This document shows positions 1-64,000 of a DNA stretch of 64,000 nucleotides, in pieces (positions within the stretch are counted from its first letter, which is position 1; each line of letters opens with the position of its first letter). The translations under genes were made by a program, and so were the position numbers. The notes beneath the pieces are model-generated. The model was given only the letters and a program-made list of their open reading frames with translations, was not told the origin of the DNA and did no database searches. This stretch comes from an uncultured Candidatus Saccharibacteria bacterium (lineage in GTDB: Bacteria > Patescibacteriota > Minisyncoccia > Phycocordibacterales > GCA-2401445): NCBI GenBank assembly GCA_964436015.1, contig CAYTAR010000001.1, positions 28,321 to 92,320 on the forward strand, in the 5' to 3' direction.

Positions 1-634
1 ACGACGTCATCCTTCAGTTGCGCCATTTATTTACGGCCAAAAAAATAAGACAGAGGTATTTAATTTGGAGAAAACAGTAACTCTTCTTGAGGATGCAGAA
101 GCTTTTATGGAGAAGCTTGGAAGTGAAGGGAAGGTTGTTCTCTTTGTTGCTAGCAAGAACGAGGCCCTTGATGCGGTTCGCTATGCTGGAGAGACTCTCA
201 ATATGCCATTCTGTGCTGGGCGTTGGATTGGTGGAAGTCTTACTAATTTCCCTGAAATTAAAAAGCGAGTTACATTACTTGAATCACTTCGTGAGCAGAG
301 CGCAAAGGGCGAGCTTGCACGATATACTAAGAAAGAGCAGTTGCTCATTAAGCGAGAGATGGAAGAACTTGAAAAGCGCTTTTCAGGCATTACCAGCCTT
401 AAGCGTGCACCAGACGCTCTTGTGGTAATTGATTCAAAGAAAGAATACATTGCAGTTGCAGAAGCTCAACAGAAAAATGTGCCAATCATTGCATATATGA
501 GTTCAGATTGTAATTTGCAAGATGCGGCGTACCCAGTTGTTGGAAATGACACTTCAAAAGAGAGTATTCGCTTTTTTATGGAGCATATGGTCAACGCATA
601 CTTGCGTGGCAAAAAAGCTCCTGTGCAAAAGTAG
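1..634 (+). CDS. rpsB: 30S ribosomal protein S2, 5'-partial (ORF continues upstream of window; no stop in frame from nt 2)
   Basis: Translation contains VFNLEKT (S2 'IINLEKT' motif upstream of annotated TTG) and GRWIGGSLTNF (S2 signature RW-GG-LTN); followed by tsf as in canonical rpsB-tsf operon. Confidence 0.85.
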   Translation, partial: RRHPSVAPFIYGQKNKTEVFNLEKTVTLLEDAEAFMEKLGSEGKVVLFVASKNEALDAVRYAGETLNMPFCAGRWIGGSLTNFPEIKKRVTLLESLREQSAKGELARYTKKEQLLIKREMEELEKRFSGITSLKRAPDALVVIDSKKEYIAVAEAQQKNVPIIAYMSSDCNLQDAAYPVVGNDTSKESIRFFMEHMVNAYLRGKKAPVQK

Positions 635-663
635 TCTTAGAAGCTAATTAATTTTATATTTTT

Positions 664-1242
664 ATGATTACCACTGAACAAGTGAAGGAACTTCGTGACC
701 AAACAGGTGTTTCAATTATGCAGTGCAAAAAGGCTCTTGAAGAGGTAGGAGGTGACATGGCTAAAGCCCTTGTAGTTCTTAAGAAAAAGAGTAGTGAAAT
801 TTCTGCAAAGAAGTCAGATCGCGAACTCAATGCTGGAACTATCGGCTCATACGTACATTCAAACGGCGTGGTAGCTGGTATGGTTGTCTTGTCATGTGAG
901 ACTGACTTTGTATCAAAGAATGAAGAGTTTCAACGAATGGCGTATGATATTGCAATGCAGGTTACCGCTATGAATCCAGAATACGTTTCGCGCGAAGAGA
1001 TTCCTGAAGATGCAATAAAAACTGCGAAAGAAGTATTTAAAAAGGAAGTTGAAGGAAAACCAAAGGACATCCAAGAGAAAATTTTAGAGGGTAAGATTGA
1101 GGCGTACTTTAAGGATAGAATTCTGCTTTCTCAACCCTTGATTAAGAATCCTGACATGACCGTACAGGGGCTCCTTGATATGGGCGTGCAGAAGTTTGGT
1201 GAAAAGATCAAAATCACCAAGTTTGTGCGCGTTGTTGTCTAA
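664..1242 (+). CDS. tsf: Elongation factor Ts (short form, 192 aa)
   Basis: N-terminal UBA-like EF-Ts motif TEQVKELRDQTGVSIMQCKKALEEVGGDMAKA; position after rpsB. Confidence 0.9.
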   Translation: MITTEQVKELRDQTGVSIMQCKKALEEVGGDMAKALVVLKKKSSEISAKKSDRELNAGTIGSYVHSNGVVAGMVVLSCETDFVSKNEEFQRMAYDIAMQVTAMNPEYVSREEIPEDAIKTAKEVFKKEVEGKPKDIQEKILEGKIEAYFKDRILLSQPLIKNPDMTVQGLLDMGVQKFGEKIKITKFVRVVV

Positions 1243-1613
1243 TGATAATTCTTTTTTATAGCTCTCTTGGGGTACTTGTTGCACTACTCACGCTCTCATA
1301 CATAGAAGGAAACAAAAATGAGCGTTTTTTTGGTTTACTCAGAAGTAAGCTTGATAATGCAACCTATACTTTTGTTACAGGTTTGTTACGTTCATTTACT
1401 ATCTTTTATCGTGAAGCGACAAAAACCATTCAATTAAAAACGAGTGCTTTTATTGAAAGAACAATTAGAGCAGTGGAACATGGTTTGGAGAAGTTGCTCG
1501 TGAAGCTACTTGATATGATTCGTGGTAAACGAGTGTTGCGCCACACATCAAATGGCCCCTCTGCTTTTTTGCAGGATGTTCGTGAATATAAAAATTCATT
1601 GCCACGCCGGTAG
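1242..1613 (+). CDS. Hypothetical small membrane protein (start overlaps tsf stop, ATGA coupling)
   Basis: ORF with N-terminal hydrophobic segment; translational coupling to tsf; no recognisable family. Confidence 0.3.
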   Translation: MIILFYSSLGVLVALLTLSYIEGNKNERFFGLLRSKLDNATYTFVTGLLRSFTIFYREATKTIQLKTSAFIERTIRAVEHGLEKLLVKLLDMIRGKRVLRHTSNGPSAFLQDVREYKNSLPRR

Positions 1614-1702
1614 TAGAAATTTTTATTCAACTGTGCTACTATATTTCGGTTGTTTGAAATAAATTCACATGATTCAACATGTGAATTATGTGAGAGTACA
1701 TT

Positions 1703-1735
1703 CCACCTTAGCTCAGCCTGCCTGCCGGTAGGTGG
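1703..1735 (+). pseudogene. tRNA remnant: 14 nt identical to 5' end of tRNA-Thr (ccaccttagctcag) whose acceptor 5' strand pairs directly with downstream aggtgg
   Basis: ccaccttagctcag at 1703-1716 identical to 1841-1854; CCACCT/AGGTGG pairing closes a mini-hairpin; rest of tRNA missing. Confidence 0.4.
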
Positions 1736-1839
1736 GTTGTAGAGGCGAGAAAGCATGTTATGTTTTTGAGCGGTTTTGTCCAAAACCGTTACAGGTTTGA
1801 GTGTACATTAATTTCAAAATAATATATTGTTATCCAATC

Positions 1840-1912
1840 GCCACCTTAGCTCAGTTGGTAGAGCAACGGTTTTGTAAACCGTAGGTCGTCAGTTCAAGCC
1901 TGACAGGTGGCT
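1840..1912 (+). tRNA. tRNA-Thr (anticodon TGT)
   Basis: Hand-folded cloverleaf: acceptor GCCACCT/AGGTGGC, D-arm GCTC-AGTTGGTA-GAGC, anticodon stem ACGGT/ACCGT with loop TTTGTAA (TGT), variable AGGTC, T-arm GTCAG-TTCAAGC-CTGAC; no encoded CCA. Confidence 0.85.
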
Positions 1913-2125
1913 CAAAGTCTGCACAGTTGGTGGAGGTGAGAGTCTATGGGGATAGACTCGAACGGTTTTGTAAACCGTAGGTCGTCAGTTCAAGCCTGAC
2001 AGGTGGCTCAAAGTCTGCACAGTTGGTGGAGGTGAGAGTCTATGGGGATAGACTCGAACGGTTTTGTAAACCTGATAGTCGTCAGGCGCAATTTCTCAGG
2101 TTGGCTCAAAGTCAGCTCAGTTTTG
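1865..2125 (+). repeat. Tandem direct repeats (period 96 nt; copy 1 1865-1960 includes the 3' half of tRNA-Thr, copy 2 1961-2056 identical, copy 3 2057-~2125 degenerate)
   Basis: Unit aacggttttgtaaaccgtaggtcgtcagttcaagcctgacaggtggctcaaagtctgcacagttggtggaggtgagagtctatggggatagactcg occurs twice perfectly, third copy diverged. Confidence 0.85.
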
Positions 2126-2164
2126 TTACGGTTTTATTTTTAAAACACTACGTGTGTTTTATTT

Positions 2165-2893
2165 ATGTTGTTTTTTCTGTATAATGCTTTTATGTCACGA
2201 GCGCGGCGCCAGTATATTCATCCTATTACTCAAGTTACTCATACCATTGTTAGCACATTAACCACGCTTGGTTTTTCAGCAGTACTTGGTCCAGAACGAG
2301 AAACAGAGTATTACAATTTTGATGCGGTCAATATTCCTTTTGATCATCCATCACGAGACATGCAAGATACGTTTTGGTTGACGGACAAAACTCTTTTAAG
2401 AACACACACAAGTGCGGTGCAGGTGCGATACATGGAAGAGCACGCGCCTCCTCTTGCAATTGTAGTTCCAGGGAAGGTGTACCGAAATGAAGCAACAGAT
2501 GCAACTCATGAGGTTCAGTTCCATCAAATAGAGGTCCTGTATGTGAACAAGAATGTATCTATTGCTCAGCTTAAAGGAATAATTACAAAACTACTTACGA
2601 CAATATTTTCCTCGGACGTTAAAATTCGTTTTAGACAAAGTTATTTTTCGTTTACCGAACCTTCTATTGAGGTAGACGTTTCAAGCCCACGAATAAAAAA
2701 TGGTGCTTGGATTGAGGTGCTTGGCGCAGGTTTAGTTCATCCAAATGTTCTTAAAAATGGGGGAATTGACCCACATGAGTGGAGTGGTTTTGCGTTTGGA
2801 ATAGGCGTGGAGCGTATTGCAATGATTCTTTATGGAATAACAGATATACGCGCTTTCTACGATGGTGATATTCGTTTTTTAAAACAATTTTAG
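2165..2893 (+). CDS. pheS: Phenylalanine--tRNA ligase alpha subunit (catalytic core only, 242 aa)
   Basis: Class II core motifs FDHPSRDMQDTFW, HTSAVQVR, FRQSYFSFTEPS, GFAFGIGVERIAM; immediately followed by pheT. Confidence 0.9.
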   Translation: MLFFLYNAFMSRARRQYIHPITQVTHTIVSTLTTLGFSAVLGPERETEYYNFDAVNIPFDHPSRDMQDTFWLTDKTLLRTHTSAVQVRYMEEHAPPLAIVVPGKVYRNEATDATHEVQFHQIEVLYVNKNVSIAQLKGIITKLLTTIFSSDVKIRFRQSYFSFTEPSIEVDVSSPRIKNGAWIEVLGAGLVHPNVLKNGGIDPHEWSGFAFGIGVERIAMILYGITDIRAFYDGDIRFLKQF

Positions 2894-2894
2894 T

Positions 2895-4853
2895 ATGAAA
2901 TTTTCCTTTGAGTGGTTACAGTCATATATCGGAGAATCTCTTCCTCATCCAGAAAAACTTGCGGAGGTTATTACTCAAAAACTCGCAGAGGTTGAATCAG
3001 TTACCGAGCTTTCAAATGGCGATTTTTGCTTTGATGTAAAAGTGTTACCTGACCGTGCGTGTTATTTACTATCTCACCGTGGTTTAGCATATGAAATTGC
3101 AGCTATTACTGGATTGCCATATCGAGATAAGACTCTTGAATACGGAACATTTAATGAATCCCTTCCGGCACCAGACATCCTTGTTGATCAATTGAGTGAG
3201 TTGGCACGATATTCTCTCGTACGAATTGACGGATTATCCTCAGACACAACACCGCCGTGGATGAAGCAACGGTTACTTGCGGTTGGTCAAAAATCAATTC
3301 ATCCGATTGTTGATGCGATAAACTATATACTTTTTGATATTGGTCAACCGTTGCATGCTTTTGATGCCGACCTAGTCTCAGGGGTAGTCCACGTAAGGTA
3401 TGCAAAACCCGGTGAGTCATTTACAACCCTTGATGGAAAAGAAATTCCACTTACAGTAACAAACGTAGTGATAGCAGATGATTCCGGCATACTCGCGCTT
3501 GCTGGCATAAAGGGTGGAAACCGGGCTGGGGTTAGTAGTACAACGACACGTATCCTTCTTGAGTCAGCTTCATTTAATGCTTCTTATGTGAGGCGCGCTT
3601 CAGGTTCGGTTGGCATTCAAACTGATGCTTCAAAACGTTTTGAGAATAACGTAACGAGCGCATTGGTAATGGTAGGAATGAAGCTCGCTATACAATTATT
3701 GAGAGATATTGCAGGAACTTCACAGACCGAGGTGAGTAAAGCTTCTTCAGTTGTTACTAATCAAGAAAATCGACTTCCTGTAGAATTAAGTCTTTCAAAG
3801 TTGCAAAGTGCGCTAGGTGTGTCAATTGATTCTTCTCAAATTGAACGTTACTTAACTCAACTTCGCTTTGCATATGAAAAAACAGTAGATGGGTATAGTA
3901 TCACTCCGCCTGTGTTTAGAAATGACATTGTAATTCCTGAGGATGTAATAGAGGAAATTGCTCGATTGTACGGATTTGATGAAATCCCTATTGAAGATCT
4001 TGATCTTTCTACAGTAAAAAATAATTCTTCTACACTTTTTGAGCTCATCTCTAGCATGAAATCCTTTTTCATTGAGAGGGGCTACTTAGAGCATTACGGC
4101 AGGGTTCTTATTGGGACAGGGGATATAGCTGTATTGAAGTCATACGCAGAAGATAAAAAATACTTAAGAAATTCACTTTCCCCGGGAATAGTGGCTGTAC
4201 TTGAGCAGAATATTCAACATACTTTATTTGATACTGATAGTGTTGCAATGTTTGAGATAGGCACTGTTTTTAAAAGGGATTCTGAAGAGATAAGGTGCAT
4301 TATTGCTGTTGGACAAAAAACACACAAGAAAAATTCAACTCAAAAAGACATTGAAACCATACTAGATGTTCTGATTGAAGAATATGGAATTTCCGTTACT
4401 CGTAGTGTTTTGCTCGATCATTTAAAATCAACAATTGTTTCTACTCAAACAATTACGTATGTTGAGTTTTCTCTTGCTGATTTAGAAGCGCATGTTTCAA
4501 AAATCCCTTCATCAGACATACTTACTACTTCGCATACTATTACCGAGTACTACACACCGTTCTCTGTGTATCCGAGAATAATTCGCGATGTTGCACTTTT
4601 TACACCACCTGATGTAGATCCTGCGGTAGTTGCGGAACAAATAAGGAAGTCTGCAGGAGAGTATTGCACGGAAGGCCCTGCTCTTTTTGATGTCTATCAG
4701 AAACGTAATGCGCATGGTGATATTGAACAGCAATCCCTCGCTTTTAGGATGGCTTTCCAGTCTACTAGTCGCACACTAACAGATGAGGAAGTTGAAGTGT
4801 TTATGGCTTCTGTGTATCAAAATTTGACGGCAAATGGGTATACAATTAGGTAG
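2895..4853 (+). CDS. pheT: Phenylalanine--tRNA ligase beta subunit (compact, 652 aa)
   Basis: B3/B4 and B5 domain similarity, C-terminal FDVYQ...AFR anticodon-binding-like region; pheS-pheT synteny. Confidence 0.9.
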   Translation: MKFSFEWLQSYIGESLPHPEKLAEVITQKLAEVESVTELSNGDFCFDVKVLPDRACYLLSHRGLAYEIAAITGLPYRDKTLEYGTFNESLPAPDILVDQLSELARYSLVRIDGLSSDTTPPWMKQRLLAVGQKSIHPIVDAINYILFDIGQPLHAFDADLVSGVVHVRYAKPGESFTTLDGKEIPLTVTNVVIADDSGILALAGIKGGNRAGVSSTTTRILLESASFNASYVRRASGSVGIQTDASKRFENNVTSALVMVGMKLAIQLLRDIAGTSQTEVSKASSVVTNQENRLPVELSLSKLQSALGVSIDSSQIERYLTQLRFAYEKTVDGYSITPPVFRNDIVIPEDVIEEIARLYGFDEIPIEDLDLSTVKNNSSTLFELISSMKSFFIERGYLEHYGRVLIGTGDIAVLKSYAEDKKYLRNSLSPGIVAVLEQNIQHTLFDTDSVAMFEIGTVFKRDSEEIRCIIAVGQKTHKKNSTQKDIETILDVLIEEYGISVTRSVLLDHLKSTIVSTQTITYVEFSLADLEAHVSKIPSSDILTTSHTITEYYTPFSVYPRIIRDVALFTPPDVDPAVVAEQIRKSAGEYCTEGPALFDVYQKRNAHGDIEQQSLAFRMAFQSTSRTLTDEEVEVFMASVYQNLTANGYTIR

Positions 4854-4928
4854 CTTGCCAGTGTAGTATTTATTCTCAATTTTTGCTATACTATGCGAAT
4901 ATTTGACACATTGTGTTGAAATTATTGT

Positions 4929-6998
4929 ATGGCAAAAGAAGAAGAAAAAAAAGCAAAAAAGAGTAGTTACGGAGCGGATGATATCACCGTTCTTGAAGGC
5001 CTTGATCCTGTTCGTAAGCGACCGGGAATGTATATCGGCACTACGGGTCAAGATGGTTTACATACACTCATTAGGGAGATTTTTGACAATGGTCGCGATG
5101 AGGCCATGGGTGGCTTTGCGAATGATATAGAAATTGTCCTTCTTCCAAACAACCGAGTTCGAGTCGTTGATAATGGACGAGGTATTCCGGTAGATAAGCA
5201 CAAAAAGACGAAAGTGTCTGCGTTGGAGACCATTATGACCACACTCCATGCAGGAGGTAAGTTTGGTGGGGAGGGATATAAAGTGTCTGGTGGTCTTCAC
5301 GGAGTAGGTGCGTCAGTAGTGAATGCGCTTTCAATATATACTCGAGTTGAGGTGCATCGTGACGGTGGTAAATATGTTCAAGAGTATTCACAGGGAAAAA
5401 AGAAAGCCGATGTAAAAAAGATTGGATCATCTGACAAAAACGGAACCATTGTTACTTTTGAGCCTGATGTTGAAATTTTCAAAGAAATAAAGTATAGCTG
5501 GAATTGGCTCGTGAATCACGTGAGACAACAAGCATACCTTGTAAAAGGAATGCGGGTGAGTGTTATCGATGCGCGTGAATTAAATGAGGTGTATGACCAA
5601 GATTGCTTCTACCTTCGTGAGCTTATGCTCGATGCTCCGTCAATGACGTTTTACTTTGAAGGAGGATTGCAATCAATGGTTCGATTCTATAATGAAATTT
5701 TCAAACCTGTTCATAAGAATATTTTTTATGTAGAAAGAGAAAATATTGATGACAATGTTGTGTCTGTTGAAATTGCTCTTCAGTATGCCGATGATATATC
5801 TTCTCGCGTACTGGCGTTCGCAAACAACATCTACAATAGCGAGGGAGGAACACACCTTACGGGATTTAAAACTGCACTCACTCGTACAATTAATGCGTAT
5901 TTAAAAAAGAATAACCTCCTGAAGGCAGGAGATGAGCCGTTTACTGGAGACGATGTACTTGAAGGATTAACCGCGGTTGTGTCAGTTAAGCTTCGTGATA
6001 TTCAATTTGAAGGTCAAACTAAAGGAAAATTAGGTAGCGTTGAAGCTCGAAGTGCGGTTGAGGCGGTGTTCGGCGAAGCATTTTCAGAGTATCTTGAAGA
6101 ACATCCTGACGATGCTCGCATGATGATACAGAAGACACTGCTCGCAATGCGTGCACGAAAGGCTGCAAAAGCCGCCAAAGACAACGTGTTGCGAAAAGGT
6201 GCGCTTGAGGGTATTACGCTCCCTGGTAAACTTGCTGATTGTCAGACAAAGAAAGCAGAGGATTCAGAGATATTTATTGTAGAAGGAGATTCTGCTGGCG
6301 GATCTGCGAAACAAGGTCGTGATAGGAAAACTCAAGCGATTATGCCTTTACGAGGTAAGATTCTGAATGTTGAGCGTGCACGTTTGGATAAAATGCTCGC
6401 ACATACAGAAATTAAGGCGTTAGTGATTGCATTCGGAACTGCAATTGGTGATGTGTTTGATATTTCTAGATTGAGGTACCATAAAATTATCATTGCAACA
6501 GATGCTGACGTGGATGGTGCGCACATTAGAACCCTACTTCTCACTCTTTTTTATCGTTACTTTAAACCGTTGATAGAAGGGGGGTATGTTTATATTGCAC
6601 AACCGCCACTATACAAGGTAAAAAGAGGAAAAGATATTAACTATTTCTATACTGAATCGGAAAAGAACCAGTATTTGAAAAAAGAGAAGATAGAATTAGA
6701 TACAGAATCTGAAGTTATGGAGTCAGACCAGCCACAAGAGAATGAAGAGGTGGCGGATGAGGTAGTAAGCAAGAAGAGTCCAAAAGTAAGTATTCAACGA
6801 TATAAAGGTTTGGGAGAAATGAACCCTGAAGAGCTTTGGGAAACAACGATGGATCCTGCACGTCGCGTGCTTAAACAGGTAACTATTGAAGATGGGCAAG
6901 AGGCTGATAAGGTATTTGATATATTGATGGGTGTTGATGTCGCTTCACGAAAGTCGTTCATTCAAGATAATGCAAAACTTGCAACTATAGATATATAA
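4929..6998 (+). CDS. gyrB: DNA gyrase subunit B
   Basis: GHKL ATPase motifs (LEGLDPVRKRPGMYIGTT, DNGRGIP, GGLHGVGASVVNALS), Toprim EGDSAGGSAKQGRDR, C-terminal QRYKGLGEMNPEELWETTMDP. Confidence 0.9.
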   Translation: MAKEEEKKAKKSSYGADDITVLEGLDPVRKRPGMYIGTTGQDGLHTLIREIFDNGRDEAMGGFANDIEIVLLPNNRVRVVDNGRGIPVDKHKKTKVSALETIMTTLHAGGKFGGEGYKVSGGLHGVGASVVNALSIYTRVEVHRDGGKYVQEYSQGKKKADVKKIGSSDKNGTIVTFEPDVEIFKEIKYSWNWLVNHVRQQAYLVKGMRVSVIDARELNEVYDQDCFYLRELMLDAPSMTFYFEGGLQSMVRFYNEIFKPVHKNIFYVERENIDDNVVSVEIALQYADDISSRVLAFANNIYNSEGGTHLTGFKTALTRTINAYLKKNNLLKAGDEPFTGDDVLEGLTAVVSVKLRDIQFEGQTKGKLGSVEARSAVEAVFGEAFSEYLEEHPDDARMMIQKTLLAMRARKAAKAAKDNVLRKGALEGITLPGKLADCQTKKAEDSEIFIVEGDSAGGSAKQGRDRKTQAIMPLRGKILNVERARLDKMLAHTEIKALVIAFGTAIGDVFDISRLRYHKIIIATDADVDGAHIRTLLLTLFYRYFKPLIEGGYVYIAQPPLYKVKRGKDINYFYTESEKNQYLKKEKIELDTESEVMESDQPQENEEVADEVVSKKSPKVSIQRYKGLGEMNPEELWETTMDPARRVLKQVTIEDGQEADKVFDILMGVDVASRKSFIQDNAKLATIDI

Positions 6999-7028
6999 AA
7001 AAACCGACCACACGGTCGGTTTTTTTAT
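6996..7028. terminator. Bidirectional rho-independent terminator between convergent gyrB and surface-protein gene
   Basis: aaaaaaccgaccacacggtcggttttttt: GC stem accgacc/ggtcggt flanked by A- and T-runs. Confidence 0.7.
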
Positions 7029-8147
7029 TTAGTTTTGTGTAAAGAGGGGGACGACAAGTTTGTTGTTGTCTGGATTATCTCCCGAAACCTGTTTGCCAGG
7101 GTCAACATTTATAGTTACTGCTTTTTCACCCGCGGTGACTTGATCAAATGCAATAGTAAATTCAATTCTTTCCCCTGGATTGAGTGATTGTTGTGTATCA
7201 GAGGTATACATGTATGCAGGGTAGGTAGGAAGCTGTGCGCTAAAGTACCAGTTGTTTGCACGTGCAGTTCCTGTGTTTGTTACTTCAAAGCGAATCGCTA
7301 CTCGATCTACACGAGAGAAGCTCGTTGTTGCAGTGTACTCATTAGTAAGTCGGTCAAGTGTTCCAGTATCTAAAAGCTTTGGCTCAAGCTCGGGCTTTCC
7401 ACCAGGAACAGCAGTTGGTGTAGTGTTTGGAACAGGGATTCGTATTACTGTTTCAACAGGTGTTTGCTCAAGTGGCTGTGTTGGTGATTGAGTGCTCTGG
7501 CTTACAGGGAGAGCTATTACTTCTTCAGTAGCATCGGTTGAGGTACTAAAGAGAGAATCAGTATTGAGTGAATTTGAATCACTGCTAGTTGATGTACCGC
7601 TATTCGTTGTTGCAGGTAGAGATTCATTTGTAACAGTAATGGTGTTTGTGCCTCTCACCACAATGGTTGCGCCATCAAAGTAGCTTACAAACACAGATAC
7701 TTCAGCGTTCTGAATAGCTGGTGATGAAAGCGTAACTTGAATAGGCATACTAATATCCTTTATCCTGTAGTATGACCCACAACGTACTTGTTCTTCTGTC
7801 GGACTAAAGATTGCAGTAGGGTCAATTCTGTACGTAACATCAGTTACGCATCCAAATGCTATTGCATAGACTCCATCATCTGATGATGGGTTGTTGTGTA
7901 CGACACTTATTGTTGAACTTCCGCCGGTCTCAAGTAGGGAAGGGTTGACGTTAATCGTAATAGATTCTTCATTACCTGAGAAAAGATTTGTAATGAGAGC
8001 TATACTTCTTTCTGCAATTGAGGCAAGAGTAGGGGATGTTTTAGTTAGAATAATTCCCCAAAAACCTATAGCAAAAAACGCAATAACTACCACACTGGTG
8101 ATAAGTGCAATTTTCGCACGTTTTTCTGTTTTTTCTTTGTTTTCCAT
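7029..8147 (-). CDS. Membrane-anchored secreted protein with Ser/Thr-rich linker (cell-surface protein, unknown function)
   Basis: N-terminal TM (ALITSVVVIAFFAIGFWGIIL), long S/T-rich low-complexity region, beta-rich C-terminal domain; no homolog recognised. Confidence 0.55.
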   Translation of the reverse strand: MENKEKTEKRAKIALITSVVVIAFFAIGFWGIILTKTSPTLASIAERSIALITNLFSGNEESITINVNPSLLETGGSSTISVVHNNPSSDDGVYAIAFGCVTDVTYRIDPTAIFSPTEEQVRCGSYYRIKDISMPIQVTLSSPAIQNAEVSVFVSYFDGATIVVRGTNTITVTNESLPATTNSGTSTSSDSNSLNTDSLFSTSTDATEEVIALPVSQSTQSPTQPLEQTPVETVIRIPVPNTTPTAVPGGKPELEPKLLDTGTLDRLTNEYTATTSFSRVDRVAIRFEVTNTGTARANNWYFSAQLPTYPAYMYTSDTQQSLNPGERIEFTIAFDQVTAGEKAVTINVDPGKQVSGDNPDNNKLVVPLFTQN

Positions 8148-8199
8148 ATGTTTTTTAGTATACTATCATACTTTTATGCTTATGTCAATAGTCTGATGT

Positions 8200-8228
8200 T
8201 TGACAAAGTTAAAATAATAGTGTATGAT
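8200..8228 (+). promoter_or_regulatory. Sigma70-like promoter upstream of sortase (-35 TTGACA 8200-8205, 17-nt spacer, -10 TATGAT 8223-8228); SD AGGTGAGG at 8241-8248
   Basis: Consensus hexamers and spacing read directly; RBS 8 nt upstream of ATG 8257. Confidence 0.5.
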
Positions 8229-8256
8229 GTTTTATATGAAAGGTGAGGCAATAATA

Positions 8257-8904
8257 ATGTCAAAGGAGGCATTTTATATTTATTTTTTGATGATATCTTC
8301 TGTGAGTATCATTGCGCTTTTTATGATTGGCATACTTCCATTTAAGAACGTGGAGGCTGACAATGTGCCTTTAGAATTGACACCTATAAAGGCAGAAAAC
8401 AGTGTGATTACTACTGAACAAGTGATTATTCCAGACATTGAATCAGGTATGGTTGAGTATCCAGAGTATCCACGAGAGCTTTACATTCCTCAACTTGAGC
8501 GTAGAATCCAAATTAGTAATCCAATTGAGAGTGATTTGAGCGTGTTAGAGCAAGAACTGCTTACTGGCGCGGTACGTTATCCAACTTCAGCACGCGTGGG
8601 TGAGCCTGGAACTGTTTTTATATTTGGCCACAGTAGCTCTTTGCCAGTGGTAAGAAATCAGAACTTCAAAGCATTTAATGGTATACAAAATCTCCATACT
8701 GGTGATCTTGTACTACTGTATTCAGAAACTGCAGAATATACATACGCAGTTAGTTCCGTTCGAGAGGCTACCGTAGACGGTGGAACAGTACCGCTGATAA
8801 GTGATGGTTTTTATCTAGTGTTGTCTACTTGTAATAATTTAAAAAGTAAAGAAGACAGGTTTATCGTTACGGCAGAATTGGTAGCGGTACGTCAATTACC
8901 TTAA
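8257..8904 (+). CDS. Sortase (transpeptidase; ORF track start 8224, RBS-supported start 8257)
   Basis: N-terminal TM anchor; catalytic His in IFGHSSS, catalytic Cys in LVLSTC (TLxTC motif), conserved Arg in RFIVTAELV. Confidence 0.8.
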   Translation: MSKEAFYIYFLMISSVSIIALFMIGILPFKNVEADNVPLELTPIKAENSVITTEQVIIPDIESGMVEYPEYPRELYIPQLERRIQISNPIESDLSVLEQELLTGAVRYPTSARVGEPGTVFIFGHSSSLPVVRNQNFKAFNGIQNLHTGDLVLLYSETAEYTYAVSSVREATVDGGTVPLISDGFYLVLSTCNNLKSKEDRFIVTAELVAVRQLP

Positions 8905-8914
8905 TAACAAATAT

Positions 8915-11701
8915 ATGAAATATTTTTTCGCAATAGTTATAGTGTTCGCAGGACTTGTGTTGCCACAAGTGTCTTATTCAACAGGAGGACACGGCTGTGT
9001 TCTTGAAATCACCAAATCTGTGTCTAAGACAGAGGTAAAGCCTGGTGATTCAGTAGAGTTTACTCTTGATTTTAAGAATAGTGGGACTGGTAACTGTACG
9101 GGAGGAGGAGTTCGAGTACAAGACGTACTTGACTCAAATCTCACCTTTGTGAGCGCTACGAAATCTTCAAACGTGACACTTGGGTATTACAACGGAGTGC
9201 CGTTATACAATTCACAAAACAATACAGTTAGTTTTAATGCAAACACGCTGAGTCCTGGAGAGGTGGGTTGGGCAAAAATTGTTGCAACCGTGAATCAAAT
9301 TTCAGCTTGTGGCATAACTGAGATAAAGAATAAGGCACAGATTACTTCAAAAGAAATAGCGGGAAGCAGTGTAACTTCTTCAAATCCTTCTGTGTGGGTT
9401 ACGAGTAATGAGGTAGTTATGTCATACAATAAAGTATGTACTCCACCCCTTACCGCTATTTGCGAAGCTGACCCTGCATCAGTGCTCACTAATGAACCGG
9501 TTACCTGGTCTGCATTTGCAACTGGAGGAACTGGATCGTACACGTACGCGTGGAGTGGGGATCAAGGATTGAGTGGTGCTGGTGATACGGTAACCCATTC
9601 ATATGGTTTTGATGGAACAAAGCAAGCGCAAGTTATTGTAACTTCTGGGTCAGACCAATATACCGCTAACTGTAGTGTGAAGGTAACTGAACAACCCCTT
9701 TCGGAAGCGTGTCCGTTCGTACCAGCTCTCAATAGAACAATAATTTCTTTTGGTAATAAGAAAATTTTTGCGAATAGAACTCCCGCAGAGACTTATGTTG
9801 GACCAGTATCAGTAACTGTGCCGTCAGGCACCTACGTAGTTAGTTTGGCGTCATACGATGGCTACACGGGACGACGAACAGCGGTACAAACAAGCGAACG
9901 GTGGTTTCTTGAGCTTGCAAACTCAACACAAAAAGTAGAATCGGGCATTATCGCTGATGTTCCAGATCCAACCAATTCTGATTATGCAAAAATTGAGGAA
10001 ATGGTAAATCAAGCACTCTACATACCTTTCGACGTGACTCATGCCTACGCTCGTCACGCGGTTGTTTTTGGTGGAATATCAGGAACTGGAGCAAATAGCT
10101 TAAACCCGATATGTGCATCTCTTGATCTAGTTAATACAGAAACAGATATTTCACTTGTCTGCGAAGCTGACCCTGCATCAGTGCTCACTAATGAACCGGT
10201 TACCTGGTCTGCATTTGCAACTGGAGGAACTGGATCGTACACGTACGCGTGGAGTGGGGATCAAGGATTGAGTGGTACAAGCAGTTCACTTATGAAGTCG
10301 TATACAACGACGGGAGTAAAAAATGCTTCAGTTACAGTTACTTCAGGTACAAAAACTAAAACAGTAGAATGTAGTGTACAGGTCACACAAAGTACAACAA
10401 ATCCACCTTTAAATGCAGTCTGCGAAGCTGACCCTGCATCAGTGCTCACTAATGAACCGGTTACCTGGTCTGCATTTGCAACTGGAGGAACTGGATCGTA
10501 CACGTACGCGTGGAGTGGGGATGGAGGAGTAAACGCTACTACGAGTACCTTTACTAATACATACTCAACATCTGGTACTAAGAAAAATGAAGTAATTGTT
10601 GTTTCTGGTAGTGATCAGGTTACTCGCGAGTGTACCGTTGAGGTAACTTCAGGAGGAACGGGTGGTTCTCCGTTTGATGCAGTGTGTAAAGTAAGTGCGT
10701 CATCTGTGGGAATTGGATCTCTCGTTACCTATACCGCAGAGGCTGTAGGAGGAACAGGAAATTACACATACCTTTGGAGTGGAGATCAGGTTGATGGTAA
10801 TACGCAAGCGGGCGTTAATACTTCGTATACTTCAGTAGGAACTAAAAACGCGAGCGTTGCAGTAACTTCTGGTAGCGAGACCATTTCTTTGTCATGTAGT
10901 ACGTTGGTTACCGGTGGTGGAGGTGGATGTGTGGGTGGATGTGGTGGGGGTGGACCAACACCGCCTGTAGTAACTTTGCTTAAAAAGTTTTTCCCAGCAG
11001 AAGTAGTGCCACAAGATGAGTATCTTTCAATATACTTGAGTGCAGTTCCATACACCGGACTTGGTCCAACAGCTAAGACGATGATCGTTATCCTCTCTGC
11101 GTTAGTTTTGAGTGCTGGAATTGCATTTCTTCTTTCAAAGAAAATAGCAACACCAGGTGTTGCGCCACTTCGCACAAGAGATGCTCGTACAGAGAATCAT
11201 CCGCTTGCATCGTTTGGTATATTTGAACGGTCTGAAGTAAAGAATACTTCAAAACCTTACACGGAGTTTCTTCCAACTGAAGGCGAAATTCCTTCATACA
11301 TGCGACACGACGCTCACGAAGATACGACTAACGTAAATTATGAAAATGGTTTAAAAGCTACTACTCACACGGTGCATAGTGATGCGCGCGCACTGCTTAC
11401 CGCAATCGCACACAAAGATAGTGGTTCTGCCTTTGCGATTATTCGTGCAGAGCGTGCAAATGAGGTTAAGTTTGCAGAGTACATGACCGAAGTGGTATCT
11501 GCGCTCGATGCGGTATACCGAGAACGAATTGAAGGTAAGTATGCAAATGCAGACCATGAACTCAGTATGTTGTTCTCACGTTGGAGTAGTGAACAATTGG
11601 AGAGATTGATTACTCAGTTACTCCGTGCGGTAAATATGACCTATGCCGATGCGTACACCGCAACTCAGTTAGCTCTCGTTAGTGCACTCAATACTAATTA
11701 A
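8915..11701 (+). CDS. Large surface protein with signal peptide, four PKD-like repeat modules, Gly/Cys-rich stalk, internal sorting-signal-like segment (VPYTG + TM + KK) and 190-aa C-terminal domain
   Basis: Signal peptide MKYFFAIVIVFAGLVLPQVSYS; repeated CEADPASVLTNEPVTWSAFATGGTGSYTYAWSGD modules; GGGGGCVGGCGGGGPTPP; VPYTG-LGPTAKTM-IVILSALVLSAGIAFLL-SKK; adjacent to sortase. Confidence 0.75.
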   Translation: MKYFFAIVIVFAGLVLPQVSYSTGGHGCVLEITKSVSKTEVKPGDSVEFTLDFKNSGTGNCTGGGVRVQDVLDSNLTFVSATKSSNVTLGYYNGVPLYNSQNNTVSFNANTLSPGEVGWAKIVATVNQISACGITEIKNKAQITSKEIAGSSVTSSNPSVWVTSNEVVMSYNKVCTPPLTAICEADPASVLTNEPVTWSAFATGGTGSYTYAWSGDQGLSGAGDTVTHSYGFDGTKQAQVIVTSGSDQYTANCSVKVTEQPLSEACPFVPALNRTIISFGNKKIFANRTPAETYVGPVSVTVPSGTYVVSLASYDGYTGRRTAVQTSERWFLELANSTQKVESGIIADVPDPTNSDYAKIEEMVNQALYIPFDVTHAYARHAVVFGGISGTGANSLNPICASLDLVNTETDISLVCEADPASVLTNEPVTWSAFATGGTGSYTYAWSGDQGLSGTSSSLMKSYTTTGVKNASVTVTSGTKTKTVECSVQVTQSTTNPPLNAVCEADPASVLTNEPVTWSAFATGGTGSYTYAWSGDGGVNATTSTFTNTYSTSGTKKNEVIVVSGSDQVTRECTVEVTSGGTGGSPFDAVCKVSASSVGIGSLVTYTAEAVGGTGNYTYLWSGDQVDGNTQAGVNTSYTSVGTKNASVAVTSGSETISLSCSTLVTGGGGGCVGGCGGGGPTPPVVTLLKKFFPAEVVPQDEYLSIYLSAVPYTGLGPTAKTMIVILSALVLSAGIAFLLSKKIATPGVAPLRTRDARTENHPLASFGIFERSEVKNTSKPYTEFLPTEGEIPSYMRHDAHEDTTNVNYENGLKATTHTVHSDARALLTAIAHKDSGSAFAIIRAERANEVKFAEYMTEVVSALDAVYRERIEGKYANADHELSMLFSRWSSEQLERLITQLLRAVNMTYADAYTATQLALVSALNTN
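9461..9577 (+). repeat. Intragenic nucleotide-identical repeat copy 1 (117 nt) encoding PKD-like module start
   Basis: tgcgaagctgaccctgcatcagtgctcactaatgaaccggttacctggtctgcatttgcaactggaggaactggatcgtacacgtacgcgtggagtggggatcaaggattgagtggt identical to 10160-10276; antisense ORFs share identical peptide MYDPVPPVANADQVTGSLVSTDAGSASQ. Confidence 0.9.
10160..10276 (+). repeat. Intragenic repeat copy 2 (117 nt, identical to copy 1)
   Basis: Direct reading of sequence. Confidence 0.9.
10421..10522 (+). repeat. Intragenic repeat copy 3 (~101 nt identical, then diverges)
   Basis: Direct reading of sequence. Confidence 0.9.
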
Positions 11702-11712
11702 TTCATATAAAT

Positions 11713-11740
11713 AAAAAAATGCCCGATAGGGCATTTTTTT
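11713..11740. terminator. Bidirectional rho-independent terminator between convergent surface-protein gene and dnaE
   Basis: aaaaaaatgcccgatagggcattttttt: stem atgccc/gggcat with flanking A/T runs. Confidence 0.7.
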
Positions 11741-14700
11741 ATGCTTCCTTTGACACAAGTTGCTTTACTTTCTCAATAATTATACTTGGTGTTCCGTTGC
11801 GTTTGGAAAGCTTTCCTTTAACCGCTACGCATGTATCAAGTGCAATTATGTTACCGTATTCAACACACACATCTGGAAATACGACCGCTTCTATTGTTGC
11901 ACTGTAATCTGCAATAGAGATAAACATCATGTGCTTACCTTTCTTTGTAATTATCGGCTTTACTTCTGTGATAATGCCTGGAACTAAAACAGTGCTTCCT
12001 TCAAATCCTGATGTTGCTATGTGGGAGATGGTTGTGGTTTGTTTTGAAAAAATATCAGGAAACGCATCAAGCGGGTGACCGCTAATGTATAAACCAAGTA
12101 GTTCTTTTTCCCACGCAAGAAGTGTACTTGGAGGGAGTTTTTCTGCTTCAGGAAGCTTGATATCTTCAATAGATGTCTCAATAGTAGAGAAAAGCGAATC
12201 TTGATTAAGGGGCTTTCTAGTGGCTTCGCGATTATATGCGAGCAGGTTTTCCAAATGCATTAAGAGCGATGAGCGTTCACCAAAACTATCTAGTGCTCCC
12301 GCTTTGATTAATGATTCCAGTGATTTCTTGTTGAGGTTCTTATCAGTGATACGTGATAAGAAGTTTGAGAGAGAGGTAAAGGCACCGCGCTCTTCACGTT
12401 CAGTAATGATTGAATGGGCGATACCCTCACCAAAATTTTTAATCGTCGTGAGACCAAAACGAATGTGTTCAGTTTTGTCTGATTCAATAACTGAAAATCC
12501 TTCAAAACTGTAATTTACATCAGGTGGGAGAACTGGGATATTCATTCGCTTACACTCGCTAATTATTTCACTTATTTTTTCTACATCGCCTGATTCAGCG
12601 GTGAGAACAGCGGACATGTAAATTGCAGGGAAATTTGCTTTCATGTATGCCGTTTGATACGCCACCCGGCCATAGCTTGCCGCGTGCGCTTTGTTAAAAC
12701 CGTATGCGGCAAAAGGCTCAATTAACTTCCACAGCTTTTCACTTTTCTCAGTACTTAACCCACCAGCAAGGAATCCAGTTCTTAATTTTTCCTTCTGTGC
12801 TTCCATTTCTTCAGGTATTTTTTTACCCATAGCCTTACGTAGCTTGTCTGCTTCAAGCCATGAATAACCCGCAAGGTGAATCGCAATAAGCATGACGTCG
12901 TCCTGATAGGTAATTACACCGTATGACTGTTCAAGTATTGAGCGGAGTCTTTCATCTAGGTACGTTACTAGTTCAGGATTATGTTTTCGTTCAATGTATT
13001 GCGGAATCGACTCCATCGGTCCTGGTCGGTAGAGGGCAACCATTGCGTTGATGTCGTGTATGGTTGAAGGTTTAAGTTCTTTAAGAAATCGAGTCATGCC
13101 GGTACCGTTTAGCTGAAACAGACCTACGGTTTCTCCCCGAGCAAGCATTGCAAATGTTTTCTTGTCAGTGAGATCAATTTTTTCTATATCTATATCAATG
13201 TTTTTGTACTTTTTCACTCGAGCGACTGCATCCGCGAGAATAGAGAGGTTCCGCAAGCCAAGGAAGTCGAATTTTAAAAGCCCCGCATCTTCAACCCCGT
13301 GCATATCATACTGTGTAATGAGCTTCATTTCGCCCTTTGTATCAAACTGGAGTGGGGTAAAGTCAGTAAGTGTGGTTGGAGCAATTACTACACCAGCCGC
13401 ATGCACTGAAATGTGTCGTGCGCATCCTTCAATCTTTTTTGCCATATCAATAATCTCCTTCACCTCATCATCCGATTTGTAGAGTTTCTTTAGTTCCTCT
13501 TCAATTTCAAGGGCTCGGTCAAGCGTCATGGGAAATCCTTGTGAGCCCATAGGGATCAGTTTAGCTATTCTATCGCCAATGGTGTATTCAAAACCGAGCG
13601 CACGAGCAACGTCACGAACTGCACCACGTGCCATCATTGTTCCAAATGTTCCAATTTGAGCAACACAATCTGCACCATACTTAGCTCTGGCATACTCTAT
13701 CATTTCATCTCTCCTTATATCGGCATAATCCATATCAATATCTGGAGCAGAAGGTCGTTCGGGGTTAAGGAATCGCTCAAAGGGAAGTTTATACTCAAGT
13801 GGGTTTACGTTGGTAATACCAGAAAGGTAGGTAACTAGTGACCCTGCAACCGAACCTCTAATTGTAGTAAGAATATTTTTTGAATGAGCAAAATTAAGCA
13901 AGTCAGCCACTACAAGGAAGTAGGGGGCGTATCCCTTCTTTTTTATAATATCAAGCTCGTACTCAATGCGTGCGGTAACCTCAGGAGTATTCTCAAGGTT
14001 TCTTTTTTCAATTCCTTTGTACACCTTATCTCGAAGCGCATCGTCATGTGTCGGGAAGCCATACGTTTCTATTTGAGGAAATACCCATGTCCCAAGTTCA
14101 AGTTCAACAGTGCATGCGTCTGCAATAAGTGTTGTATTGGTTACTGCTTCGGGAATATATGAAAAAGCCGTACACATCTCATCAATGTTCTTAAATGAAA
14201 AATCTTCATTAGGATTGAGTGTGCGTTCACGTCCGCCACCAGACTGTACTGACATAAGTGTTTGCCGTGCAAGACGGTCTTCTTTTTCTAGGTAGTACAG
14301 TGCGTGTGTTGCAACCACAGGTATGTTGAGCTTTCGAGCAAGCTCAATAGTCGCCTTCATAAAAGTATCATGGTTTTCAAGTTCTGTATGACTAGAAAGT
14401 GCGACATAGAGGTTATCTTGGAATGTTTTTTTGTACCAAGAGAGTAATGCCTCTGCTTTGAGTAAGTCATTATCTCGTATCGCGTGTGCGACATCACTGG
14501 TTTCTGCGGGAACAATGGCAATTAGTCCGTCTTTGTACTCTTGTAACAACTCTTTGTCTGCACGGGGTTTGTAGTAGAAGCCTTCAAGGTGTGCTTTTGT
14601 AGTAATTTGAATAAGGTGCTTATAACCCACATTATTTTTTGCTAGCAGAACCACACGTGTGCGTCTGTTATCAATACCCGCTTGCTTATCAAAACGTGTT

Positions 14701-14921
14701 CTTTCTGCGAGGTAGCAATCGATTCCAAGGATAGGTTTTATGTCATTCTTTTTACACTCTTTATAGAACTCAATCGCTCCATACATATTCCCATCATCCG
14801 TTAATGCGAGCGCGGTCATGTTTGATTTTTTGGCATACGCCACAAGTTCCTTGATTTTCGGTAATGCGGAAAGCAGGCTGTAGTGGCTATGGACGTGCAG
14901 ATGGACAAAGTCTTTTTTCAT
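11739..14921 (-). CDS. dnaE: DNA polymerase III alpha subunit (start chosen at MKKDFVHLHVHS; ORF track extends to 15056)
   Basis: PHP domain HLHVHSHYSLLSA at N-terminus, polymerase core motifs (GLLKFDFLGLRNL, PDIDMD), OB-fold C-terminus. Confidence 0.9.
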   Translation of the reverse strand: MKKDFVHLHVHSHYSLLSALPKIKELVAYAKKSNMTALALTDDGNMYGAIEFYKECKKNDIKPILGIDCYLAERTRFDKQAGIDNRRTRVVLLAKNNVGYKHLIQITTKAHLEGFYYKPRADKELLQEYKDGLIAIVPAETSDVAHAIRDNDLLKAEALLSWYKKTFQDNLYVALSSHTELENHDTFMKATIELARKLNIPVVATHALYYLEKEDRLARQTLMSVQSGGGRERTLNPNEDFSFKNIDEMCTAFSYIPEAVTNTTLIADACTVELELGTWVFPQIETYGFPTHDDALRDKVYKGIEKRNLENTPEVTARIEYELDIIKKKGYAPYFLVVADLLNFAHSKNILTTIRGSVAGSLVTYLSGITNVNPLEYKLPFERFLNPERPSAPDIDMDYADIRRDEMIEYARAKYGADCVAQIGTFGTMMARGAVRDVARALGFEYTIGDRIAKLIPMGSQGFPMTLDRALEIEEELKKLYKSDDEVKEIIDMAKKIEGCARHISVHAAGVVIAPTTLTDFTPLQFDTKGEMKLITQYDMHGVEDAGLLKFDFLGLRNLSILADAVARVKKYKNIDIDIEKIDLTDKKTFAMLARGETVGLFQLNGTGMTRFLKELKPSTIHDINAMVALYRPGPMESIPQYIERKHNPELVTYLDERLRSILEQSYGVITYQDDVMLIAIHLAGYSWLEADKLRKAMGKKIPEEMEAQKEKLRTGFLAGGLSTEKSEKLWKLIEPFAAYGFNKAHAASYGRVAYQTAYMKANFPAIYMSAVLTAESGDVEKISEIISECKRMNIPVLPPDVNYSFEGFSVIESDKTEHIRFGLTTIKNFGEGIAHSIITEREERGAFTSLSNFLSRITDKNLNKKSLESLIKAGALDSFGERSSLLMHLENLLAYNREATRKPLNQDSLFSTIETSIEDIKLPEAEKLPPSTLLAWEKELLGLYISGHPLDAFPDIFSKQTTTISHIATSGFEGSTVLVPGIITEVKPIITKKGKHMMFISIADYSATIEAVVFPDVCVEYGNIIALDTCVAVKGKLSKRNGTPSIIIEKVKQLVSKEA

Positions 14922-14946
14922 ACAGAATAGTATACTATACGAGTAT

Positions 14947-15621
14947 ATGAATCGGCGAAAAATCATTGTTGGGGTTGATGAGGTGGGCCGTGGACCGATT
15001 GCTGGTCCTGTAACGGTAGGGATGGTGGTTATATATAAAACCATTCCCACATCCAAATTGCGGGGACTTAAAGACTCAAAAAAACTTTCAGCAAAAAAGC
15101 GTCATGAGTGGGTGGGGAACATACATACATTACGGTCTAAAGGATATTTGACATTTGATTGTGTCTCTATTAACGCAACAGAAATTGATTCAAAAGGAAT
15201 ACGGGCTTGTGTAACGAAGGGGGTAAAAATGCTTGTGAGAAGGCTTAAATTGCATCCAGAAGGAGTCGTCATGCATCTTGATTACGGGATTTCAGCGCCT
15301 CCTCAGTTTACTCAGACACAATACGTCAAAGGTGATGAACGTTTTAGTGAGATTGCTCTCGCTTCAATTCTTGCAAAAGAGACTAGAGACGCATATATGA
15401 TTTCACAGGCGCGAGTGTATCCTAAGTACGGGTTTGAACGTCACAAAGGATACGGTACTCTATTTCACCGTAATAAAGTGAGACAGTACGGTCTTTCTCC
15501 GCTACATAGAAAAACCTTCTGCACAAACAGTTTTGCACTATCTAGACAAAAGGGGATTTCAATGGGGGAAAATAGTAGCATGAGGCCAAAAGCTAAGCAC
15601 TTGCCAAAAAAGAGTCTATAG
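14947..15621 (+). CDS. rnhB: Ribonuclease HII
   Basis: IVGVDEVGRGPIAGPV catalytic DEVGRG motif, DSKKLS motif. Confidence 0.9.
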   Translation: MNRRKIIVGVDEVGRGPIAGPVTVGMVVIYKTIPTSKLRGLKDSKKLSAKKRHEWVGNIHTLRSKGYLTFDCVSINATEIDSKGIRACVTKGVKMLVRRLKLHPEGVVMHLDYGISAPPQFTQTQYVKGDERFSEIALASILAKETRDAYMISQARVYPKYGFERHKGYGTLFHRNKVRQYGLSPLHRKTFCTNSFALSRQKGISMGENSSMRPKAKHLPKKSL

Positions 15622-15638
15622 GGTATGCTATTTCAACT

Positions 15639-15914
15639 ATGACAGTACGAATGCGACATACCCGTTCACATACGGCAAACCGAAGAAGCCACCATGCGCT
15701 TTCTGGAACTCGAATTTCACTTGAAAACGGCGTTCCTCATCAGCGACATCGTGCGAGTGCGGTTACCGGTATGTATCGTGGGAAAAAAGTTATTGATGTT
15801 GATAAAAAAATCAACAAGCGAATGGCAAAGCAAAAACAGCACGCAGAAACTGATCCTGCACATTCACACGACGAGGCTTCAGGAGAAGTAAAAACTCTTC
15901 CAGCAGGTAAGTAA
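15639..15914 (+). CDS. rpmF: 50S ribosomal protein L32 (Cys-less variant with C-terminal basic extension, 91 aa)
   Basis: N-terminus MTVRMRHTRSHTANRRSHHAL matches L32 (MAV..R.S.S...RRSHHAL); canonical CxxC pairs absent. Confidence 0.75.
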   Translation: MTVRMRHTRSHTANRRSHHALSGTRISLENGVPHQRHRASAVTGMYRGKKVIDVDKKINKRMAKQKQHAETDPAHSHDEASGEVKTLPAGK

Positions 15915-15935
15915 TTTATTTTAGAAATACACAGA

Positions 15936-15975
15936 ACGCGAAGTTGTCCTCTGGATAACTTCGCGTTTTTGCTGT
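15936..15975 (+). terminator. Rho-independent terminator after rpmF
   Basis: acgcgaagttgtcctctggataacttcgcgtttttg: 10-bp stem acgcgaagtt/aacttcgcgt plus T-run. Confidence 0.7.
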
Positions 15976-15997
15976 ACTATTCTAAACATAGAATTGT

Positions 15998-16912
15998 TTG
16001 AGAAATATGGCAAATCGGCACCTTTCACGTTCAATTGTTCTTCAGACCCTCTTTGAGTGGGATTTTAATAACTCTCCTAAATCTAATTTTAGCTCAATGG
16101 TTAAGCGTAACATTGAGGAGTTTGCTCCAGGCCTCTCAGACACCTCGTTTATCAATACGCTTATTGATAGTATTGTTCAAAAGAAACCCGATTTGGATTT
16201 AATAATTCAAAAAGCTGCGCCCGAGTGGCCTATTGATAAGATATCAATAGTTGATAGAAATATTCTTAGAATTGGTTTATATGAACTTCTTTTTTCAGAC
16301 AGAAAGGAAGTTCCGGCAAAAGTAGCTATTAACGAATCTGTTGAACTAGCTAAGGCTTTTGGAGGAGAAAATAGTAGTAAGTTTGTTAATGGTGTTCTTG
16401 GTGCAGTGTACAAAGAAATCGGTGAACCGGGCAAGGATGAGGTAAGTAAAAAGAAGCAAAAGAAGAGTATTCCAGATATTCCTTACGAAGAAATGCCTAT
16501 TGAAAAACTAGGGGGTGCGGTTGTGTATTCAAAACATGAGGGAGAAATATATCTCGCACTCATTCATGACATCTTTGGCCACTGGACTCTTTCTAAAGGT
16601 CACTACAAAGAGGGAGAGGATGATGCATCAGGAACTGCTCGGGTAGTGTTAGAGGAAATGGGGTTAGGTGGTTTGGTGCTTAAAGATGAGCTTGGAAAAA
16701 ACGAGTACATTGCAAAAAATCCAGAAAAGGGAAAGATACGAAAACAGGTAGTATATCACTTGGCAGAAGTTCCGTATGCGCCAGTTGTTCTTGGAAAAAA
16801 ACAAGGATTAGATGATGCACGATGGTTTAAATTAACTGAAATACTTGACCTTAATTTTTATGACGATATACTGCCACTTATAACCAAAGCAGTTGGTATA
16901 TTAACAGCATAA
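15998..16912 (+). CDS. nusB: NusB (N-terminal ~150 aa) fused to a C-terminal NUDIX hydrolase domain
   Basis: NusB-like helical N-domain (RSIVLQTLFEWDF...DRNILRIGLYELLF..PAKVAINESVELAKAFGGENSSKFVNGVLG); C-domain carries Nudix box GHYKEGEDDASGTARVVLEEMGL (Gx5Ex7RxUxEExGU, with V at the RE position). Confidence 0.75.
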   Translation: MRNMANRHLSRSIVLQTLFEWDFNNSPKSNFSSMVKRNIEEFAPGLSDTSFINTLIDSIVQKKPDLDLIIQKAAPEWPIDKISIVDRNILRIGLYELLFSDRKEVPAKVAINESVELAKAFGGENSSKFVNGVLGAVYKEIGEPGKDEVSKKKQKKSIPDIPYEEMPIEKLGGAVVYSKHEGEIYLALIHDIFGHWTLSKGHYKEGEDDASGTARVVLEEMGLGGLVLKDELGKNEYIAKNPEKGKIRKQVVYHLAEVPYAPVVLGKKQGLDDARWFKLTEILDLNFYDDILPLITKAVGILTA

Positions 16913-16928
16913 CTTCTAGGGGCGATAT

Positions 16929-17666
16929 ATGGAGGGTGAAGGTATTCACCATCGATCTATCGTTCATAGTCACTCTATGAATTTTAAATCTTTTGAAGAA
17001 CGACTCGGGTTCGTTTTTACTAACCCAAAGTTGCTTGAGCAGGCTTTTACTCACCGTTCGTACTTAAACGAGAATAGAAACTTTAATGCACCGCACAATG
17101 AACGGTTAGAGTTTTTGGGTGATGCAGTTCTAGAGCTTGTTGTTACTGATTACTTGTACAAGGAGTTTCCTACGGATAATGAAGGGGTGTTGACTGCATA
17201 CCGCTCAGCGCTTGTTAACGCACAACTACTAGCTGAAGTCGCGCTACAGTTTGGAATGAATGATCATTTGTTGCTATCTAAGGGAGAAGCAAAAGATACC
17301 GGGCGAGCACGTCAGTATATTCTTGCAAATACTTTTGAATCTGTTACAGGCGCGATTTATTTAGATCAGGGATATGATCGGGCAAAAGATTTTATTTTGA
17401 AAAGTGTCATCCCGCAACTTCCACGAATTCTCAAAGAGCGACTCTGGCAGGATGCAAAAAGTTACTTTCAAGAAAAAGCTCAGGAGGTGCACGGTCAAAC
17501 CCCTGCGTATGTTCTTATTGGTGAATCTGGACCAGATCATGATAAATGTTTTACCGTCGCAGTAAAAATTGGGAATGATCAAATTGCGTCTGGACAGGGA
17601 AAAAGTAAGCAAGAAGCTGAACAAGACGCCGCACGAGTTGGCCTCAAGGTTAAGCAGTGGCTGTAG
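16929..17666 (+). CDS. rnc: Ribonuclease III (alternative start at 16977, MNFKSFEERLG)
   Basis: RNase III signature ERLEFLGDAVLELVVTDYLY, C-terminal dsRBD (GPDHDKCFTVAVKIGNDQIASGQGKSKQEAEQDAA). Confidence 0.9.
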   Translation: MEGEGIHHRSIVHSHSMNFKSFEERLGFVFTNPKLLEQAFTHRSYLNENRNFNAPHNERLEFLGDAVLELVVTDYLYKEFPTDNEGVLTAYRSALVNAQLLAEVALQFGMNDHLLLSKGEAKDTGRARQYILANTFESVTGAIYLDQGYDRAKDFILKSVIPQLPRILKERLWQDAKSYFQEKAQEVHGQTPAYVLIGESGPDHDKCFTVAVKIGNDQIASGQGKSKQEAEQDAARVGLKVKQWL

Positions 17667-17714
17667 TGTTTTATTTCTCCACACGAGAGTAACGTGTAGT
17701 GGTATACTAGTATC

Positions 17715-19979
17715 ATGTATTTAAAATCCCTTGAGTTAAGTGGATTTAAATCCTTTGCAAAAAAGGAGTCCCTTTCTTTTACTGAGTCGGTTACCGCTAT
17801 TGTTGGTCCAAATGGCTCGGGTAAATCAAATACCGCAGAGGCCTTTCGTTTTGTGCTGGGTGAGCAGTCTATTAAGTCTATGCGAGGAAAAAGAGGAGAG
17901 GATTTAATTTGGAGTGGTTCTAAACTGGTTCCTAAAGGAAATAGAGCAAGTGTAAAGGTGGTATTTGATAATGCGAGCCGATTGCTTTCAATTGACCACG
18001 ATGAGGTTTCTTTTGAACGTGTTGTTCACCGAGACGGGGTGAATGAATATTTTATCAATGGATCACCGGTTCGTCTGAAAGATATTTCTGAACTACTTGC
18101 TCATGCAAATATTGGCTCTTCTGGGCATCATATTATCTCGCAAGGAGAGGCCGACAGAATTCTTTCTGTTCAACCAAAGGAGAGAAGGGAAATGATTGAG
18201 GACGCACTTGGTCTTAAGGTGTACCAGTACAAGCGAATTGAAAGCGAAAAGAAGCTTTTAAAAACAAGAGAAAATATTCAATCAGTTCAATCTCTTAGGC
18301 GTGAGATTGCTCCACATATAAAGTTTCTTAAAAAACAGATGGAGAGAATTGAGCGGGTTGCAAAAATGCGAGAAGAGCTTGTGGGGGCATATGCTGAGTA
18401 TCTTAAACGAGAATCAGTGTATTTGTCGTTTGAAAAGAATGCGATTGCACAGAGTCGTGATCCGCTCAAATCTGAACGCTCAATACTTGAGGATCGCATT
18501 ACTCAGACAAAACAACTTATTGAAAAGGACAACCACTCATCTCATGAGTCTGAACAATTGGTTGTAATAGAAACTAAACTCCGAGAGTTGCGTCAGGAAA
18601 AGGAGGTCTACGTTAAGACGATAGGACGCGTAGAAGGTGTAATTGGAGCACTTACGCGAGAGCATGAGCGGAGGATTAAAGAACATGAGTCGAGTGGGGG
18701 AGTCGTTCCGTTTGAAGAGGTTCGTGAGTTTACTGCCTCTCTCCACTTGATAGTTGATGGGGGCTTGGGTGAGACTGACATTGGTAATGTTAAGCGTGCG
18801 CTCGAATCAGTGAAGCATGCAATTTCCACTTTTTTTAAACAACATGAGTGTAGTGCTCATGCGCGCGATATACAGGAATCATTTGAACATGCACGTTCTG
18901 CAGCTGAAGCTGAACGAGCTCATGCTGAAAAAAAACTTGCAGAACTTACTACCACAGAACAAAATCTACTTGCGGAACTTGAATCAGTGAGGCATTCAAT
19001 TGTTAGAACAGAACACGATAGTAGGGACGCTGAACGTTCACTGTTTGAGTCAATGGGTCGCCTGAATGAAATTGCACTCCAATTGAGTGCGCTTTCAAAT
19101 CGAGAGCACATGTACGAGAAGGATGTAAGTGAATTTACTCGTGAATGTGAGGAAGGTGTAGTTTTGGTTGGGCGTTCAATTAAAAACTATGAGCAATTTG
19201 AGGTCGATGTTAATTCTGTTACTGCTGAGGATCGGAGTATTCAACTTGAGCGTAGGAGAAATCTTGAAAAACTTAAAATAAGAATTGAGGATATGGGAGG
19301 TGGAGATTCTGAGGAGATTCAAAAGGAGTACACTGAGGCTGTAGAGCGTGATTCTTTTCTTGAAAAAGAAATTAGTGACCTTGAGCAATCAGCAGAGTCG
19401 CTCACGCAGTTAATTGCTGACTTGGTAGAGAAAATTGAAACGGAGTTTAAGTCAGGCGTGACAAAGATAAATACAGCATTTAATGATTTCTTTACACTCA
19501 TGTTTGGTGGTGGGAAGGCGGGGATCCATGTTGTTGCGCAGAAGAAGAGAGTTCGAAAAAAGAGTGAGATTGAAGAGGTTTTATTAACAGAAGATGATTC
19601 TGAAGAAGAAGAGAAGGATGCTGATGTGGGAATAGATGTTGATGTGTCACTACCACATAAACGAACTAAAGGGCTTATGATGCTCTCAGGTGGTGAACGA
19701 GCATTAACTTCGATTGCGCTTCTTTTCGCTATATCACAAGTAAATCCACCCCCCTTTATTATTCTTGATGAAACTGACGCTGCGCTTGATGAGGCAAACA
19801 GCAGAAAGTATGGAGATATGATTGAAAGTCTTGCGCTTCATTCTCAGCTTATTTTGATTACGCACAACAGGGAAACTATGTCACGCGCACAAGTGCTGTA
19901 TGGGGTAACTATGGGAGGGGATGGCGCCTCAAAGGTTCTTTCGGTACAGTTTGAAGAGGCGGTTGCTGTTGCAAAATAA
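17715..19979 (+). CDS. smc: SMC-family chromosome condensation ATPase (compact, 754 aa; shortened coiled coil/hinge)
   Basis: N-terminal MYLKSLELSGFKSFAKK...AIVGPNGSGKSN (Walker A), C-terminal LSGGERALTSIALLFAI (signature) and FIILDETDAALD (Walker B); scpA/scpB present downstream in window. Confidence 0.8.
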   Translation: MYLKSLELSGFKSFAKKESLSFTESVTAIVGPNGSGKSNTAEAFRFVLGEQSIKSMRGKRGEDLIWSGSKLVPKGNRASVKVVFDNASRLLSIDHDEVSFERVVHRDGVNEYFINGSPVRLKDISELLAHANIGSSGHHIISQGEADRILSVQPKERREMIEDALGLKVYQYKRIESEKKLLKTRENIQSVQSLRREIAPHIKFLKKQMERIERVAKMREELVGAYAEYLKRESVYLSFEKNAIAQSRDPLKSERSILEDRITQTKQLIEKDNHSSHESEQLVVIETKLRELRQEKEVYVKTIGRVEGVIGALTREHERRIKEHESSGGVVPFEEVREFTASLHLIVDGGLGETDIGNVKRALESVKHAISTFFKQHECSAHARDIQESFEHARSAAEAERAHAEKKLAELTTTEQNLLAELESVRHSIVRTEHDSRDAERSLFESMGRLNEIALQLSALSNREHMYEKDVSEFTRECEEGVVLVGRSIKNYEQFEVDVNSVTAEDRSIQLERRRNLEKLKIRIEDMGGGDSEEIQKEYTEAVERDSFLEKEISDLEQSAESLTQLIADLVEKIETEFKSGVTKINTAFNDFFTLMFGGGKAGIHVVAQKKRVRKKSEIEEVLLTEDDSEEEEKDADVGIDVDVSLPHKRTKGLMMLSGGERALTSIALLFAISQVNPPPFIILDETDAALDEANSRKYGDMIESLALHSQLILITHNRETMSRAQVLYGVTMGGDGASKVLSVQFEEAVAVAK

Positions 19980-19982
19980 TCT

Positions 19983-21950
19983 TTATGTAGTAATAGGGGC
20001 AAGTGTGTAATCAATCTGTCTCTCTTCAAGACGGACCGCGGTAACAACAAATGCTACTTGGTCACCTAGTTGAAATTTCTTTTTTCCGGTTTTACCAATA
20101 AGCGCATACTCCTTTTTATCAAAGGTGTAGTAGTCATCTTTCATACTTCTAAGTGAAATCAAACCTTCAGTTTTTGTTGATTCATCCTCCACGTACATAC
20201 CCCATTCAGCCATTCCGCTTATTATGCCAACTCTTCGTTCACCTACGTGTTGTTGCATAAATTCAACTTGCTTGTAACGTATAGATTGGCGTTCTGCGTC
20301 AACTACCTGAAGTTCTCGTTCTGCAATGTGGACACTGAGACGGGGAAGTGTACGTACAAAATCTTTTTGAGGAAGTGTTCTTTCGAGAGCGTGTGCAAGA
20401 AGTCGGTGGACCACTAAATCAGCGTATCTTCTAATAGGTGAGGTGAAGTGGGTGTACGTATCAAACGCAAGTCCAAAATGACCAATATTTTGAGTAGAGT
20501 ATATTGCCTTGCTCATAGTACGGAGAGCTGCGGTACGGATAACTCCAGCTTCTGGTGTTCCATCTACTTTTTTTAAAAGGGAGGTAATATCATCAGCGGA
20601 AACTCGATGTGCTTCTGGAAACGAATACCCAAGCGCTCGCACAAACTGACCAAATGTTTGCATTCGCTCTTTGTGTGGGGCATCATGAACCCGATAGAGG
20701 AAATACAGTGGTATATGAGCTGGATGTTTTTTTGTAAAATCTTCCATGAATTCCGCCACTCTCTTGTTTGCAAGTAGCATGAATTCTTCGACAAGCTTAT
20801 GTGCATCCAGACGAATCTTCTTTTCTATCGACCGAACGCTTCCATCGGGATTGAGATTAAAAGCTACTTCAGAGTCAGCAAAATCAATTGAACCTTGTTT
20901 CGAGCGAGTACGCTGAAGATCTTTTGCAATAATATTGAGCGTGCGTAGGTGTTCATGGTGTTCCTTTTGTGGATCCAAAATAGTTTCTTGTGCTTCCTCA
21001 TATGTAAAGCGGTACATGGAATGAATAATGCTTCTTCCAAACCATTCAGATACAACTTCATTCTTTGTATTGAGCTCAAAAAGTGTTGAAAATGCGAGAC
21101 GGTCAACGTTGGGCTTCAAGCTACACAAGTTGTTTGAAAGTGATTCAGGAAGCATTGGTATTGTTCTGTCTACCAGGTACACAGAAAATGCTCTATTCCT
21201 CGCTTCAAGGTCAAGTGCTGAATTTGGGGTAACAAAGTGTGATACATCGGCAATATGCACGCCAATTTCAGTGTTTCCATTGGGAAGCTTCCTGAATGAA
21301 ATAGCATCATCAAAATCCTTCGCGTTGTAAGGATCAATGGTATACGTAGGAAGTGTGCGAAGGTCTTTTCTAATATGAAGTTCGTGGTTAAGAATGTCAT
21401 TCCACGCGGTTACAAATTCCTCACCCTCGTCTGTCGCAGCAGGAGGAAAATTTGTATCAATTGAGTGCTCAAAGAGAATTGAGTTCATTTCAGTTGCGTG
21501 GTCGTTTTGCTTTCCAAGTGTTTCCTCCACTTCTCCAAAGGGAAGTCCTTGCTTCCATGTTGTAATACGAACGATAACCTTGGTGCCAGACGCGTATGGC
21601 TTTTTTTGATCCAAAAGTGCTATTGGTGCGTACATTCGTTTGCTATCTGCTTTTACCACCATATCCTTTCCTTGTAACGTAACTGTTCCAGCGAATTTCA
21701 TACGCTTACGTTTCTTAATAGACGTTACGTACGCTCCAAGCACTCCTTTGTGAGGAAGTGATACAAGCACCGTGTCGCCGTCGAGTGCAGTGTTAAGGTC
21801 ATTAAAGGCGATAATATACTCTTTTCCATCATGAGTTACGATACCTTCACCACGTCCTAATACGGTAATTATTGATTCAACACCACCTTGTGTACGGAGA
21901 GAGGGTTTTCTTTCTTTTCTGCCACCCCTCTTCTTTTTCATGTATTTCAT
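19983..21950 (-). CDS. rnr: Ribonuclease R (RNB-family 3'-5' exoribonuclease with C-terminal S1 domain)
   Basis: RNB catalytic motifs TIDPYNAKDFDDAIS, HIADVSHFV, C-terminal S1 domain GERRVGIISGMAEWGMYV. Confidence 0.9.
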   Translation of the reverse strand: MKYMKKKRGGRKERKPSLRTQGGVESIITVLGRGEGIVTHDGKEYIIAFNDLNTALDGDTVLVSLPHKGVLGAYVTSIKKRKRMKFAGTVTLQGKDMVVKADSKRMYAPIALLDQKKPYASGTKVIVRITTWKQGLPFGEVEETLGKQNDHATEMNSILFEHSIDTNFPPAATDEGEEFVTAWNDILNHELHIRKDLRTLPTYTIDPYNAKDFDDAISFRKLPNGNTEIGVHIADVSHFVTPNSALDLEARNRAFSVYLVDRTIPMLPESLSNNLCSLKPNVDRLAFSTLFELNTKNEVVSEWFGRSIIHSMYRFTYEEAQETILDPQKEHHEHLRTLNIIAKDLQRTRSKQGSIDFADSEVAFNLNPDGSVRSIEKKIRLDAHKLVEEFMLLANKRVAEFMEDFTKKHPAHIPLYFLYRVHDAPHKERMQTFGQFVRALGYSFPEAHRVSADDITSLLKKVDGTPEAGVIRTAALRTMSKAIYSTQNIGHFGLAFDTYTHFTSPIRRYADLVVHRLLAHALERTLPQKDFVRTLPRLSVHIAERELQVVDAERQSIRYKQVEFMQQHVGERRVGIISGMAEWGMYVEDESTKTEGLISLRSMKDDYYTFDKKEYALIGKTGKKKFQLGDQVAFVVTAVRLEERQIDYTLAPITT

Positions 21951-21993
21951 ATGTATACTCTAGCAGATTCAAACGGTATCCGCATGGGGACTA

Positions 21994-22022
21994 TTGACTG
22001 AAATATAAGTGTTTGTTATTAT
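21994..22022 (+). promoter_or_regulatory. Sigma70-like promoter for rpsP (-35 TTGACT 21994-21999, 17-nt spacer, -10 TATTAT 22017-22022); start codon 8 nt downstream suggests leaderless or near-leaderless transcript
   Basis: Direct reading; divergent from rnr start. Confidence 0.45.
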
Positions 22023-22029
22023 TGCGAGC

Positions 22030-22395
22030 ATGTTAAAAGTCAGATTACAGCGAGTTGGCAGAAAGAATGTACCGGCATTTCGTGTCGTTCTTACTGATTC
22101 ACACAACGGCCCAAAAAGTGGTAAGGTGCTTGAGGTGCTTGGTTTTTACCATGCACAAACAGGTGTATCAGAAATTAATGGAGAGAGAATAAAGCACCAC
22201 ATTTCACTTGGTGCTCAGGTGTCGGACACCATTCATAATATGCTTGTAGAACAAAAGATTATTACAGGCAAAAAGATTAATGTTCTCCCTAGAAAATCTC
22301 CTCTTAAAAAAGATGTTGATGAGTCTGCTACAGAGCAGTCAGCTCCTGCAACAGAAGAAGCTACAAAGCCAGCTGAAGCAGAGGTTGTTGCTTAG
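22030..22395 (+). CDS. rpsP: 30S ribosomal protein S16 with acidic/Ala-rich C-terminal tail (ORF track start 22009)
   Basis: MLKVRLQRVGRKNVPAFRVVLTDSHNGPKSGKVLEVLGFY matches S16 N-terminus. Confidence 0.9.
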   Translation: MLKVRLQRVGRKNVPAFRVVLTDSHNGPKSGKVLEVLGFYHAQTGVSEINGERIKHHISLGAQVSDTIHNMLVEQKIITGKKINVLPRKSPLKKDVDESATEQSAPATEEATKPAEAEVVA

Positions 22396-22492
22396 TGCGA
22401 GGGTATTGACCAAGTAGTAGGTTCTTTCGTAGAATGGTATATGTCGAGCGTGTTGCACGATAATTATTCGTAACTGTAAGTAATAGAAACGT

Positions 22493-22819
22493 ATGGAAAA
22501 AGATATTGAGTTTTTGGATTATGTAGTAAAGGCGTTGGTTGATAATCCAAATGAAGTGAAGCTTAACCGAGTGGTTGATGAGATGGGAGTTTTGATTACT
22601 CTTGATGTGCATCCTGATGACATGGGAAAAATAATTGGACGGTCAGGAAACACTGCAAAAGCTATCAGAACATTACTCCGTGTTGTTGGAATGAAGAATA
22701 ACGCTCGAGTTAATTTAAAGATAAATGAACCAGCAGGAAGCACACGACCAAGTCCTGCTCCTCAGTCACCAGCATCAAAGACTGTAGATGAGGCAATGGA
22801 TGAGCTTAAGCTAGACTAG
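22493..22819 (+). CDS. KH-domain RNA-binding protein (YlqC/UPF0109 family) with Pro/Ser-rich tail
   Basis: KH motif IGRSGNTAKAIRTLL; conserved position between rpsP and trmD. Confidence 0.8.
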   Translation: MEKDIEFLDYVVKALVDNPNEVKLNRVVDEMGVLITLDVHPDDMGKIIGRSGNTAKAIRTLLRVVGMKNNARVNLKINEPAGSTRPSPAPQSPASKTVDEAMDELKLD

Positions 22820-22863
22820 ACCTTATTTGTATAGGCAATAAATCTCAAATATAGACTTAATAC

Positions 22864-22897
22864 AAAAAATGTGGTATGTTCATACCACATTTTTTGT
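22864..22897. terminator. Perfect 15-bp inverted repeat hairpin flanked by A/T runs (attenuator/terminator between KH gene and trmD)
   Basis: aaaaaatgtggtatg ttc ataccacatttttt. Confidence 0.6.
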
Positions 22898-22907
22898 ATA
22901 TATACGT

Positions 22908-23558
22908 ATGATACATTTTCACATCATAACTTTATTTCCGGAAACAGTAACGCCATATCTTGGCGCTTCTATGATGTGGCGCGCTCAGAAAGAAAAAAAG
23001 GTACGTGTATCGGTGTATAATCCTCGTGAGTTTACAAAAAACAAGCATAGAAAAGTAGACGGAAAGCCTTACGGAGGTGGTCCTGGAATGGTAATGTCGG
23101 TGCAACCTATAGTAAGCGCAGTACGTAAAGCGGTTGGAAGGAAGAAGGGTGTTCTTATATTACTAACTTCGCCTCAAGGTGAATTATTTAACAATATTCG
23201 TGCCGAGAAGTATGCATTGCAGTATAAGCATATAGTTATTATTGCGGGACACTATGAAGGGATTGATGCTCGAGTAAAAAAGATTCTTAGAGCAAAAGAG
23301 GTCTCAATTGGAGAATATGTGCTTACGGGAGGTGAGTTACCTGCACTTGTAATACTTGATGCTGTAGTACGCCAAATTCCGGGAGTTCTTGGAAATAGTG
23401 AATCACTTGAAAACCTTAGAGACACTAATGGGGAGTGTTACACTCGTCCAGAAGTGTATGTCCATAATAAAAAGAAGTACCGCGTACCCAAAATACTTCT
23501 TTCGGGAAGGCATAAGGAAATAGAGTTGTGGAGATCAAAAAAGAGTACTAATAACTAA
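22908..23558 (+). CDS. trmD: tRNA (guanine37-N1)-methyltransferase (ORF track start 22869 lies inside the hairpin; ATG 22908 chosen)
   Basis: MIHFHIITLFPE N-terminus, SPOUT motifs GGGPGMVM, IIAGHYEGIDARV, GEYVLTGGELPALV. Confidence 0.9.
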   Translation: MIHFHIITLFPETVTPYLGASMMWRAQKEKKVRVSVYNPREFTKNKHRKVDGKPYGGGPGMVMSVQPIVSAVRKAVGRKKGVLILLTSPQGELFNNIRAEKYALQYKHIVIIAGHYEGIDARVKKILRAKEVSIGEYVLTGGELPALVILDAVVRQIPGVLGNSESLENLRDTNGECYTRPEVYVHNKKKYRVPKILLSGRHKEIELWRSKKSTNN

Positions 23559-23631
23559 TTAAGTACTTTGGCTCAGACACTCATCAAAATACCGCCCTTG
23601 AACATAAAAAGTGTGTTTATCCACAGGGGTA

Positions 23632-23659
23632 TTGACAAGTCTTCAAATATGAGTAAAAT
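23632..23659 (+). promoter_or_regulatory. Sigma70-like promoter of rpoB-rpoC (-35 TTGACA 23632-23637, 16-nt spacer, -10 TAAAAT 23654-23659) followed by ~165-nt leader
   Basis: Direct reading of hexamers and spacing. Confidence 0.5.
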
Positions 23660-23823
23660 TACGCCAACTACACGAGATTGAGTTGCGGGTGTGATGTAGG
23701 TGTTACATTTAATAGCAGTATACGTTGCGACACACTACAAAAAACTACTAAAGGGTGAGTGAGAGGAATCGTTAAGATGCCTCTTTTCTTGTTGTGTGTG
23801 CGACGCTACTTAACAAAATACTC

Positions 23824-26800
23824 ATGGAGAAAAAGTATTTTTCGCGGTATACCAAACCGCTTGTGCCGGTTCCTAATCTGGTTCAAGATCAGATTAAGTC
23901 TTTTGACTGGGTAATAGAGAGTGGTTTAAAAGAAATTTTTAAAGAGTTTTCACCAATAGGTGATTATTCTGGAAAAAAGTTTGAACTATCTTTTGCAAGT
24001 TTTGAAATCGGTGAACCAAAGTTTGACGAGTTCTATGCAAAAGCAAACAAGCTTTCATACGATGCGCCACTAAAAGCGAACATTGTATTACGAAATAAAC
24101 TAAAGGGAACAGAGAAGGAGCAAAAAATCTTCCTCACTGATTTTCCTTTGATGACGAAAAATGGAACATTTGTTATCAACGGCGTTGAGCGAGTGATCGT
24201 ACCGCAACTCATACGATCATTCGGAGTCTCTTTCACTATGCAAGAAGCAAAAGGGAAGCGTCTTTTTGGTGCAAAAATTATTCCATCTCGCGGTGCGTGG
24301 ATAGAGATAGAGTCAGATGCAGATGGAGCTCTCTATGTCAGAATTGATAGAAAGCGTAAGTTTGCACTTACTTCACTTTTACGAGCACTTGGAAGCAAGG
24401 ACGATGCGGCAATCATTGAACTATTTAAGGGAAATGAACTCGCTGTTTCAGCAATACAAAAAACCCTTGAACTAGACCCTGCAAAAACCACCCTTGATGC
24501 GTATATTGAAATTCACAAGAAGCTTCGCGATGGCGATCTCGCAACACCCGAGAATGCACGTGAATTCATTGACTCAATCTTCTCTGAAGAGCGCTACGAT
24601 CTCTCCAACGTAGGGCGCTTCCGTTTTAATAAGCGCTTCAATCTTCCAGTCACTGGAAAAGAAGTAGAGCGACGAACAATTTCACTTGATGATGTTACAA
24701 GAATCGTCAAGCACATTGTAGAGCTTAACAACACACCACACTCCCTCCCTGATGATATTGACCACTTGGGTTCACGACGTGTTCGCTACGTAGGTGAAAT
24801 GATGCAAATGAAGCTTCGTGTTGGTATGTCACACATGAAGAGAAATATTCAGGATAGAATGTCAACGATTGATGTTGATGCTACTCTTCCGGTTCAGTTT
24901 GTAAACCCACGACCGCTCCAAGCACGAATTAAGGAGTTCTATACTACAAACCAATTGTCTCAGTTCATGAACCAAGAGAACATCTTGGCAGAACTTGAGC
25001 ACCTGAGAACTCTTTCGGCACTTGGTCCAGGCGGACTTGAACGAGAACGAGCGGGAATTGAAGTACGTGACGTACACCCAAGCCACTACGGTCGCGTATG
25101 TCCTATTCACACACCTGAAGGTCCAAACATTGGTCTTATTCTAAGACTTTCTACATATGCTCGATTGAATGAATTTGGAATTATTGAAACTCCATACGCA
25201 AAAGTTGAAAATGGTAAAATTACCAATGAGATTGTATACCTAAATGCACTTGAAGAAGAGCAGTATGTTATTGCGCACGCGGCCCTTGAGAAAGATAAGG
25301 ACGGATATATTCTCGGAGATAACATTGAAGTACGAACTAAAGGAAACCGATCAGTAGCTACACGTGATCAGGTTCAGTTTATTGATGTTGCTGCTAATCA
25401 GGCATTTTCAATTGCTACATCAACTATTCCTTTTCTTAACCACGATGATGCAAACCGTGCACTCATGGGTTCAAACATGCAAAAACAAGCTACTCCATGT
25501 ATCATGCCGGAGGCACCACTCGTTGCTACGGGTATAGAAGAGCAAGCGGCTCGAGATATTGGAAGATTAGTTTATTCAGATGAATCAGGAGTGGTAACGT
25601 ATGTTGACGCAAATAAAATCATCGTTACTAATGAGAAGAAAAAAGACACTGAGTACAAATTGATTACATTTACGCGCACAAACGGTTTTACCGCGTATCA
25701 TCACCGACCGGCAGTAACACTTAACCAAAAAGTAAAGAAAGGTGATCTTCTTGCAGATACTTCATCATCTGACAGGGGACAGATTGCCCTTGGACAAAAC
25801 GTCCTTGTGGCATTTATGTCATGGTCAGGAAATAACTATGAGGACGCAATCATTCTTTCTAGTCGTCTAGTAAAGAATAGCAAATTTACTTCAATACACA
25901 TTGATGAGTTCTCAGTGAACGTGCACGACACAAAACTTGGTCCAGAAGTTACTACACACGATATTCCAAATGTCGGAGAATCAAAACTCAAAAACATTGA
26001 TGAAGACGGTATCGTGCGAATCGGTGCGGAAGTTCGTGCGGGAGATATATTGGTTGGTAAAATTACTCCAAAGGGCGAAACACAACTAACCCCAGAAGAG
26101 CGACTCCTTCGTTCCATCTTTGGTGAGAAGGCTCGTGATGTAAAAGACACCTCACTCCGAATGCCTAACGGTAAGGAAGGTAGAATCATTGATGTTAAGG
26201 TATTTTCTCGAGAAAAGGGTGACGAGCTTGAAAGTGGGGTTATTAAGAAAATATACATTCAGGTTGCACAGCTCCGATCTATTAGCGTCGGTGACAAACT
26301 TGCCGGACGACACGGAAACAAAGGTGTTATTTCAAAGATACTTCCAGAAGAAGACATGCCTTACATGAAGGACGGACGACCGGTTGATGTTATCTTAACA
26401 CCACTTGGTGTACCGTCTCGTATGAACTTGGGGCAGATTATGGAAATGCACCTTGGACTTGCTGCACATACGCTTAATTACCAAGCGATAGTTCCAGCAT
26501 TCGAAGGGGCTACAGATTCAGAAATAAAGGATGAACTTGAAAAGTCAGGATATCCGCGTGATGGAAAGATTCAGCTTTTTGATGGAAGAACTGGAGACCC
26601 ATTCAATCAGAAGAGCGCGGTTGGATACATGTACATCCTTAAGCTTCACCACATGGTTGAAGATAAGATTCACATGCGTTCAATTGGTCCATACTCACTT
26701 ATTACACAACAACCACTTGGTGGTAAAGCACAAGGTGGAGGACAGCGCTTCGGAGAAATGGAAGTCTGGGCACTCCTCGGGTATGGCGCAGCGCATACTC

Positions 26801-26997
26801 TTCGTGAAATTCTTACTATCAAGTCTGATGACATTGTAGGACGATCAGCAGCGTTTGATTCAATAGTTCGTGGTGCTCCGATTGATCAGCCAAATATTCC
26901 AGCCTCATTCAACATTCTCCTTAACAATCTTCGTGGTTTAGCATTGGACGTTGAGCTTGTACATCCAAAACCAGCAGAAGTATCACATAAAGCCTAA
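23824..26997 (+). CDS. rpoB: DNA-directed RNA polymerase subunit beta (compact, ~1058 aa; ORF track start 23794)
   Basis: Hallmark motifs FGEKARDVKDTSLRMPNG, GRHGNKGVISKI, MRSIGPYSLITQQPLGGKAQGGGQRFGEMEVWAL. Confidence 0.95.
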   Translation: MEKKYFSRYTKPLVPVPNLVQDQIKSFDWVIESGLKEIFKEFSPIGDYSGKKFELSFASFEIGEPKFDEFYAKANKLSYDAPLKANIVLRNKLKGTEKEQKIFLTDFPLMTKNGTFVINGVERVIVPQLIRSFGVSFTMQEAKGKRLFGAKIIPSRGAWIEIESDADGALYVRIDRKRKFALTSLLRALGSKDDAAIIELFKGNELAVSAIQKTLELDPAKTTLDAYIEIHKKLRDGDLATPENAREFIDSIFSEERYDLSNVGRFRFNKRFNLPVTGKEVERRTISLDDVTRIVKHIVELNNTPHSLPDDIDHLGSRRVRYVGEMMQMKLRVGMSHMKRNIQDRMSTIDVDATLPVQFVNPRPLQARIKEFYTTNQLSQFMNQENILAELEHLRTLSALGPGGLERERAGIEVRDVHPSHYGRVCPIHTPEGPNIGLILRLSTYARLNEFGIIETPYAKVENGKITNEIVYLNALEEEQYVIAHAALEKDKDGYILGDNIEVRTKGNRSVATRDQVQFIDVAANQAFSIATSTIPFLNHDDANRALMGSNMQKQATPCIMPEAPLVATGIEEQAARDIGRLVYSDESGVVTYVDANKIIVTNEKKKDTEYKLITFTRTNGFTAYHHRPAVTLNQKVKKGDLLADTSSSDRGQIALGQNVLVAFMSWSGNNYEDAIILSSRLVKNSKFTSIHIDEFSVNVHDTKLGPEVTTHDIPNVGESKLKNIDEDGIVRIGAEVRAGDILVGKITPKGETQLTPEERLLRSIFGEKARDVKDTSLRMPNGKEGRIIDVKVFSREKGDELESGVIKKIYIQVAQLRSISVGDKLAGRHGNKGVISKILPEEDMPYMKDGRPVDVILTPLGVPSRMNLGQIMEMHLGLAAHTLNYQAIVPAFEGATDSEIKDELEKSGYPRDGKIQLFDGRTGDPFNQKSAVGYMYILKLHHMVEDKIHMRSIGPYSLITQQPLGGKAQGGGQRFGEMEVWALLGYGAAHTLREILTIKSDDIVGRSAAFDSIVRGAPIDQPNIPASFNILLNNLRGLALDVELVHPKPAEVSHKA

Positions 26998-26998
26998 T

Positions 26999-29900
26999 AT
27001 GACTACTATGCAAAAGAAAACAATAGATCAAGGAAATAATTTTGAATTACTGTCACTACGACTTGCGTCGCCTGACAGGATTCTTGACTGGTCACACGGA
27101 GAAGTTACAAAACCAGAAACAATAAACTACCGAACACAGAGAAGTGAAAAGGGTGGTTTGTTTGATGAGAAAATCTTTGGGCCAGAAAAAGATTTTGAGT
27201 GTTACTGTGGAAAGTATCGTGGTATTCGATACAAGAATATCGTTTGTGAAAAGTGTGGAGTTGAAGTAACTCGTTCAATCGTGAGACGAGAGCGAATGGG
27301 GCACATTACTCTTGCTACTCCGGTGTCACACATTTGGTTTCTTCGTGGAGTGCCATCTCGTATTGGTATGCTTCTTGGACTGAACACTGCAGATTTGGAG
27401 CGAGTAATTTACTTTGCAGGGTATATTGTTACCAACGTTATCCAATCAGAAAAAGAGCGAATTCAACGTGAAATTGATAGTGAATTTAAGTCAAAAGTAA
27501 AGACACTTCAGGATGAACGATCAAAAGAGAAACTAAAAGAGCTACTTCAGAATGCAAAACGAGAAGTGGATTCAATTGTTGAGGGGGCAGTTCTTGATGA
27601 AGTTCAGTACCATAAATTCTCAATGAAGTATGGAACCATGTTTGAAGCAGGAATTGGAGCAGAAGCAATACACGAAATATTTAGAAAACTTGATTTGAAC
27701 AAACTTTCAGAACGCTTGCAAGAACAAATTTCAAAAGCGGGTGCAGTTGATCGAGTAAAGCTTAACCGAAGACACTCAGTGGTAAAGGCGATGATAAGTA
27801 ATAACATCAGACCTGAATGGATGTTCTTAACAAACATTCCGGTTATTCCACCTGGTCTTCGCCCTATGGTTGCGCTCGTTGGAGGTAGACACGCGACATC
27901 AGATGTAAACGATCTTTACCGACGGGTACTCAACAGAAATAATCGTCTCAAGAAACTTCTTGATATTAGTGCTCCAGATGTAATTCTTCGTAACGAAAAA
28001 AGAATTCTTCAAGAAGCAGTTGATGCTTTGATAGACAATTCAATCCGTCATGGAAATGCAATGTTCTCAGCAATGAGTCAGGCACAACGTCGTCCACTCA
28101 AGTCTTTATCTGACAACCTTAAAGGAAAGCAGGGACTTTTGAGACAAAACTTGCTTGGTAAGCGAGTAGACTATTCAGGTCGTTCGGTAATTGTAGTTGG
28201 TCCTGAGTTGAAACTTAATCAGTGTGGACTTCCGAAACATATGGCGCTTGAGTTGTTCCGTCCATTCGTAATCTCAGGTCTCTTGAAGCGTGAACTTGCA
28301 TTCAACATCAGAGGAGCAGGAAAACTTATTGATGAAGGAAGGGATGAGGTGTGGGCTATTCTTGAAGAAGTCATTAAAGATAAGCATGTTCTTTTGAACC
28401 GAGCACCGACCCTCCACCGACTCGGTATACAAGCATTCCAACCGATTCTGATTGAAGGAAATGCGATCCAGGTACACCCACTCGTCTGTACTGCTTTTAA
28501 CGCAGACTTTGACGGTGACCAGATGGCAGTACACGTTCCGCTTTCAAAGGAAGCTCAATCTGAAGCAGCGCATATCATGGCGTCAAATAAGAACTTGCTT
28601 GGACCAGGAAACGGCGAATCAATCGTTTCTCCAAAGCTTGATATTGTATTGGGCGCGTACTGGATGACAAAGGAGGTACAAGGAGAGAAGGGAGAAGGAA
28701 AATATTTTGCAACTCCAAATGATGCAATAACCGCGTTTGATTTCGGTGATGTTGCATTTAGAGCAAAAATCAAAGTTATGCCAACCGACAAACCTCGGTA
28801 TGCAAAGTTTGAAGGTAAAGTATTTGAAACAACCGTAGGACGATTGCTCTTCAACTCAGTACTTCCAAAAGATTACGCATACATCAACATAGAAGTGAAC
28901 AAGAAAGAAATGTCTATGATGATTGACGACCTAATCAACCGTTATGGAATTGATGCAGTTCCACCGGTGCTTGATAAGGTGAAGGCGTTCGGATTTAAGT
29001 ACGTTACCTATTCTGGAGTTACCTGGGGAATTGATGAAATTATTGTTCCTGCTGAAAAACCAACCATTATTGCAGAAGCTCGCAAGAAGTCAGAAGAAAT
29101 CATTGCTCAGTTCAATGATGGTCTCTTGTCTGAAGAAGAGCGATACAGAAAGAATATTGAGATCTGGCACGGAGCAAAAAGCGCAGTTGAGTCCCTCGTT
29201 CCAGCATCTCTTGATCCAAACGGTTCAGCGAGTGACATGTACAAGTCTGGAGCTCGAGGAACACTTAACTCAATTTCACAAATGAGTGGAATGAAAGGTT
29301 TGATTCAGAACACTTCTGGAGAAACAATTGAGTATCCGGTAATTTCATCTATGAAAGAAGGACTTACTCCAATTGAATACTTTACAACTACACACGGTTC
29401 ACGAAAAGGTCTTGCCGATACCGCGCTCAATACTGCTAAAGCAGGATACCTCACGAGACGTCTTTTCGTTGTTGCTCAGGAGGCAATCATCAGTAGCGAA
29501 GACTGTAAGACAAAAACTGGTATTGTTGTAAAACGAGACAATATGTCAGGTATTGATATTCCTCTATCAAGGAATATTCGTGGCAGACACCTCTCTGAAG
29601 ATGTTGTTGATTCAAAAGGAGAGATGCTCTTTAAGAAAGGACATTTCCTCTCTAAATTTGACGCACTTGAAATTGAAAAAGCTGGCGTTTCTGAGGTGTC
29701 AGTATTTTCTCCGCTAACGTGTAAGACTCCTCGTGGTGTTTGTAAGAAATGTTACGGAATGGATCTCGGAACAAATAAATTGATTGAAGTCGGTGAAGCG
29801 GTGGGAACTGTTGCCGCGCAAGCGATTGGTGAGCCAGGAACACAGCTTACTATGCGTACGTTCCACTCTGGAGGTACTGCGCAGGTTGGAGGAGATATTA

Positions 29901-30703
29901 CCGCAGGTCTTCCTCGTGTTGAAGAAGTATTTGAACGACGAATTCCACGAAATCCCGCGATTGTATCAACGGTAAGTGGTTTAGTTTCAGAAATACGAAC
30001 AACAGGAAAAGAGAAAATGATTGTTGTTACTCCAGACCTTGAGGATAAAGGAAAGGCAAAGAAAGGAAAGGAAAGTATTGAATACCCACTTCACTTCCGA
30101 CGAACTCCAATTGTGCGCGTGGGAGAGAAAGTTGTTAAGGGTCAATTATTGACTGATGGTTCTGCTGATATTCAAGAAATATTCAAGTATGGTGGAAAGA
30201 TTGCAGCACAGGAGTACATCATTCATGAAATTAGTAAAATTTATGAACTTCAAGGTGCTTCTATTTCACGAAAGCATATTGAAGTGATTGTGCGACAAAT
30301 GTTCTCACGAAGAAAGATTATTGACAGAGGCACTACCAAGTTCTCACAAGGAGATGTGGTAGAGGAAGCACTCTTTGTTGAAGAAAATGAAAGAGTGAGT
30401 GCAGAGGGTGGAGAAGTTGCAAAGGGTGAAGAACTCATTATGGGAATTTCAGAAGTGTCATTGACACGAAAGAGTTTCCTTTCAGCTGCTTCGTTCCAAA
30501 ATACAACTAAGGTACTCATTAACGCATCAATCAGAGGAAGTAGTGATAAACTAACCGGACTCATGGAAAATGTTATTATTGGACGTTTGATTCCTGCAGG
30601 TACTGGATATGCGGGAAGTCCAAAAAACGCACTCGTTGAAGAAGTCCGCCGTACACAAGAAGCAGAGTATGTAGCCGTTAATGGAGTAGAAGAAGAAATA
30701 TAA
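26999..30703 (+). CDS. rpoC: DNA-directed RNA polymerase subunit beta' (ATG 26999 immediately after rpoB stop; ORF track start 26951 overlaps rpoB)
   Basis: Zn-binding CYCGKYRGIRYKNIVCEKCGVEV, catalytic NADFDGDQMAVHVP, trigger loop/bridge helix regions. Confidence 0.95.
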   Translation: MTTMQKKTIDQGNNFELLSLRLASPDRILDWSHGEVTKPETINYRTQRSEKGGLFDEKIFGPEKDFECYCGKYRGIRYKNIVCEKCGVEVTRSIVRRERMGHITLATPVSHIWFLRGVPSRIGMLLGLNTADLERVIYFAGYIVTNVIQSEKERIQREIDSEFKSKVKTLQDERSKEKLKELLQNAKREVDSIVEGAVLDEVQYHKFSMKYGTMFEAGIGAEAIHEIFRKLDLNKLSERLQEQISKAGAVDRVKLNRRHSVVKAMISNNIRPEWMFLTNIPVIPPGLRPMVALVGGRHATSDVNDLYRRVLNRNNRLKKLLDISAPDVILRNEKRILQEAVDALIDNSIRHGNAMFSAMSQAQRRPLKSLSDNLKGKQGLLRQNLLGKRVDYSGRSVIVVGPELKLNQCGLPKHMALELFRPFVISGLLKRELAFNIRGAGKLIDEGRDEVWAILEEVIKDKHVLLNRAPTLHRLGIQAFQPILIEGNAIQVHPLVCTAFNADFDGDQMAVHVPLSKEAQSEAAHIMASNKNLLGPGNGESIVSPKLDIVLGAYWMTKEVQGEKGEGKYFATPNDAITAFDFGDVAFRAKIKVMPTDKPRYAKFEGKVFETTVGRLLFNSVLPKDYAYINIEVNKKEMSMMIDDLINRYGIDAVPPVLDKVKAFGFKYVTYSGVTWGIDEIIVPAEKPTIIAEARKKSEEIIAQFNDGLLSEEERYRKNIEIWHGAKSAVESLVPASLDPNGSASDMYKSGARGTLNSISQMSGMKGLIQNTSGETIEYPVISSMKEGLTPIEYFTTTHGSRKGLADTALNTAKAGYLTRRLFVVAQEAIISSEDCKTKTGIVVKRDNMSGIDIPLSRNIRGRHLSEDVVDSKGEMLFKKGHFLSKFDALEIEKAGVSEVSVFSPLTCKTPRGVCKKCYGMDLGTNKLIEVGEAVGTVAAQAIGEPGTQLTMRTFHSGGTAQVGGDITAGLPRVEEVFERRIPRNPAIVSTVSGLVSEIRTTGKEKMIVVTPDLEDKGKAKKGKESIEYPLHFRRTPIVRVGEKVVKGQLLTDGSADIQEIFKYGGKIAAQEYIIHEISKIYELQGASISRKHIEVIVRQMFSRRKIIDRGTTKFSQGDVVEEALFVEENERVSAEGGEVAKGEELIMGISEVSLTRKSFLSAASFQNTTKVLINASIRGSSDKLTGLMENVIIGRLIPAGTGYAGSPKNALVEEVRRTQEAEYVAVNGVEEEI

Positions 30704-30707
30704 CTTC

Positions 30708-32396
30708 ATGAATTCAACCATAGAGCAAATCAAGGATAGGCTCTCTATAGTTGATGTGGTAAGTCAATACGTTACGCTAGAAAAATCGGGAAGCAACTAT
30801 AAAGGTCGTTCGCCGTTTACAAACGAGAAGACACCGTCTTTCTTTGTATCTGCCGAACGGAATTTGTACCACTGTTTCTCATCAGGTAAAGGGGGAGATA
30901 TATTTACCTTTATCTCTGAAATGGAGGGTGTGGACTTTAAGGGCGCGCTTCGCATACTAGCTGAGCGCGCTGGAGTCTCCCTTACTCCGACTGATAAAAG
31001 CCAAAGTGATCTTCGTGAAAGACTGTTTGCAGTCATGAAGGACTGCGCATACTTTTATCAGCAAAGTCTACTTCGTAAACCTGAAGCACTTACGTACCTT
31101 GAGTCTCGAGGTATTACGTCCGACACTATAAAAATGTTCGGTATTGGGTATGCTCCAAAACAATGGAATGGTGCATATACGTGGCTTCATACTAAAGCTC
31201 ATCATAAAAAGGAAGATATTGTTAGTGCGGGAGTAGCTAAGCAGGGCGAACGAGCAGATCCGTACGATCGTTTGAGAGAGCGAATAGTCTTTCCTATACG
31301 AGACGCAGCGGGGCGTGTCATTGCATTTACAGGAAGAATTTTGCCTGGTTCAACGGCAAAAGATGCGAATGCAAAGTACATCAATAGTCCAGAAACAGAT
31401 CTTTATAAAAAGTCAGAAGTACTATTTGGTTTTGATTTAGCAAAACAATCAATACGTACGCAAAAAACAGTGTTGGTTATGGAAGGTCAAATGGATGTTA
31501 TACTCGCACATCAATACGGGTACGCTAACGCAATTGCTCTTTCAGGTACTGCATTTTCAGATACACAGGTAACACTCATTGCAAGACTTGCCACATCGGT
31601 AGTGTTTGCACTTGATTCTGATACAGCTGGAAAAAAAGCTCTGTTAAAGAGCTCGTTTACGGCACTAAAACATGGTCTAATTGTGCACTCACTGTCACTA
31701 CCTGATGGAAAGGACCCTGCTGATATATTTTCAACCAATTCACGTGAGTGGGAAGAGTTATTTAGTAAAAGAAAGCATATTATAACGGCACTCATACAGG
31801 AGGTTACTGAGAAAGAACATGATAAACATGCAAGACAGCATGCAATAGCAAAAATGGTATACCCACTCATAAAAGCACTTCCATCAAAGACTGAACAGGG
31901 ATATTTCATCCATGAGGTAACCCGTGCGCTTGTTGGGGTGAACGAGGCTATGGTTCAATCTGAAATAGCTCGACTGCAGATTGATGATTTTGTTACCACA
32001 GAACATAGTGTTACATCACCCATTCCTGAACGTAACAATATTTCAGTAACCGCAGAAGAAATTTTTTCTGTAATTCGGTGGCAAAGAGGGCTCCAAACAC
32101 AAATGATACCTGTAGATGAAATTGAAGCAGAAGTATCGTCAATAATTAAGAAATACGAAATTGAACACGACCTTATCGTTGCGGTGTCCGAGCAAAAAAT
32201 TTTTGAAGTAGAGCTTAAGTACCAAGATAGTGATGAGGATTTACATAAAAAGGTACGAGGGTTAATTGAGGTATTTAGAAAACGATGTGTTGATTGGAAG
32301 CGAAATAAAATACAACAACAAATTGCAGATGCGGAACGAAAAGAGGATGTTGAGAAACTTGAAAAATTAAAGAAAGAGTATCAACAAATATCATGA
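30708..32396 (+). CDS. dnaG: DNA primase (zinc-ribbon ligands largely substituted)
   Basis: N-terminal EKTPSFFVS...YHCFSSGKGGD (canonical CPFH...CFGCG), Toprim domain (VLVMEGQMDVI, ALDSDTAGKKA); 4 nt after rpoC stop. Confidence 0.9.
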   Translation: MNSTIEQIKDRLSIVDVVSQYVTLEKSGSNYKGRSPFTNEKTPSFFVSAERNLYHCFSSGKGGDIFTFISEMEGVDFKGALRILAERAGVSLTPTDKSQSDLRERLFAVMKDCAYFYQQSLLRKPEALTYLESRGITSDTIKMFGIGYAPKQWNGAYTWLHTKAHHKKEDIVSAGVAKQGERADPYDRLRERIVFPIRDAAGRVIAFTGRILPGSTAKDANAKYINSPETDLYKKSEVLFGFDLAKQSIRTQKTVLVMEGQMDVILAHQYGYANAIALSGTAFSDTQVTLIARLATSVVFALDSDTAGKKALLKSSFTALKHGLIVHSLSLPDGKDPADIFSTNSREWEELFSKRKHIITALIQEVTEKEHDKHARQHAIAKMVYPLIKALPSKTEQGYFIHEVTRALVGVNEAMVQSEIARLQIDDFVTTEHSVTSPIPERNNISVTAEEIFSVIRWQRGLQTQMIPVDEIEAEVSSIIKKYEIEHDLIVAVSEQKIFEVELKYQDSDEDLHKKVRGLIEVFRKRCVDWKRNKIQQQIADAERKEDVEKLEKLKKEYQQIS

Positions 32397-32455
32397 ATCT
32401 ATAATACGTCAACTATTCACAAATTTTATAAACAGTGTATAACTGTACCATATAT

Positions 32456-33703
32456 ATGAAAACTAAAAAAAAGAAGCTCGGAGCGAAAAAGAAACCAGTC
32501 ACTAAAAAACAGGTTAAAAAAATAGCAAAGAAGGTTATTAAGAAGACTAAGAAAACTGCGGTAAAGAAAGCAGAAAAGAAAAGTGCGCCAAAAAAGCAAC
32601 CGAAGGTAAAAGCACCAAAACTTTCAAAAAAAGAGCGTGAGCGAAATACACACATAAATCGTTTGGTTGCGAAAGGAAAAGAGCGTGGCTTTGTTACTTA
32701 TGATGAAATTCTAAAGGAGTTTCCAACTATTGAGGATGATATTGTCTTTTTGGAGGAGCTCTATGAGCATTTGAGTGTATCTGGTATTGATCTTCTTGAA
32801 GGTGGTAACTTGCTTGAGCTTGAACCTGAGCCTGCACATGGTAAGTACTTGTACACGCGTAACGAGAGCTCGTACGACTCAATTCAAATGTATTTGAAGG
32901 GTATTGGACAATATTCTCTTCTTACTGGTGGTCAAGAAAAAGAATTAGCAAAACGTATTGTTGCAGGAGATCCTGAAGCAAAGAACTTGCTTGCACGGGC
33001 AAACTTGCGTCTGGTTGTTTCTATCGCGAAGAAGTATGTGGGACGAAGCCCTGACCTAACCCTTCTGGACCTTATTCAAGAAGGAAACCTTGGTCTTTTT
33101 AAAGCAGTAGATAAGTTTGATTGGACAAAGGGATATAAGTTTTCAACATACGCGACATGGTGGATTAGACAAGCAATCACGAGAGCGCTCGCTGACCAAT
33201 CACGGACCATTCGTATCCCAGTACACATGGTAGAAACGATAGCGAAGTATAAGCAGGTAGTACGCCGACTTTCACAAGACTTGGGACGTGACCCTCTTCC
33301 TGATGAGATTGCGATTGAAATGGGTGTAGAAATAGAAAAAATTCATACGATTGAGAAAATTAGCCAAGACACGATTTCGCTTGAGGCGCCGGTCGGAGAT
33401 GATACTGATGATTCAAAATCAACACTGAGAGACTTTATTCCTGATGAGAAAATTCTTTCTCCTGATCAAGAGTCATCACGTAGAATTTTATCAGACCAGA
33501 TAAAGACAGTACTGTCTGACCTATCAGAAAAAGAGCGAAAAATCCTTGAGATGCGAAATGGTCTTCTTGATGGAATCACACACACGCTTGAAGAGGTGGG
33601 GAAGGAGTTCGGTGTTACTCGTGAGCGTATCAGACAAATTGAGGCAAAAGCACACGAAAAAATTCGTCAGCACGAAATGACGGAGCAACTCAAGAGTTAC
33701 TAG
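32456..33703 (+). CDS. rpoD: RNA polymerase sigma factor RpoD with histone-H1-like Lys-rich N-terminal region (ORF track start 32435)
   Basis: Region 2 ([40 protein letters not shown]), region 3/4 ([15 protein letters not shown]...[23 protein letters not shown]); N-terminal ~60 aa are K/A/P-rich. Confidence 0.9.
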
Positions 33704-34115
33704 GTCATCAATAGAGACCTATTGACGCACTATAGTGATGCGTGGTATTTTCCTTTTGGAAGAAATTCACTCTCGTATCAAAAACCACCCTCGCCTGAAG
33801 TGAGGTAATGGTGGCCTGAAGCCATTTTACAAAGTGGAAAAACACAACTGAATATGCTTGACCCTTACTCCATTGTCACTTTGGATGAAAGTCCATCCAT
33901 GCTTGACATGTACGCTCTTACTTCGTTCGCGAAAAGGAATTCACTCTTGAAGAGATCGAGGCACTCTCCGGTGGAGCTTTTGAATAAGGTAAGAAAATCG
34001 CTTCATGACATATATGTTGCGTGCGGTTTGCTTATTCTCTTCGTCTGTGTACTCGGCATTGCGCTTGTCGGTATGACACAAAATTCCTCCGTTACGGTTT
34101 TCGGACTCGTCGTGT

Positions 34116-34520
34116 GTGGGTTTACACATTGCAGGTGTTGTTGTATACGGCGGAGTTCTGTTTACAAGTAAAAACAGATACTCCAGATTAATGGAGCACT
34201 TATGCTCTCCTCCGCATGAAGTGAGTCGCGAATACGAAGTACTACTTATTGCGAGAAATCTTAACCTGGGAATTCTTTCTCTACTGTCAATGCGCGAAAG
34301 TGAGTTACGACGACTAGTTGATGCTTGCTTGTTCTCCATCACTCAGGAGATACTTCGGATTGAAAATGAAGGAAAGAGAGCTGGCTCATCTTATTCCGAA
34401 CTGCGAGAAGAGTTTGCTCAGAAGCATCGTTTATTCTTGAAATACGAACTTGCAGGAGAAGATTGGGGATATTATTTCAGAAAGGCGGAAATGCTTCTCA
34501 GTCGACCACTTGAATCTTAA
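34116..34520 (+). CDS. Hypothetical protein (region 33854-34520 has two overlapping frames; possible degraded gene)
   Basis: ORF ends 8 nt before a strong terminator; upstream ORF 33854-34171 in another frame; no family recognised. Confidence 0.3.
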   Translation: MGLHIAGVVVYGGVLFTSKNRYSRLMEHLCSPPHEVSREYEVLLIARNLNLGILSLLSMRESELRRLVDACLFSITQEILRIENEGKRAGSSYSELREEFAQKHRLFLKYELAGEDWGYYFRKAEMLLSRPLES

Positions 34521-34527
34521 GTGGTTA

Positions 34528-34560
34528 GCAAAACCCAAGCGCATGCGCTTGGGTTTTTTC
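34528..34560 (+). terminator. Rho-independent terminator
   Basis: aaacccaagcgcatgcgcttgggttttttc: 11-bp stem cccaagcgcat/atgcgcttggg plus T-run. Confidence 0.75.
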
Positions 34561-34779
34561 TATAGACAACATAGTAAAATGTATTAGTTTGTTTTATACT
34601 TTATGTAGTATGAATTCTACAGAAAACATCAAATCAACATGTGAAAAGACTTAGAGACTGTCCAAAACCTCACGTCGGAATGAAATGTTCAAATTTTTAA
34701 GTAAAAATAGATATTTTGAGGAATAATATATGGATATGGTGACGAGAAATAGCCATTTTGTAGCGAGAATTTGAGTATT

Positions 34780-35060
34780 TCAGCCGGCGAGCGTGTTTGG
34801 TTTTCCTTTACGGTGAAGTATTAGCTTTTGCGCGAACCCACTTTGCACGCGCGGAGCGCGTGGTGACTTGAAACTGCGTCTTACGCTCCGATTGCGTGGA
34901 AATGCTAACCAATGCGGCTCGGCCGCGCGCGCCTTGCTCGCGCGGGGCAAAACCCAAAAATTTCCTTTTCATTTTTTGTCGGCCCCCCACACACCCGCCG
35001 CGAAGCGGAAGATTTGAAAGGAAAGAAATTTTATGGTTTTACTGCCGCCGCTTCAATTTC
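34780..35060. other. GC-rich (~60% GC) non-coding segment with multiple GC stems in an otherwise AT-rich locus; unidentified (candidate structured RNA or foreign remnant)
   Basis: Runs such as ggctcggccgcgcgcgccttgctcgcgcgggg, ggccccccacacacccgccgcgaagcgg; ORFs here are Arg-rich artefacts. Confidence 0.4.
34812..34847 (-). repeat. Left copy of 36-bp inverted repeat (32/36 identical to 41445-41480 in opposite orientation)
   Basis: + strand ggtgaagtattagcttttgcgcgaacccactttgca = reverse complement of tgcaaagtgggttcgcgcaaaagctaatacttcacc; right copy tgcgaagtgggttcgcgcaaaggctaatacatcacc. Confidence 0.85.
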
Positions 35061-35068
35061 AACATACT

Positions 35069-35115
35069 TGTAATATATTACATTATTGTCATAGGACACA
35101 ATATTTGGCTATAAT
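35069..35115 (+). promoter_or_regulatory. Promoter of XRE-led operon (-35 TTGTCA 35086-35091, -10 TATAAT 35110-35115) overlapped by a 14-bp perfect palindrome TGTAATATATTACA (35069-35082), candidate XRE operator
   Basis: Direct reading. Confidence 0.5.
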
Positions 35116-35121
35116 ACATCT

Positions 35122-35334
35122 GTGAATATGAAAACCCCAACATCCAAACTTAGCAAGAACATCAAGCGAATACGCGAGCAAAAAGAAATGACACAAGGTG
35201 ATATTTGTCGTGCGGTCGGGCTTGATCGTGCTCAAATGAGCAACATTGAAGCGGGCAAAGGCAATCCCACGCTTGCCACTATTGAGAAAATCGCCCAAGC
35301 GTTGGGAGTATCAAGTGACGAGCTTTTGAAATAA
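35122..35334 (+). CDS. XRE-family helix-turn-helix transcriptional regulator (70 aa)
   Basis: Canonical HTH_3: LSKNIKRIREQKEMTQGDICRAVGLDRAQMSNIEAGKGNPTLATIEKIAQALGVSSDELL. Confidence 0.85.
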   Translation: MNMKTPTSKLSKNIKRIREQKEMTQGDICRAVGLDRAQMSNIEAGKGNPTLATIEKIAQALGVSSDELLK

Positions 35335-35338
35335 ATTT

Positions 35339-36409
35339 ATGAAGAAATCTAAAAAAATAAAAGTTGCGCTTGTTGGTATAGGAAATTGCGCAAGTTCTCT
35401 TGTTCAAGGTGTTTCATTTTATTCAAGATCAGAAAATACGACAGTCGGGTTAATGCATCCCAATTTTGCCGGATTTAAGGTGTCTGATATTGAATTTGTT
35501 ACCGCGTTTGATGTCGATAAAAGAAAAGTGGGAAAAGATCTCGCAGAAGCAATATTTCAAAAACCTAACTGTGCCAAGAAGTTTCAAGGGGTTGAACTAT
35601 TAAATATCAAGGTATTGAAGGGACACGTTTTAGATGGTGTAGCACCTCATATGCAAGAATACTTTATTGTCGATGACGAACAGAAATCAGTTGACATTGC
35701 GCAGGAATTACATAAAAGCGGCGCAGAAATGCTCATCTCTTATTTACCAGTGGGTAGTGCTGAAGCGTCGAGATTTTATGCTAATGAGGCAATAAAGGCT
35801 GGAGTCGGATTTATTAACGCTATTCCTGAATTTATTTGTTCTAAGCCAGAATGGATAGCTAAATTTAAAGAAAAAGGAATACCTTGTGCTGGTGATGATA
35901 TAAAATCACAATTTGGCGCAACTATTTTGCATAGGATTGTAACAAGATTTATTGAAGATCGTGGACATAAGATTGATAACACATATCAATTAAATATCGG
36001 CGGGAATACAGATTTTTTAAACATGAAAGATGAAAGTCGATTGGCTTCAAAAAGATTATCAAAAACGAATGCGGTGACTTCAATACTTGGAGAAAAAGAG
36101 TTCGGGGTTCGAATTGGTCCTAGTGATTACATACCACACCTTAATGACAATAAAATTTGCTATATAAATGTTAAAGGTAAACAATTTGGAGGACTACCTT
36201 TTGAATTAGATATTAAATTAAGTGTTGAAGATAGCCCGAATAGTGCTGGTGTTATGATAGATGTTATTAGAGCCATGAGAGTTGCCCTTGATTGTGGAAT
36301 CTCGGGAAACTTAGAAGCAATTAGTGCATACTATTTTAAGTCACCAGAAGTTCAATATAGAGACGATATTGCTAGGACAATGGTTGAAGACTTTATCAAT
36401 TTTAATTAA
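35339..36409 (+). CDS. ino1: myo-Inositol-1-phosphate synthase (short archaeal/bacterial type, 356 aa)
   Basis: NAD-binding KVALVGIGNCASSLVQG (yeast Ino1 LVGLGGNNGSTL), QLNIGGNTDF (SYNHLGNNDG), SKRLSKTNAV (SKEISKSNVV). Confidence 0.8.
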   Translation: MKKSKKIKVALVGIGNCASSLVQGVSFYSRSENTTVGLMHPNFAGFKVSDIEFVTAFDVDKRKVGKDLAEAIFQKPNCAKKFQGVELLNIKVLKGHVLDGVAPHMQEYFIVDDEQKSVDIAQELHKSGAEMLISYLPVGSAEASRFYANEAIKAGVGFINAIPEFICSKPEWIAKFKEKGIPCAGDDIKSQFGATILHRIVTRFIEDRGHKIDNTYQLNIGGNTDFLNMKDESRLASKRLSKTNAVTSILGEKEFGVRIGPSDYIPHLNDNKICYINVKGKQFGGLPFELDIKLSVEDSPNSAGVMIDVIRAMRVALDCGISGNLEAISAYYFKSPEVQYRDDIARTMVEDFINFN

Positions 36410-36418
36410 TAAGATTTT

Positions 36419-37639
36419 ATGATTTACATACATAAAAAAGAATTATTAGAGCCTGAGTATGAATTTGTCGAACGTAAAGGTCTTGGACACCCAGACACCT
36501 TGTCGGATGCTCTTGCTGAGTTTTTGTCAGTTAACTATTCAAACTATACTCTGAAGAATTTCGGCGCAGTCTTACATCATAATTTTGATAAAGTTGGATT
36601 ACTTGGAGGTGCTTCATTTGTAAAATTTGGTGAGGGATACTTAACAAAACCTATAAGAGTATTACTTAACGGTCGCGCTTCAACAAAATTCGGGGATAAA
36701 AATATTCCTGTTGAAGATTTGTTAAAATCTTGGGTTAGTGAATTTCTGCTAAACAAATTTAGAGATCTAATAAAAGAAAGTGATCTGGAAATTCATTATA
36801 ATTTAAGTACTCAAAGTAGCCCTGGTAAAACTGAAGACTTTAAGTCTACAAATACTCCTCGAAAGTTTTGGTTTGAACCAAGAAATTTTGACGATCTTCC
36901 GGAGACTAAAAAATTATTCTCCAATGATACTTCTTTGGGTGTAGGTTACGCTCCTCATTCTAAATTAGAGAGACTTGTTTTAGATATTGAAGAAACTTTA
37001 AACTCTAAGAGTTTTAAAAAGGATCATCCGTGGATAGGATCCGATATTAAAATAATGGGCACGAGGCATGGTCAGCAGTTTGGTATAACTTTATGCATAC
37101 CGCAAATAGCTAACTACGTACATTCGGTTGATGAATATAGACAAAATTTAGAGCAGACTAAACAAGTTATTTTCAGGATTTCTCAAAATGTTGGAATAAA
37201 TAATCTTGAGTTATCGTGTAATACTCGTGATAATTTAGAGACAAAAGAACTTTATCTTACGGCGATCGGTTCATCAATAGAAAGCGGTGATGAAGGTTTG
37301 GTTGGTAGAGGGAATAGAGTAAACGGGATAATTTCACCTACAAGACTTATGAGCATGGAAGGGGCTTGCGGTAAAAATCCTGTTTATCATATCGGCAAGA
37401 TTTACTATGTGGCTGCCAACGAGATTAGTAAAAAAATATTTGAAAAGTTTGGCGTCGCAAATGAAGTTTCTTTGATTAGCCAAAGTGGCCGAGATTTACT
37501 TGATCCATGGAAGACCTTCGTTACTTTATACAATTCAGATATAAGCGAAGAACTGGTTCTGATTTTTGTTGAAAACGAGTTAAAAAATATTCCAGAAATA
37601 ACCAGAGGCCTATTAGAGAATAAATTAAGGCTATTTTAA
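36419..37639 (+). CDS. mat: S-adenosylmethionine synthetase, archaeal type (PF01941-like), 406 aa
   Basis: Near-colinear with archaeal MAT: [79 protein letters not shown]; lacks bacterial MetK GHPDKIxDQISD and GGGAFSGKD motifs. Confidence 0.85.
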
Positions 37640-37650
37640 ATTTTAATGTT

Positions 37651-38775
37651 ATGGAAAAGATGCCTAATCAAGAAAAAGAAATAACAAGACTGGAATATTT
37701 GACTACCCATGTTGGTCTAGTCAGGCAACTTGATGAAAAATATTTGCTTGATGAGAAAGTATATTCAACAGATATTCAAAATGAAAGCTTATTAGAACAC
37801 ATACCGACAATTAAGCCGGATAGAGTGATTAGACAGGAAGGAGACACGACTATTTTTACTTCAGCTGGTATTCAGCACCTTGAAACTCTTGAACGTGACA
37901 AAATTAATTTAGAAAGGGAGAAGTTCAAAATTGCACAACCGGTTGTTCGCAGTCAGTTTATGGATAAGATCAAAGAAGGTTATTCGACATCTTTTATAGA
38001 TGAGGCCACCACTCAACTCGGAGTATCTGATGAAGATTTTTTTAGTATGTGTAAACAAATGGTAATCAATTCGTTAAATCATGATGCGGATATACAAAAA
38101 TACCATTTAACAATTGAGGCTCAGGATGATCGTTGGGGTCAAAAAAAGTTCACCAAATTAGTCGTTACTTTGTATTATGATGGGAACGAAGTGTCAGAAG
38201 GTGTATATATAGATAAATTTCCTAAAATTGATGGGCAGACTGTCTCTGTTGCCGAAACAACCCACAGCGCCGAAAGATTTAATTGGATTCACAGAGAAAA
38301 TCGAGACCGACCATATTTTATTGGCTTTGAAGAATTCTATAATACTGATAATAAAGATGATGTCGCAAGAATTATAGATCCCGTCAGAACTGCTACATTG
38401 ATGCTCATGCAAGGAGTTGTTCCATCACATAAGGATCCCGGATTCAGATTAAGACAGCTGATTAAAAGATTTGTGGAAAGAAATGCCGAGACTTCTTTTT
38501 CTGAAGATAGACTTTTAAATTTATCACATGATTTTTGGTTAGGAAATAACGTTGAAGGAATTGTTGATAAGGTCGAGATTCGTGAATTGTTAAAGAAAGA
38601 AATGACACGTGCTCAAAATGTACACATTGTCAGTTGGGTCGAGATAAATACTGGTAAGAAAATTAAGGTTGATGTGAATCTAAGCACAGATGAATTTCTT
38701 AAAAGGATCTATTCTTCATCACCAGAGGAGATTATTGGGGTAGTAAAAAGTATTAATTTAAAAAAATATGAGTAA
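37651..38775 (+). CDS. Alanyl-tRNA synthetase catalytic-domain paralog (truncated, 374 aa; motif 3 degenerate) - putative amino acid ligase
   Basis: Colinear matches to E. coli AlaRS N-terminal region: TTIFTSAGIQ (LLFTNAGMNQ), AQPVVRSQ (SQRCVRAG), RIIDPVRTATLMLMQGVVPSHKDPGFRLRQLIKRFVER ([39 protein letters not shown]); position of DTGMGLERI occupied by ETTHSAERF; no editing or C-Ala domains. Confidence 0.7.
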   Translation: MEKMPNQEKEITRLEYLTTHVGLVRQLDEKYLLDEKVYSTDIQNESLLEHIPTIKPDRVIRQEGDTTIFTSAGIQHLETLERDKINLEREKFKIAQPVVRSQFMDKIKEGYSTSFIDEATTQLGVSDEDFFSMCKQMVINSLNHDADIQKYHLTIEAQDDRWGQKKFTKLVVTLYYDGNEVSEGVYIDKFPKIDGQTVSVAETTHSAERFNWIHRENRDRPYFIGFEEFYNTDNKDDVARIIDPVRTATLMLMQGVVPSHKDPGFRLRQLIKRFVERNAETSFSEDRLLNLSHDFWLGNNVEGIVDKVEIRELLKKEMTRAQNVHIVSWVEINTGKKIKVDVNLSTDEFLKRIYSSSPEEIIGVVKSINLKKYE

Positions 38776-39445
38776 ACTTTTTTTAAGCGGTGGTGGCGAT
38801 ATAGAGACATCTTATCCGTTCGATAGTCTATTCTTTGATTCACTGCCACAGAGCGCGAATATTCTTTATATTCCCATTGCAATGGCAACCACCATGGCTA
38901 GAACAGAAGCATCTTTTGACTGGTTTTCAAAATTGATTTCAAGTCATTCAAGTAGCGACAAACACTTGGACTTTACTGTGTGGAATACTGGAGATTCTTT
39001 ACCTATCCTACATAATTACAATGCTGTATATGTTGGTGGTGGTAATACATATAGACTCTTGATGATGTTAGAAAAACCAGGAATGCTTGATGCTCTAAAA
39101 AAATATATCAGAAATGGTGGTATCTATTATGGTGGGAGCGCCGGTGCCGTGATTGTTGGTAAAAGCTTACGGACAGTGGATGAAGAAAATTTAGAAAATT
39201 ATTCAAAGCGTGATGGTATGAATCTTATTAATAATCTTTCTATATTCCCACATTTTTCAGATAGTGAGGAGCAAAAAAATATCATTAGAAATATCTGTGG
39301 CAATTATGCTTTAACGATAGCCGCGCTTCCTGAAGGCTCAGGTCTTGTTCTCGATGAGCGAGGCATAAGTGTTTACGGTAATATGTATTTATATGAACAA
39401 GAAAAGAAAACTCTTTTTTATACATCTGGGCAAATTATCAAGTAA
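38768..39445 (+). CDS. Peptidase S51 family protein (peptidase E / cyanophycinase-like serine hydrolase)
   Basis: VYVGGGNTYRLL, nucleophile motif YGGSAGAV, His in IFPHFSD; overlaps upstream gene by 8 nt. Confidence 0.7.
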   Translation: MSKLFLSGGGDIETSYPFDSLFFDSLPQSANILYIPIAMATTMARTEASFDWFSKLISSHSSSDKHLDFTVWNTGDSLPILHNYNAVYVGGGNTYRLLMMLEKPGMLDALKKYIRNGGIYYGGSAGAVIVGKSLRTVDEENLENYSKRDGMNLINNLSIFPHFSDSEEQKNIIRNICGNYALTIAALPEGSGLVLDERGISVYGNMYLYEQEKKTLFYTSGQIIK

Positions 39446-40595
39446 TTCTGGTCATACAGCGCGATTGCGGTATGAGTTAAAGGATATCAGCAAGACGGCG
39501 GATATTTCGATTCTGTCTTTGACAAATGAGCCTGACCAATCTTTCATCAATAAAAATCCAAATATACATTTTTATGTTTTGCCGATTAAGTTTAATGGCT
39601 GGAAAGTCGTTAATTTGGGTCATATTGTAGGGCAGATAAATGAAATAATCAGCTTTTGTAAGCCAGATATTGTTATTTTGTGTGTTGAGATCTGGGATTT
39701 AATTTTAGGGTTACATAAAAAAATATCTGACAAAGTAGTGTTTTGTGCTATATGCCACGCAATGCCATTTTTGGGTTCACCCTTGAATCCAACAAAATCC
39801 TTTGAATCAGATGTAAGGAAATTTGCTAATAAGCAAACGCTAAAATACAGAAAAAACTATATTACCAAACATTACAGAGAATTTCCTAAAATTATAAACT
39901 CTGGCTTACTAATTGCAAATAATGCAACCGTTGCTTTTTATTTCAAAAATTATTTCCCGAGGTCATCGTTTTGGAGACAAGTGCCTCATGTTACAGTTGA
40001 TCCGCTTAAAACGTCTAAAACCCTAGATATTGAGTATGATTTTTGTTATATGGCGAGAATGGAGAAAGGAAAAGGAGTAGAATATCTGCAAGATTTGTTT
40101 AGCAGAATTTCAATCAAGTTGGGTAGAAAAATCAGTGTGGCAATCATGGGCAGAGCTGATGATAAGTACTCCCAAGAAGAACTTAGAGGGCTACTTGAAA
40201 GTGAAGGTGAATCTTTTTCCGTTCGTTTTTTCGGTTGGGCTGATGATAAAACCAAAGCTGAAGTGTTGAGTAAAAGTGGTTGTTTTATTTATCCGTCAAC
40301 TTACGATAATTTTCCGACAGTGGTTAATGAAGCTATGGCTCATAGCTTACCTGTGGCAATGTGGGATACTCTTTTTTATAAAGTTAACTATTCTGACATA
40401 AAGTCTGTATCTGTGGCTACTCCTTTTAATGTTGAGCATCTGGCTTCAGTGGCCGTGAATCTGTTACAAGGAAAATCTACCTTACGTCGCCATTCTATAG
40501 AATACATAAAGGAAAATGGTGGCTCCAGATCAGTCGCAAAAGATGATCTTATACTATTTGATGAGATAATTAAGCGTTATGAAAGAAATAAATAA
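39393..40595 (+). CDS. Glycosyltransferase family 4 (GT-B; MshA/PIG-A-like retaining GT); ORF track start 39369
   Basis: C-terminal GT4 signature FIYPSTYDNFPTVVNEAMAHSLPVAMWD (EX7E-type motif). Confidence 0.8.
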   Translation: MNKKRKLFFIHLGKLSSNSGHTARLRYELKDISKTADISILSLTNEPDQSFINKNPNIHFYVLPIKFNGWKVVNLGHIVGQINEIISFCKPDIVILCVEIWDLILGLHKKISDKVVFCAICHAMPFLGSPLNPTKSFESDVRKFANKQTLKYRKNYITKHYREFPKIINSGLLIANNATVAFYFKNYFPRSSFWRQVPHVTVDPLKTSKTLDIEYDFCYMARMEKGKGVEYLQDLFSRISIKLGRKISVAIMGRADDKYSQEELRGLLESEGESFSVRFFGWADDKTKAEVLSKSGCFIYPSTYDNFPTVVNEAMAHSLPVAMWDTLFYKVNYSDIKSVSVATPFNVEHLASVAVNLLQGKSTLRRHSIEYIKENGGSRSVAKDDLILFDEIIKRYERNK

Positions 40596-41352
40596 TAACT
40601 TTGAAAGAATTTTCCCGAAAAAGAATGTTATTGTAATGCTTCATGCTCACGCTGATGATGAATCTTTCTTGTCGGCTGGTACTATAAATGAATTTATAGT
40701 ACGCAATTATAATGTCTTATTGATCTATTTGGCTACAGGTCTTATTGAAGAAGAAAAAAGAACAACAATTAGACGGAAAGAGCTCACCGAAGCTTTAAAG
40801 GTCTTGGGAGTAAAAAATGTAGAGTTTCTTGAGTATTGTGAACCTAAATATACCGTAAATGGTAAACCTCTTTATTTACAATCAATAAAAGAAATTTCAA
40901 ATAACATTAGAACAATTATTGAAAAAAGAGGTATAAAACATTATACGCTTTTTTCATATGATAAAAACGGTGGCTACGGCAATAAAGATCATCTCGTAGT
41001 ACATAAGGCAGGTAGGTTGTTATTCGTAAATTCGTCACCGGTTAGTCTACTATTTGAGATGACAATCCCAAGAGATGTATACTTGCGTTGGATCGGAAAA
41101 TATAAAAATAATGTTCCTGAATTATATTTACCGAAACTAAATTACTGGTCTACAGAATTTGGACTAAAAAACGAAGAGATTGATTATTTTTTTTTATTAA
41201 ACTCTCTACAAATAAAATTAAAGAAAAAAGCTCTTAGTAAACATGTCTCACAAATAAAGAATAAGGAATTCCCATTATCTCTCACTAATGCCGATTTTAT
41301 AGAATTATTCGGTAGAGAATATTTTGCTTATATTGATACATCGATTCTGTAA
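40579..41352 (+). CDS. PIG-L/LmbE-family N-acetylglucosaminyl deacetylase (MshB/BshB-like)
   Basis: VIVMLHAHADDESFLSAGTI (AHPDDE motif), GNKDHLVVHKAG (HxDH zinc ligands); overlaps upstream gene by 17 nt. Confidence 0.8.
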   Translation: MKEINNNFERIFPKKNVIVMLHAHADDESFLSAGTINEFIVRNYNVLLIYLATGLIEEEKRTTIRRKELTEALKVLGVKNVEFLEYCEPKYTVNGKPLYLQSIKEISNNIRTIIEKRGIKHYTLFSYDKNGGYGNKDHLVVHKAGRLLFVNSSPVSLLFEMTIPRDVYLRWIGKYKNNVPELYLPKLNYWSTEFGLKNEEIDYFFLLNSLQIKLKKKALSKHVSQIKNKEFPLSLTNADFIELFGREYFAYIDTSIL

Positions 41353-41444
41353 GGTGTCACTAACTTGACCGAAGCACAGAGCGAACATGAAGAAAGCACC
41401 GGAGAGGCTCTGTGAACGAATGTGAGCGGCGAGTGCAAGGTGCT

Positions 41445-41480
41445 TGCGAAGTGGGTTCGCGCAAAGGCTAATACATCACC
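41445..41480 (+). repeat. Right copy of 36-bp inverted repeat (pairs with 34812-34847), followed by weak hairpin/T-run 41487-41512
   Basis: tgcgaagtgggttcgcgcaaaggctaatacatcacc; lies in 5' leader of helicase gene. Confidence 0.85.
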
Positions 41481-41538
41481 AATCAACCCGTCAGAATGGC
41501 GGGTTTTTTTGCGCGAGGATACAAGGTATACTACTGCA

Positions 41539-44451
41539 ATGAGTACTGAATTTGAGAAACGGTATAAATCCCTTAATACCGAGCAGAGGTCCGCCGTTGA
41601 TACTACAGAGGGACCAGTAATGGTTGTAGCAGGTCCAGGAACGGGCAAAACTACGATATTAACGCTCCGAATTGCAAACATACTCCGTACTACCGATACG
41701 CCTCCACACGCTATTCTAGCAATTACCTACACTGACGCTGGTGTACGTGCAATACGTAAGAAGCTAACTGAAATTATAGGTGACCGAGCTGCAGAGGTGG
41801 CCATACACACATTTCACAGTTTTTCCCATTCAGTGCTCACAGAGTTCAAAGACCATGTTCCTCATGTAAGTGAAAGTGAGCAAATGAATGATACAGAGAT
41901 TGAGCACATGATTCACTCAATCCTTGATAAAAAAAAGTATGCAATTCTTAGACCGCTCGGACGCCCAGATCTCTATGTAAACGACATTATTCGTGGTATC
42001 AGCTCTCTAAAAAAGGACGCTATTTCTCCTGATGACTTGCGAACATTTGCGAGGAGGGGGATTGAAATGGTTTCTACAAGTGAAGATTCAATTTCAACTC
42101 GTGGAAAATCAAAAGGGTCGCTTAAGGCAGAAGCTAAAAAGCAAATTCAAAAATACGAAAAGACGCTACTTCTTGCAGATATGTATCAAGAATACGAAGA
42201 GAGAAAAAGAGAGGAATCACGCATTGACTACGATGATCTAATCCTTGAATTACTCGCCGTGTTCTCTCAAGACGAGTTATTGCTTCAGTTACTCCAAGAA
42301 AAGTTTTTGTATGTACACATAGATGAGCATCAGGATACAAATGATTCGCAAAATCTGATACTCCAAAGTATTATTTCTTTTTTTACAACACCAAATATTT
42401 TTATTGTTGGAGATGAGAAACAAGCAATATACCGTTTTCAAGGCGCATCGGTAAAAAACTTTTTACATTTTTCTGAAAAGTATCCTACTATTCAAACCAT
42501 TCCACTTACTCATAACTATCGTTCTAATCAACGCATCCTTGATGCATCACATGCGGTCATAATGCACAACTACACCGAAGCTAATTCTGCTACACTACTC
42601 ATTCCACTTACCGGCTCAAAAACTGAAGCCCCTACACAACCACTTACGGTTATCACTGGAGGAACTGAAGGAGACACGTTGTCTGCGCTTGTTGAAGATA
42701 TTACTCTTAAGCCCGATCAAGAAACGGTGGCTGTAATTGTAAGAAAGAATGCTGAAGTTGACTCTCTGCTTTCATTTTTGCAAGCACGCGGAGTATCTGC
42801 GTCTGCAGAAAGGGGAGTTGATATTCTTTCACACCCGCTCACTCTGTTGTTTTTTGCATTACTTCGTGTCGCGGTCGACTCAAGCGATACGGAAGCGCTC
42901 GCTATAACGGTGTCACATGGCTTGTGGAACCTTTCATTCGCGGATTCAGTGGTAGCGCTTTCACTAATAAAGAAAGGTGATACGGAAAGTGTTGTGCAGA
43001 TGATTCCACAATTAAAGTTAATCACAAAAGAAAAAACAAAGGAGGGGGTTATCTCATTTCTTATCTACCTCGCTGAAGTAAGTACATTTCTTGCAAAAGT
43101 AACCGCGCATCCTCTTTCCTCCGAAGTGTGGCGAAATATTCTCACATTAAGTGAACATATTGCGACTGCAAAGAAAACGCGTGATCCACATACAGTTGTG
43201 TCACACTTGCTTTCATATCAAGGAGGTAAGCGAGTTAAGAAAATTTTTTATACCGTTGGAGCGGAATCCGCCCGCGTATTTGTTATGACTGCGCACGGAA
43301 GTAAGGGGCTGGAGTATGATCATGTGTATATACCATACGCCACTGAAGAATCGTGGATACGAACCAAGACTCATGCGGAGTTCTTTATACTTCCAAGTAC
43401 GGGTTTTGATAGTCATCATTTACAAGACGAAAGGCGCCTATTTTATGTCGCGCTTACTCGCGCACGAAAGACAGTAACGTTTGGTTGTATGGAAAGAATG
43501 AATGATGGACGTACTGTCTCTCCATTGCGTTTTATTTCTGATATTCCCAATGAGCTTGTTGTTAACAAAACTGCACCTTATACGACGGCATATACCTTGC
43601 ATACTACTCACGGAAACTATGAATACGCAGAAAAAGAAATTCGTGATTATACAGAACAAGTGTTGCGTTCAAAAGGTATTTCAGTAACCGCTCTGAATCA
43701 CTTCATGGACTGTCCGAGAAAATTTTACTATCAAAGTATTCTTAAAATTCCTCACCCTCCGAATCCTAGTTCTGAAAAGGGAAATGCGATGCACCATGCA
43801 ATATCAGCAGTATGGAATACAAAAAAATTCTCAGAACGTGCAATTCTTGAAACGCTAGATTCATCAATACTACAGTTCCTAAAGAAATCAGATCTACGGA
43901 AAAGTGATTCTGAAGTTCTCTATGACGAGTTAGCTGAAATCATTCCTGCACTCTCAAAATCGCTCGTGGGGCACTTTAACCAAAGTGGAGTAGTTAAATC
44001 AGAGTCATGGGTAGAATCAGCATTTGTGCATAAAGGGGAGAGTTTTAAGTTGCATGGAAAAATGGACACGATAATTGAAACAGAATCAGAAATTCAGGTC
44101 TATGATTATAAAACAAAAAAAGCGATGTCTGATAACGAAATTCTTGGACTTACGAAGGGAAGTGATGGTGCATATTGGAGACAGCTTATATTCTATTCTC
44201 GACTACTCGCTGATACTAGTTCGCGTATAAAGAAAAAGGTTACCCCGTATCTCATGTTTATAATTCCAAATGAGCGTGGTGACTGTAAGACCTATACCCA
44301 CGAGATTACCAATGATGATATTTCTCGAGTTGAGGGAGAACTTACAAAGCTTATTGATTCGGTTCAAGATGGTACGTTCCTCACCATGTCTTGCAATAAA
44401 AAAGAATGCGAGTGGTGCGCTCTTTCAAGTAAGAATGACCAGAAAGACTAA
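41539..44451 (+). CDS. UvrD/PcrA-family SF1 helicase fused to C-terminal Cas4/AddB-like PD-(D/E)xK nuclease with 4-Cys cluster (ORF track start 41422 includes the repeat)
   Basis: Helicase motifs VVAGPGTGKTT (I), VHIDEHQDTNDSQ (II), IVGDEKQAIYRFQGAS (III), HNYRSNQRI (IV), HGSKGLEYDHVYIP, RRLFYVALTRARK (VI); nuclease region MDCPRKFYY...VYDYKTKK...YWRQLIFYSRLL...CNKKECEWC. Confidence 0.85.
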   Translation: MSTEFEKRYKSLNTEQRSAVDTTEGPVMVVAGPGTGKTTILTLRIANILRTTDTPPHAILAITYTDAGVRAIRKKLTEIIGDRAAEVAIHTFHSFSHSVLTEFKDHVPHVSESEQMNDTEIEHMIHSILDKKKYAILRPLGRPDLYVNDIIRGISSLKKDAISPDDLRTFARRGIEMVSTSEDSISTRGKSKGSLKAEAKKQIQKYEKTLLLADMYQEYEERKREESRIDYDDLILELLAVFSQDELLLQLLQEKFLYVHIDEHQDTNDSQNLILQSIISFFTTPNIFIVGDEKQAIYRFQGASVKNFLHFSEKYPTIQTIPLTHNYRSNQRILDASHAVIMHNYTEANSATLLIPLTGSKTEAPTQPLTVITGGTEGDTLSALVEDITLKPDQETVAVIVRKNAEVDSLLSFLQARGVSASAERGVDILSHPLTLLFFALLRVAVDSSDTEALAITVSHGLWNLSFADSVVALSLIKKGDTESVVQMIPQLKLITKEKTKEGVISFLIYLAEVSTFLAKVTAHPLSSEVWRNILTLSEHIATAKKTRDPHTVVSHLLSYQGGKRVKKIFYTVGAESARVFVMTAHGSKGLEYDHVYIPYATEESWIRTKTHAEFFILPSTGFDSHHLQDERRLFYVALTRARKTVTFGCMERMNDGRTVSPLRFISDIPNELVVNKTAPYTTAYTLHTTHGNYEYAEKEIRDYTEQVLRSKGISVTALNHFMDCPRKFYYQSILKIPHPPNPSSEKGNAMHHAISAVWNTKKFSERAILETLDSSILQFLKKSDLRKSDSEVLYDELAEIIPALSKSLVGHFNQSGVVKSESWVESAFVHKGESFKLHGKMDTIIETESEIQVYDYKTKKAMSDNEILGLTKGSDGAYWRQLIFYSRLLADTSSRIKKKVTPYLMFIIPNERGDCKTYTHEITNDDISRVEGELTKLIDSVQDGTFLTMSCNKKECEWCALSSKNDQKD

Positions 44452-44457
44452 ACTTAA

Positions 44458-45138
44458 TTAACGAATTGATTCAATAAGTTCAATCATCTGATGCAAAGAT
44501 CGTGTACCTTGAATTTCACCAACAATATTCTTGTCTTTATAAACAAGCATAAATGGTGCACCTTGTGCCCCCGCATCTATTGCCTCAGTAGCATGCGTAC
44601 GTATCTTGTCGCTTAGGCGTGGATTACGCTCACATTGAGTTAATTGATTTTCACTAAGGGAGTGTAAATTAGCGATACTTTTAATAAAAGATACATGGTC
44701 TATGTTTTGAGGTAGGGGCTTTGCATTATGTAGCGCATCGAGCATATTCCAAAATCGGTAAGGTTCAGTATACATTGAACTCACACATTCAAGTGCGAGC
44801 GCTTCTCTTGGTGAATTTGGATTCTCGTTTGCAATGGGGAAGTGTCGGTAGACCCACGCAAGCTCTCCTTTCTTTCCGTAAGTTTCCATGAGTTTTCGTA
44901 CCACCGAGACATGGAAAGCAACACAGTACAAGCACTCTGTATCAGAGTACTCTACAATGACAATAGGGGCATCAGGATTCCCAAGCCAGTGATCTTCTGC
45001 GACTGAGGGGGAGTTTGTACCTGCAACTACCGTAGTATTGAGTATTGGAGCCGGTTCATCCGGAAGCAATAAAAAAGCGATTGCAATAATGACCGATGCT
45101 ACTATAACCGCTTTGTCACGAGCTTTAAAAAAAGTCAT
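44458..45138 (-). CDS. DsbA-like thioredoxin-fold thiol:disulfide oxidoreductase, membrane-anchored
   Basis: N-terminal TM; CxxC active site in YSDTECLYCVAFH; thioredoxin-fold length. Confidence 0.7.
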   Translation of the reverse strand: MTFFKARDKAVIVASVIIAIAFLLLPDEPAPILNTTVVAGTNSPSVAEDHWLGNPDAPIVIVEYSDTECLYCVAFHVSVVRKLMETYGKKGELAWVYRHFPIANENPNSPREALALECVSSMYTEPYRFWNMLDALHNAKPLPQNIDHVSFIKSIANLHSLSENQLTQCERNPRLSDKIRTHATEAIDAGAQGAPFMLVYKDKNIVGEIQGTRSLHQMIELIESIR

Positions 45139-45191
45139 ACATATACCTTAAATGTTTATATCCTACCGTTAGAATATGATACCATAGTAGC

Positions 45192-45986
45192 GTGAATATA
45201 ACTGATTCAATTATACTTGGGGTGGTTCAAGGGATTACTGAGTTTCTGCCAATTTCGTCAACCGGACACTTAATTCTCATGCGAGATTTTTTTGGTATCG
45301 CTGATACAGACGGTCTTGCGTTTGATGCAATACTGCATCTCTCAACCGCGCTCGCTATAGCCTTTTTCTTTAGAGTAGATATTGCTCGTATGTTACAAAA
45401 AATTCTGCGCCCCATTAATTTTATCCGAACAGGTGGTGTCAGACTTCTTGCGCCTTATATAATTGCAGGTGTTCCGGTAGTTATTGTAGGTTTGCTTGCC
45501 GAAGGGTATATTGAAAGTATATTTAGATCAAGCACTCTTGTTGCATTCATGCTTATTGCGGGGGGAGTGTTGTTTATTGTCTCTGAAAAAGTAGGGGACA
45601 AACGTCCCGCTCAAACAAACACCGTATCAATTAAACAGGCTTTCTTTATAGGACTTCTTCAAGTACTCGCACTTATCCCAGGAATGTCACGCTCAGGGTC
45701 TACTATCAGCGCGGGACTTATTTCTGGTGTGTCTAGAACGACTTCCGCGCGCTTTACTTTTCTTATGGCGCTTCCATTACTAATTGGAGCGGGTGCAAAG
45801 AAGTTTTTTGATATCAGCGGTGATGCTTCTTTTGAGTACGCTCCACTTATTGTTGCTTCTCTCACTTCGTTTGCTGTTGGGTATATTTCACTCAGGTGGC
45901 TGATGAGAATTCTTTCAAAAAAGTCGCTTATTCCTTTTGCGGTCTATCGTTTTGTACTTGCAGGAGTAATACTTGCCTTTTTCTGA
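45192..45986 (+). CDS. uppP: Undecaprenyl-diphosphatase
   Basis: LGVVQGITEFLPISSTGHLIL, PGMSRSGSTISAGL motifs; 8 TM profile. Confidence 0.9.
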   Translation: MNITDSIILGVVQGITEFLPISSTGHLILMRDFFGIADTDGLAFDAILHLSTALAIAFFFRVDIARMLQKILRPINFIRTGGVRLLAPYIIAGVPVVIVGLLAEGYIESIFRSSTLVAFMLIAGGVLFIVSEKVGDKRPAQTNTVSIKQAFFIGLLQVLALIPGMSRSGSTISAGLISGVSRTTSARFTFLMALPLLIGAGAKKFFDISGDASFEYAPLIVASLTSFAVGYISLRWLMRILSKKSLIPFAVYRFVLAGVILAFF

Positions 45987-46007
45987 TAATTATGTTATAA
46001 TATATAT

Positions 46008-46709
46008 ATGACATCAGAGACTACGAGATTTATGTTTGTCCTGCCGATACTGTTTCAGAGTATTATTTATATTGTTATATATATACCATTTAAGGTCTTT
46101 GCTCGTTTTAAAGTGCATGGACTAGAAGAGTTGTCTTTACAACCACAAGGGTTAATTTTTGCTCCGAATCACACCAGTGAGTGGGATCCGATACTTGTTC
46201 GTTTCGCACTTCCACTATTCTCAAGGAAGTTCAGTCCTATGTACTATGTGGCTCGGCAAAGACGTGAGTATACAGAATCAGGTTTGAGACAGTTTTTTTA
46301 TGGAGGTGTTTTTTTCAAATTAGTTGGCGGTTATCCTCGTTACTCAGGTAAAAAAAATTACAATTACTCACTGTTCAATCATATACATCTGTTAAAAAGA
46401 AAAAAAAATGTTACTATTTTCCCTGAAGGAAAAAAGTATGTTGGTGAGATTAATAGAAAAGTTCATGGAGGGGTAGCATTTCTCTCTCATGTAACCAGTA
46501 CACCAGTGATTCCTGTTGCAATCAAAGGTATAGAAAACTTCTCATTAATACGTTTCTTTTCTTTTAAAATGAGAATTTCTGTTACATTTGGAAAGCCAAT
46601 TGATCCACTTACTATTATTCCGCAAACAAATCCAGCTGTTGAAGACTACCAACTAGGTGCACAGTTTATATGGGAAAAAATTCTTGATTTACAACAGCAG
46701 AAACTATGA
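46008..46709 (+). CDS. plsC: 1-acyl-sn-glycerol-3-phosphate acyltransferase family (PlsC/OlsA-like)
   Basis: HxxxxD motif NHTSEWDP, FPEGKK motif, N-terminal TM. Confidence 0.75.
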   Translation: MTSETTRFMFVLPILFQSIIYIVIYIPFKVFARFKVHGLEELSLQPQGLIFAPNHTSEWDPILVRFALPLFSRKFSPMYYVARQRREYTESGLRQFFYGGVFFKLVGGYPRYSGKKNYNYSLFNHIHLLKRKKNVTIFPEGKKYVGEINRKVHGGVAFLSHVTSTPVIPVAIKGIENFSLIRFFSFKMRISVTFGKPIDPLTIIPQTNPAVEDYQLGAQFIWEKILDLQQQKL

Positions 46710-47458
46710 TTACAATAAAAAAACTGACTATTCTAGAGGGAAAGAATAAAAAAACAATAGAATTTGGTATAGCAAATACTCCTGAGGAATTAGAAAAAAT
46801 TTTTAAACTTAGATTTGAAGAGTACTCTAAAAGAGATTATATTTTCAATGAGCGTTACCAAGACAAAAGAGAAGTAGACTTCTATGATGGGCTTATAAGT
46901 ACAAAATATTTCTGTGCATTCCTAGAAGGAAAATTGATAGGTACTATACGGTTAATTACTGAAAAACCACTACCAACGGAACAATATTTTGATTTTACTC
47001 CTCCAGACGAAATAAAAAATCTTCCTAAAGAAAAGTTAGCAGAACTAGGTAGATTTATTGTAATTCCACCTGATCGAGACAAAAAAATTTTTTTACCAAG
47101 AAATGTAGTTTTACTTTTTTTAATAGAAGTGCTTGTCACTTACGCGAAAGAACAAGGTTTAGTGGGCGGATATGCATTTATAAAGCAGTCTTTGATTATA
47201 AAGTTAAAAAAGCTGTCTGCGCCAATTAAGCAAATACCTGTTTATAAAATGCATTATCCAGATGATGGTTCTTTATACAAGTATTTTTATCAAAAAGAAA
47301 ATCCCGTCTTTCCTTGTTATTATGTGTTAGAGGATTTTCAAAAGTACCTGAATAAATTAATTCATTCAGAATGGTTGTTCAAAAAGATAGGCATAGGTCA
47401 TTTTCAATTACGTAGCAACTTATATACTAAGTTTTTAAAAGTTTTTAAGGTATTATAA
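46706..47458 (+). CDS. GNAT-fold N-acyltransferase, N-acyl amino acid synthase / OlsB-like (putative)
   Basis: GKLIGTIRLI and ELGRFIV motifs resembling NAS/OlsB/exosortase-associated acyltransferases; start overlaps plsC stop (ATGA). Confidence 0.5.
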   Translation: MITIKKLTILEGKNKKTIEFGIANTPEELEKIFKLRFEEYSKRDYIFNERYQDKREVDFYDGLISTKYFCAFLEGKLIGTIRLITEKPLPTEQYFDFTPPDEIKNLPKEKLAELGRFIVIPPDRDKKIFLPRNVVLLFLIEVLVTYAKEQGLVGGYAFIKQSLIIKLKKLSAPIKQIPVYKMHYPDDGSLYKYFYQKENPVFPCYYVLEDFQKYLNKLIHSEWLFKKIGIGHFQLRSNLYTKFLKVFKVL

Positions 47459-47462
47459 AGGT

Positions 47463-48167
47463 ATGTTAAATGATACTTTCTGGGAAAAATATTTTTCTGT
47501 GTATGATGCCTTGAATAAATTAATACCTTATCAGGAATTATTAAATCAAATTGTCCTTTCGGCGGGAGAATTAAATGATAAAAAGATACTTGATGCGGGT
47601 TCTGGTACAGGTAATCTCTCTGTGTTGCTTTCTATGTCTGGGGCTACCGTTACGGGAATAGATTATTCTAGAGTAGGGGTATCTATACATAAATCAAAAT
47701 TGCCGAATAGTAAAGTGGTAGTTTCTAATTTGTGCGATTTGCTTCCATTCGAAAGTTCTGAATTTGATGTTGTGGTTTCAAATAATACACTTTACACGAT
47801 TCCTAGGAAGGAAAGAGAGTCTATAGCGCATGAGTTTTTTAGAGTATTAAAACCTGGTGGAAGGGTGGTTATATCTAATCTCAAAGTTAACTTTTCACCA
47901 TTAAAAATTTATATTGACCATTTACAAAAGTCTTTATCAGTAAATGGTTTCTTGAAGACAGTTTATACAGCTTGTAAACTCATACATCCTACAATTAAAA
48001 TTTTTTATTATAATAAATTAATTCAAAACGAAAACCGTAGTGGCTCATATGATTTTTTTGAAGATAATGAGCAATCAGAACTTTTAATTAGAGCCGGATT
48101 TTCGAAAATAACTCTTGTTAAAGATGTATATTCCAAGCAAGGTGAATTAGTGGTCGCTCTAAAATAA
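47463..48167 (+). CDS. Class I SAM-dependent methyltransferase
   Basis: Motif I ILDAGSGTGNLSVLL, motif post-I VTGIDYS, motif II FDVVVSNNTLY, LKPGGRVVIS. Confidence 0.8.
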   Translation: MLNDTFWEKYFSVYDALNKLIPYQELLNQIVLSAGELNDKKILDAGSGTGNLSVLLSMSGATVTGIDYSRVGVSIHKSKLPNSKVVVSNLCDLLPFESSEFDVVVSNNTLYTIPRKERESIAHEFFRVLKPGGRVVISNLKVNFSPLKIYIDHLQKSLSVNGFLKTVYTACKLIHPTIKIFYYNKLIQNENRSGSYDFFEDNEQSELLIRAGFSKITLVKDVYSKQGELVVALK

Positions 48168-49772
48168 ATGAATAGTTTTCTCAGCATTTTAATTTATTTT
48201 GTGTTAGTCACCAATGTTATATTGGGTGTTGTTATTCTTTCAAGAGGGATAAAAAATACACTTAATATACTATTCGGGATGCTTACATTTAGTGTATCTT
48301 TTTGGTGTATAAGTGTCATTGGTTTTTATTCACCTAATTTCCCACTTGAAACTAAATGGACGGCGTGGACACATCTGTTTGCATTACTAATAAGTTATAT
48401 TTTTTTCTTTTTCAGCACCCGTTTCCCCTCCAAGATGCGCATACGTAAATTAATTTACTTCATTGCCTTCATTCTATTTTTTGTAGTTGTTTATCTACTA
48501 TTTTACAGCAACATTATTGTAGGAAATACTATTGATTTTAAATATGAGGTCAACTTTGGTTACTACATCTACGCATTGATTATTTCTTTTTTCTTTTTAT
48601 CTGGCTACTATACATTTGCACTTCAGTATCGCAATCAGAGTGAACATGTAAAAAAGAATCAAATCAAATATATTTTTTTAGGCTCGTTTTTATCTTCTAT
48701 ACCAGCTATTATTACTAATCTTTTGCTTCCTGCTATAGGTATTTTTAACTATACGTGGCTTGGTCCAATATTTACAGTCTTTCTTGTGGGCTCTATCTTT
48801 ATAGCTATTTTTAGATTTCACCTCTTCAATATTAAAGTTATTATTACTGAAATAATTTCTATTTTCATAATTTCAGTTCTAACAATAGAGATGTTTTTAG
48901 CACAATCAGTTATTTCACTCCTAACAAAAACTTTTGTTTTGATGCTCTTTACTGTACTTTCTTATTTCCTTATAAGAAGTGTCTACAAAGAAGTTGAAGC
49001 AAAGGAGGAAAACTTTAAGCTTGCGGCTAATCTCTCTAAAGCAAATGCTAAACTCCGTGCGCTTGATAGGCAGAAATCAGAATTTCTTTCTATTGCGTCT
49101 CACCAAATACGAGGACCGCTCGCTTCTATCAAGGGTTACGCCTCGCTTATCTTAGAGGGGTCTTTTGGTAAGATTAATCCTAAAGCACGTGAAGCGGTTG
49201 AGCGTATCTTTAGTTCCAGTCACAACCTCGTCCTTGTGGTTAATGATTTCCTTGATGTGTCTCGAATTGATCAAGACAACATGAAGCTCACCCCGGTGTT
49301 GCTTGATTGGAGAAAGGTGGCTAAAGAAACTATTGATGAGCTCCAACCCTCAGTTGAGAAGCGTGGTCTTAAGATTAAGTTTTCAACTGACAAGAAGGTG
49401 TCCTACCCAATATATGCTGATATAGGTAAAGTAAAGCAAATAATTTCTAACCTTGTAGATAATGCTGTGAAATATACTCCAAAGGGAAGTATTGCAGTAT
49501 TCCTTGAAAAGAAAAAGGATGTATTTCGTCTTACCATTTCAGATACTGGTATTGGTATGAGTGAAGAAACAATTTCAGTATTGTTTGAAAAATTCAGTCG
49601 TGCAAAAGACGCTGGAAAAGTAAATATTATGGGCACCGGACTCGGTTTGTATGTCGTTAAGAAGCTTGCGATAATGCAAAAGGGTAAAGTGTGGGCAGAA
49701 TCAGATGGAGAAGGCAAGGGTTCTCGCTTTATAGTGGAATTTCCAATTCATACAGAAAAAAGTGCAACATAA
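48168..49772 (+). CDS. Sensor histidine kinase with 7-TM N-terminal sensor domain (orphan: no adjacent response regulator)
   Basis: HisKA H-box LSIASHQIRGPLASI; HATPase_c N-box DNAVKYT, G1 DTGIGM, G2 GTGLGLYVVKKL; start ATG immediately follows methyltransferase stop. Confidence 0.85.
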   Translation: MNSFLSILIYFVLVTNVILGVVILSRGIKNTLNILFGMLTFSVSFWCISVIGFYSPNFPLETKWTAWTHLFALLISYIFFFFSTRFPSKMRIRKLIYFIAFILFFVVVYLLFYSNIIVGNTIDFKYEVNFGYYIYALIISFFFLSGYYTFALQYRNQSEHVKKNQIKYIFLGSFLSSIPAIITNLLLPAIGIFNYTWLGPIFTVFLVGSIFIAIFRFHLFNIKVIITEIISIFIISVLTIEMFLAQSVISLLTKTFVLMLFTVLSYFLIRSVYKEVEAKEENFKLAANLSKANAKLRALDRQKSEFLSIASHQIRGPLASIKGYASLILEGSFGKINPKAREAVERIFSSSHNLVLVVNDFLDVSRIDQDNMKLTPVLLDWRKVAKETIDELQPSVEKRGLKIKFSTDKKVSYPIYADIGKVKQIISNLVDNAVKYTPKGSIAVFLEKKKDVFRLTISDTGIGMSEETISVLFEKFSRAKDAGKVNIMGTGLGLYVVKKLAIMQKGKVWAESDGEGKGSRFIVEFPIHTEKSAT

Positions 49773-50208
49773 TCATTTATCTCAAACTGAATATTCCTAT
49801 GGAGTTGTACCTTTCTTCAAAAACGAAGAAGGTAATATTGAAATACTTTTCGTGTGCCAGGTTGAAGGGAAATGGGGTTTTCCTAAGGGGCACTCTGAAG
49901 AAAATGAAGATCCGCTTATTACCGCACAACGTGAGTTTAGCGAGGAGACGGGAATAACTGATTTTGAATTGTTAGACCCATTTTTATTTACCGAAACATA
50001 CACTCATACGAAAGATGGCATTTCCAGAGTGAAGATAGTCGAATACGCTCCTGTGCTAGTACTATCAAAAGATACCGACATCCAAGAAGCTGAGATTGCT
50101 GAGATAGCGTGGGTTACTCTTTCTTCCACTCCAGCGTTTGAACTTACACCTGGAAGAGCGGAGGTGTATGTGCAGGCATGTAAATATGTCACCGAGAAGC
50201 ACCTTTAA
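49762..50208 (+). CDS. NUDIX hydrolase
   Basis: Nudix box GFPKGHSEENEDPLITAQREFSEETGI. Confidence 0.85.
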   Translation: MQHNHLSQTEYSYGVVPFFKNEEGNIEILFVCQVEGKWGFPKGHSEENEDPLITAQREFSEETGITDFELLDPFLFTETYTHTKDGISRVKIVEYAPVLVLSKDTDIQEAEIAEIAWVTLSSTPAFELTPGRAEVYVQACKYVTEKHL

Positions 50209-50214
50209 TTCTAT

Positions 50215-51207
50215 TTGTTTTTCTGGTACACTCAAAGGGTGAAAAAACGTCTGTTATCGGCAATAAAGCCCACTGGGGAGTTGCATATAGGCAACTATTT
50301 TGGTGCCATTAAACAGTTTGTAGCATTGCAGGATACGACAGAATCCTTTGTTTTTGTCGCAGACTACCATGCGCTCAACCATATACAGAATAAAGAAAAG
50401 ATGGAAGCTCACACTCTCTCTGTTACCGCAGGGTATATTGCTTGTGGAATGGACCCAGAGAAAGTAGTACTTTTTAAGCAGTCAGATGTGTCTGCACATG
50501 CTGAACTCGCGATCATATTTAACTCTATTACGACCATGCCGTACTTAATGCGCGCGCATGCGTTTAAAGACGCGGAAGCAAAAAATAAAGATATTAGTGT
50601 AGGCACATTTGATTATCCGATTCTTATGGCATCAGATATTTTGCTATATAGTCCGGATATTGTTCCAGTAGGGCAAGATCAAAAGCAACATATTGAAATT
50701 GCTCGTGACACCGCTGAGAAGTTTAATAGAATTTTCGGTGAGACATTCTCTCTTCCTGAACCATTTATTATTGAATCAGTTAAATCAGTCCCAGGAATTG
50801 ATGGTAGGAAGATGAGTAAGAGCTACAGCAATACTATCCCGCTTTTTGGCGAAGATGAAGAAATTAGGAAAGCGTGTATGAGTATTGTTACAAATTCAAA
50901 TGCAAAAGGAACTCCTAACGACCCGAATGATACACTCTTTACTCTTATTTCGTATTTTGTGGATGACACGGAAAAAGAAAATCTCAAAGACAGGTATATT
51001 GCAGGAGATCTTGGATACAAAGAAGCAAAGGAATTACTTACGGATAACATACTAGCTCATATCACTCCTTTCAGAGAAAAGTATAGAGAAATATTAGGCA
51101 AACCCGATTATATACATTCGCTTTTGCATAAGGGGGCGGAGAAGGTGCGCGGTATCGCATCACAAAAATTACTTGAAGCAAAAAGGGCAATAGGGGTCAA
51201 CGTATAA
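50215..51207 (+). CDS. trpS: Tryptophan--tRNA ligase
   Basis: Class I HIGH-type (PTGELHIGNYFGA) and KMSKS (GRKMSKSYSNTI) motifs; 330 aa. Confidence 0.9.
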   Translation: MFFWYTQRVKKRLLSAIKPTGELHIGNYFGAIKQFVALQDTTESFVFVADYHALNHIQNKEKMEAHTLSVTAGYIACGMDPEKVVLFKQSDVSAHAELAIIFNSITTMPYLMRAHAFKDAEAKNKDISVGTFDYPILMASDILLYSPDIVPVGQDQKQHIEIARDTAEKFNRIFGETFSLPEPFIIESVKSVPGIDGRKMSKSYSNTIPLFGEDEEIRKACMSIVTNSNAKGTPNDPNDTLFTLISYFVDDTEKENLKDRYIAGDLGYKEAKELLTDNILAHITPFREKYREILGKPDYIHSLLHKGAEKVRGIASQKLLEAKRAIGVNV

Positions 51208-51217
51208 CAAATAATGT

Positions 51218-52621
51218 ATGAAAGAAAGAATATATATAAAAAATCTTAGTCATCACATCGGGAATGAAGTAGTAGTATTGGGCTGGGTTGATATACGTAG
51301 AGATCACGGTAAACTTATTTTTTTAGACATTAGGGATGAAACTGGAAAAGTGCAAGCGGTCGCACTTCCAAACCGTACTGAAGCAAAAGCTATCGCGGAA
51401 AAACTTCGAACTGAATGGGTTGTTGAAATAGTTGCACTAGTAAATCCTCGACCCGAGAAAATGATTAAGGAAGGGGAGGCTAATGGTGCAATCGAGCTTG
51501 AACTTGTATCAATTACTGTTTTAAATGAAGCACTTACTCCAGCAATAAGTATTGATACTGATGGGTATGAGGTCGGAGAAGATGTTCGCCTTGCACATAG
51601 ATATCTTGATTTGAGACGCGCACGAATGCAACGAAACATACGCAAGCGCTACGAAGTCACAAAATTTATTCGTGACTACATGGACGCGAAAGGTTTTGTT
51701 GAAATAGAAACTCCACTATTGACCAAATCCACTCCAGAAGGGGCTCGAGACTACGTGGTTCCTTCTCGTCTTGAGAATGGCTCATTTTACGCTCTGCCAC
51801 AGTCCCCACAGCAATATAAACAGTTACTCATGGCTTCTGGGTTTGAAAAGTATTTTCAAATAGCTCGGTGTATGCGAGATGAAGACACGAGGGGTGACAG
51901 ACAGCCTGAATTTACTCAGCTTGATATGGAAATGTCCTTCACTACACGTGAGGAAGTAATGGCACTTAATGAAGAGCTTTTGATTGATGTGGTTAAGGTT
52001 CTATTTCCAGAAAAGAAAATACAACAAATTCCATTTCCACGACTTTCTTATAAAGAAGCAATGGAAAAATATGGAAATGACCGACCTGATTTAAGGGAAG
52101 ATAAAAAAGATCCAAACCTCCTTGCTTTTTGCTGGGTAATTGATTTTCCACTTTTTGAGAAAACTGATAATGGAAAACTTACTTTTAGTCACAATCCTTT
52201 TTGTTCACCGAGAGAAGAGTACGTCTCTCAGTTATCACAAAAAAAGAATTTAGAGTCTATCATTTCTAACCAATACGACATTGCATTAAATGGACTTGAA
52301 ATTGGTGGTGGAAGTATTCGTATCCATAATGCTGAGTTACAGCGCACCGTGTTTGAAATTCTTGGTCATTCCGATACTAATATTGATCAAAACTTTGGAC
52401 ATATGCTGAATGCCTTTAAAACCGGAACACCTCCACATGGGGGAATCGCATGGGGTTTTGACCGGTTCATGTCAATCTTGCTTAATGAACCAAACATTCG
52501 TGAAGTCATCGCTTTTCCTAAAACAGGAGAAGGCAAAGATTTACTCCTAACTGCCCCAAGTCAAATTTCACCGGAACAGCTTCTTGAGCTTGGAATATCA
52601 ATAAAAAAAGAAAAGAAATAA
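51218..52621 (+). CDS. aspS: Aspartate--tRNA ligase, bacterial-type catalytic core lacking the GAD insertion domain (467 aa)
   Basis: OB anticodon-binding N-domain; QSPQQYKQLLMASGFEKYFQIARCMRDEDTRGDRQPEFTQLDMEMSF (bacterial AspRS motif 2 region), motif 3 GGGSIRIHN...GIAWGFDRFMSILL. Confidence 0.85.
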   Translation: MKERIYIKNLSHHIGNEVVVLGWVDIRRDHGKLIFLDIRDETGKVQAVALPNRTEAKAIAEKLRTEWVVEIVALVNPRPEKMIKEGEANGAIELELVSITVLNEALTPAISIDTDGYEVGEDVRLAHRYLDLRRARMQRNIRKRYEVTKFIRDYMDAKGFVEIETPLLTKSTPEGARDYVVPSRLENGSFYALPQSPQQYKQLLMASGFEKYFQIARCMRDEDTRGDRQPEFTQLDMEMSFTTREEVMALNEELLIDVVKVLFPEKKIQQIPFPRLSYKEAMEKYGNDRPDLREDKKDPNLLAFCWVIDFPLFEKTDNGKLTFSHNPFCSPREEYVSQLSQKKNLESIISNQYDIALNGLEIGGGSIRIHNAELQRTVFEILGHSDTNIDQNFGHMLNAFKTGTPPHGGIAWGFDRFMSILLNEPNIREVIAFPKTGEGKDLLLTAPSQISPEQLLELGISIKKEKK

Positions 52622-53346
52622 TGACTGAGTTTTTAGTGCGAACAGAACAGTTTGAAGGACCGTTGGAAACACTTCTTACGCTTATTGAAAAGCGAAAGAT
52701 GCTAATCAACGACATCTCGCTTTCAGCAGTTACCGACGACTATATTACTCACTTGAAATCCTTAGGGCATTTTCCAACTGAACACACTGCTCAGTTTATT
52801 CTTATTGCCTCCACACTTCTACTCATTAAATCAAAGTCACTTCTACCAATTCTTTCATTTACCAATGAAGAGAAGGGAGATATGGCTAATTTGGAGCGCA
52901 GATTACGTGCATTTAAAATAATTCAAGAGGCGGGTTTTGAATTAAGAAAAAGGTTTGGATCAAACATGCTTTTTTCTCGTACTGCACGAAAAAGTATTGA
53001 TATAGTTTTTGCTCCATCACAAGACTTAACTCCCGAAAGACTTTTTCCTGCTCTAGAAGAGATGCTCAAAAGAGTGCCAGTGAAAACACCTCGCAAATCA
53101 GCCACAATACACACCACGGTTACTCTTGAAGAGATGATTGTAAAGCTTACTGAGCGAGTAACTCAAACACTTAAAACAAGTTTCAAAGAGTTTACAAAGG
53201 ACAGTACACAGAAGGTAGATATTATAGTAAGTTTTCTTGCCCTGCTTGAATTGGTAAAACAGGGTACTATAAAGGCAGAACAAGAGCACCGATTCTCAGA
53301 TATAGACATAGAATCACATAATGTATCACTTCCTCATTACGGATAA
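52621..53346 (+). CDS. scpA: Segregation and condensation protein A
   Basis: N-terminal FEGPLETLLTLIEKRKMLINDISLSAVTDDYI; ATG overlaps aspS stop. Confidence 0.85.
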   Translation: MTEFLVRTEQFEGPLETLLTLIEKRKMLINDISLSAVTDDYITHLKSLGHFPTEHTAQFILIASTLLLIKSKSLLPILSFTNEEKGDMANLERRLRAFKIIQEAGFELRKRFGSNMLFSRTARKSIDIVFAPSQDLTPERLFPALEEMLKRVPVKTPRKSATIHTTVTLEEMIVKLTERVTQTLKTSFKEFTKDSTQKVDIIVSFLALLELVKQGTIKAEQEHRFSDIDIESHNVSLPHYG

Positions 53347-53364
53347 ATACGCTACCATTATCCA

Positions 53365-53949
53365 ATGCATCAAACACATCGAGTAATTGAGACAATCTTG
53401 TTTTATACCGCAGAACCGCAAACGGTTGATGCTCTTTGTAGTATGCTGTCTTTAACTCGGGACCAGGTTGAGAAGGGAATACACGATTTAAAAAAAAGAC
53501 TTATTGATAGCGGAAGTGGAATAAGTGTAATTCGTCATAATGATACAGTTGAGCTTCGTACTCATTCAGATTTCGGCACGCTTATTGAGCAGATTCGTAA
53601 AGATGAACTTACCAGAGATATCGGTAAAGCAGGTTTGGAAACAGTGGCCATCTTACTCTATCTTGGAAATTCAACACGGAGTGATATAGACTATATACGA
53701 GGTGTGAACTCATCTTTTATACTTCGTAACTTAGTTATGAGAGGTTTGGTTACTAGAGTTGAGCATCCAACAGATCAAAGAACGCACCTATACTCACTCA
53801 CCACTGACGCGCTTGCTCATCTTGGAATAACTTCAAGTGAGCAACTTCCTGATTTTGAGAAAATACGACAGACACTCCGTAAAACTCTTGATGAACAAAA
53901 TGATACCGAAGAAGTGTCCACAACCACTGCTGAATCACCACAAGTATAG
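53365..53949 (+). CDS. scpB: Segregation and condensation protein B
   Basis: Tandem winged-helix ScpB pattern (IETILFYTAEPQTVDAL..., GLETVAILLYLGNSTRSDIDYIRGVN). Confidence 0.85.
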   Translation: MHQTHRVIETILFYTAEPQTVDALCSMLSLTRDQVEKGIHDLKKRLIDSGSGISVIRHNDTVELRTHSDFGTLIEQIRKDELTRDIGKAGLETVAILLYLGNSTRSDIDYIRGVNSSFILRNLVMRGLVTRVEHPTDQRTHLYSLTTDALAHLGITSSEQLPDFEKIRQTLRKTLDEQNDTEEVSTTTAESPQV

Positions 53950-53953
53950 TGTT

Positions 53954-54976
53954 ATGAAATTTATTACTCTTACAGAAGAACATAAAAAGCAAATTGGATC
54001 AATCCTTATCCCTCTCGCTTTGCTGTCAGTGATACCATTTACTCCTGATGCTACTGAAGTGGTTACTCCAGAGCCAGAGGATCAGATTGTGCAAGAAATA
54101 CCGGCTCCAAATGACCCTTTTGGTGATATTGTTGTTCACGCTCAATCAGCAATAGTTCTTGATGTCACCAAAAATGAGATACTGTTTGAAAAAAATGCTG
54201 ATGTACAATTACCACTTGCGTCTGTCACAAAACTTATGACCGCATATGTTGCTCACGAGCTAACAGAGCGGGGGAATGAAATAGTTATTACAGCAGAAGC
54301 GTTGAGGGAAGAAGGGGATTCTGGTTTGTACTTACATGAACGGTGGGATGTTCGTGACCTCATGGATTTTACGCTTTTAGTGTCATCAAATGATGGTGCA
54401 CGTGCTATTGCATCAGCAATTGGATCTCTCTTCGCCTCTCAAGTACATTCCGCATCCACTTCGCAAGTGGTAAATAGTAAAGTATCCTCTTTTATTTCAA
54501 GCAGCACAGTAGATACCAGTATCCCTCCGCACGACGTTTTCGTTGAACTTATGAATGTAGCGGCGAAAGACATGGGACTTGAATCTACTTATTTTCACAA
54601 TGCTTCAGGGCTAGATATAAGCGATTCTCAATCGGGTGCATATGGTTCTGCACGTGACATGGCACATTTGATATCTACCATGTACAAGAAAGATAATCAT
54701 ATGCTTGATGCTACTAAATACACCGAGCTTTCTTTTACTTCAATAGACGAACTTCCTCATGGAGCAACGAATACAAACGATGTTCTTGCTAATTTACCAA
54801 ATGTTCTTGGCTCAAAAACAGGCTATACTGATCTAGCTGGGGGCAATCTCGTAGTGTTGATTGATGCGGGTATTAACTATCCTATTGCAATTGCAGTACT
54901 TGGTTCAACCTATGACAAAAGATTCTCTGATGTTGAGTTACTAGCATGGAAAGCGCTTGAGCGCATTGCACAATAG
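53954..54976 (+). CDS. D-alanyl-D-alanine carboxypeptidase (PBP5/DacA-like serine peptidase); ORF track start 53837 overlaps scpB
   Basis: Signal/TM then SxxK active site LPLASVTKLMTAYVA, SxN (SSND), KTG (SKTGYT) motifs. Confidence 0.8.
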   Translation: MKFITLTEEHKKQIGSILIPLALLSVIPFTPDATEVVTPEPEDQIVQEIPAPNDPFGDIVVHAQSAIVLDVTKNEILFEKNADVQLPLASVTKLMTAYVAHELTERGNEIVITAEALREEGDSGLYLHERWDVRDLMDFTLLVSSNDGARAIASAIGSLFASQVHSASTSQVVNSKVSSFISSSTVDTSIPPHDVFVELMNVAAKDMGLESTYFHNASGLDISDSQSGAYGSARDMAHLISTMYKKDNHMLDATKYTELSFTSIDELPHGATNTNDVLANLPNVLGSKTGYTDLAGGNLVVLIDAGINYPIAIAVLGSTYDKRFSDVELLAWKALERIAQ

Positions 54977-55015
54977 CGTTTTGCGCTATTTAAGCTACGC
55001 CGTATAATACAGTGT

Positions 55016-56077
55016 ATGCTTGCAATTGCCGATATTGTTAAGATTTTCATTCCCGCACTTACCGCGTTTATTATTGGCATTTTGTGCACTCCGTTTCTCA
55101 CACACATTCTCTACAAGTACCAGTTATGGAAAAAAGAAGCGAGAACGGCTGGTTTAGGAGGTGGCTCTACTCCTATTTTTAATAATCTTCATAAAGAAAA
55201 AGAGGTGGGAACACCTAAAATGGGTGGGGTCATTATCTGGGGAAGCGTAACTGTAACGATATTCTTTTTCTTTATTCTTGCGCAACTGACAAATATTCCA
55301 CTTTTAGAAAAACTTGATTTTTTGAGCAGAAATCAAACATGGCTACCACTTTTTACACTTATTGTTGCCTCGCTACTTGGGTTGTTTGATGACTACTTAT
55401 CAGTCAAAGGAACTGGTGGTTACATCGCGGGTGGTTTGCCACTACGTGTGAGAATAGCCATGGTTCTTGCAATAGGCGCAGTAGGGGGGTGGTGGTTTCA
55501 ATATAAACTGGATGGATTTACAGAAATAGTATTTCCGTTCTTTGGTGTGGTAGATTTTGGTATTCTTTTTATTCCGTTCTTTGCGCTCATGATGCTTGCT
55601 ATATTCTCGGGTGGAGTAATTGACGGAATTGATGGTCTTGCGGGTGGGGTAATGGCAAGCTCATTTGCTGCGTATGCGATTATTGCTTTTGCGCAGAATC
55701 AAATAAATATCGCAACTTTTTGTACTGTAGTAGTTGGTGGCATTCTTGCGTTTCTTTGGTTTAATGTACCTCCTGCTCGTTTTTATATGTCTGAAACCGG
55801 CATGCTTGGACTTACCACTACACTTACTGTTATTGCATTTCTAACGAATGCAGTTATAGTTTTACCCCTAATTGCATTTCCTCTTATCATATCTTCACTT
55901 TCAGTAATCATACAGATACTTTCAAAAAAGATTTTCAAGAAAAAGTTCTTCCTTGTGGCTCCTATTCACCACCACTTTGAAGCAATTGGTTGGCCGGGGA
56001 GTAAGGTGGTTATGAGAACATGGATTTTATCAATCGTCTGTTCAATAGCGGGTACGATACTTGCCCTTGTCGCATAG
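55016..56077 (+). CDS. mraY: Phospho-N-acetylmuramoyl-pentapeptide-transferase
   Basis: MraY topology and motifs (TPKMGGVII, DDYLSV, NVPPARFYMSETG, HHHFE). Confidence 0.9.
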   Translation: MLAIADIVKIFIPALTAFIIGILCTPFLTHILYKYQLWKKEARTAGLGGGSTPIFNNLHKEKEVGTPKMGGVIIWGSVTVTIFFFFILAQLTNIPLLEKLDFLSRNQTWLPLFTLIVASLLGLFDDYLSVKGTGGYIAGGLPLRVRIAMVLAIGAVGGWWFQYKLDGFTEIVFPFFGVVDFGILFIPFFALMMLAIFSGGVIDGIDGLAGGVMASSFAAYAIIAFAQNQINIATFCTVVVGGILAFLWFNVPPARFYMSETGMLGLTTTLTVIAFLTNAVIVLPLIAFPLIISSLSVIIQILSKKIFKKKFFLVAPIHHHFEAIGWPGSKVVMRTWILSIVCSIAGTILALVA

Positions 56078-57176
56078 TATGAAAGAGCGCCGTGTTGATT
56101 TTTTATTTCTATCCTCAATCCTTGCGTTACTCATTGTAGGTTTTGTGATTTTTATTTCTGCATCAATGGGACTTTTTGCTCGCGAAGGTGCAGATTTTGT
56201 GCGTATCATTACCCGACAACTTATTTTTGGTTTTCTTTTTGGCGGTACCGCACTAGTACTTATGTCTCAGGTTCACTACAGAAACCTGCGTAGGTTTGCT
56301 TTTTACATTTTTCTCGCATCTATTGCTATATCTTTACTCGTTTTTGTGCCTGGTATTGGCTTTGAGAGCGGTGGTGCAAGACGTTGGATTTCACTCGGCA
56401 TAGTTTCATTCCAACCATCGGAGCTTCTAAAAATAGGCTTTGTTATCTACCTTTCTGCTTGGCTCTCAGGAATAAAAGGGAATATGCACTCATTTAAGTA
56501 TGGTGTTTTGCCTTTTATCTTACTCATTGGAGTAGTTGGAACTATTCTTTTCTTTGAACCAGATGGCGGAACTCTTCTCGTTATTGCGATAACCGCAGGA
56601 TGTATGTACATTGCAGCCGGTGCAAAAATAAAAAACATTCTCACCTTATTTGTATTTGGAGCTATCCTTGCTGGTCTCATTGTATGGCAAAAACCTTATA
56701 TCCTTGATCGTCTGACCACTTTTCTACAGCCTGAATTAGATTTACAAGGTTCAGGATATCAAATAAACCAGTCACTCATTGCCATAGGATCTGGGCAGTT
56801 TTTTGGTAGAGGGTTTGGTCAGAGTATACAAAAATTTAGTTACTTACCCGAACCGATTGGAGACTCAATATTTGCAGTTACAGCTGAAGAATTTGGATTT
56901 TTGGGTTCAGTTACACTATTAGCGCTCTACATGACATTTCTTGTATTTGGCTTACGTATTGCAAAGCATGCTCCAGATTTGTTCGGTGGACTACTGGTGG
57001 TAGGAATTGTTATACTAGTAGTGTCGCAGTCATTGATTAACATATCGGCAATGCTCGGCATTTTCCCATTATCAGGAATGCCTTTAATTTTTGTTAGTCA
57101 CGGTGGTACTGCGCTTGCGGTTACACTAGCATCTCTCGGTATTGTCTTGAATGTTTCTAAATATCAACGCAAATGA
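56061..57176 (+). CDS. ftsW: SEDS-family peptidoglycan glycosyltransferase FtsW/RodA (alternative start 56082)
   Basis: 10-TM profile, conserved RWISLGIVSFQPSELLKI, FGLRIAKHAPD, mraY-ftsW-murG synteny. Confidence 0.85.
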   Translation: MPLSHSMKERRVDFLFLSSILALLIVGFVIFISASMGLFAREGADFVRIITRQLIFGFLFGGTALVLMSQVHYRNLRRFAFYIFLASIAISLLVFVPGIGFESGGARRWISLGIVSFQPSELLKIGFVIYLSAWLSGIKGNMHSFKYGVLPFILLIGVVGTILFFEPDGGTLLVIAITAGCMYIAAGAKIKNILTLFVFGAILAGLIVWQKPYILDRLTTFLQPELDLQGSGYQINQSLIAIGSGQFFGRGFGQSIQKFSYLPEPIGDSIFAVTAEEFGFLGSVTLLALYMTFLVFGLRIAKHAPDLFGGLLVVGIVILVVSQSLINISAMLGIFPLSGMPLIFVSHGGTALAVTLASLGIVLNVSKYQRK

Positions 57177-58297
57177 AAATAGCTTTTACAGGAGGTTCGT
57201 CTGGAGGACATTTCTATCCACTTATTGCAGTGGCGGATGCTATTCGTGCAATCGAAGAAAGGGAACGTCTTGTGCCCGTACAACTTTACTTCATAGGCCC
57301 AGAGCCATATAACGAAAGAATGCTTTTTGAGCGGAATATTTCGTTTGTACGGCTTTCTGCAGGAAAAGTACGAACTTATTTTTCTTTACTGAATGTGCTG
57401 GATGTGTTCAAAACAATAAGTGGAAGCATGCACGCAGTACTCAAACTGTGGAGCCTGTATCCTGATGTAATATTCTCGAAAGGAAGTTATGCTTCCTTTC
57501 CCGTAATAATAGCGGCACGTATACTTAGAATACCAGTTATTATTCATGAATCTGACACTGTTCCTGGTAGGGCAAATATGTTTGCGTCATCTTTTGCTAA
57601 ACGCATTGCTATTTCGTACCCAAGTACCATGAGTTACTTTAAAAGAAAAGACGTAGTAGCTCACACTGGAAATCCTGTCAGAAATGAAATGAAATTCCCT
57701 GAAAAAAATGGTGCATTGGAGCATTTTAATCTTGAAAAAGGGATACCCACGATGCTTATACTTGGCGGATCGCAGGGGTCTCAGATCATAAATGAAGCAA
57801 TTTTAAATGCACTTCCTACACTTCTCTCTGAGGTACAAGTAATACATCAAGTAGGTAAAAACAACTTTGAGGAAACAAAAGTACTTGCTGATGTAATACT
57901 ACATGGACATCCGGAAAAAAAGAGGTACCACCAGTATCCATATTTGCCAGTTCTTGATATGAGATACGCAGCTGGAATCGCGGACATTGTTATAACTCGT
58001 GCAGGTTCTACACTTTTTGAAATAGCTCTTTGGGGAGTTCCTGCGATTATCATTCCAATTACAGAATCAAACGGCAACCATCAACGAGAAAATGCCTATG
58101 CATACGCAAGAAGTGGAGCAGGTCATGTAATAGAAGAAAAAAACCTAACTCCAGGAATTATTACAGCTGAAGTAAGAAAAATACTTTCTGACGAGACACT
58201 TAGAACGCGAATGTCATCCGCTGGAAAGGATTTTGGCAAACCAAATGCTGCAGATGTCATCGCACAAGAGCTTATTCGAATTGCAATCTCACATTAG
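57173..58297 (+). CDS. murG: UDP-GlcNAc:Mur-pentapeptide-PP-undecaprenol GlcNAc transferase
   Basis: MKIAFTGGSSGGHFYPLIAVADAI (G-loop), GGSQGSQ motif, C-terminal GT28 domain. Confidence 0.9.
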   Translation: MKIAFTGGSSGGHFYPLIAVADAIRAIEERERLVPVQLYFIGPEPYNERMLFERNISFVRLSAGKVRTYFSLLNVLDVFKTISGSMHAVLKLWSLYPDVIFSKGSYASFPVIIAARILRIPVIIHESDTVPGRANMFASSFAKRIAISYPSTMSYFKRKDVVAHTGNPVRNEMKFPEKNGALEHFNLEKGIPTMLILGGSQGSQIINEAILNALPTLLSEVQVIHQVGKNNFEETKVLADVILHGHPEKKRYHQYPYLPVLDMRYAAGIADIVITRAGSTLFEIALWGVPAIIIPITESNGNHQRENAYAYARSGAGHVIEEKNLTPGIITAEVRKILSDETLRTRMSSAGKDFGKPNAADVIAQELIRIAISH

Positions 58298-58298
58298 T

Positions 58299-59657
58299 AT
58301 GAACAGTGAACAAGAAAAGCAAATAGTAGTACGTTTTCCACCAAGCCCAACAGGCTTTCTTCATGTGGGGAGTGCGCGAACCGCATTGTTCAATTACTTG
58401 TTTGCAAAAAAGATGAACGGTAAACTCATTTTGAGAATTGAGGACACAGATACTGATCGCTCTGAAAAACATTTTGAAGAAAATATTATTGAAGGCCTTA
58501 ATTGGCTTGGTATTACATATGATGAATTTTATCGACAGTCCGAACGTACAGAAATATATACCTCTTACTTACATCGATTGGTTGAAAGTGGTCACGCCTA
58601 CGTATCAAATGAACCCGCAAAATCAGGGGAGGGTACAGTTGATGTAGTTCGTTTCAAAAATCCAAACACCTGTATTACTTTCACGGATGCGGTTCGTGGA
58701 GAAATTACTTTTGATACAACCGACCTTAAAGACTTTGTTATCGCAAAAAGTATGACGGAACCACTCTACCACCTTGCGGTAGTGGTTGATGATTTTGAAA
58801 TGGGGGTAACTCACATAATCAGAGGGGAAGACGGGATATCAAACACACCACGGCAAATTTTAATACAGGAAGCTTTAGGTGCACCAAGACCGGTATACGC
58901 ACACATACCACTTATACTTGGCCCCGACAGGTCCAAACTCTCCAAGCGGCACGGTGCTGAACCAATAACATCGCTCCGTGATGATGGGTACCTTGCTGAA
59001 TCAGTAATAAACCACCTTGCGTTTCTTGGATGGAACCCAGGAGATGAACGAGAGATTATGCGCATACATGAGCTAATTGACTCCTTTTCTCTTGATCACA
59101 TACAGAAAGGGGGTGCGATTTGGAATCAAGAAAAATTACTCTGGTATAACCATGAGTATCTAAAACTTCTTTCAGCACAAGACCGTTTTGATCTCGCAAA
59201 ACGATTTATTCCTTCTGACCTCATGAATATGGAGTCGTATACTGATGAAAAAATGAAAAAAGTGCTCACCGTTCTATCTGAGCGAGAAATCAAAAAACTG
59301 AGTGATATACCGCACTGCTATACGAGCGGTATGTTCTCATACTTTTTTGAGAAACCTACATTTGGAAGAAACATACTTTGCTTTAAGGAACAGTCCGCAG
59401 ACCACGCATCTCACCATTTATCTCAAATTGAAGAGAGGCTACAGTCTATTACAGAATCACAGTTTTCTGCAGCGAACATAAAAGAATCATTGTGGAATTA
59501 TGCAACTGAGCATGGTAGGGGAGAAGTCCTCTGGCCGTTTAGAGTGGCGCTTACTGGCAGAGAAAAGTCTCCTGATCCTTTTATCGTAGCTGAAATTGTA
59601 GGCAAGAAAGAAACATTCTCAAGAATAATCAATGCAAAAAAACTTTTATCACAGTAA
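58299..59657 (+). CDS. gltX: Glutamate--tRNA ligase (ATG 58299 two nt after murG stop; ORF track start 58233)
   Basis: Class I HIGH-type PSPTGFLHVGSARTALFNY, KMSKS-type KLSKRHG, 453 aa. Confidence 0.9.
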   Translation: MNSEQEKQIVVRFPPSPTGFLHVGSARTALFNYLFAKKMNGKLILRIEDTDTDRSEKHFEENIIEGLNWLGITYDEFYRQSERTEIYTSYLHRLVESGHAYVSNEPAKSGEGTVDVVRFKNPNTCITFTDAVRGEITFDTTDLKDFVIAKSMTEPLYHLAVVVDDFEMGVTHIIRGEDGISNTPRQILIQEALGAPRPVYAHIPLILGPDRSKLSKRHGAEPITSLRDDGYLAESVINHLAFLGWNPGDEREIMRIHELIDSFSLDHIQKGGAIWNQEKLLWYNHEYLKLLSAQDRFDLAKRFIPSDLMNMESYTDEKMKKVLTVLSEREIKKLSDIPHCYTSGMFSYFFEKPTFGRNILCFKEQSADHASHHLSQIEERLQSITESQFSAANIKESLWNYATEHGRGEVLWPFRVALTGREKSPDPFIVAEIVGKKETFSRIINAKKLLSQ

Positions 59658-60945
59658 ACAAAGTCTTTCTATCATTACTTTTATTGTTTTTGTGCTGTGT
59701 GCAGTAGCACTGTCTGTGTCCGCACAGAACGTTGATGACCTTCAGAATAAAATAGTTGAACGGGGAAGTCTTATTCAGCAACTTGAAGAAGAAATTGCTC
59801 GACAGCAACGAGAAATAGTTTTGGTACAAAAAGAGAAAATGTCTCTTGAAAATACCGTTCAAACATTGACCCTCTCTGAAAAAAAAATAAACACCGATAT
59901 TAGACTGACTGAAGCCAAAATAGCTCAGACAAGTAACAATATTGAAAGCCTAAATTTTGAAATAGGATTTAAACTTGCCGATATAACTAAGACAGAAACT
60001 GCTTTATCACGAAGTATTATCTCTATCAATGATTCAGATTCCTATTCACTTGTTGAACTCCTACTCAGGTATGACACGTTATCTGATTTCTGGAATGAGT
60101 ATGATGCAATATCACAGTTTCAAATTAGATTGCGAGAAAACTTACAAACACTGAAGCAACTCAAAGATGAACTTGAAGACAAGAAACGATTGCTTCTTGA
60201 AAGTAACAACAAGCTTTCAAATTTTAAAAAGGATTTAAGTGGCCAAAAGGAAGCTGTGGTCTACACCAAGACAGAAAAAAATTCTTTACTTGAGGATACA
60301 AAGAATAAAGAATCTGAGTACCAAAAAATCCTTAATGAAAAGATTGCTCAAAAAGCTAAGTTTGAAAAAGAACTTCAAGAGTTTGAAGCTCAATTAAAGT
60401 TTATTCTTGACCCAACCTCCATCCCTCGTCCTGGTACTCCTGTTTTTAGATGGCCACTAGCTTCTGTGCGTATTACTCAGATGTTTGGTAACAGTGAGTT
60501 TGCAAAAAATAATCCAAGCGTTTACGGGGGGCGAGCATATCACCCAGGGATTGATCTTGCTGCACCGATTGGAACGAGAATTGTAGCTCCTCTTGCTGGT
60601 GTAGTGGTTGCAACTGGCAATACCGACTCAAAGAAAGGTTGCTACTCATGGGGCAAATGGATTCTTATTACTCATCCAAATGGCCTCACGACACTATATG
60701 CACACCTCTCATCTATAAACGTGTCTACTGGAGAAACGGTCTCTACTGGAGATACTATTGGATATACTGGAAATACTGGATACAGCACCGGCCCACACCT
60801 TCACTTCACTGTATACGCAACTGAAGGAGTTGAAGTAGTTCCATTTGAAAGTATACGGACTACAACCGCATGTGCAGGCCTTACAACACCCGCAGCTGCA
60901 ACAAGTGCGTACCTTGATCCAATTGACTACCTTCCTAAGCTATAA
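59632..60945 (+). CDS. Peptidase M23 family murein hydrolase with N-terminal coiled coil (EnvC-like)
   Basis: Signal peptide, coiled-coil repeats, M23 catalytic motifs HPGIDLAAPIGT and GNTGYSTGPHLHF. Confidence 0.85.
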   Translation: MQKNFYHSKQSLSIITFIVFVLCAVALSVSAQNVDDLQNKIVERGSLIQQLEEEIARQQREIVLVQKEKMSLENTVQTLTLSEKKINTDIRLTEAKIAQTSNNIESLNFEIGFKLADITKTETALSRSIISINDSDSYSLVELLLRYDTLSDFWNEYDAISQFQIRLRENLQTLKQLKDELEDKKRLLLESNNKLSNFKKDLSGQKEAVVYTKTEKNSLLEDTKNKESEYQKILNEKIAQKAKFEKELQEFEAQLKFILDPTSIPRPGTPVFRWPLASVRITQMFGNSEFAKNNPSVYGGRAYHPGIDLAAPIGTRIVAPLAGVVVATGNTDSKKGCYSWGKWILITHPNGLTTLYAHLSSINVSTGETVSTGDTIGYTGNTGYSTGPHLHFTVYATEGVEVVPFESIRTTTACAGLTTPAAATSAYLDPIDYLPKL

Positions 60946-61315
60946 GGGTATTAGAATAGGGGAGTACTCCCTGTTACACGTATAAAAAACAATTCAGTTT
61001 TTTTGTTTTACTTCACTCGGATTAGTAGGAAAAACTTCTCACTAACTAAGTCCAGTTTGCAAATGTAATGTATGGCAAATTTTTATTTATATTTTTTGTT
61101 TTTCATGAATATAATATTCTAATGCATACTTGTATCATTCTATTTGTTAATAAATGAGTTATTGGTGAGGGAGTAAAAATATTTATATAGCAAAGCCTTT
61201 TCTGTATTGTTGTGTCGCAAAAGATATATTGTGCGACACATATATACTTTATATAACAAAGGAAAATCAATTACAGAAATACCCCGCCCTATATAGTGAC
61301 TCTGCGCAATTAGTA

Positions 61316-61348
61316 AAAAAACAGGCGCAATCTTTTGCGCCTGTTTAG
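61316..61348 (-). terminator. Rho-independent terminator downstream of minus-strand gene 61373-61843
   Basis: aaaaaaacaggcgcaatcttttgcgcctgttt: stem caggcgcaa/ttgcgcctg with T-run on minus strand. Confidence 0.65.
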
Positions 61349-61372
61349 AAACAACCGTACTTGTCTGATCCC

Positions 61373-61843
61373 CTAGCTTCGGTTGGCTGGAATTAGAAAA
61401 CCATGTATTTGTGCATACGACGAAGCTCCATGCACGTCACGTTTCTCAATTTTCCTGATCATCTCCAGACTATGTGTAATCATAGTCACCAACCCGTCGC
61501 CTTTCCCGTTCAGCTTTGTGAGCTCCTGGGGCGCCTCCATAAGCACTTGTTCAACCATACCTGTGGTTGAGCTAATGGTCTTGCACACCTGTTCGTACGT
61601 ACGACCGTGATAGATCCACACGTAGTACGTCATTCGTGCGAGCGTGCGAACTTTTGTGGAGATGCGCGACAGCGTGCGCAGGTATCCAGTGCGGCTAAAC
61701 CGTTCACACGCATCCTGCACTTCAGTACAGGTGCGGTTGATGATGAGCCTTTTTCTTTCTTCGGTCAAAACTCGCTCCTTACAGGTTTTCTTTGCATAGA
61801 ACAGTGAATTGGTTTTGCGTGCCGTAAACAGTTGCGTGTTCAT
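61373..61843 (-). CDS. Hypothetical protein with probable C-terminal HTH (sigma region-4-like) segment
   Basis: 156-aa ORF bounded by terminator; segment GRTYEQVCKTISSTTGMVEQVLMEA resembles HTH; no firm family. Confidence 0.4.
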   Translation of the reverse strand: MNTQLFTARKTNSLFYAKKTCKERVLTEERKRLIINRTCTEVQDACERFSRTGYLRTLSRISTKVRTLARMTYYVWIYHGRTYEQVCKTISSTTGMVEQVLMEAPQELTKLNGKGDGLVTMITHSLEMIRKIEKRDVHGASSYAQIHGFLIPANRS

Positions 61844-61904
61844 GTCTGGGATAATTAAACAATATCATTATGTATTTGTCAATTACGTTACTAAATCTAA
61901 GTTA

Positions 61905-61935
61905 ATACAAAAAACCGCCAATGGGCGGTTTTTTG
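61905..61935. terminator. Bidirectional rho-independent terminator
   Basis: aaaaaaccgccaatgggcggtttttt. Confidence 0.7.
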
Positions 61936-61936
61936 A

Positions 61937-62389
61937 TTAGTAGTACTTTTCCCAACAAGGCTTTGATGCACCCCATGGTGATAGTCCTTGATGCTCGTAT
62001 AAGTATTTAGCGTATAGAATATTCCCTTGTGGTGAAAATATATCAATGCCCATCTCTAGTGCTTTCTCACCGTGGTAATACTCATTGATCTGCATTATTC
62101 CGATATCGCGAGAATCAATCTCACCTCTCAGAACTTCTCCATTACCATCGTAGTGTCGCATACCAGATTCACATCTAGCAACGGCAACCATGCTTGGGAT
62201 ATCTTTAAACTCTTCAAAGAGTACCTCTTTCGCCTGTTTTGCCATTGTCTCCTTTTGTGTTTTTTCAATCCGAATACGTTCTATATACGATGCTTCACTC
62301 ATACCCATCTGTTGGTTCAACACCTCAGTTGAGGGTGAGTAACCAAAGAAAAGCATTGTAATTACTGTAGCAAATGTTGTTATTGTCAT
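61937..62389 (-). CDS. Lysozyme-like / lytic transglycosylase (SLT) domain protein with N-terminal TM
   Basis: Catalytic-region pattern AVARCESGMRHY...DIGIMQINEYY (E-S ... G-hMQI of SLT family). Confidence 0.65.
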   Translation of the reverse strand: MTITTFATVITMLFFGYSPSTEVLNQQMGMSEASYIERIRIEKTQKETMAKQAKEVLFEEFKDIPSMVAVARCESGMRHYDGNGEVLRGEIDSRDIGIMQINEYYHGEKALEMGIDIFSPQGNILYAKYLYEHQGLSPWGASKPCWEKYY

Positions 62390-62534
62390 AGTATGTGAAT
62401 ATTAAATTCACGTACATATTATAGCACATTAAACACTAATTTGTCAAGTATTTATGCCCATTTTTGTTATTATTAACCCCAAAAAACCATATGTAGAGCC
62501 ACATAAAAACAAAACTTATTGATAACTATTTGGC

Positions 62535-62846
62535 CTATTTTAGCGTAGATTCACTAACCACCCGAAGCAATGCCTCCCTATCGTCATCAGGAGCGACAGT
62601 ATTAACAAACTGGTGATTGCACTTTACACAAAGGAAGCGAATTCTTTCAATACTTCCCTTTCTTTCAATACAGATAGGCTTCATCAAGCCTTTGCAAAGG
62701 CAATTCCTATCTCCCGGATTAATATCAACGTGTTTACTGTACAGGCATGAAGGACAATGGTTTCTATACCCATTTCCACTCACGCTACAGCCACATGACT
62801 CACACGTAAAATCTTCAATATGCCTTTTAAATCGAGGAGTTTCCAT
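62535..62846 (-). CDS. RNHCP-domain zinc-ribbon protein (start chosen at METPRFKRH; ORF track extends to 62966)
   Basis: FTCESCGC...YRNHCPSC...CLCKG...CVKCNHQF Cys pattern with literal RNHCP motif. Confidence 0.55.
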   Translation of the reverse strand: METPRFKRHIEDFTCESCGCSVSGNGYRNHCPSCLYSKHVDINPGDRNCLCKGLMKPICIERKGSIERIRFLCVKCNHQFVNTVAPDDDREALLRVVSESTLK

Positions 62847-62871
62847 GTGTATATATTCACTGCACTGGAGA

Positions 62872-63117
62872 CTATGCGTGTGGTTTTCTTGAAAGCATAC
62901 TTCTATTCCCTGGATCGTTTGGCAAAATAAAGTACAAAACAATGTACGCGAGTCCAAATGGAACAAAACCGGTGCCTATAAGCAACACAATAAAGATTGC
63001 ACGCACAACTGTGGGGTCAACTCCGTAGTATGTAGCAATACCACCACATACTCCCAAGAACTTTTTATCAGTTGATGAAAGATACATTTTTTTCATAAAT
63101 CCATAATACCATACCAT
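62872..63117 (-). CDS. PspC-domain membrane protein (likely start MKKMYLSS at 63096)
   Basis: DKKFLGVCGGIATYYGVDPTVVRAIFIVL matches PspC domain; TM helix follows. Confidence 0.7.
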   Translation of the reverse strand: MVWYYGFMKKMYLSSTDKKFLGVCGGIATYYGVDPTVVRAIFIVLLIGTGFVPFGLAYIVLYFILPNDPGNRSMLSRKPHA

Positions 63118-63216
63118 CCCAAAGTAAAAAGCACACCCTTTTCAAATAGGCAAAACATTGCTATAATTCCCCGTGTTTTCGGTACTAAAAAGAAGAGATT
63201 AACACTAAAGAGAAAT

Positions 63217-63519
63217 ATGACCCAAACAGAGACCATACGAGATGCAGAAGAGAAAGCGAGTCAAAACATAGCGCAGGCACACACAGATGCACATGCGCTC
63301 ATTGCACAGGCGAAGCTTGATGCTCAATTAAAGATTTCTGCCCACAAAGAGGAGATGGTATCAACACGCACACGTGCCATTGAAGCAAAAAAAGCAGACT
63401 ATAAACAACTCTACAAAGAAATTCTAGTTGCTTCGGAAAGAAAAAAAGAAGAACTTACACGTACAGTCTATACTACCAAAGAAAAAGCAGTATCTTTTAT
63501 ACTCAAAGAGTTGATGTAG
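63217..63519 (+). CDS. Putative V/A-type ATP synthase small coiled-coil subunit (G/H-like)
   Basis: 100-aa, no TM, all-helical charged sequence; immediately precedes subunit-I-like gene. Confidence 0.45.
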   Translation: MTQTETIRDAEEKASQNIAQAHTDAHALIAQAKLDAQLKISAHKEEMVSTRTRAIEAKKADYKQLYKEILVASERKKEELTRTVYTTKEKAVSFILKELM

Positions 63520-63526
63520 TTTAATT

Positions 63527-64000
63527 ATGGCAGTAGTACCGCTAAAAAAAATACGACTATACATACACAAAAGTGCACGTGATATTGTGCTAGCCGAACT
63601 ACAGAATGTTGGTGCAATGTCATTTGAGGAAGTTTCGTCTGTTGACGGTCTTCAAAAATACTCTCAGACTGAGTTTGATCTTAACCGTGAACTAGCGAAT
63701 ATTGAGTTTGCAATTTCTTTCCTGAATACACATGTTCCAGAGAAGGTTTCTCTTAAGAAGAAACTTGAGGGAAATTTTATAACAACAACCGATGAAGAGT
63801 GCAGGAAAATTGAAAAGGAATTCCCTTACCAATCAATTGTTCAAGAATTGCAACACATGGAGCGTGAGTTAAATGTAATTCATTCAAGAACAACCGAAAT
63901 TGAAGGTCTTATAAATACACTTACTCCTTGGCAGTCTTATAAAGAAATACTTTCTGTTAGCCAAGATACCGCACAAACAATAGCTACATATATATACGGC
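63527..64000 (+). CDS. Putative V/A-type ATP synthase subunit I, 3'-partial (runs off window)
   Basis: Open frame from ATG 63527 to window end; N-terminus MAVVPLKKIRLYIHKSARDIVLAELQNVGAMSFEEV resembles subunit I N-terminal pattern (M..P.KK...........L.ELQ..G..H.E.). Confidence 0.45.
   Translation, partial: MAVVPLKKIRLYIHKSARDIVLAELQNVGAMSFEEVSSVDGLQKYSQTEFDLNRELANIEFAISFLNTHVPEKVSLKKKLEGNFITTTDEECRKIEKEFPYQSIVQELQHMERELNVIHSRTTEIEGLINTLTPWQSYKEILSVSQDTAQTIATYIYG

What the first reader, a model, noticed from the sequence alone, without database searches (positions are those of the whole stretch)
1703..2125. tRNA-Thr locus with tandem 96-nt duplications of the tRNA 3' half plus an upstream 5' fragment (integration/excision scars?)
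The 3' 48 nt of tRNA-Thr(TGT) plus 48 nt of downstream sequence form a 96-nt unit that is repeated perfectly once (1961-2056) and degenerately a third time (2057-~2125). A 14-nt 5' tRNA fragment lies 137 nt upstream in a mini-hairpin (1703-1735). Direct repeats of tRNA 3' ends are the classic attL/attR signature of integrases that target tRNA genes. Here the repeats are adjacent with no cargo between them, which is compatible with serial integration and precise-minus-scar excision, or with replication slippage. The unit also contains a hairpin (agtcta-tgggga-tagact).
Basis: partly seen in the sequence, partly recalled or inferred. Interest (0 to 1): 0.6.

Follow-up and report, generated by a model that had tools for sequence, protein, structure and literature searches.

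The report
tRNA-linked repeats flanking tRNA-Thr
The tandem copies of the tRNA-Thr 3' half are real, but they are a recent slippage duplication inside an older, conserved set of tRNA-derived leader and trailer modules, comparable to the "tRNA-linked repeats" of E. coli, and not scars left by an integrating element.

Summary
tRNA-Thr(UGU) lies at 1840-1913. A 96-nt unit occurs twice perfectly (1865-1960, 1961-2056), followed by a diverged copy (2057-2113). A 14-nt 5' fragment lies at 1703-1716.

The integration-scar reading is not supported:
- There is no integrase or cargo, and the flanks are syntenic housekeeping genes.
- No phage, plasmid or viral contig carries the 3' half or the spacer.

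The only near relative found (L098, PheS 75% identical) carries homologous tRNA-Thr-like modules on both sides of its tRNA. The "degenerate third copy" shares derived characters with that relative's trailer module, so it is the ancestral one. The perfect repeat has the layout A-B-A-B-A-C. This fits unequal crossover or slippage between a 16-nt anticodon-arm segment shared by the tRNA and the trailer pseudo-tRNA.

All modules (12 units, 9 genomes, two Paceibacteria-like clades) carry an extra hairpin between the D arm and the anticodon arm. It usually has a UGGGA or UGGGGA loop and shows strong compensatory variation (97.6% paired, 7 of 7 pairs covary). Synonymous sites are near saturation between the two nearest genomes.

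The closest known analogue is the E. coli tRNA-linked repeats (tyrT type). The function is unknown. I infer a co-transcribed structured leader/trailer RNA.

The parts
1614..1642 (+). Promoter-like element directly after the stop codon of the small membrane protein. It reads TAGAAA (1614-1619), a 17-nt spacer, then TGcTACTAT (extended -10, TACTAT at 1637-1642). It would start a transcript that contains the leader module, the tRNA and the trailer repeats.
   Evidence: Read. The consensus scan of the window did not flag it. The homologous site in L098 is TAGAAA-17-TGgTAGAAT, flagged by the scan. A TGnTAnnAT box sits at the same place in L105, L107, L109, L110 and L100. Activity is inferred, not shown.
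1702..1839 (+). Leader module 'U', a tRNA-Thr-like pseudo-tRNA without a T arm. It consists of the 5' acceptor strand plus the start of the D arm (1703-1716), a window-specific 20-nt insert (1717-1736) that pairs back to the acceptor strand, hairpin hp1, hairpin hp2, a degenerate CAGG 3'-acceptor remnant, and an AT-rich spacer that ends at the tRNA.
   Evidence: Alignment with the two L098 leader units and with L068, L073, L105 and L110. nhmmer and covariance-model hits.
1747..1769 (+). hp1 of the leader module. It reads GA, then GAAAGCAT, loop GTT, ATGTTTTT, then GA. Two of its pairs are G-U.
   Evidence: RNAalifold consensus. Covariation count on alignment A2.
1771..1788 (+). hp2 of the leader module, CGGTTTTG-TC-CAAAACCG. 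It is a palindrome built on the 5' strand of the anticodon stem plus the anticodon, so the UGU is buried in the stem.
   Evidence: (I9-I11). Equivalent palindromes, each built on that genome's own anticodon-arm sequence, occur in L073, L068 and L105.
1840..1913 (+). Functional tRNA-Thr(UGU). No CCA is encoded.
   Evidence: ARAGORN. Rfam RF00005, 71.1 bits. Identical or nearly identical to the tRNA-Thr of L049, L048 and L098.
1865..1960 (+). Repeat copy 1, made of A (1865-1880, AACGGTTTTGTAAACC) and B (1881-1960). It covers tRNA positions 26-73 plus a 48-nt trailer that holds a D-arm-like segment and hp1.
1938..1961 (+). hp1 of trailer copy 1. It reads GA, then GAGTCTA, loop TGGGGA, TAGACTC, then GA.
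   Evidence: Compensated relative to L098's GTATGTA-TGGGGA-TACATAC. Counts.
1961..2056 (+). Repeat copy 2, a perfect duplicate (A+B). It includes hp1 at 2034-2057.
   Evidence: 100% identity over 96 nt.
2057..2113 (+). Ancestral trailer pseudo-tRNA 'D'. It starts with A (2057-2072, identical to the tRNA) and continues with a diverged T-arm and 3'-acceptor remnant ending CTCAGGTTGGCTCA.
   Evidence: It shares the derived CTCAGG(T/C)TGGCTCA with the L098 trailer module, against GACAGG-TGGCTCA in both tRNAs.
2099..2150 (+). End of the array. It holds the start of a further truncated module (AAAGTCAGCTCAGTT), a terminator-like stem (2099-2117) and T-rich tracts.
   Evidence: Terminator-like site in the scan. 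L098 likewise begins a truncated second module after its first.
2180..2194 (+). pheS promoter-like TATAAT (2180-2185), 6 nt before the ATG (2192). pheS therefore has its own start and the repeats are not its leader.
   Evidence: Read. The scan did not flag it in the window. The same arrangement was flagged in L098.

Best explanation
The locus is a tRNA-Thr(UGU) transcription unit. Its 5' leader and 3' trailer are made of old, non-decoding, tRNA-Thr-derived modules.

**What the modules look like.** Each module keeps tRNA-like segments and carries an extra 7-11-bp hairpin (hp1). hp1 is usually flanked by GA/GA and usually has a UGGGA or UGGGGA loop. It is inserted where the D arm meets the anticodon arm.

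**How the perfect repeat arose.** It is a recent event inside this old array. The tRNA and the ancestral trailer module shared the 16-nt segment AACGGTTTTGTAAACC, 96 nt apart. Slipped-strand mispairing or unequal homologous crossover between these two copies duplicated the 96 nt in between. The result is A-B-A-B-A-C.

**What kind of thing it is.** It is the same kind of object as the tRNA-linked repeats (TLRs) of E. coli, such as the tyrT-tyrV locus. These are repeats in a tRNA operon, just downstream of the tRNA, each ending with the tRNA's own 3' end.

**Inferred, not shown.**
- The whole block is transcribed from the conserved extended -10 promoter at 1614-1642.
- The tRNA is cut out by RNase P and a 3' nuclease.
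- The leader and trailer RNAs are kept because of hp1, probably as a processing, stability or protein-binding element.
For: **1. Array anatomy.** The layout is two perfect 96-nt units followed by a 16-nt perfect partial unit, after which similarity to the tRNA drops to about 76% (38 of 50 aligned).

**2. The third copy is ancestral.** L098 has PheS 75% identical and the same gene order. Its tRNA is followed by a trailer module with the same D-arm-like segment, hp1 and CTCAGGCTGGCTCA. Both genomes then start a further truncated module.

**3. The leader module is conserved in length and architecture.**
- It is homologous to two 117-nt units in L098 (Tandem Repeats Finder score 494).
- It is homologous to single units in L068, L073, L105 and L110.
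- The distance to the tRNA is 115-118 nt in four of the other genomes, 87 nt in L110, and 138 nt in the window, which carries a 20-nt insert.

**4. hp1 covaries.** In 12 units from 9 genomes, 97.6% of cells are paired. All 7 pairs show double changes, with 25 compensated cells. None of 500 shuffles reaches this, and slid controls give 32-58% paired.

**5. Strand.** There are 7 G-U cells against 1 A-C cell, which points to folding of the tRNA-sense strand.

**6. Neutral sites are near saturation.** Fourfold-degenerate sites between the window and L098 are only 32-48% identical. Drift alone would not retain hp1, which is absent from the tRNA and so cannot be refreshed by gene conversion from it.

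**7. The module is not dispersed.** The covariance model R1 hits only the tRNA-Thr locus in 64 kb with filters off. Among 100 loci it hits only the four training loci included in that search (L098 three times, L073, L068).

**8. The promoter box is conserved** in both clades.

**9. The same phenomenon recurs independently at tRNA-Thr in other Patescibacteria**.
- L110: 48-nt exact repeat of the tRNA 3' part plus trailer.
- L107: 36 nt.
- L056: 45 nt.
- L010: 80 nt.
- L053: 99 nt x 7.6, each unit ending in the tRNA's 3' acceptor strand.

**10. E. coli comparison.** The 178-nt x 3.1 array starts inside the last 19 nt of tyrV. The TLR definition is taken from PMC8144298.
Against: - No expression or processing data exist, so transcription, the promoter and the RNA-level role are inferred.
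- Only one genome is closely related. The leader module is seen in two clades (PheS 53-55% identical to each other). It is absent from lineages of similar distance (L100, L103, L048, L049), so its history (loss, transfer or convergence) is unresolved.
- Complementarity in a DNA palindrome can in principle be kept without selection, by template-switch 'quasipalindrome correction'.
- The hp1 loop is not universal. It is GTT in the clade-A leader units and TGAGA in L110.
- The perfect duplication rests on one metagenome assembly, and its copy number could not be checked against reads.
- Gene conversion plus an older triplication would give the same layout as slippage.
Confidence: 0.7

Rival explanations
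1. Integration and excision scars. A tRNA-targeting tyrosine integrase repeatedly inserted elements whose attP carried the tRNA segment from the anticodon stem to the 3' end. The elements were later lost, leaving adjacent att-like repeats.
For: Direct repeats of tRNA 3' parts are the usual product of integration into tRNA genes (PMC9897764). The perfect repeat starts at the 5' side of the anticodon stem. From my own knowledge, that is where att identity blocks of anticodon-loop-targeting integrases begin. Partial tRNA-Thr copies recur in other Patescibacteria.
Against: - There is no integrase or cargo, and the flanks are syntenic housekeeping genes.
- No viral, phage or plasmid sequence matches the 3' half plus spacer.
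- The 'spacer' is itself tRNA-like with a conserved hairpin found in 9 genomes.
- The third copy is orthologous to the L098 module.
- Two identical 48-nt spacers would need a duplication in any case.
Confidence: 0.05
2. Neutral pseudogene array. The modules are decaying tandem duplicates of the tRNA gene with no function. Gene conversion from the tRNA keeps them recognisable, and DNA-level palindrome correction keeps the hairpins perfect. The 96-nt duplication is one more neutral slippage event.
For: - Tandem duplication is clearly ongoing. The window has two perfect units, L098 has two leader units at 90%, and L110 and L053 have perfect repeats.
- The tRNA-like parts of each module track the resident tRNA's own sequence.
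- Module parts other than hp1 decay differently in each lineage.
Against: - hp1 is not in the tRNA, so conversion cannot maintain it. Yet it persists, with its position and usually its flanks and loop, in two clades while fourfold sites between the two closest genomes are near saturation.
- G-U pairs outnumber A-C mismatches 7 to 1, which fits RNA folding better than a DNA palindrome.
- Leader length and order of parts are conserved in most genomes.
- These are small, gene-dense genomes in which several hundred nt of junk at one locus would be unusual. This last point is my inference.
Confidence: 0.2
3. Assembly artefact. The second perfect 96-nt unit was created, or its copy number mis-set, by the metagenome assembler.
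For: The two units are 100% identical and the window comes from a single metagenome-assembled contig. Only one contig in the collection carries this PheS, and it could not be retrieved.
Against: - Assemblers tend to collapse tandem repeats rather than create them (my own knowledge).
- The surrounding non-identical modules are real. L098's trailer is reproduced in an independent Logan assembly, L099.
- Perfect tRNA-linked repeats occur in several unrelated assemblies.
Confidence: 0.05

Closest known systems
E. coli tRNA-linked repeats (TLRs), e.g. the 178-nt x 3.1 array after tyrT-tyrV (Egan and Landy 1978, as cited in PMC8144298)
   Same: - Both lie in a tRNA operon, immediately downstream of the tRNA.
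- In both, the array begins inside the 3' part of the tRNA, so each repeat ends with the tRNA's own 3' end.
- Both have a small tandem copy number (2.3 here, 3.1 at tyrT).
- A small ORF overlaps the repeats (tpr in E. coli, a 53-codon ORF here).
- No function has been established for the TLRs that lie in tRNA operons.

I checked the E. coli array directly.
   Different: - The shared tRNA segment is 48-49 nt (anticodon arm to 3' end), against 18-19 nt in E. coli.
- The rest of the unit is itself tRNA-derived (D-arm-like) and carries a conserved covarying hairpin.
- A related module also sits upstream of the tRNA, carrying the 5' half. This is not part of the TLR definition.
- No sequence similarity to E. 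coli TLRs was looked for or expected.
- The host is a Patescibacteria (CPR) genome.
Partial tRNA genes left at the ends of integrated elements (attL/attR)
   Same: A direct repeat of a tRNA 3' segment sits next to an intact tRNA gene (PMC9897764).
   Different: There is no element, integrase or attP counterpart. The repeats are adjacent, embedded in conserved tRNA-like modules, and present in relatives as a stable feature.
tRNA-like processing signals and tRNA-operon-derived small RNAs (3'-ETS-leuZ and RrA/RrB/RrF in E. coli; plant mitochondrial t-elements, from my own knowledge)
   Same: These are non-decoding RNA pieces co-transcribed with stable RNAs and released by the tRNA/rRNA processing machinery. 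RrA/B/F are TLRs that bind Hfq and CsrA through GGA motifs (PMC8144298). hp1 also displays GGA in a hairpin loop.
   Different: Nothing here shows processing or protein binding. No CsrA gene was seen in the sequence I held, which covers only a small part of each genome. The resemblance is a lead, not a test.

Membership tests
Integrase att-site scars at a tRNA gene | Direct repeat of a tRNA 3' segment next to the intact tRNA | tested here: met
   1865-1913 is repeated at 1961-2009.
Integrase att-site scars at a tRNA gene | Integrase gene or mobile cargo between or beside the repeats | tested here: not met
   The repeats are adjacent. The neighbours are tsf, a small membrane protein, pheS, pheT and gyrB, syntenic with L098, L103 and L105. 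No HxLRH motif occurs in any window ORF of at least 150 aa (a weak test).
Integrase att-site scars at a tRNA gene | A mobile element elsewhere carrying the same segment as attP | tested here: not met
   There are 0 exact matches in IMG/VR for the 45-nt 3' half and for the 40-nt spacer. Phage and plasmid blastn finds only whole tRNA-Thr genes at about 80% identity. Elements of uncultured CPR hosts may be missing from these collections.
Integrase att-site scars at a tRNA gene | Repeats absent from relatives that lack the element (empty site) | tested here: not met
   The nearest relative, L098, has homologous modules on both sides of the tRNA and no element.
tRNA-linked repeats (TLR, E. coli type) | Located in a tRNA (or rRNA) operon, immediately downstream of the stable-RNA gene | tested here: met
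   The array starts inside the tRNA and ends at a terminator-like site before the pheS promoter. That it forms one operon is inferred from the promoter and terminator positions.
tRNA-linked repeats (TLR, E. coli type) | The 3' end of each repeat is identical to the 3' end of the upstream tRNA (18-19 bp in E. coli) | tested here: met
   49 nt are identical in copy 2. The ancestral copy ends in the diverged CAGGTTGGCTCA. The E. coli tyrV array begins in the last 19 nt of the tRNA.
tRNA-linked repeats (TLR, E. coli type) | Transcribed with the tRNA and processed from the precursor | not testable with these tools
   No transcript data are available. Only promoter-like and terminator-like sites can be cited.
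tRNA-linked repeats (TLR, E. coli type) | Sequence homology to the enterobacterial TLR family | not tested
   None is expected across phyla. The comparison is one of architecture only.
Canonical tRNA gene (for the repeat units) | Cloverleaf with a paired acceptor stem, scoring above the Rfam RF00005 gathering score (29 bits) | tested here: not met
   The unit at 1945-2000 scores 20.8 bits, E = 0.22, and covers model positions 8-63 only. It has no 5' acceptor strand. The L110 trailer module is called tRNA-Pro(ggg) by ARAGORN but gets no Rfam tRNA hit at E <= 1.
Any described RNA family (Rfam 15) | Match to a curated covariance model | tested here: not met
   Only the tRNA itself is found in the window at 1300-2600 and in L107, L109 and L110. 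The other rows are chance-level.
Dispersed palindromic repeats (REP/MITE-like) | Many copies scattered in intergenic regions | tested here: not met
   Model R1 hits only the three hp1 copies at the tRNA locus in 64 kb with filters off. It finds no extra hits in 100 other loci. Whole genomes were not available.

The most novel reading that the evidence does not exclude
The hp1-bearing tRNA-Thr-like modules would be an undescribed family of structured non-coding RNAs in Paceibacteria-like CPR bacteria. They would be made as the leader and trailer of the tRNA-Thr(UGU) precursor and released by tRNA processing. Their selected part would be the GA-flanked hairpin with a GGA-containing loop. Possible roles are a protein-binding or sponge element, like the E. 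coli TLR-derived RrA/B/F, or a control on tRNA-Thr maturation. If so, tRNA-linked repeats would be a widespread way of generating small RNAs rather than an enterobacterial curiosity.
Probability: 0.35. Interest if true: 0.65.

Novelty: new variant of a known kind. Interest (0 to 1): 0.45.

Why it matters
tRNA-linked repeats have been known in E. coli since 1978, and most still have no assigned function or origin.

Here the same architecture appears in a very distant, genome-reduced lineage. The origin of one expansion step can be read directly from the sequence: slippage between a tRNA and its neighbouring pseudo-tRNA. One embedded hairpin shows clear structural conservation across two clades.

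This has three consequences.
- It gives a concrete candidate RNA motif to test.
- It warns annotators that such units can be miscalled as tRNA genes (one is called tRNA-Pro by ARAGORN) or as att sites.
- It shows that partial tRNA copies next to a tRNA are not sufficient evidence for integration.

Tried and rejected
**Searches for close relatives**
- Looking up the window's PheT and PheS by exact sequence found nothing on record.
- The genome-collection scan with PheS gave at best 58% identity.
- The metagenome scan with PheT gave only about 30% identity.
- The one near relative (PheS 75%) came from the protein search.
- Four further PheS-based look-ups gave loci without modules, or no DNA.

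**attP search**
- Two exact viral scans were empty.
- A degenerate hp1 pattern gave two viral hits that lie in coding sequence and have non-complementary arms, so they are chance matches.
- Phage and plasmid blastn gave only generic tRNA-Thr genes.

**Coding potential of the repeat**
- The 53-codon ORF at 2023-2184 is open in the same frame in L098, read by eye.
- However, the compensatory hairpin changes alter its residues, and similarity ends after ERFC.
- A short ATG-GGG-ATA ORF is absent from the clade-B units.
- I rejected a coding role.

**Other readings rejected**
- Replication origin: there is no GC-skew switch.
- K-turn reading of the GA/GA flanks: no canonical stem can form, because the 3' flank belongs to hp2 (my inspection).
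- hp1 as an anticodon arm (tRNA-Pro GGG, or an 8-nt loop frameshift-suppressor type): the loop is closed by a Watson-Crick pair, leaving 5 or 6 nt. The Rfam tRNA model does not score the unit, and the window's units lack a 5' acceptor strand.
- T-box-like or ThrRS-operator-like regulation: the downstream gene is the tRNA itself, pheS has its own promoter, and the anticodon is buried in hp2.
- Pairing of the leader's 5' acceptor strand with the AGGTG-like segment before hp1: it is possible in most units but has no covariation, so I make no claim.
- CsrA gene: none found in the sequence I held, which is uninformative.
- Literature search for CPR tRNA-like leader elements: nothing found.
Full report
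**What is in the window**

The first 8 kb encode rpsB (65-634), tsf (664-1242), a small membrane protein (1242-1613), pheS (ATG at 2192, to 2893), pheT (2895-4853) and gyrB (4929-6998). ARAGORN finds one tRNA in the whole window, tRNA-Thr(UGU) at 1840-1913. The Rfam tRNA model scores it 71.1 bits.

Tandem Repeats Finder reports a 96-nt period over 1865-2085, with 2.3 copies and score 417. The repeat finder shows that 1865-1960 and 1961-2056 are identical. The third in-register copy is identical for 16 nt only, 2057-2072. Both halves of the unit occur exactly twice in 64 kb, with none expected by chance. The 14-nt 5' fragment at 1703-1716 and the GAGTCTA-TGGGGA-TAGACTC hairpin are also there.

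The 48-nt 'spacer' contains a D-arm-like GCACAGTTGGTGGAG (D5). Aligned to the tRNA, each unit is a nearly complete tRNA-Thr-like sequence. It lacks the 5' acceptor strand and carries a 24-nt hairpin, which I call hp1, inserted between the D arm and the anticodon arm. The Rfam tRNA model gives the unit 20.8 bits, below the threshold of 29.

**The organism and its relatives**

PheS places the window among Patescibacteria. The best match in the species-representative genomes is 58% identical. The JGI metagenome scan with PheT found only relatives of about 30% identity.

The large protein search found one near relative, P0002, 75% identical and from a Candidatus Paceibacterota MAG. Its contig, L098, has the same gene order: rpsB, tsf, small protein, a 733-nt gap, then pheS, pheT and gyrB. 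There is no recombinase.

Many Patescibacteria loci have tRNA-Thr(UGU) after the same small protein or before pheS. The tRNA's position is therefore old.

**The relative has the same kind of array**

In L098 the tRNA lies at 5607-5680. It is preceded by two 117-nt units (Tandem Repeats Finder score 494, 90% matches). Each unit consists of these parts:
- GCCACCTTAGCTCAGTTGGTGGAGG
- a hairpin, GAGAGCAT-GTT-ATGCTTTC
- a second hairpin, CGGTTTTGTATCAAAACCG
- a spacer of about 50 nt

The tRNA is followed by a module with a D-arm-like segment, the hairpin GTATGTA-TGGGGA-TACATAC, CGGTTTTGC and then CTCAGGCTGGCTCA. After that comes the start of a further module. An independent Logan assembly, L099, reproduces the trailer module.

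The window's upstream region 1702-1839 aligns to the L098 leader units. The window's 'third copy' shares CTCAGG(T/C)TGGCTCA with the L098 trailer module. Both tRNAs have GACAGG-TGGCTCA at that place. The diverged copy is therefore the ancestral trailer module, present before the two genomes split.

**Origin of the perfect repeat**

Let A be AACGGTTTTGTAAACC and B the next 80 nt. The array then reads A-B-A-B-A-C. Before the event the tRNA's A and the trailer module's A lay 96 nt apart. Slippage or unequal crossover between them duplicates exactly A+B.

This needs no site-specific recombinase. It also explains why the boundary falls at tRNA position 26: that is where the tRNA and the pseudo-tRNA become identical. 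Gene conversion after an older triplication would look the same, and it belongs to the same class of homologous events.

**Test of the integration model**

- No cargo or integrase lies beside the repeats.
- No window ORF of at least 150 aa has the HxLRH motif (a weak test).
- There are no exact matches of the 3' half or of the spacer in IMG/VR.
- Phage and plasmid collections return only whole tRNA-Thr genes at about 80% identity.

Integration is a well-documented source of partial tRNA genes (PMC9897764), so the idea was reasonable. The defining features other than the repeat itself were not met.

**A wider family**

A profile of the core found the leader module upstream of tRNA-Thr in L068 and L073. 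Their PheS proteins are 84% identical to each other and 52-55% identical to the window clade.

Fetching relatives of that second clade added the following:
- L105 (and L106): a leader module
- L107 (and L108): a trailer module
- L109: a trailer module
- L110: both a leader and a trailer module

In four of the other genomes the leader sits 115-118 nt before the tRNA. It sits 87 nt before the tRNA in L110, and 138 nt in the window, which has an extra 20-nt insert. Its parts come in the same order: 5' acceptor strand and D arm, hp1, hp2, and a spacer.

hp2 is in each case a palindrome built on that genome's own anticodon-stem 5' strand plus the anticodon. The tRNA-like parts are therefore kept similar to the resident tRNA, presumably by gene conversion.

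The module is absent upstream of tRNA-Thr in L100, L103, L048, L049 and others. The covariance model R1 finds it nowhere else in the window with filters off. Among 100 other loci it finds only the training instances.

**Is hp1 under selection?**

Twelve units from nine genomes were aligned. The seven core pairs are formed in 97.6% of cells. All seven pairs show changes on both sides, with 25 compensated cells. No shuffle out of 500 reaches the observed values, and sliding the partner by 1-3 columns drops pairing to 32-58%.

The stems differ between units: GAAAGCAT, GAGAGCAT, GAGTCTA, GTATGTA, AAAAGTC, GAAAGTC, GGAGTGC and others. The loop is UGGGA or UGGGGA in 8 of 12 units, and the flanks are GA/GA in eight. 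Seven cells are G-U and one is A-C, which favours folding of the tRNA-sense strand.

Between the window and L098, fourfold-degenerate sites are only 32-48% identical, close to saturation. hp1 has no counterpart in the tRNA, so gene conversion from the tRNA cannot preserve it.

I conclude that hp1 is probably maintained by selection on structure. The shuffle control does not correct for relatedness, and a DNA-level palindrome-correction mechanism is not excluded.

**Transcription context (inferred)**

A box TAGAAA-17-TGnTAnnAT follows the stop codon of the small protein in the window (1614-1642) and in L098. The TGnTAnnAT part is also present in L105, L107, L109, L110 and L100.

A terminator-like stem and T tracts end the array at 2099-2150. 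pheS has TATAAT at 2180-2185, 6 nt before its ATG, and L098 has the same arrangement. pheS is therefore probably a separate, leaderless transcript.

The leader module, the tRNA and the trailer repeats would thus form one precursor RNA. The predicted fold of 1648-2150 keeps the tRNA cloverleaf and every hp1 hairpin (z = -4.4).

**Comparison with what is known**

E. coli has 22 tRNA-linked repeats at ten loci. Each lies just downstream of a tRNA or rRNA gene and ends with 18-19 nt identical to that gene's 3' end. Most have no known function. Three of them, in rRNA operons, give small RNAs that bind Hfq and CsrA in vitro (PMC8144298).

I checked the type locus directly. After tyrV there is a 178-nt x 3.1 array at 95% identity that begins inside the last 19 nt of the tRNA.

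The window's array has the same layout, with three differences:
- a longer shared segment, 48-49 nt
- a unit that is itself tRNA-derived
- a companion module upstream of the tRNA

Similar tRNA-linked repeats with other units follow tRNA-Thr in L010, L053 (99 nt x 7.6), L056, L107 and L110. No Rfam family matches, and I found no paper describing such modules in CPR bacteria.

**Verdict**

The repeat is real. The integrase interpretation is not supported, and the slippage alternative is.

The more interesting result is the conserved, covarying hairpin in tRNA-derived leader and trailer modules, whose function is unknown. I rate this a new variant of a known kind (tRNA-linked repeats) and of moderate interest.

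Noticed in passing
window 2180-2194; L098 5967-6003: pheS has a TATAAT box only 6 nt before its ATG in both genomes, which suggests a leaderless mRNA. PheS is only about 230-250 aa in this whole group, well short of the usual bacterial length as I recall it.
   Followed up: partly
L053 2320-3072: A 99-nt unit is repeated 7.6 times at 99% identity, about 100 nt downstream of tRNA-Thr(UGU) and its terminator, in a Candidatus Nomurabacteria genome. Every unit ends in CATACAGGTGGC, the tRNA's 3' acceptor strand, and contains a hairpin with a CTTGT loop.
   Followed up: partly
L010 4150-4448; L056 2146-2291; L110 2642-2802; L107 2564-2787: These are independent direct repeats of the tRNA-Thr 3' part plus trailer in other Patescibacteria. 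The repeat lengths are 80, 45, 48 and 36 nt and the spacings are 219, 101, 113 and 188 nt. The boundaries fall in the T loop or the variable region.
   Followed up: partly
L110 2695-2788: ARAGORN calls the trailer module a 94-nt tRNA-Pro(ggg) by reading the hp1 loop CTGGGAG as an anticodon loop. The Rfam tRNA model gives no hit at E <= 1. This is probably a false tRNA call of the kind discussed in PMC9897764.
   Followed up: yes
L107 2511-2522 with 2596-2609; L109 2498-2509 with 2581-2594 (approximate): The 12 nt before the tRNA (AAAAGGCTTGGA, or AAAAGGCTGTGA) are complementary to the 12 nt after it. This would extend the acceptor stem into a long leader-trailer helix.
   Followed up: no
window 1717-1736: The window's leader module has a 20-nt insert (CCTGCCTGCCGGTAGGTGGG) that is absent from L098. 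It supplies AGGTGG, which pairs with the 5' acceptor strand CCACCT. In L098 the D-loop variant GGTGG can do the same. This may be a compensating change, but I found no covariation to support it.
   Followed up: partly
window 1768-1779: The 96-nt register continues upstream. The leader's anticodon-like GAGCGGTTTTGT starts exactly 96 nt before the tRNA's CAACGGTTTTGT (D3). This may be coincidence, or equal spacing that favours slippage.
   Followed up: no
L014 3842-3853; L100 about 575-600: A short element, TAGCTGTTTTGG(C/T)AG, lies 40-60 nt upstream of tRNA-Thr in two further genomes. It looks like a much-reduced leader module made of the tRNA 5' fragment joined to the anticodon-stem start.
   Followed up: no
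window 36001-40000 and 46001-50000: G+C falls to 0.32-0.35 in these stretches, against about 0.40 elsewhere. I did not examine the gene content.
   Followed up: no
L100 5754-6110: A gene with the 23S_rRNA_IVP domain (PF05635) sits between pheS and pheT in one relative.
   Followed up: no

What the first reader, a model, noticed from the sequence alone, without database searches (positions are those of the whole stretch)
8257..11701. Sortase adjacent to a PKD-repeat giant protein whose sorting-signal-like segment is internal, followed by a 190-aa C-terminal domain
Sortase motifs (His in GHS, Cys in TLxTC-type LVLSTC, conserved Arg) are clear. The neighbouring 928-aa protein has a signal peptide, four PKD-like modules and a Gly/Cys-rich stalk. 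It then has VPYTG + 8 aa + a 17-residue hydrophobic helix + SKK, which is the architecture of a sortase cell-wall sorting signal with a non-canonical V at position 1. Unlike known substrates, the polypeptide continues for ~190 residues of helical, presumably cytoplasmic sequence.

Inference: sortase cleavage would separate a wall-linked ectodomain from a membrane-anchored cytoplasmic fragment, giving a possible signalling role. Alternatively the tail is a novel cytoplasmic domain of a single-pass adhesin.
Basis: partly seen in the sequence, partly recalled or inferred. Interest (0 to 1): 0.62.

Follow-up and report, generated by a model that had tools for sequence, protein, structure and literature searches.

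The report
Sortase substrate with conserved cytoplasmic tail
A tiny-genome groundwater-type bacterium (Paceibacteria, candidate phyla radiation) carries a sortase next to a surface protein whose sortase-recognition signal lies in the middle of the protein. After the signal comes a conserved intracellular domain. The same arrangement recurs across the whole bacterial class and appears undescribed.

Summary
Window 8257-8904 encodes a sortase with intact His/Cys/Arg. Window 8915-11701 encodes one continuous 928-aa protein: signal peptide, CLIPPER/DUF11, four PKD modules, Gly/Cys stalk, VPYTG (aa 711-715), 8-aa spacer, TM helix, SKK, and a 185-aa tail.

It is not a one-off. An exhaustive HMMER search found about 200 cluster representatives. 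They share A-x-V-Y-L-S-Q-[IV]-P-Y-T-G, a conserved TM helix, a disordered linker and a conserved ~110-aa C-terminal six-helix domain. No Pfam or NCBIfam model covers that domain.

In 59 of 80 species-level loci, all Patescibacteria, a sortase lies just upstream on the same strand. Eighteen of the other 21 are cut by a contig end. The cassette sits in a conserved gyrB...dnaE interval.

The ectodomain ranges from about 18 aa to about 1800 aa. Variants lacking sortase, motif and ectodomain still keep the tail.

The C-terminal domain models confidently (pLDDT 90.6) with the fold of clamp-loader (DnaX) domain III (TM-score about 0.8). Sequence homology is not established.

Most likely this is a dedicated sortase/substrate pair. 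Cleavage would leave a functional membrane-anchored cytoplasmic module. Cleavage itself is untested.

The parts
7029..8147 (-). 372-aa membrane-anchored CARDB-like protein, transcribed divergently from the sortase. It is a conserved neighbour; its functional link to the system is uncertain.
   Evidence: Pfam CARDB matches at E=5e-6. Homologs occupy the same divergent position in 52 of 80 loci. The gene is retained in L088, where the sortase is absent.
8160..8228 (.). Divergent promoter-like region: TTGACA-17-TATGAT on the + strand at 8200-8228, and TTGACA-17-TAGTAT on the - strand at 8188-8160.
   Evidence: Consensus scan only. This is not evidence of function.
8257..8904 (+). Sortase of 215 aa (an alternative upstream start is at 8224). 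It has an N-terminal TM anchor and catalytic His124, Cys192 and Arg201.
   Evidence: PF04203 matches at E=3e-17. The best PDB sequence match is B. anthracis SrtA 2kw8, E=1e-7. The catalytic motifs are conserved in 60 orthologs. It scores below the cut-offs of all NCBIfam sortase classes.
8915..11701 (+). 928-aa type I membrane protein, the putative dedicated sortase substrate. It starts 10 nt downstream of the sortase stop codon.
8915..10969 (+). Signal peptide (aa 1-22) and ectodomain. The ectodomain comprises CLIPPER/DUF11 (aa 30-147), four PKD modules (aa 181-664) with a 150-aa insert (aa 263-414), and a Gly/Cys stalk (aa 665-685). All 16 Cys residues of the protein lie in this part.
   Evidence: Pfam matches DUF11, PKD_4 and SprB. 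This part is variable or dispensable in orthologs.
11033..11059 (+). Juxtamembrane motif YLSAVPYTG (VPYTG is at 11045-11059). The family consensus is YLSQ[IV]PYTG.
   Evidence: In 131 homologs P and G are 100% conserved, T 98% and Y 94%. The mean top-residue frequency of the block is 0.85.
11084..11143 (+). Transmembrane helix (aa 724-740) followed by SKK.
   Evidence: Hydropathy score 2.77. The AF2 helix has pLDDT 85-96. The TM consensus is conserved in the family.
11144..11368 (+). Cytoplasmic linker (aa 744-818), predicted to be disordered.
   Evidence: pLDDT is below 50. It is the least conserved region, with top-residue frequency 0.24.
11369..11698 (+). Conserved C-terminal six-helix domain (aa 819-928) with the fold of clamp-loader (DnaX) domain III.
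   Evidence: It lies at the C-terminal end of 201 cluster representatives. The AF2 model has pLDDT 90.6 and pTM 0.83. Foldseek gives TMq 0.79-0.83 and rmsd 2.3-2.8 A to E. coli gamma/tau domain III. No Pfam or NCBIfam model matches.
11711..11742 (.). Hairpin terminator-like site between the substrate gene and the convergent dnaE gene.

Best explanation
This is a bicistronic operon encoding a membrane-anchored sortase and its dedicated substrate. It is part of a syntenic, apparently single-copy locus (gyrB / CARDB-like gene / sortase / substrate / ... dnaE / rnhB) conserved across Paceibacteria-type Patescibacteria.

The substrate is a type I membrane protein. It has a Sec signal peptide, a fast-evolving Cys-containing Ig-like ectodomain on a Gly/Cys wall-spanning stalk, and the near-invariant juxtamembrane motif YLSx[IV]PYTG. 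These are followed by a TM helix, basic residues, a disordered cytoplasmic linker and a conserved 110-aa helical domain.

Inferred mechanism:
- The sortase cleaves between T and G and transfers the ectodomain to lipid II or peptidoglycan. The window encodes MraY, MurG, FtsW/RodA and UppP.
- This leaves a fragment that starts with Gly and comprises the TM helix plus the cytoplasmic tail.
- That fragment is itself a functional module. It most likely oligomerises or scaffolds on the inner face of the membrane through its clamp-loader-collar-like domain.

Shown: the architecture, conservation, synteny, fold, and the existence of tail-only variants. Inferred: cleavage, the acceptor, and what the tail does.
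For: 1. The sortase family assignment and catalytic residues are confirmed.

2. The motif, TM helix and basic residues have the canonical sorting-signal layout. The motif block is the most conserved segment of the module in 131 homologs.

3. A sortase ortholog lies upstream on the same strand in 59 of 80 loci. Eighteen of the remaining 21 have the substrate ORF cut by the contig end. Three sortase homologs checked in the reverse direction all precede a PYTG protein.

4. No other xPxTG+TM candidate exists in the window or in the flanks of the 80 loci.

5. Variants without the motif also lack a signal peptide, an ectodomain and a sortase in the locus, yet keep the C-terminal domain. These are P0120/L085 and P0139/L086-87, which keep the TM helix, and L088, which has lost it too.

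6. Topology is consistent. All 16 Cys residues are N-terminal of the motif, basic residues follow the TM helix, and a DsbA-like gene is in the window.

7. A Gly/Pro-rich stalk precedes the motif in 158 of 180 members, as in wall-spanning regions of Gram-positive surface proteins.

8. Peptidoglycan and lipid II genes are present in the window.

9. The promoter-like and terminator-like sites fit one sortase-substrate transcription unit.
Against: - No biochemical or proteomic evidence of cleavage exists.
- The whole gyrB-dnaE interval is syntenic. Adjacency in 59 species is therefore not 59 independent observations.
- The sortase lies directly 5' of the substrate gene, so one deletion could remove the sortase together with the signal-peptide-to-TM part of the substrate. 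This weakens the co-loss argument (L088).
- Orthologs with only about 18-20 aa of ectodomain (L017, L002) make wall anchoring of an adhesin an odd purpose.
- YLSQ upstream of the pentapeptide and the TM helix are conserved, unlike in canonical substrates.
- The sortase meets no curated class cut-off.
- One locus, L065, has 2.5 kb of upstream DNA without a sortase.
Confidence: 0.6

Rival explanations
1. The protein is not cleaved, or is cleaved only conditionally. It would be a stable single-pass receptor or tether linking the cell surface to a cytoplasmic oligomerising domain. YLSQ[IV]PYTG would be a structural or sortase-docking element, and the sortase would mainly serve other substrates elsewhere in the genome.
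For: - The four residues upstream of the pentapeptide and the TM helix are conserved, unlike canonical sorting signals.
- The tail is large and conserved.
- Adjacency could reflect inherited synteny.
- Minimal-ectodomain orthologs still keep the motif.
Against: - P, T and G are invariant exactly at sortase-critical positions.
- The motif has degenerated in both sortase-less TM-containing variants.
- No alternative substrate was found near any sortase.
- The sortase catalytic triad is maintained in all 60 orthologs.
Confidence: 0.2
2. The sortase acts like a pilin (class C-type) polymerase. It would join ectodomains head-to-tail, or to the neighbouring CARDB-like or secreted proteins, to build a fibre. 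The tail would cluster precursors for polymerisation.
For: - [IV]PxTG variants are typical of pilin signals (my own knowledge of S. pneumoniae RrgB and RrgC, not tested here).
- SpaA-type and CLIPPER isopeptide domains occur in several members (PMC12617251).
- Conserved extracytoplasmic neighbours are present.
- The collar-like fold suggests oligomerisation.
Against: - No conserved ectodomain, and hence no conserved pilin-motif lysine. Ectodomains can be about 18 aa or pure low-complexity sequence.
- Each locus has a single substrate gene.
- The sortase scores lower against the class C model than against classes E and D.
Confidence: 0.1
3. The finding is an artefact. A frameshift or assembly error would have fused a canonical sortase substrate with a separate downstream gene, or the motif would be there by chance.
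For: None was found. The idea is only a priori plausible for a MAG-derived sequence.
Against: - An identical 928-aa protein is in the public set.
- The same continuous architecture is found in 80 species-level loci and more than 120 cluster representatives.
- A 53%-identical ortholog aligns along the full length.
Confidence: 0.02

Closest known systems
Canonical LPXTG cell-wall sorting signal and housekeeping sortase (Gram-positive SrtA substrates; Pfam Gram_pos_anchor, TIGR01167)
   Same: - N-terminal signal peptide.
- Gly/Pro-rich stalk.
- xPxTG pentapeptide.
- Hydrophobic helix followed by basic residues.
- Membrane-anchored sortase with a His-Cys-Arg triad.
- Lipid II pathway present.
   Different: - The signal is internal. 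It is followed by 185-370 aa, including a conserved folded domain.
- Residues -4 to -1 (YLSQ) and the TM helix are conserved.
- Position 1 is I or V, and X is fixed as Y.
- No anchor HMM matches.
- The ectodomain is dispensable.
Dedicated one-sortase/one-neighbouring-target cassettes (for example the class GN 'marine' sortase, TIGR03784, with its adjacent target)
   Same: A single sortase is encoded next to its single apparent substrate, and the pair is inherited together.
   Different: - The sortase clade is different: TIGR03784 scores 14 bits against a 158-bit cut-off.
- In that system the target's signal is C-terminal (my own knowledge, not tested here).
- In this case the locus is a syntenic core locus of a CPR class.
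Sensing of the sortase remnant C-peptide by the SGO_1180 two-component system in Streptococcus gordonii (as summarised in PMC11326707)
   Same: The membrane-embedded fragment left after sortase cleavage has a biological role.
   Different: In S. gordonii the remnant is a short peptide sensed by a separate kinase. In this case the remnant would carry its own conserved ~190-370-aa cytoplasmic region. No kinase link is shown.
Domain III ('collar', post-AAA+ oligomerisation domain) of clamp-loader subunits DnaX gamma/tau, delta', delta and RFC
   Same: The six-helix fold matches with TM-score 0.79-0.83 and rmsd 2.3-2.8 A over the whole domain. A weak sequence alignment falls at the correct position of a Paceibacteria DnaX.
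   Different: - No AAA+ modules are present, and the domain is membrane-tethered.
- Sequence homology is not significant: hhalign probability 1.3%, and no PDB HMM hit.
Ectodomain shedding and regulated proteolysis of single-pass receptors (for example anti-sigma factors, Notch-type logic)
   Same: A juxtamembrane cut would separate an extracellular module from a TM-plus-cytoplasmic module.
   Different: The presumed protease is a transpeptidase that also ligates the ectodomain. No downstream effector is known. This is an analogy only.

Membership tests
Sortase (PF04203) | Match to the family HMM above the curated cut-off | tested here: met
   62.9 bits against a cut-off of 26.6, E=3e-17.
Sortase (PF04203) | Catalytic His, Cys (TLxTC-type) and Arg | tested here: met
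   FGHS, LSTC and DRF are present. They align to B. anthracis SrtA and are conserved in 60 orthologs.
Sortase classes A-F and GN (NCBIfam) | Score above the class-specific cut-off | tested here: not met
   The best match is class E at 41.7 bits against a cut-off of 160. Class D scores 25.9 against 165. The sortase is unclassified.
LPXTG-type cell-wall sorting signal | xPxTG pentapeptide followed within about 10 aa by a hydrophobic helix and basic residues | tested here: met
   VPYTG + 8 aa + a 17-aa helix + SKK. The layout is conserved in the family.
LPXTG-type cell-wall sorting signal | The signal lies at the extreme C-terminus, with only a short charged tail after the helix | tested here: not met
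   185 aa follow in the window protein, and 190-370 aa in homologs.
LPXTG-type cell-wall sorting signal | Match to anchor HMMs (Gram_pos_anchor / TIGR01167) | tested here: not met
   No such hit at E<=0.1 in Pfam or NCBIfam.
LPXTG-type cell-wall sorting signal | Cleavage between T and G and linkage to peptidoglycan | not testable with these tools
   This needs an enzyme assay or proteomics.
PKD / CLIPPER (DUF11) surface-protein domains | HMM matches above the cut-off | tested here: met
   DUF11 scores 47.4 bits (cut-off 24.6) and PKD_4 scores 34.7 bits (cut-off 27).
Clamp-loader domain III (post-AAA+ oligomerisation domain) | Fold similarity | tested here: met
   TMq 0.79-0.83. The top ~37 hits are all clamp-loader subunits.
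Clamp-loader domain III (post-AAA+ oligomerisation domain) | Detectable sequence homology | tested here: inconclusive
   One of 17 members hits TIGR02397 at E=0.0035. The family HMM scores 4 bits at the right position of a Paceibacteria DnaX. hhalign probability is 1.3%. There is no PDB HMM hit.
Clamp-loader domain III (post-AAA+ oligomerisation domain) | Preceded by AAA+ domains I and II | tested here: not met
   The domain is preceded by a TM helix and a disordered linker.

The most novel reading that the evidence does not exclude
The system is a sortase-gated bipartite protein. Sortase turnover requires lipid II, so cleavage at PYT|G would release a membrane-anchored module with a DnaX-collar-like fold only when the wall is being built. 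This would couple envelope and surface assembly to a cytoplasmic process. That process might be the replisome or clamp loader, given the fold and the class-wide position of the locus between gyrB and dnaE. Tail-only lineages would then be constitutive versions of the same module.
Probability: 0.1. Interest if true: 0.9.

Novelty: new variant of a known kind. Interest (0 to 1): 0.72.

Why it matters
Sortase substrates are defined by a C-terminal sorting signal whose remnant is treated as disposable. In this family the remnant would be a conserved protein of roughly 200-400 aa (TM helix plus tail). That protein is kept even when the ectodomain and the sortase are lost. The family spans a whole class of ultra-small, mostly uncultured bacteria.

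This points to a second use of sortase chemistry: splitting a precursor into an outside part and an inside part. It also identifies a conserved envelope component of Paceibacteria, adds an unannotated domain family with a clamp-loader-collar fold, and makes directly testable predictions (peptide cleavage, proteomic neo-termini).

It also matters for annotation. Pipelines that require the sorting signal to be C-terminal will miss these substrates.

Tried and rejected
- The word-indexed homolog search with the tail found nothing. With the profile it returned only 7 hits. The exhaustive HMMER search was needed.
- The first genome-contig scan with the single tail sequence found nothing.
- Exact-sequence look-ups of the window proteins and of P0155 found no record.
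- The phage megablast search found no match.
- Pfam and NCBIfam have no model for the tail.
- A literature search for the PYTG motifs gave only unrelated hits.
- Searches for CPR sortase substrates or internal LPXTG signals found nothing specific.
- Sequence-level homology of the C-domain to DnaX domain III was tested and could not be established.
- The metagenome scan for more tail-only variants returned one locus.
- Frameshift, gene fusion and a chance motif were considered and rejected.
- I did not treat the CARDB-like gene as a required part of the system, because it persists without the sortase in L088.
Full report
**1. Observation**

The window has about 40% GC. The finding lies among housekeeping genes: rpsB, tsf, pheST and gyrB upstream; dnaE, rnhB, nusB, rnc, smc and rpoBC downstream.

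ORF 8224-8904 is a sortase. Pfam PF04203 matches at E=3e-17. The likely start is the ATG at 8257, because an identical 215-aa protein, P0155, exists in the public set. A promoter-like TTGACA-17-TATGAT also ends at 8228. The sortase has an N-terminal TM anchor. FGHS, LSTC and DRF align to the catalytic residues of B. anthracis SrtA (2kw8, E=1e-7) and are conserved in 60 orthologs. It reaches no NCBIfam class cut-off; the best is class E at 41.7 bits against a cut-off of 160.

Ten nucleotides downstream, ORF 8915-11701 encodes a 928-aa protein with these parts:
- Signal peptide, aa 1-22.
- CLIPPER/DUF11, aa 30-147. This domain type carries intramolecular isopeptide bonds (PMC12617251).
- Four PKD-like modules, each with a Cys pair. 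A 150-aa insert follows the first module.
- A GGGGGCVGGCGGGG stalk.
- YLSAVPYTG, with VPYTG at aa 711-715.
- An 8-aa spacer, a 17-aa hydrophobic helix, and SKK.
- A further 185 aa.

All 16 Cys residues lie N-terminal of the motif. This fits an outside/inside topology. It also fits the DsbA-like gene at 44458-45138.

The ORF is not an assembly artefact. An identical 928-aa protein is in the public set. A 53%-identical 943-aa ortholog in a different MAG aligns end to end (L081).

**2. The architecture is a family**

The word-indexed search with the tail found nothing. An exhaustive HMMER search of 1.84 billion cluster representatives gave 201 hits at E<=1e-3. The matched region was always at the C-terminal end of proteins 122-1509 aa long.

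Of the best 150 hits, 131 carry xP[YFI][TS]G upstream of a TM helix. The pentapeptide is IPYTG in 55, VPYTG in 52 and LPYTG in 13. P and G are 100% conserved, T 98% and Y 94%. The four preceding residues are almost as conserved: Y/S/T, then L 94%, S 74% and Q 82%. Most of the 19 hits without the motif are short N-terminally truncated fragments. Two exceptions are treated in section 4.

The module consensus has four parts:
- A.VYLSQ[IV]PYTG[LF].
- A conserved TM helix (..YW..L..WS...AY).
- A poorly conserved linker, predicted to be disordered.
- A C-terminal domain of about 110 aa: F..AL..GD...VF..LR.....G.....F...VV..LD.AYR.R.EG...LE..I..L..AVD.SY....TG.KLAL.RAL.

The motif block is the best conserved segment. 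Its mean top-residue frequency is 0.85, against 0.48 for the TM helix, 0.45 for the C-domain and 0.24 for the linker.

Upstream of the motif, 158 of 180 members have a poly-Gly run and 108 have a CxxC-like pair. This resembles the wall-spanning Gly/Pro regions of Gram-positive surface proteins.

The ectodomains are heterogeneous. They include PKD, CLIPPER/DUF11, SpaA-type prealbumin folds, dockerin and He_PIG. No Pfam or NCBIfam model matches the tail of any of 17 diverse members. The few database names are 'hypothetical protein'.

**3. Genomic coupling to the sortase**

All are Patescibacteria: Kaiser-, Taylor-, Nomurabacteria, Paceibacteria and Minisyncoccia.

A sortase ortholog lies upstream on the same strand in 59 loci (phmmer E from 1e-23 to 1e-43 against the window sortase). 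In 18 of the 21 others the substrate ORF is cut by the contig end. Two more have less than 0.5 kb of upstream DNA. Only L065 has 2.5 kb of upstream sequence without a sortase.

The reverse direction holds as well. Three sortase homologs taken from a sortase-seeded search all precede a PYTG protein.

The gap between the two genes falls into two classes:
- About 0-170 nt, as in the window. This applies mostly to the VPYTG subgroup.
- About 0.7-1.5 kb. In this class, mostly the IPYTG subgroup, the gap holds an extra secreted protein of ~280-350 aa with no known family.

No other ORF with xPxTG followed by a TM helix occurs in the window or in the flanks of the 80 loci.

The window's divergent 372-aa CARDB-like membrane protein (7029-8147, minus strand) has homologs in the same position in 52 loci.

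The whole interval is syntenic. Among the 80 loci gyrB is found in 45, dnaE in 61 and rnhB in 50. The cassette is therefore a vertically inherited, apparently single-copy core locus. This carries a caveat: adjacency in many species is not many independent observations.

Promoter-like and terminator-like sites bracket sortase plus substrate as one unit.

The window also encodes a DD-carboxypeptidase, MraY, FtsW/RodA, MurG, an M23 peptidase and UppP. The usual sortase acceptor, lipid II, should therefore be available.

**4. The ectodomain is dispensable and the tail is autonomous**

The distance from the N-terminus to the motif ranges from about 47 aa to about 1800 aa.
- L017 and L002 have only about 18-20 residues between the predicted signal-peptidase site and YIYLSQVPYTG.
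- L003, L013, L059 and L075 have only low-complexity G/D/S/P stalks.
- All of these keep the sortase.

Two independent clusters, P0120 and P0139, encode a protein of about 280 aa with a conserved short N-terminus (MTxTGTQLxxYLxxVA). It is followed by a TM helix, a linker and the C-domain. They have no signal peptide, no ectodomain and no PYTG.
- The P0120 gene starts 125 nt after the gyrB stop codon (L085).
- P0139 lies between a P-type ATPase gene and the usual downstream tRNA synthetase gene (L086 and L087).
- No sortase or CARDB-like homolog is present in these loci.

A third variant, L088, has the CARDB-like gene directly next to a tail-only ORF that lacks even the TM helix. The usual synthetase and dnaE genes follow.

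These variants are closest to the minimal-ectodomain subgroup; they share the linker motif FRNVE.EP...NMDMNP. This suggests a reduction series.

But the sortase is missing too, so they instead show two things. First, the motif is maintained only together with the sortase. Second, the tail, with or without its TM helix, has a function of its own. The stand-alone proteins are nearly what sortase cleavage would leave behind.

One caveat applies. The sortase gene abuts the 5' end of the substrate gene, so a single deletion could produce L088.

**5. The tail**

AlphaFold2 with family alignments gives a confident TM helix and a disordered linker (pLDDT below 50). It also gives a six-helix C-terminal domain. 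The domain-only model has pLDDT 90.6 and pTM 0.83.

Foldseek against the PDB returns clamp-loader subunits as almost all of the best ~37 hits. E. coli DnaX gamma/tau domain III matches with query-normalised TM-score 0.79-0.83, rmsd 2.3-2.8 A over about 110 columns, 14% identity and E about 4e-3. Delta', B. subtilis delta and RFC/CTF18 score lower. This is the 'collar' domain that holds the clamp-loader pentamer together (established knowledge of clamp-loader structures).

Sequence-level evidence is marginal:
- One of 17 members hits TIGR02397 at E=0.0035.
- The family HMM aligns to residues 243-285 of a bona fide Paceibacteria DnaX found in L038, which is the start of domain III, but at only 4 bits.
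- hhalign probability is 1.3%.
- HMM searches of PDB sequences find no DnaX.

I therefore claim fold resemblance, not homology. From it I infer only that the domain is a protein-protein interaction or oligomerisation module.

**6. Mechanism**

The best-supported reading has confidence of about 0.6. The pair would be a dedicated sortase and substrate. The precursor is exported and held in the membrane. The sortase then cleaves PYT|G and transfers the ectodomain to lipid II or peptidoglycan. A conserved fragment starting with Gly, comprising the TM helix and the cytoplasmic tail, remains and has its own function.

Rivals:
- No cleavage or only conditional cleavage, with the protein acting as a transmembrane tether (0.2).
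- Pilus-like polymerisation (0.1).
- Artefact (0.02).

Three observations do not fit a simple adhesin-anchoring picture: the minimal-ectodomain orthologs, the conserved YLSQ, and the conserved TM helix. They suggest that the processing event or the remnant matters. A known precedent for a functional remnant is the sensing of the sortase C-peptide by a two-component system in S. gordonii (summarised in PMC11326707).

**7. Novelty**

Sortases are known to be common in CPR; family fam000526 occurs in more than half of CPR genomes (PMC6744442). I found no description of their substrates, of the PYTG motif, or of sorting signals followed by a cytoplasmic domain. The library searched is limited to open-access papers and preprints, so absence of a report is not proof.

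I rate the finding a new variant of a known kind. The chemistry and the signal are those of sortase systems. The internal position of the signal, the conserved cytoplasmic domain, the dispensable ectodomain and the class-wide syntenic conservation are new.

Noticed in passing
window 7029-8147 (-): A 372-aa N-terminally anchored CARDB-like protein is transcribed divergently from the sortase. Homologs occupy the same position in 52 of 80 related loci. The gene persists in L088, where the sortase is gone. Its function is unknown.
   Followed up: partly
L083:7026-7874 and the sortase-substrate gaps of about 40 other loci (e.g. L004:5907-6812, L014:4766-5815): In the IPYTG subgroup an extra secreted protein of ~280-350 aa with no Pfam family sits between the sortase and the substrate gene. 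It is absent from the window.
   Followed up: partly
L085:427-1275; L086:8001-8825; L088:943-1539: These are tail-only relatives of the family. Two keep a short N-terminus plus the TM helix, and one lacks even the TM helix. None has a sortase in the locus.
   Followed up: yes
window 10907-10969 and homologs: A poly-Gly run (158 of 180 members) and a CxxC-like pair (108 of 180) lie within 50 aa upstream of the motif. Some homologs carry tandem near-copies of the motif, for example P0060 'IYLSQTPYVSTSSAIYLSQIPYTG'.
   Followed up: partly
window 36000-40000 and 46000-50000: Two low-GC stretches (0.32-0.35 against about 0.40) are present. The first holds an archaeal-type SAM synthetase (PF01941), an unknown 374-aa ORF with a faint AlaRS-like hit, an S51 peptidase and a GT1 glycosyltransferase. 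The second holds an acyltransferase, a FeeM/autoinducer-synthase-like protein, a methyltransferase and a histidine kinase.
   Followed up: no
window 53837-60945 and 45192-45986: A peptidoglycan gene set is present: S11 DD-carboxypeptidase, MraY, FtsW/RodA, MurG, an M23 peptidase and UppP/BacA. A DsbA-like thioredoxin gene lies at 44458-45138 (-).
   Followed up: partly
window 15998-16912: One ORF combines a NusB domain with a C-terminal NUDIX domain.
   Followed up: no
window 11739-15056 (-) versus 14947-15621 (+): The mechanical dnaE ORF (TTG start) overlaps rnhB by about 110 nt. The real dnaE start is probably the internal MKKDFVHLHVHSHYS, so the overlap is likely an ORF-calling artefact.
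   Followed up: no
L065:1-2570: This is the only related locus with more than 2 kb of upstream DNA and no sortase or CARDB-like gene. A lipoprotein-like 393-aa ORF lies there instead. The contig ends at that point.
   Followed up: partly
L038:7880-8962: A bona fide dnaX gene (TIGR02397, 328 bits) lies about 5 kb downstream of the PYTG gene in this locus. I used it as the comparison sequence for the C-terminal domain.
   Followed up: yes

What the first reader, a model, noticed from the sequence alone, without database searches (positions are those of the whole stretch)
15998..16912. NusB fused to a NUDIX hydrolase domain
The first ~150 aa form a normal NusB antitermination-factor domain. The C-terminal ~150 aa carry a Nudix box (GHYKEGEDDASGTARVVLEEMGL, fitting Gx5Ex7RxUxEExGU except V at the RE position) and an a/b Nudix-like layout. 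NusB acts on nascent rRNA leaders, so a covalently attached Nudix domain (RNA decapping or NAD/NDP-X hydrolysis) would be an unusual coupling of antitermination and 5'-end chemistry. A separate stand-alone Nudix gene exists at 49762-50208.
Basis: partly seen in the sequence, partly recalled or inferred. Interest (0 to 1): 0.6.

Follow-up and report, generated by a model that had tools for sequence, protein, structure and literature searches.

The report
NusB fused to a Nudix domain
The gene is a real fusion of the rRNA antitermination factor NusB with an Ap4A-hydrolase-type Nudix domain; it is the usual form of NusB across Parcubacteria, but here and in many relatives the Nudix domain lacks a key catalytic glutamate, so it probably binds a nucleotide or an RNA 5' end rather than cleaving it.

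Summary
One uninterrupted ORF (true start ATG 16007, stop 16912, 301 aa) encodes three parts:
- an orthodox NusB domain (TIGR01951, 122.5 bits against a cut-off of 88.35);
- a 17-22 residue Lys-rich linker predicted to be disordered;
- a Nudix-fold domain closest to NUDT2/CT771-type Ap4A hydrolases.

It is not a frameshift artefact. At least 594 species-representative genomes carry the same full-length fusion, as do all 240 listed homologues. These come from Kaiser-, Taylor-, Giovannoni- and Nomurabacteria and other Parcubacteria. RNase III (rnc) lay directly downstream in every locus examined.

The first Glu of REUXEE is Val here. Across fused proteins this site behaves like an unconstrained one, with at least 14 E/non-E switches in the window's own subfamily. 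The full Nudix signature survives in 5 of 36 divergent fused cluster representatives, against 22 of 24 stand-alone relatives (p = 2e-9). Residues that align with ligand-binding positions are invariant, and the domain is nearly as conserved as NusB.

My best reading is a NusB that carries a nucleotide- or 5'-end-recognition module, weakly catalytic or inactive in this genome, to the rRNA transcription and processing machinery. I found no paper describing the fusion. I rate it a new variant of a known kind, of moderate interest.

The parts
16007..16912 (+). nusB::nudix fusion gene (301 aa plus stop). The ORF is open from TTG 15998, but the conserved N-terminus MANRH fixes the start at ATG 16007.
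16007..16426 (+). NusB domain (residues 1-140), all-helical and orthodox.
   Evidence: Pfam PF01029 E=3e-34. TIGR01951 equivalog 122.5 bits against a cut-off of 88.35. PDB NusB sequence hits down to E=1.5e-18. Foldseek 3r2d_B TM 0.87, rmsd 2.0.
16427..16492 (+). Linker (residues 141-162): conserved junction motif GEPGK[DE], then a Lys/Arg-rich stretch. Predicted disordered; length held to 17-22 residues in the family.
   Evidence: pLDDT below 50 for residues 141-154. E137, G139, E140, P141, G142 and K143 invariant in 120 sequences and at least 105/120 in a second subfamily. Length and charge.
16493..16909 (+). Nudix-fold domain (residues 163-301) of the NUDT2/CT771 asymmetrical Ap4A hydrolase type.
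   Evidence: Pfam PF00293 above the gathering score. PDB sequence hits: CT771 E=2e-7, human NUDT2 E=2e-6, C. elegans Ap4A hydrolase, Thermus Ndx1. Foldseek TM 0.70-0.82 to Ap4A/Ap6A hydrolases.
16598..16666 (+). Nudix box G198-x5-E204-x7-R212-V213-V-L-E216-E217-M-G219-L. It lacks the canonical first Glu of REUXEE (Val213, codon 16643-16645).
   Evidence: Read directly from the sequence. Column statistics.
16929..17666 (+). rnc (RNase III), 16 nt downstream. It is the conserved downstream neighbour of the fusion.
   Evidence: Pfam Ribonucleas_3_3 E=1.5e-40 plus dsrm. rnc follows the fusion in 80/80 related loci and in the three most divergent loci examined; gene calls overlap the fusion's 3' end in L085 and L087.
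15639..15914 (+). rpmF (ribosomal protein L32), the conserved upstream neighbour.
   Evidence: Pfam L32p; synteny.
15937..15970 (+). Terminator-like hairpin between rpmF and the fusion gene: a 13-bp stem, a 3-nt loop, then TTTTT. It suggests nusB::nudix-rnc forms its own transcription unit or is attenuated.
   Evidence: RNA fold gives -33.2 kcal/mol, z = -7.5 against shuffles. The simple consensus scan did not list it.
49762..50208 (+). Separate stand-alone Nudix gene with a fully canonical box (G..E..REFSEETGI), also CT771/Ap4A-hydrolase-like.
   Evidence: Pfam E=1.9e-15. CT771 E=1e-15 with alignment. Only 4 homologues found in the large protein collection.

Best explanation
This is the clade-specific form of the transcription antitermination factor NusB used by Parcubacteria (Paceibacteria).

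Shown:
- An orthodox NusB domain is joined through a short, flexible, basic linker to a Nudix-fold domain descended from NUDT2/CT771-type Ap4A hydrolases. Experiments on human NUDT2, the best-studied enzyme of that type, also show it trimming 5'-triphosphate RNA.
- The gene sits directly upstream of RNase III in every locus examined.
- The Nudix domain as a whole is under strong purifying selection, with invariant residues at aligned ligand-contact positions.
- The catalytic Mg-binding Glu of the REUXEE box is Val in this genome and is evolutionarily unconstrained across the fused family.

Inferred:
- The NusB half docks on boxA RNA and ribosomal protein S10 in the rRNA antitermination complex, as NusB does elsewhere.
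- The tethered Nudix half acts mainly as a recognition module for a nucleoside-polyphosphate moiety. That moiety is either the (p)pp- or Np4-capped 5' terminal nucleotide of the nascent leader, or a free dinucleoside polyphosphate or alarmone. Hydrolysis is weak or absent in this protein.
- Holding the transcript's 5' end (or sensing a nucleotide) at the elongating complex would help couple rRNA transcription to RNase III processing.
- Lineages that keep the full box may still hydrolyse the ligand. The fusion probably began as an active enzyme, and catalysis then became dispensable.
For: - The fusion is real and clade-wide. 120/120 and 120/120 listed homologues carry both Pfam domains. At least 594 GTDB species representatives hold the full-length gene. 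Gene order rpmF-fusion-rnc holds in 80/80 loci and in divergent loci.
- NusB is orthodox, and it is the only NusB ORF in the 64-kb window.
- The Nudix fold and its Ap4A-hydrolase affinity are supported.
- The domain is under selection. Mean pairwise identity is 66% for Nudix against 74% for NusB. W193, K197, E217, Y234, K246, Y250 and W273 show 0 changes on the subfamily tree and are kept in 31-36 of 36 divergent fused representatives (K246 as Lys or Arg).
- The catalytic motif is relaxed only in fused proteins. The full G-E-R-E-E-E-G signature is found in 5/36 fused against 22/24 stand-alone 50%-identity cluster representatives (Fisher p = 2e-9). The RE-Glu is kept in 6/36 against 23/24. In the window's own subfamily site 213 shows 30 changes and at least 14 E/non-E switches.
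- No compensating acidic position was found.
- The missing Glu is essential in related enzymes. NUDT2 E58A is inactive on PPP-RNA (residue identity). NUDT9 'RIL' is inactive, and the equivalent nvNUDT9-H double mutant keeps about 1% of kcat with KM within twofold of wild type.
- NUDT2 binds and processes RNA 5'-triphosphate ends.
Against: - No ligand, activity or complex has been measured, so every functional step is inference.
- In the two large subfamilies the rest of the box (G198, E204, R212, E217, G219) is well kept. The full box survives in 33% and 59% of members, so catalysis may be the selected function in many lineages and only reduced here.
- Some Nudix enzymes work with atypical boxes or bases outside the box (my own knowledge, not tested here).
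- The Nudix domain is acidic (pI about 5.1), which does not favour extensive RNA-backbone contact.
- The 36 divergent representatives weight rare or outlying clusters equally with big ones, and sequences are phylogenetically non-independent.
- Adjacency to rnc could simply be inherited operon order.
Confidence: 0.45

Rival explanations
1. Active enzyme. The Nudix domain is a working RppH/NUDT2-like pyrophosphohydrolase or Np4A/NAD decapping enzyme. NusB delivers it to nascent rRNA leaders, where it converts the 5' end to a monophosphate and so licenses 5'-end-dependent RNases alongside RNase III.
For: - The closest solved relatives are active Ap4A hydrolases.
- NUDT2 trims PPP-RNA.
- E204, R212, E216, E217 and G219 are retained in the window protein.
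- The full canonical box is present in 40/120 and 71/120 close homologues.
- The rnc neighbour is conserved.
Against: - The window protein has Val at the Mg-binding RE glutamate. The same substitution class inactivates NUDT2 (E58A) and NUDT9 (RIL).
- The site flips freely in the family.
- The whole box decays in divergent fused lineages but not in stand-alone relatives.
- The RppH family model scores far below its cut-off (14.5 against 118 bits).
- A canonical stand-alone Nudix of the same type exists in this genome.
Confidence: 0.25
2. Pure scaffold. The Nudix fold has been recruited as a protein-protein interaction subunit of the antitermination/processing complex. This would resemble the enzyme-fold protein SuhB in the E. 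coli rRNA antitermination complex, with no nucleotide ligand involved.
For: - The catalytic motif is degenerate while the fold is strongly conserved.
- The surface is acidic.
- There is a conserved linear motif GEPGK in the disordered junction.
- Non-enzymatic Nudix domains acting in protein interaction are documented.
Against: The most conserved residues align with phosphate-binding and base-stacking positions of C. elegans Ap4A hydrolase: K197~K36, K246~K83, Y234~Y76, W193~W32. The alignment is; the residue roles are from my own knowledge of that structure. E217 is also nearly invariant. This pattern points to a retained ligand pocket.
Confidence: 0.15
3. Co-expression only. The domain is an ordinary housekeeping Ap4A/NDP-X hydrolase that became fused to NusB by loss of a stop codon. 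The two halves work independently.
For: - The flexible linker and low pTM (0.49) show no fixed inter-domain contact.
- Stand-alone homologues of about 140-150 aa exist.
Against: - The fusion has been kept over at least 594 species with a tightly constrained linker length.
- The relaxation of the catalytic box is specific to fused copies. That is the opposite of what a housekeeping enzyme would show.
Confidence: 0.08
4. Artefact. A sequencing or assembly frameshift merged two adjacent genes.
For: None found.
Against: The same continuous frame occurs in hundreds of independent assemblies from many studies. It includes a relative that uses a different genetic code.
Confidence: 0.01

Closest known systems
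NusB (E. coli / Aquifex / Thermotoga antitermination factor; TIGR01951, PF01029)
   Same: The N-terminal 140 residues match the equivalog model above its cut-off. They match solved NusB structures in sequence and fold. The canonical KVAINE..ELAK.FG.E.S.KFVNGVL core is present.
   Different: Classical NusB is a single domain of about 130-150 aa. This protein carries an extra linker and a 140-aa Nudix domain, plus a clade-specific GEPGK junction motif.
Asymmetrical Ap4A hydrolases of the NUDT2 / Chlamydia CT771 / C. elegans type (also Thermus Ndx1, Aquifex aq_158)
   Same: These are the best sequence and structure matches for the C-terminal half. The shared motifs are HWT.(S/P)KG before the box, NEY(I/V)A, and K..V.Y.LA. 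NUDT2 also acts on 5'-PPP RNA.
   Different: - Those enzymes are stand-alone and have a complete REUXEE box.
- Here the first Glu (NUDT2 E58) is Val, and it is variable across the fused family.
RsmB/Sun 16S rRNA m5C methyltransferase
   Same: It is a precedent for a NusB-fold RNA-binding domain placed N-terminal to an enzyme-fold domain acting on rRNA. The window's NusB domain hits the N-terminal region of RsmB models.
   Different: RsmB's NusB-like domain is a paralogue, not the antitermination factor. Its partner domain is a SAM methyltransferase, not a Nudix domain. The RsmB models score far below their cut-offs here.
Non-catalytic Nudix domains: vertebrate TRPM2 NUDT9-H, NrtR regulators
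   Same: These are Nudix folds fused to another functional module that keep ligand binding but have lost the Mg-binding Glu (TRPM2 has RILRQE). The NrtR Nudix domain is the top Foldseek hit by E-value.
   Different: They belong to a different Nudix subfamily (ADP-ribose type) with different partner domains. In the NusB fusions the loss is patchy across lineages rather than fixed.
SuhB in the E. coli rRNA antitermination complex (own knowledge; rrnTAC structures 6TQN/6TQO appear among the NusB hits)
   Same: It is an enzyme-fold protein serving as an accessory subunit of the NusB-containing rRNA antitermination complex.
   Different: SuhB is a separate polypeptide of the inositol monophosphatase fold. 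No evidence was obtained here that the Nudix domain contacts RNA polymerase or the Nus factors.

Membership tests
NusB (TIGR01951 / PF01029) | Sequence match to the equivalog model above its curated cut-off | tested here: met
   TIGR01951 122.5 bits against a cut-off of 88.35. Pfam 118.7 bits against 23.1.
NusB (TIGR01951 / PF01029) | All-helical NusB fold | tested here: met
   The AF2 model has helices 2-138 at high pLDDT. Foldseek 3r2d_B TM 0.87, rmsd 2.0 A.
NusB (TIGR01951 / PF01029) | Binds boxA RNA together with S10/NusE and promotes rRNA antitermination | not testable with these tools
   There is no rRNA operon or boxA in the window, and no binding assay is possible.
NusB (TIGR01951 / PF01029) | Sole NusB orthologue of the genome | tested here: inconclusive
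   It is the only NusB-like ORF in the 64-kb window. Whole genomes could not be scanned.
Nudix hydrolase superfamily (PF00293) | Nudix alpha/beta/alpha fold and Pfam match above the gathering score | tested here: met
   28.0 bits against 21.1 for the full protein, and 30.1 bits for the isolated C-terminal half. AF2 plus Foldseek probability 1.00.
Nudix hydrolase superfamily (PF00293) | Complete Nudix box GX5EX7REUXEEXGU | tested here: not met
   The window has R-V in place of R-E (residue 213). The full signature is present in only 40/120 members of its own subfamily.
Nudix hydrolase superfamily (PF00293) | Mg/Mn-dependent pyrophosphohydrolase activity | not testable with these tools
   This needs an enzyme assay. 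Analogous substitutions inactivate NUDT2 and NUDT9.
NUDT2/CT771-type asymmetrical Ap4A hydrolase | Closest sequence and structural neighbours are members of this group | tested here: met
   CT771 E=2e-7 and NUDT2 E=2e-6. TM 0.70-0.82 to Ap4A/Ap6A hydrolases.
NUDT2/CT771-type asymmetrical Ap4A hydrolase | Conserved phosphate-binding Lys residues and base-stacking Tyr | tested here: met
   By alignment to C. elegans Ap4A hydrolase: K197~K36, K246~K83, Y234~Y76. All are invariant in the subfamily. The residue roles come from my own knowledge of that structure.
NUDT2/CT771-type asymmetrical Ap4A hydrolase | Catalytic glutamate equivalent to human E58 | tested here: not met
   Val213 aligns with E58. 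The PDB E58A mutant sequence shows R-A at this position.
RppH (RNA pyrophosphohydrolase, NF001936) | Match to the RppH equivalog model above its cut-off | tested here: not met
   14.5 bits against a cut-off of 118, E=0.025. No RppH chain appears among the PDB sequence hits.
Non-catalytic (ligand-binding) Nudix domains | Degenerate catalytic box with a conserved fold and pocket | tested here: met
   The loss is lineage-patchy rather than fixed.
Non-catalytic (ligand-binding) Nudix domains | Binds its ligand without turnover | not testable with these tools
   Needs binding and activity assays.

The most novel reading that the evidence does not exclude
The Nudix module is a built-in 5'-end handler of the Parcubacteria rRNA antitermination complex. 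It captures the (p)pp- or Np4-capped 5' nucleotide of the nascent leader and, in lineages with an intact box, hydrolyses it. The 5' end then stays tethered to the elongating polymerase until the complementary 3' flank is made and the adjacent-gene product RNase III can cut. This would be a previously undescribed physical coupling of antitermination, 5'-end chemistry and rRNA processing.
Probability: 0.2. Interest if true: 0.8.

Novelty: new variant of a known kind. Interest (0 to 1): 0.5.

Why it matters
NusB is a universal bacterial factor with a very stable single-domain architecture. Here a whole major lineage of ultra-small, host-dependent bacteria has permanently attached a nucleotide-polyphosphate-recognising fold to it and kept the gene next to RNase III.

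If the module binds or processes the 5' end of nascent rRNA, or senses dinucleoside polyphosphates or alarmones, it would reveal a new input into rRNA antitermination. It would also show how streamlined genomes replace accessory factors.

The family is also a natural series of Nudix domains with and without the catalytic Glu. That makes it useful for studying how an enzyme turns into a binding module.

On the practical side, thousands of database entries labelled simply 'NusB' hide this second domain.

Tried and rejected
- Frameshift or assembly artefact. Rejected: the same frame occurs in at least 594 species representatives and in all 240 listed homologues.
- Second NusB or further Nudix genes in the window. 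A phmmer search against six-frame ORFs found only the fusion and the ORF at 49735-50205.
- Internal translation start at Met163 as a relic of the ancestral Nudix start codon. The start Met of 7/24 stand-alone homologues aligns with it, and it is 115/120 in the own subfamily. It is Leu in the Giovannonibacteria-type subfamily and mostly absent in divergent members. Dropped as a general feature.
- Compensatory acidic residue replacing the lost RE-Glu. No position shows a consistent gain.
- 'Division of labour' with the stand-alone canonical Nudix gene. It holds in this genome, but that gene has only 4 detectable homologues, so the argument cannot be generalised.
- Origin of the domain from an adjacent gene. 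The stand-alone relatives checked are not next to nusB. One lies among integrase, DNA-methylase and faint Phage_rep_O hits, the other next to a Zip transporter.
- Literature. Four searches for NusB with Nudix, Patescibacteria or CPR found nothing relevant. A large Nudix-clan review does not mention NusB.
- Consensus promoter scan. Uninformative, no more sites than in shuffles.
- My script for the fusion-to-rnc intergenic distance. It gave unreliable start-codon choices, so I did not use it.
- Exact look-up of the window protein's contig found nothing on record.
- Cluster look-up of divergent representatives returned no names.
Full report

Yes. The ORF listing and the raw sequence show one uninterrupted ORF at 15998..16912 on the + strand. 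An alignment of 120 homologues has M1-A2-N3-R4-H5 invariant, so translation almost certainly starts at ATG 16007. The product is 301 aa, and all residue numbers below count from that Met.

Pfam finds NusB at residues 7-136 (E=3e-34). It finds NUDIX at 183-284 (E=2.4e-6, 28 bits, above the 21.1-bit gathering score). The isolated C-terminal half scores 30.1 bits. NCBIfam's NusB equivalog TIGR01951 scores 122.5 bits against a cut-off of 88.35.

The quoted motif GHYKEGEDDASGTARVVLEEMGL is residues 198-220.

AlphaFold2, run with the 120-sequence alignment, gives mean pLDDT 86.6. The model has a helical domain (2-138), a linker with pLDDT below 50 (141-154) and an alpha/beta domain (165-300). pTM is 0.49, so there is no fixed inter-domain orientation. 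Foldseek against the PDB matches the C-terminal half to Ap4A/Ap6A hydrolases: Aquifex 3i7u TM 0.82, Thermus Ndx1 0.80, Chlamydia CT771 0.72-0.74, C. elegans and human NUDT2 about 0.65-0.70. It also matches the non-catalytic NrtR Nudix domain. The N-terminal half matches NusB 3r2d_B (TM 0.87, rmsd 2.0 A).

**2. Is it an artefact?**

No.
- The 120 best hits in a 5.8-billion-protein collection are all about 300 aa, 64-86% identical, and carry both Pfam domains. Where named, they are called 'transcription antitermination factor NusB' from Paceibacterota, Taylorbacteria, Kaiserbacteria or Patescibacteria.
594 confirmed loci encoded the full-length protein (query residues 1-~300). Record titles include Parcubacteria, Paceibacterota, Kaiser-, Taylor-, Lloyd-, Adler- and Nomurabacteria.
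- A second search seeded with a divergent member (28% identical in the Nudix half) returned another 120 of 120 two-domain proteins. These came from Giovannoni-, Niyogi-, Vogel- and Tagabacteria and Paceibacter.

The fusion is therefore the normal NusB of this clade. It has been in databases since the 2015 groundwater genomes ('N utilization substance protein B-like protein').

**3. Context**

The window is 39.7% GC and looks like a Paceibacterota MAG. The local gene order is dnaE(-), rnhB, rpmF, nusB::nudix, rnc, a short smc, rnr(-), rpsP, trmD.

rnc follows the fusion in all 80 fetched loci, and rpmF precedes it in most. The same holds in the most divergent loci examined. In two of them the rnc gene call overlaps the 3' end of the fusion, which suggests translational coupling.

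A strong terminator-like hairpin (15937-15965, followed by T5; z = -7.5) separates rpmF from the fusion gene. No rRNA gene lies in the window, so boxA could not be examined.

**4. What kind of Nudix domain is it?**

By sequence, the closest solved proteins are Chlamydia CT771 (E=2e-7), human NUDT2 (2e-6), C. elegans Ap4A hydrolase and Thermus Ndx1. The shared motifs are HWT-x2-KG before the box, NEY(I/V)A, and K-x2-V-x-Y-x-LA. The RppH model scores only 14.5 bits against a cut-off of 118.

The PDB entries for the human 'E58A' mutant (4ick/4ijx) read R-A where the wild type reads R-E. Human E58 is therefore the residue equivalent to Val213.
- NUDT2 E58A is inactive on triphosphorylated RNA, while wild-type NUDT2 trims PPP-RNA like bacterial RppH (PMC8616924).
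- In NUDT9 the same Glu coordinates the catalytic Mg2+, and RILGEE mutants are inactive. The equivalent nvNUDT9-H double mutant keeps about 1% of kcat with KM within twofold of wild type. Human TRPM2's inactive, ligand-sensing NUDT9-H domain reads RILRQE (PMC6461439).

**5. Evolutionary test of catalysis**

*Own subfamily (120 sequences).*
- Site 213 is E44, K25, V24, A8, I7, S7, with other residues in the remaining five. It ranks 15th of 139 sites by entropy. On a neighbour-joining tree it shows 30 parsimony changes and at least 14 E/non-E switches.
- By contrast W193, K197, E217, Y234, K246, Y250 and W273 show no change at all.
- The seven-residue signature G-E-R-E-E-E-G is intact in 40 of 120.

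*Giovannonibacteria-type sample.* The signature is intact in 71 of 120, and the RE-Glu is kept in 87 of 120.

*Exhaustive search of 50%-identity cluster representatives.* I used the Nudix half as query against 1.84 billion representatives. It gave 879 hits at E<=1e-3. I sorted them with local HMMs into 36 full-length fused proteins (28-52% identical) and 24 genuine stand-alone Nudix proteins (29-36% identical, about 133-442 aa, most around 140-150).

| Feature | Fused representatives (36) | Stand-alone representatives (24) |
|---|---|---|
| Full G-E-R-E-E-E-G signature | 5 | 22 (Fisher p = 2e-9) |
| RE-Glu | 6 | 23 |
| E216 | 19 | 24 |
| R212 | 23 | 24 |
| W193 | 36 | 23 |
| K197 | 34 | 24 |
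| Y234 | 32 (+3 Phe) | 14 (+7 Phe) |
| Y250 | 35 | 14 |
| W273 | 35 | 23 |

Sources for the table are.

Two stand-alone representatives were confirmed as independent genes on contigs. No compensating acidic position appears when the RE-Glu is lost. Within the subfamily the Nudix half is almost as conserved as the NusB half (66% against 74% mean pairwise identity).

In summary, the fold and the positions that align with ligand contacts are under strong selection. The catalytic motif is relaxed specifically in NusB-fused copies. By the alignment the contact positions are K197~K36, K246~K83, Y234~Y76 and W193~W32 of C. elegans Ap4A hydrolase. The roles of those residues come from my own knowledge.

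**6. Mechanism**

Shown:
- the architecture, and an orthodox NusB domain;
- a flexible basic linker of constrained length (17-22 residues);
- a conserved junction motif Y[KR]E[ILM]GEPGK;
- a NUDT2-type Nudix fold with an incomplete box;
- the conserved rnc neighbour.

Inferred:
- NusB docks on boxA and S10 as it does elsewhere.
- The tethered Nudix domain recognises a nucleoside-polyphosphate moiety. This is either the 5' terminal (p)pp- or Np4-nucleotide of the nascent transcript, or a free Ap4A-like molecule.
- In this genome the domain binds that moiety rather than efficiently cleaving it.

I give this composite reading about 0.45. The main rival is an active RppH/NUDT2-like enzyme delivered to the leader, at about 0.25. 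It stays alive because five of the six other signature residues (G198, E204, R212, E217, G219) are well kept in the big subfamilies, and many orthologues have a perfect box. A ligand-free scaffold of the SuhB kind gets about 0.15. A merely co-expressed housekeeping hydrolase gets about 0.08. The acidic net charge of the domain (pI about 5.1) argues against extensive RNA-backbone binding, but not against 5'-nucleotide capture.

**7. Comparison with known systems, and novelty**

The N-terminal half is a member of the NusB family. The C-terminal half is a member of the Nudix fold superfamily and is nearest to NUDT2/CT771 Ap4A hydrolases. However, it fails the defining complete-box and E58 criteria, so I do not file it as a bona fide Ap4A hydrolase or as RppH.

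Conceptual precedents:
- RsmB, a NusB-like domain fused to an rRNA-modifying enzyme;
- vertebrate TRPM2 and NrtR, Nudix folds turned into ligand sensors;
- SuhB in the E. coli rRNA antitermination complex (own knowledge).

Four literature searches and a comprehensive Nudix-clan review gave no description of a NusB-Nudix fusion. Sequence databases hold thousands of copies under the name 'NusB'. I rate it a new variant of a known kind, interest 0.5. That is notable for transcription and CPR biologists and experimentally tractable, but it is a fusion of two familiar folds whose function is still inferred.

**8. The second Nudix gene**

The gene at 49762-50208 has a perfect box (REFSEETGI) and matches CT771 at E=1e-15. 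It lies between a histidine kinase gene and a Trp/Tyr-tRNA synthetase gene. It offers a canonical enzyme of the same subfamily in this genome. Only four homologues were detectable, so this pairing cannot be generalised to the clade.

Noticed in passing
L087 (GCA_054047225.1, JBPLFY010000016.1), whole 8.9-kb locus; fusion gene at 4001-4900: A divergent relative (25% GC) carrying the same fusion plus rnc has 7 in-frame TGA codons in 8 genes, no TGG codons, and only TAA/TAG stops. The 3 alignable TGAs sit opposite invariant Trp residues (W193 and W273 of the Nudix domain, and one in RNase III). It therefore appears to read UGA as Trp (code 4-like), not Gly as in Gracilibacteria. Its neighbours (MurJ, MreB) suggest it has a cell wall.
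   Followed up: partly
window 17715-19979 (+): The SMC homologue is only 754 aa. Pfam SMC_N spans residues 2-738, and there is no SMC hinge-domain hit at E<=1e-5. The homologue in L085 is 722 aa. This looks like a much shortened, possibly hinge-less SMC in this clade.
   Followed up: no
window 16415-16435 (residues 137-143) and the same position in homologues: The junction motif Y[KR]E[ILM]GEPGK[DE] is invariant in 120 sequences and at least 105/120 in a second subfamily. Part of it lies in the segment AlphaFold predicts as disordered (pLDDT below 50 from residue 141). It may be a conserved linear docking or hinge motif of unknown partner.
   Followed up: partly
window 15937-15970 (+): A strong terminator-like hairpin (13-bp stem, UCU loop, T5 tail; z = -7.5) lies between rpmF and the fusion gene. 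The simple consensus terminator scan missed it.
   Followed up: partly
window 15639-15914 (+): Ribosomal protein L32 is 91 aa, and only residues 6-53 match the 56-position Pfam profile. It carries a charged C-terminal extension of about 35 residues.
   Followed up: no
window 49762-50208 (+): A stand-alone CT771-like Nudix gene with a perfect Nudix box lies between a histidine kinase gene and a Trp/Tyr-tRNA synthetase gene. Only 4 homologues (best 54% identical) were found in the 5.8-billion-protein collection, so it is either fast-evolving or recently acquired.
   Followed up: partly
L081 3001-3453: The closest confirmed stand-alone homologue of the fused Nudix domain (P0153, 36% identical, canonical box) lies among genes with integrase (weak), DNA methylase and Phage_rep_O (faint) Pfam hits. 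That is a mobile-element or phage-like context.
   Followed up: no
L001-L080 record titles: Many loci whose fusion protein is 62-69% identical to the window's are titled 'uncultured Candidatus Saccharibacteria bacterium'. Others of equal similarity are titled Kaiser-, Taylor- or Paceibacterota. The Saccharibacteria label in those TPA assemblies looks like a generic or erroneous assignment.
   Followed up: no
window 62538-62966 (-): A small ORF with an RNHCP domain (Pfam E=1.3e-23). Next to it, at 61940-62389 (-), is an ORF with a weak lysozyme-like domain hit that falls below the gathering score.
   Followed up: no
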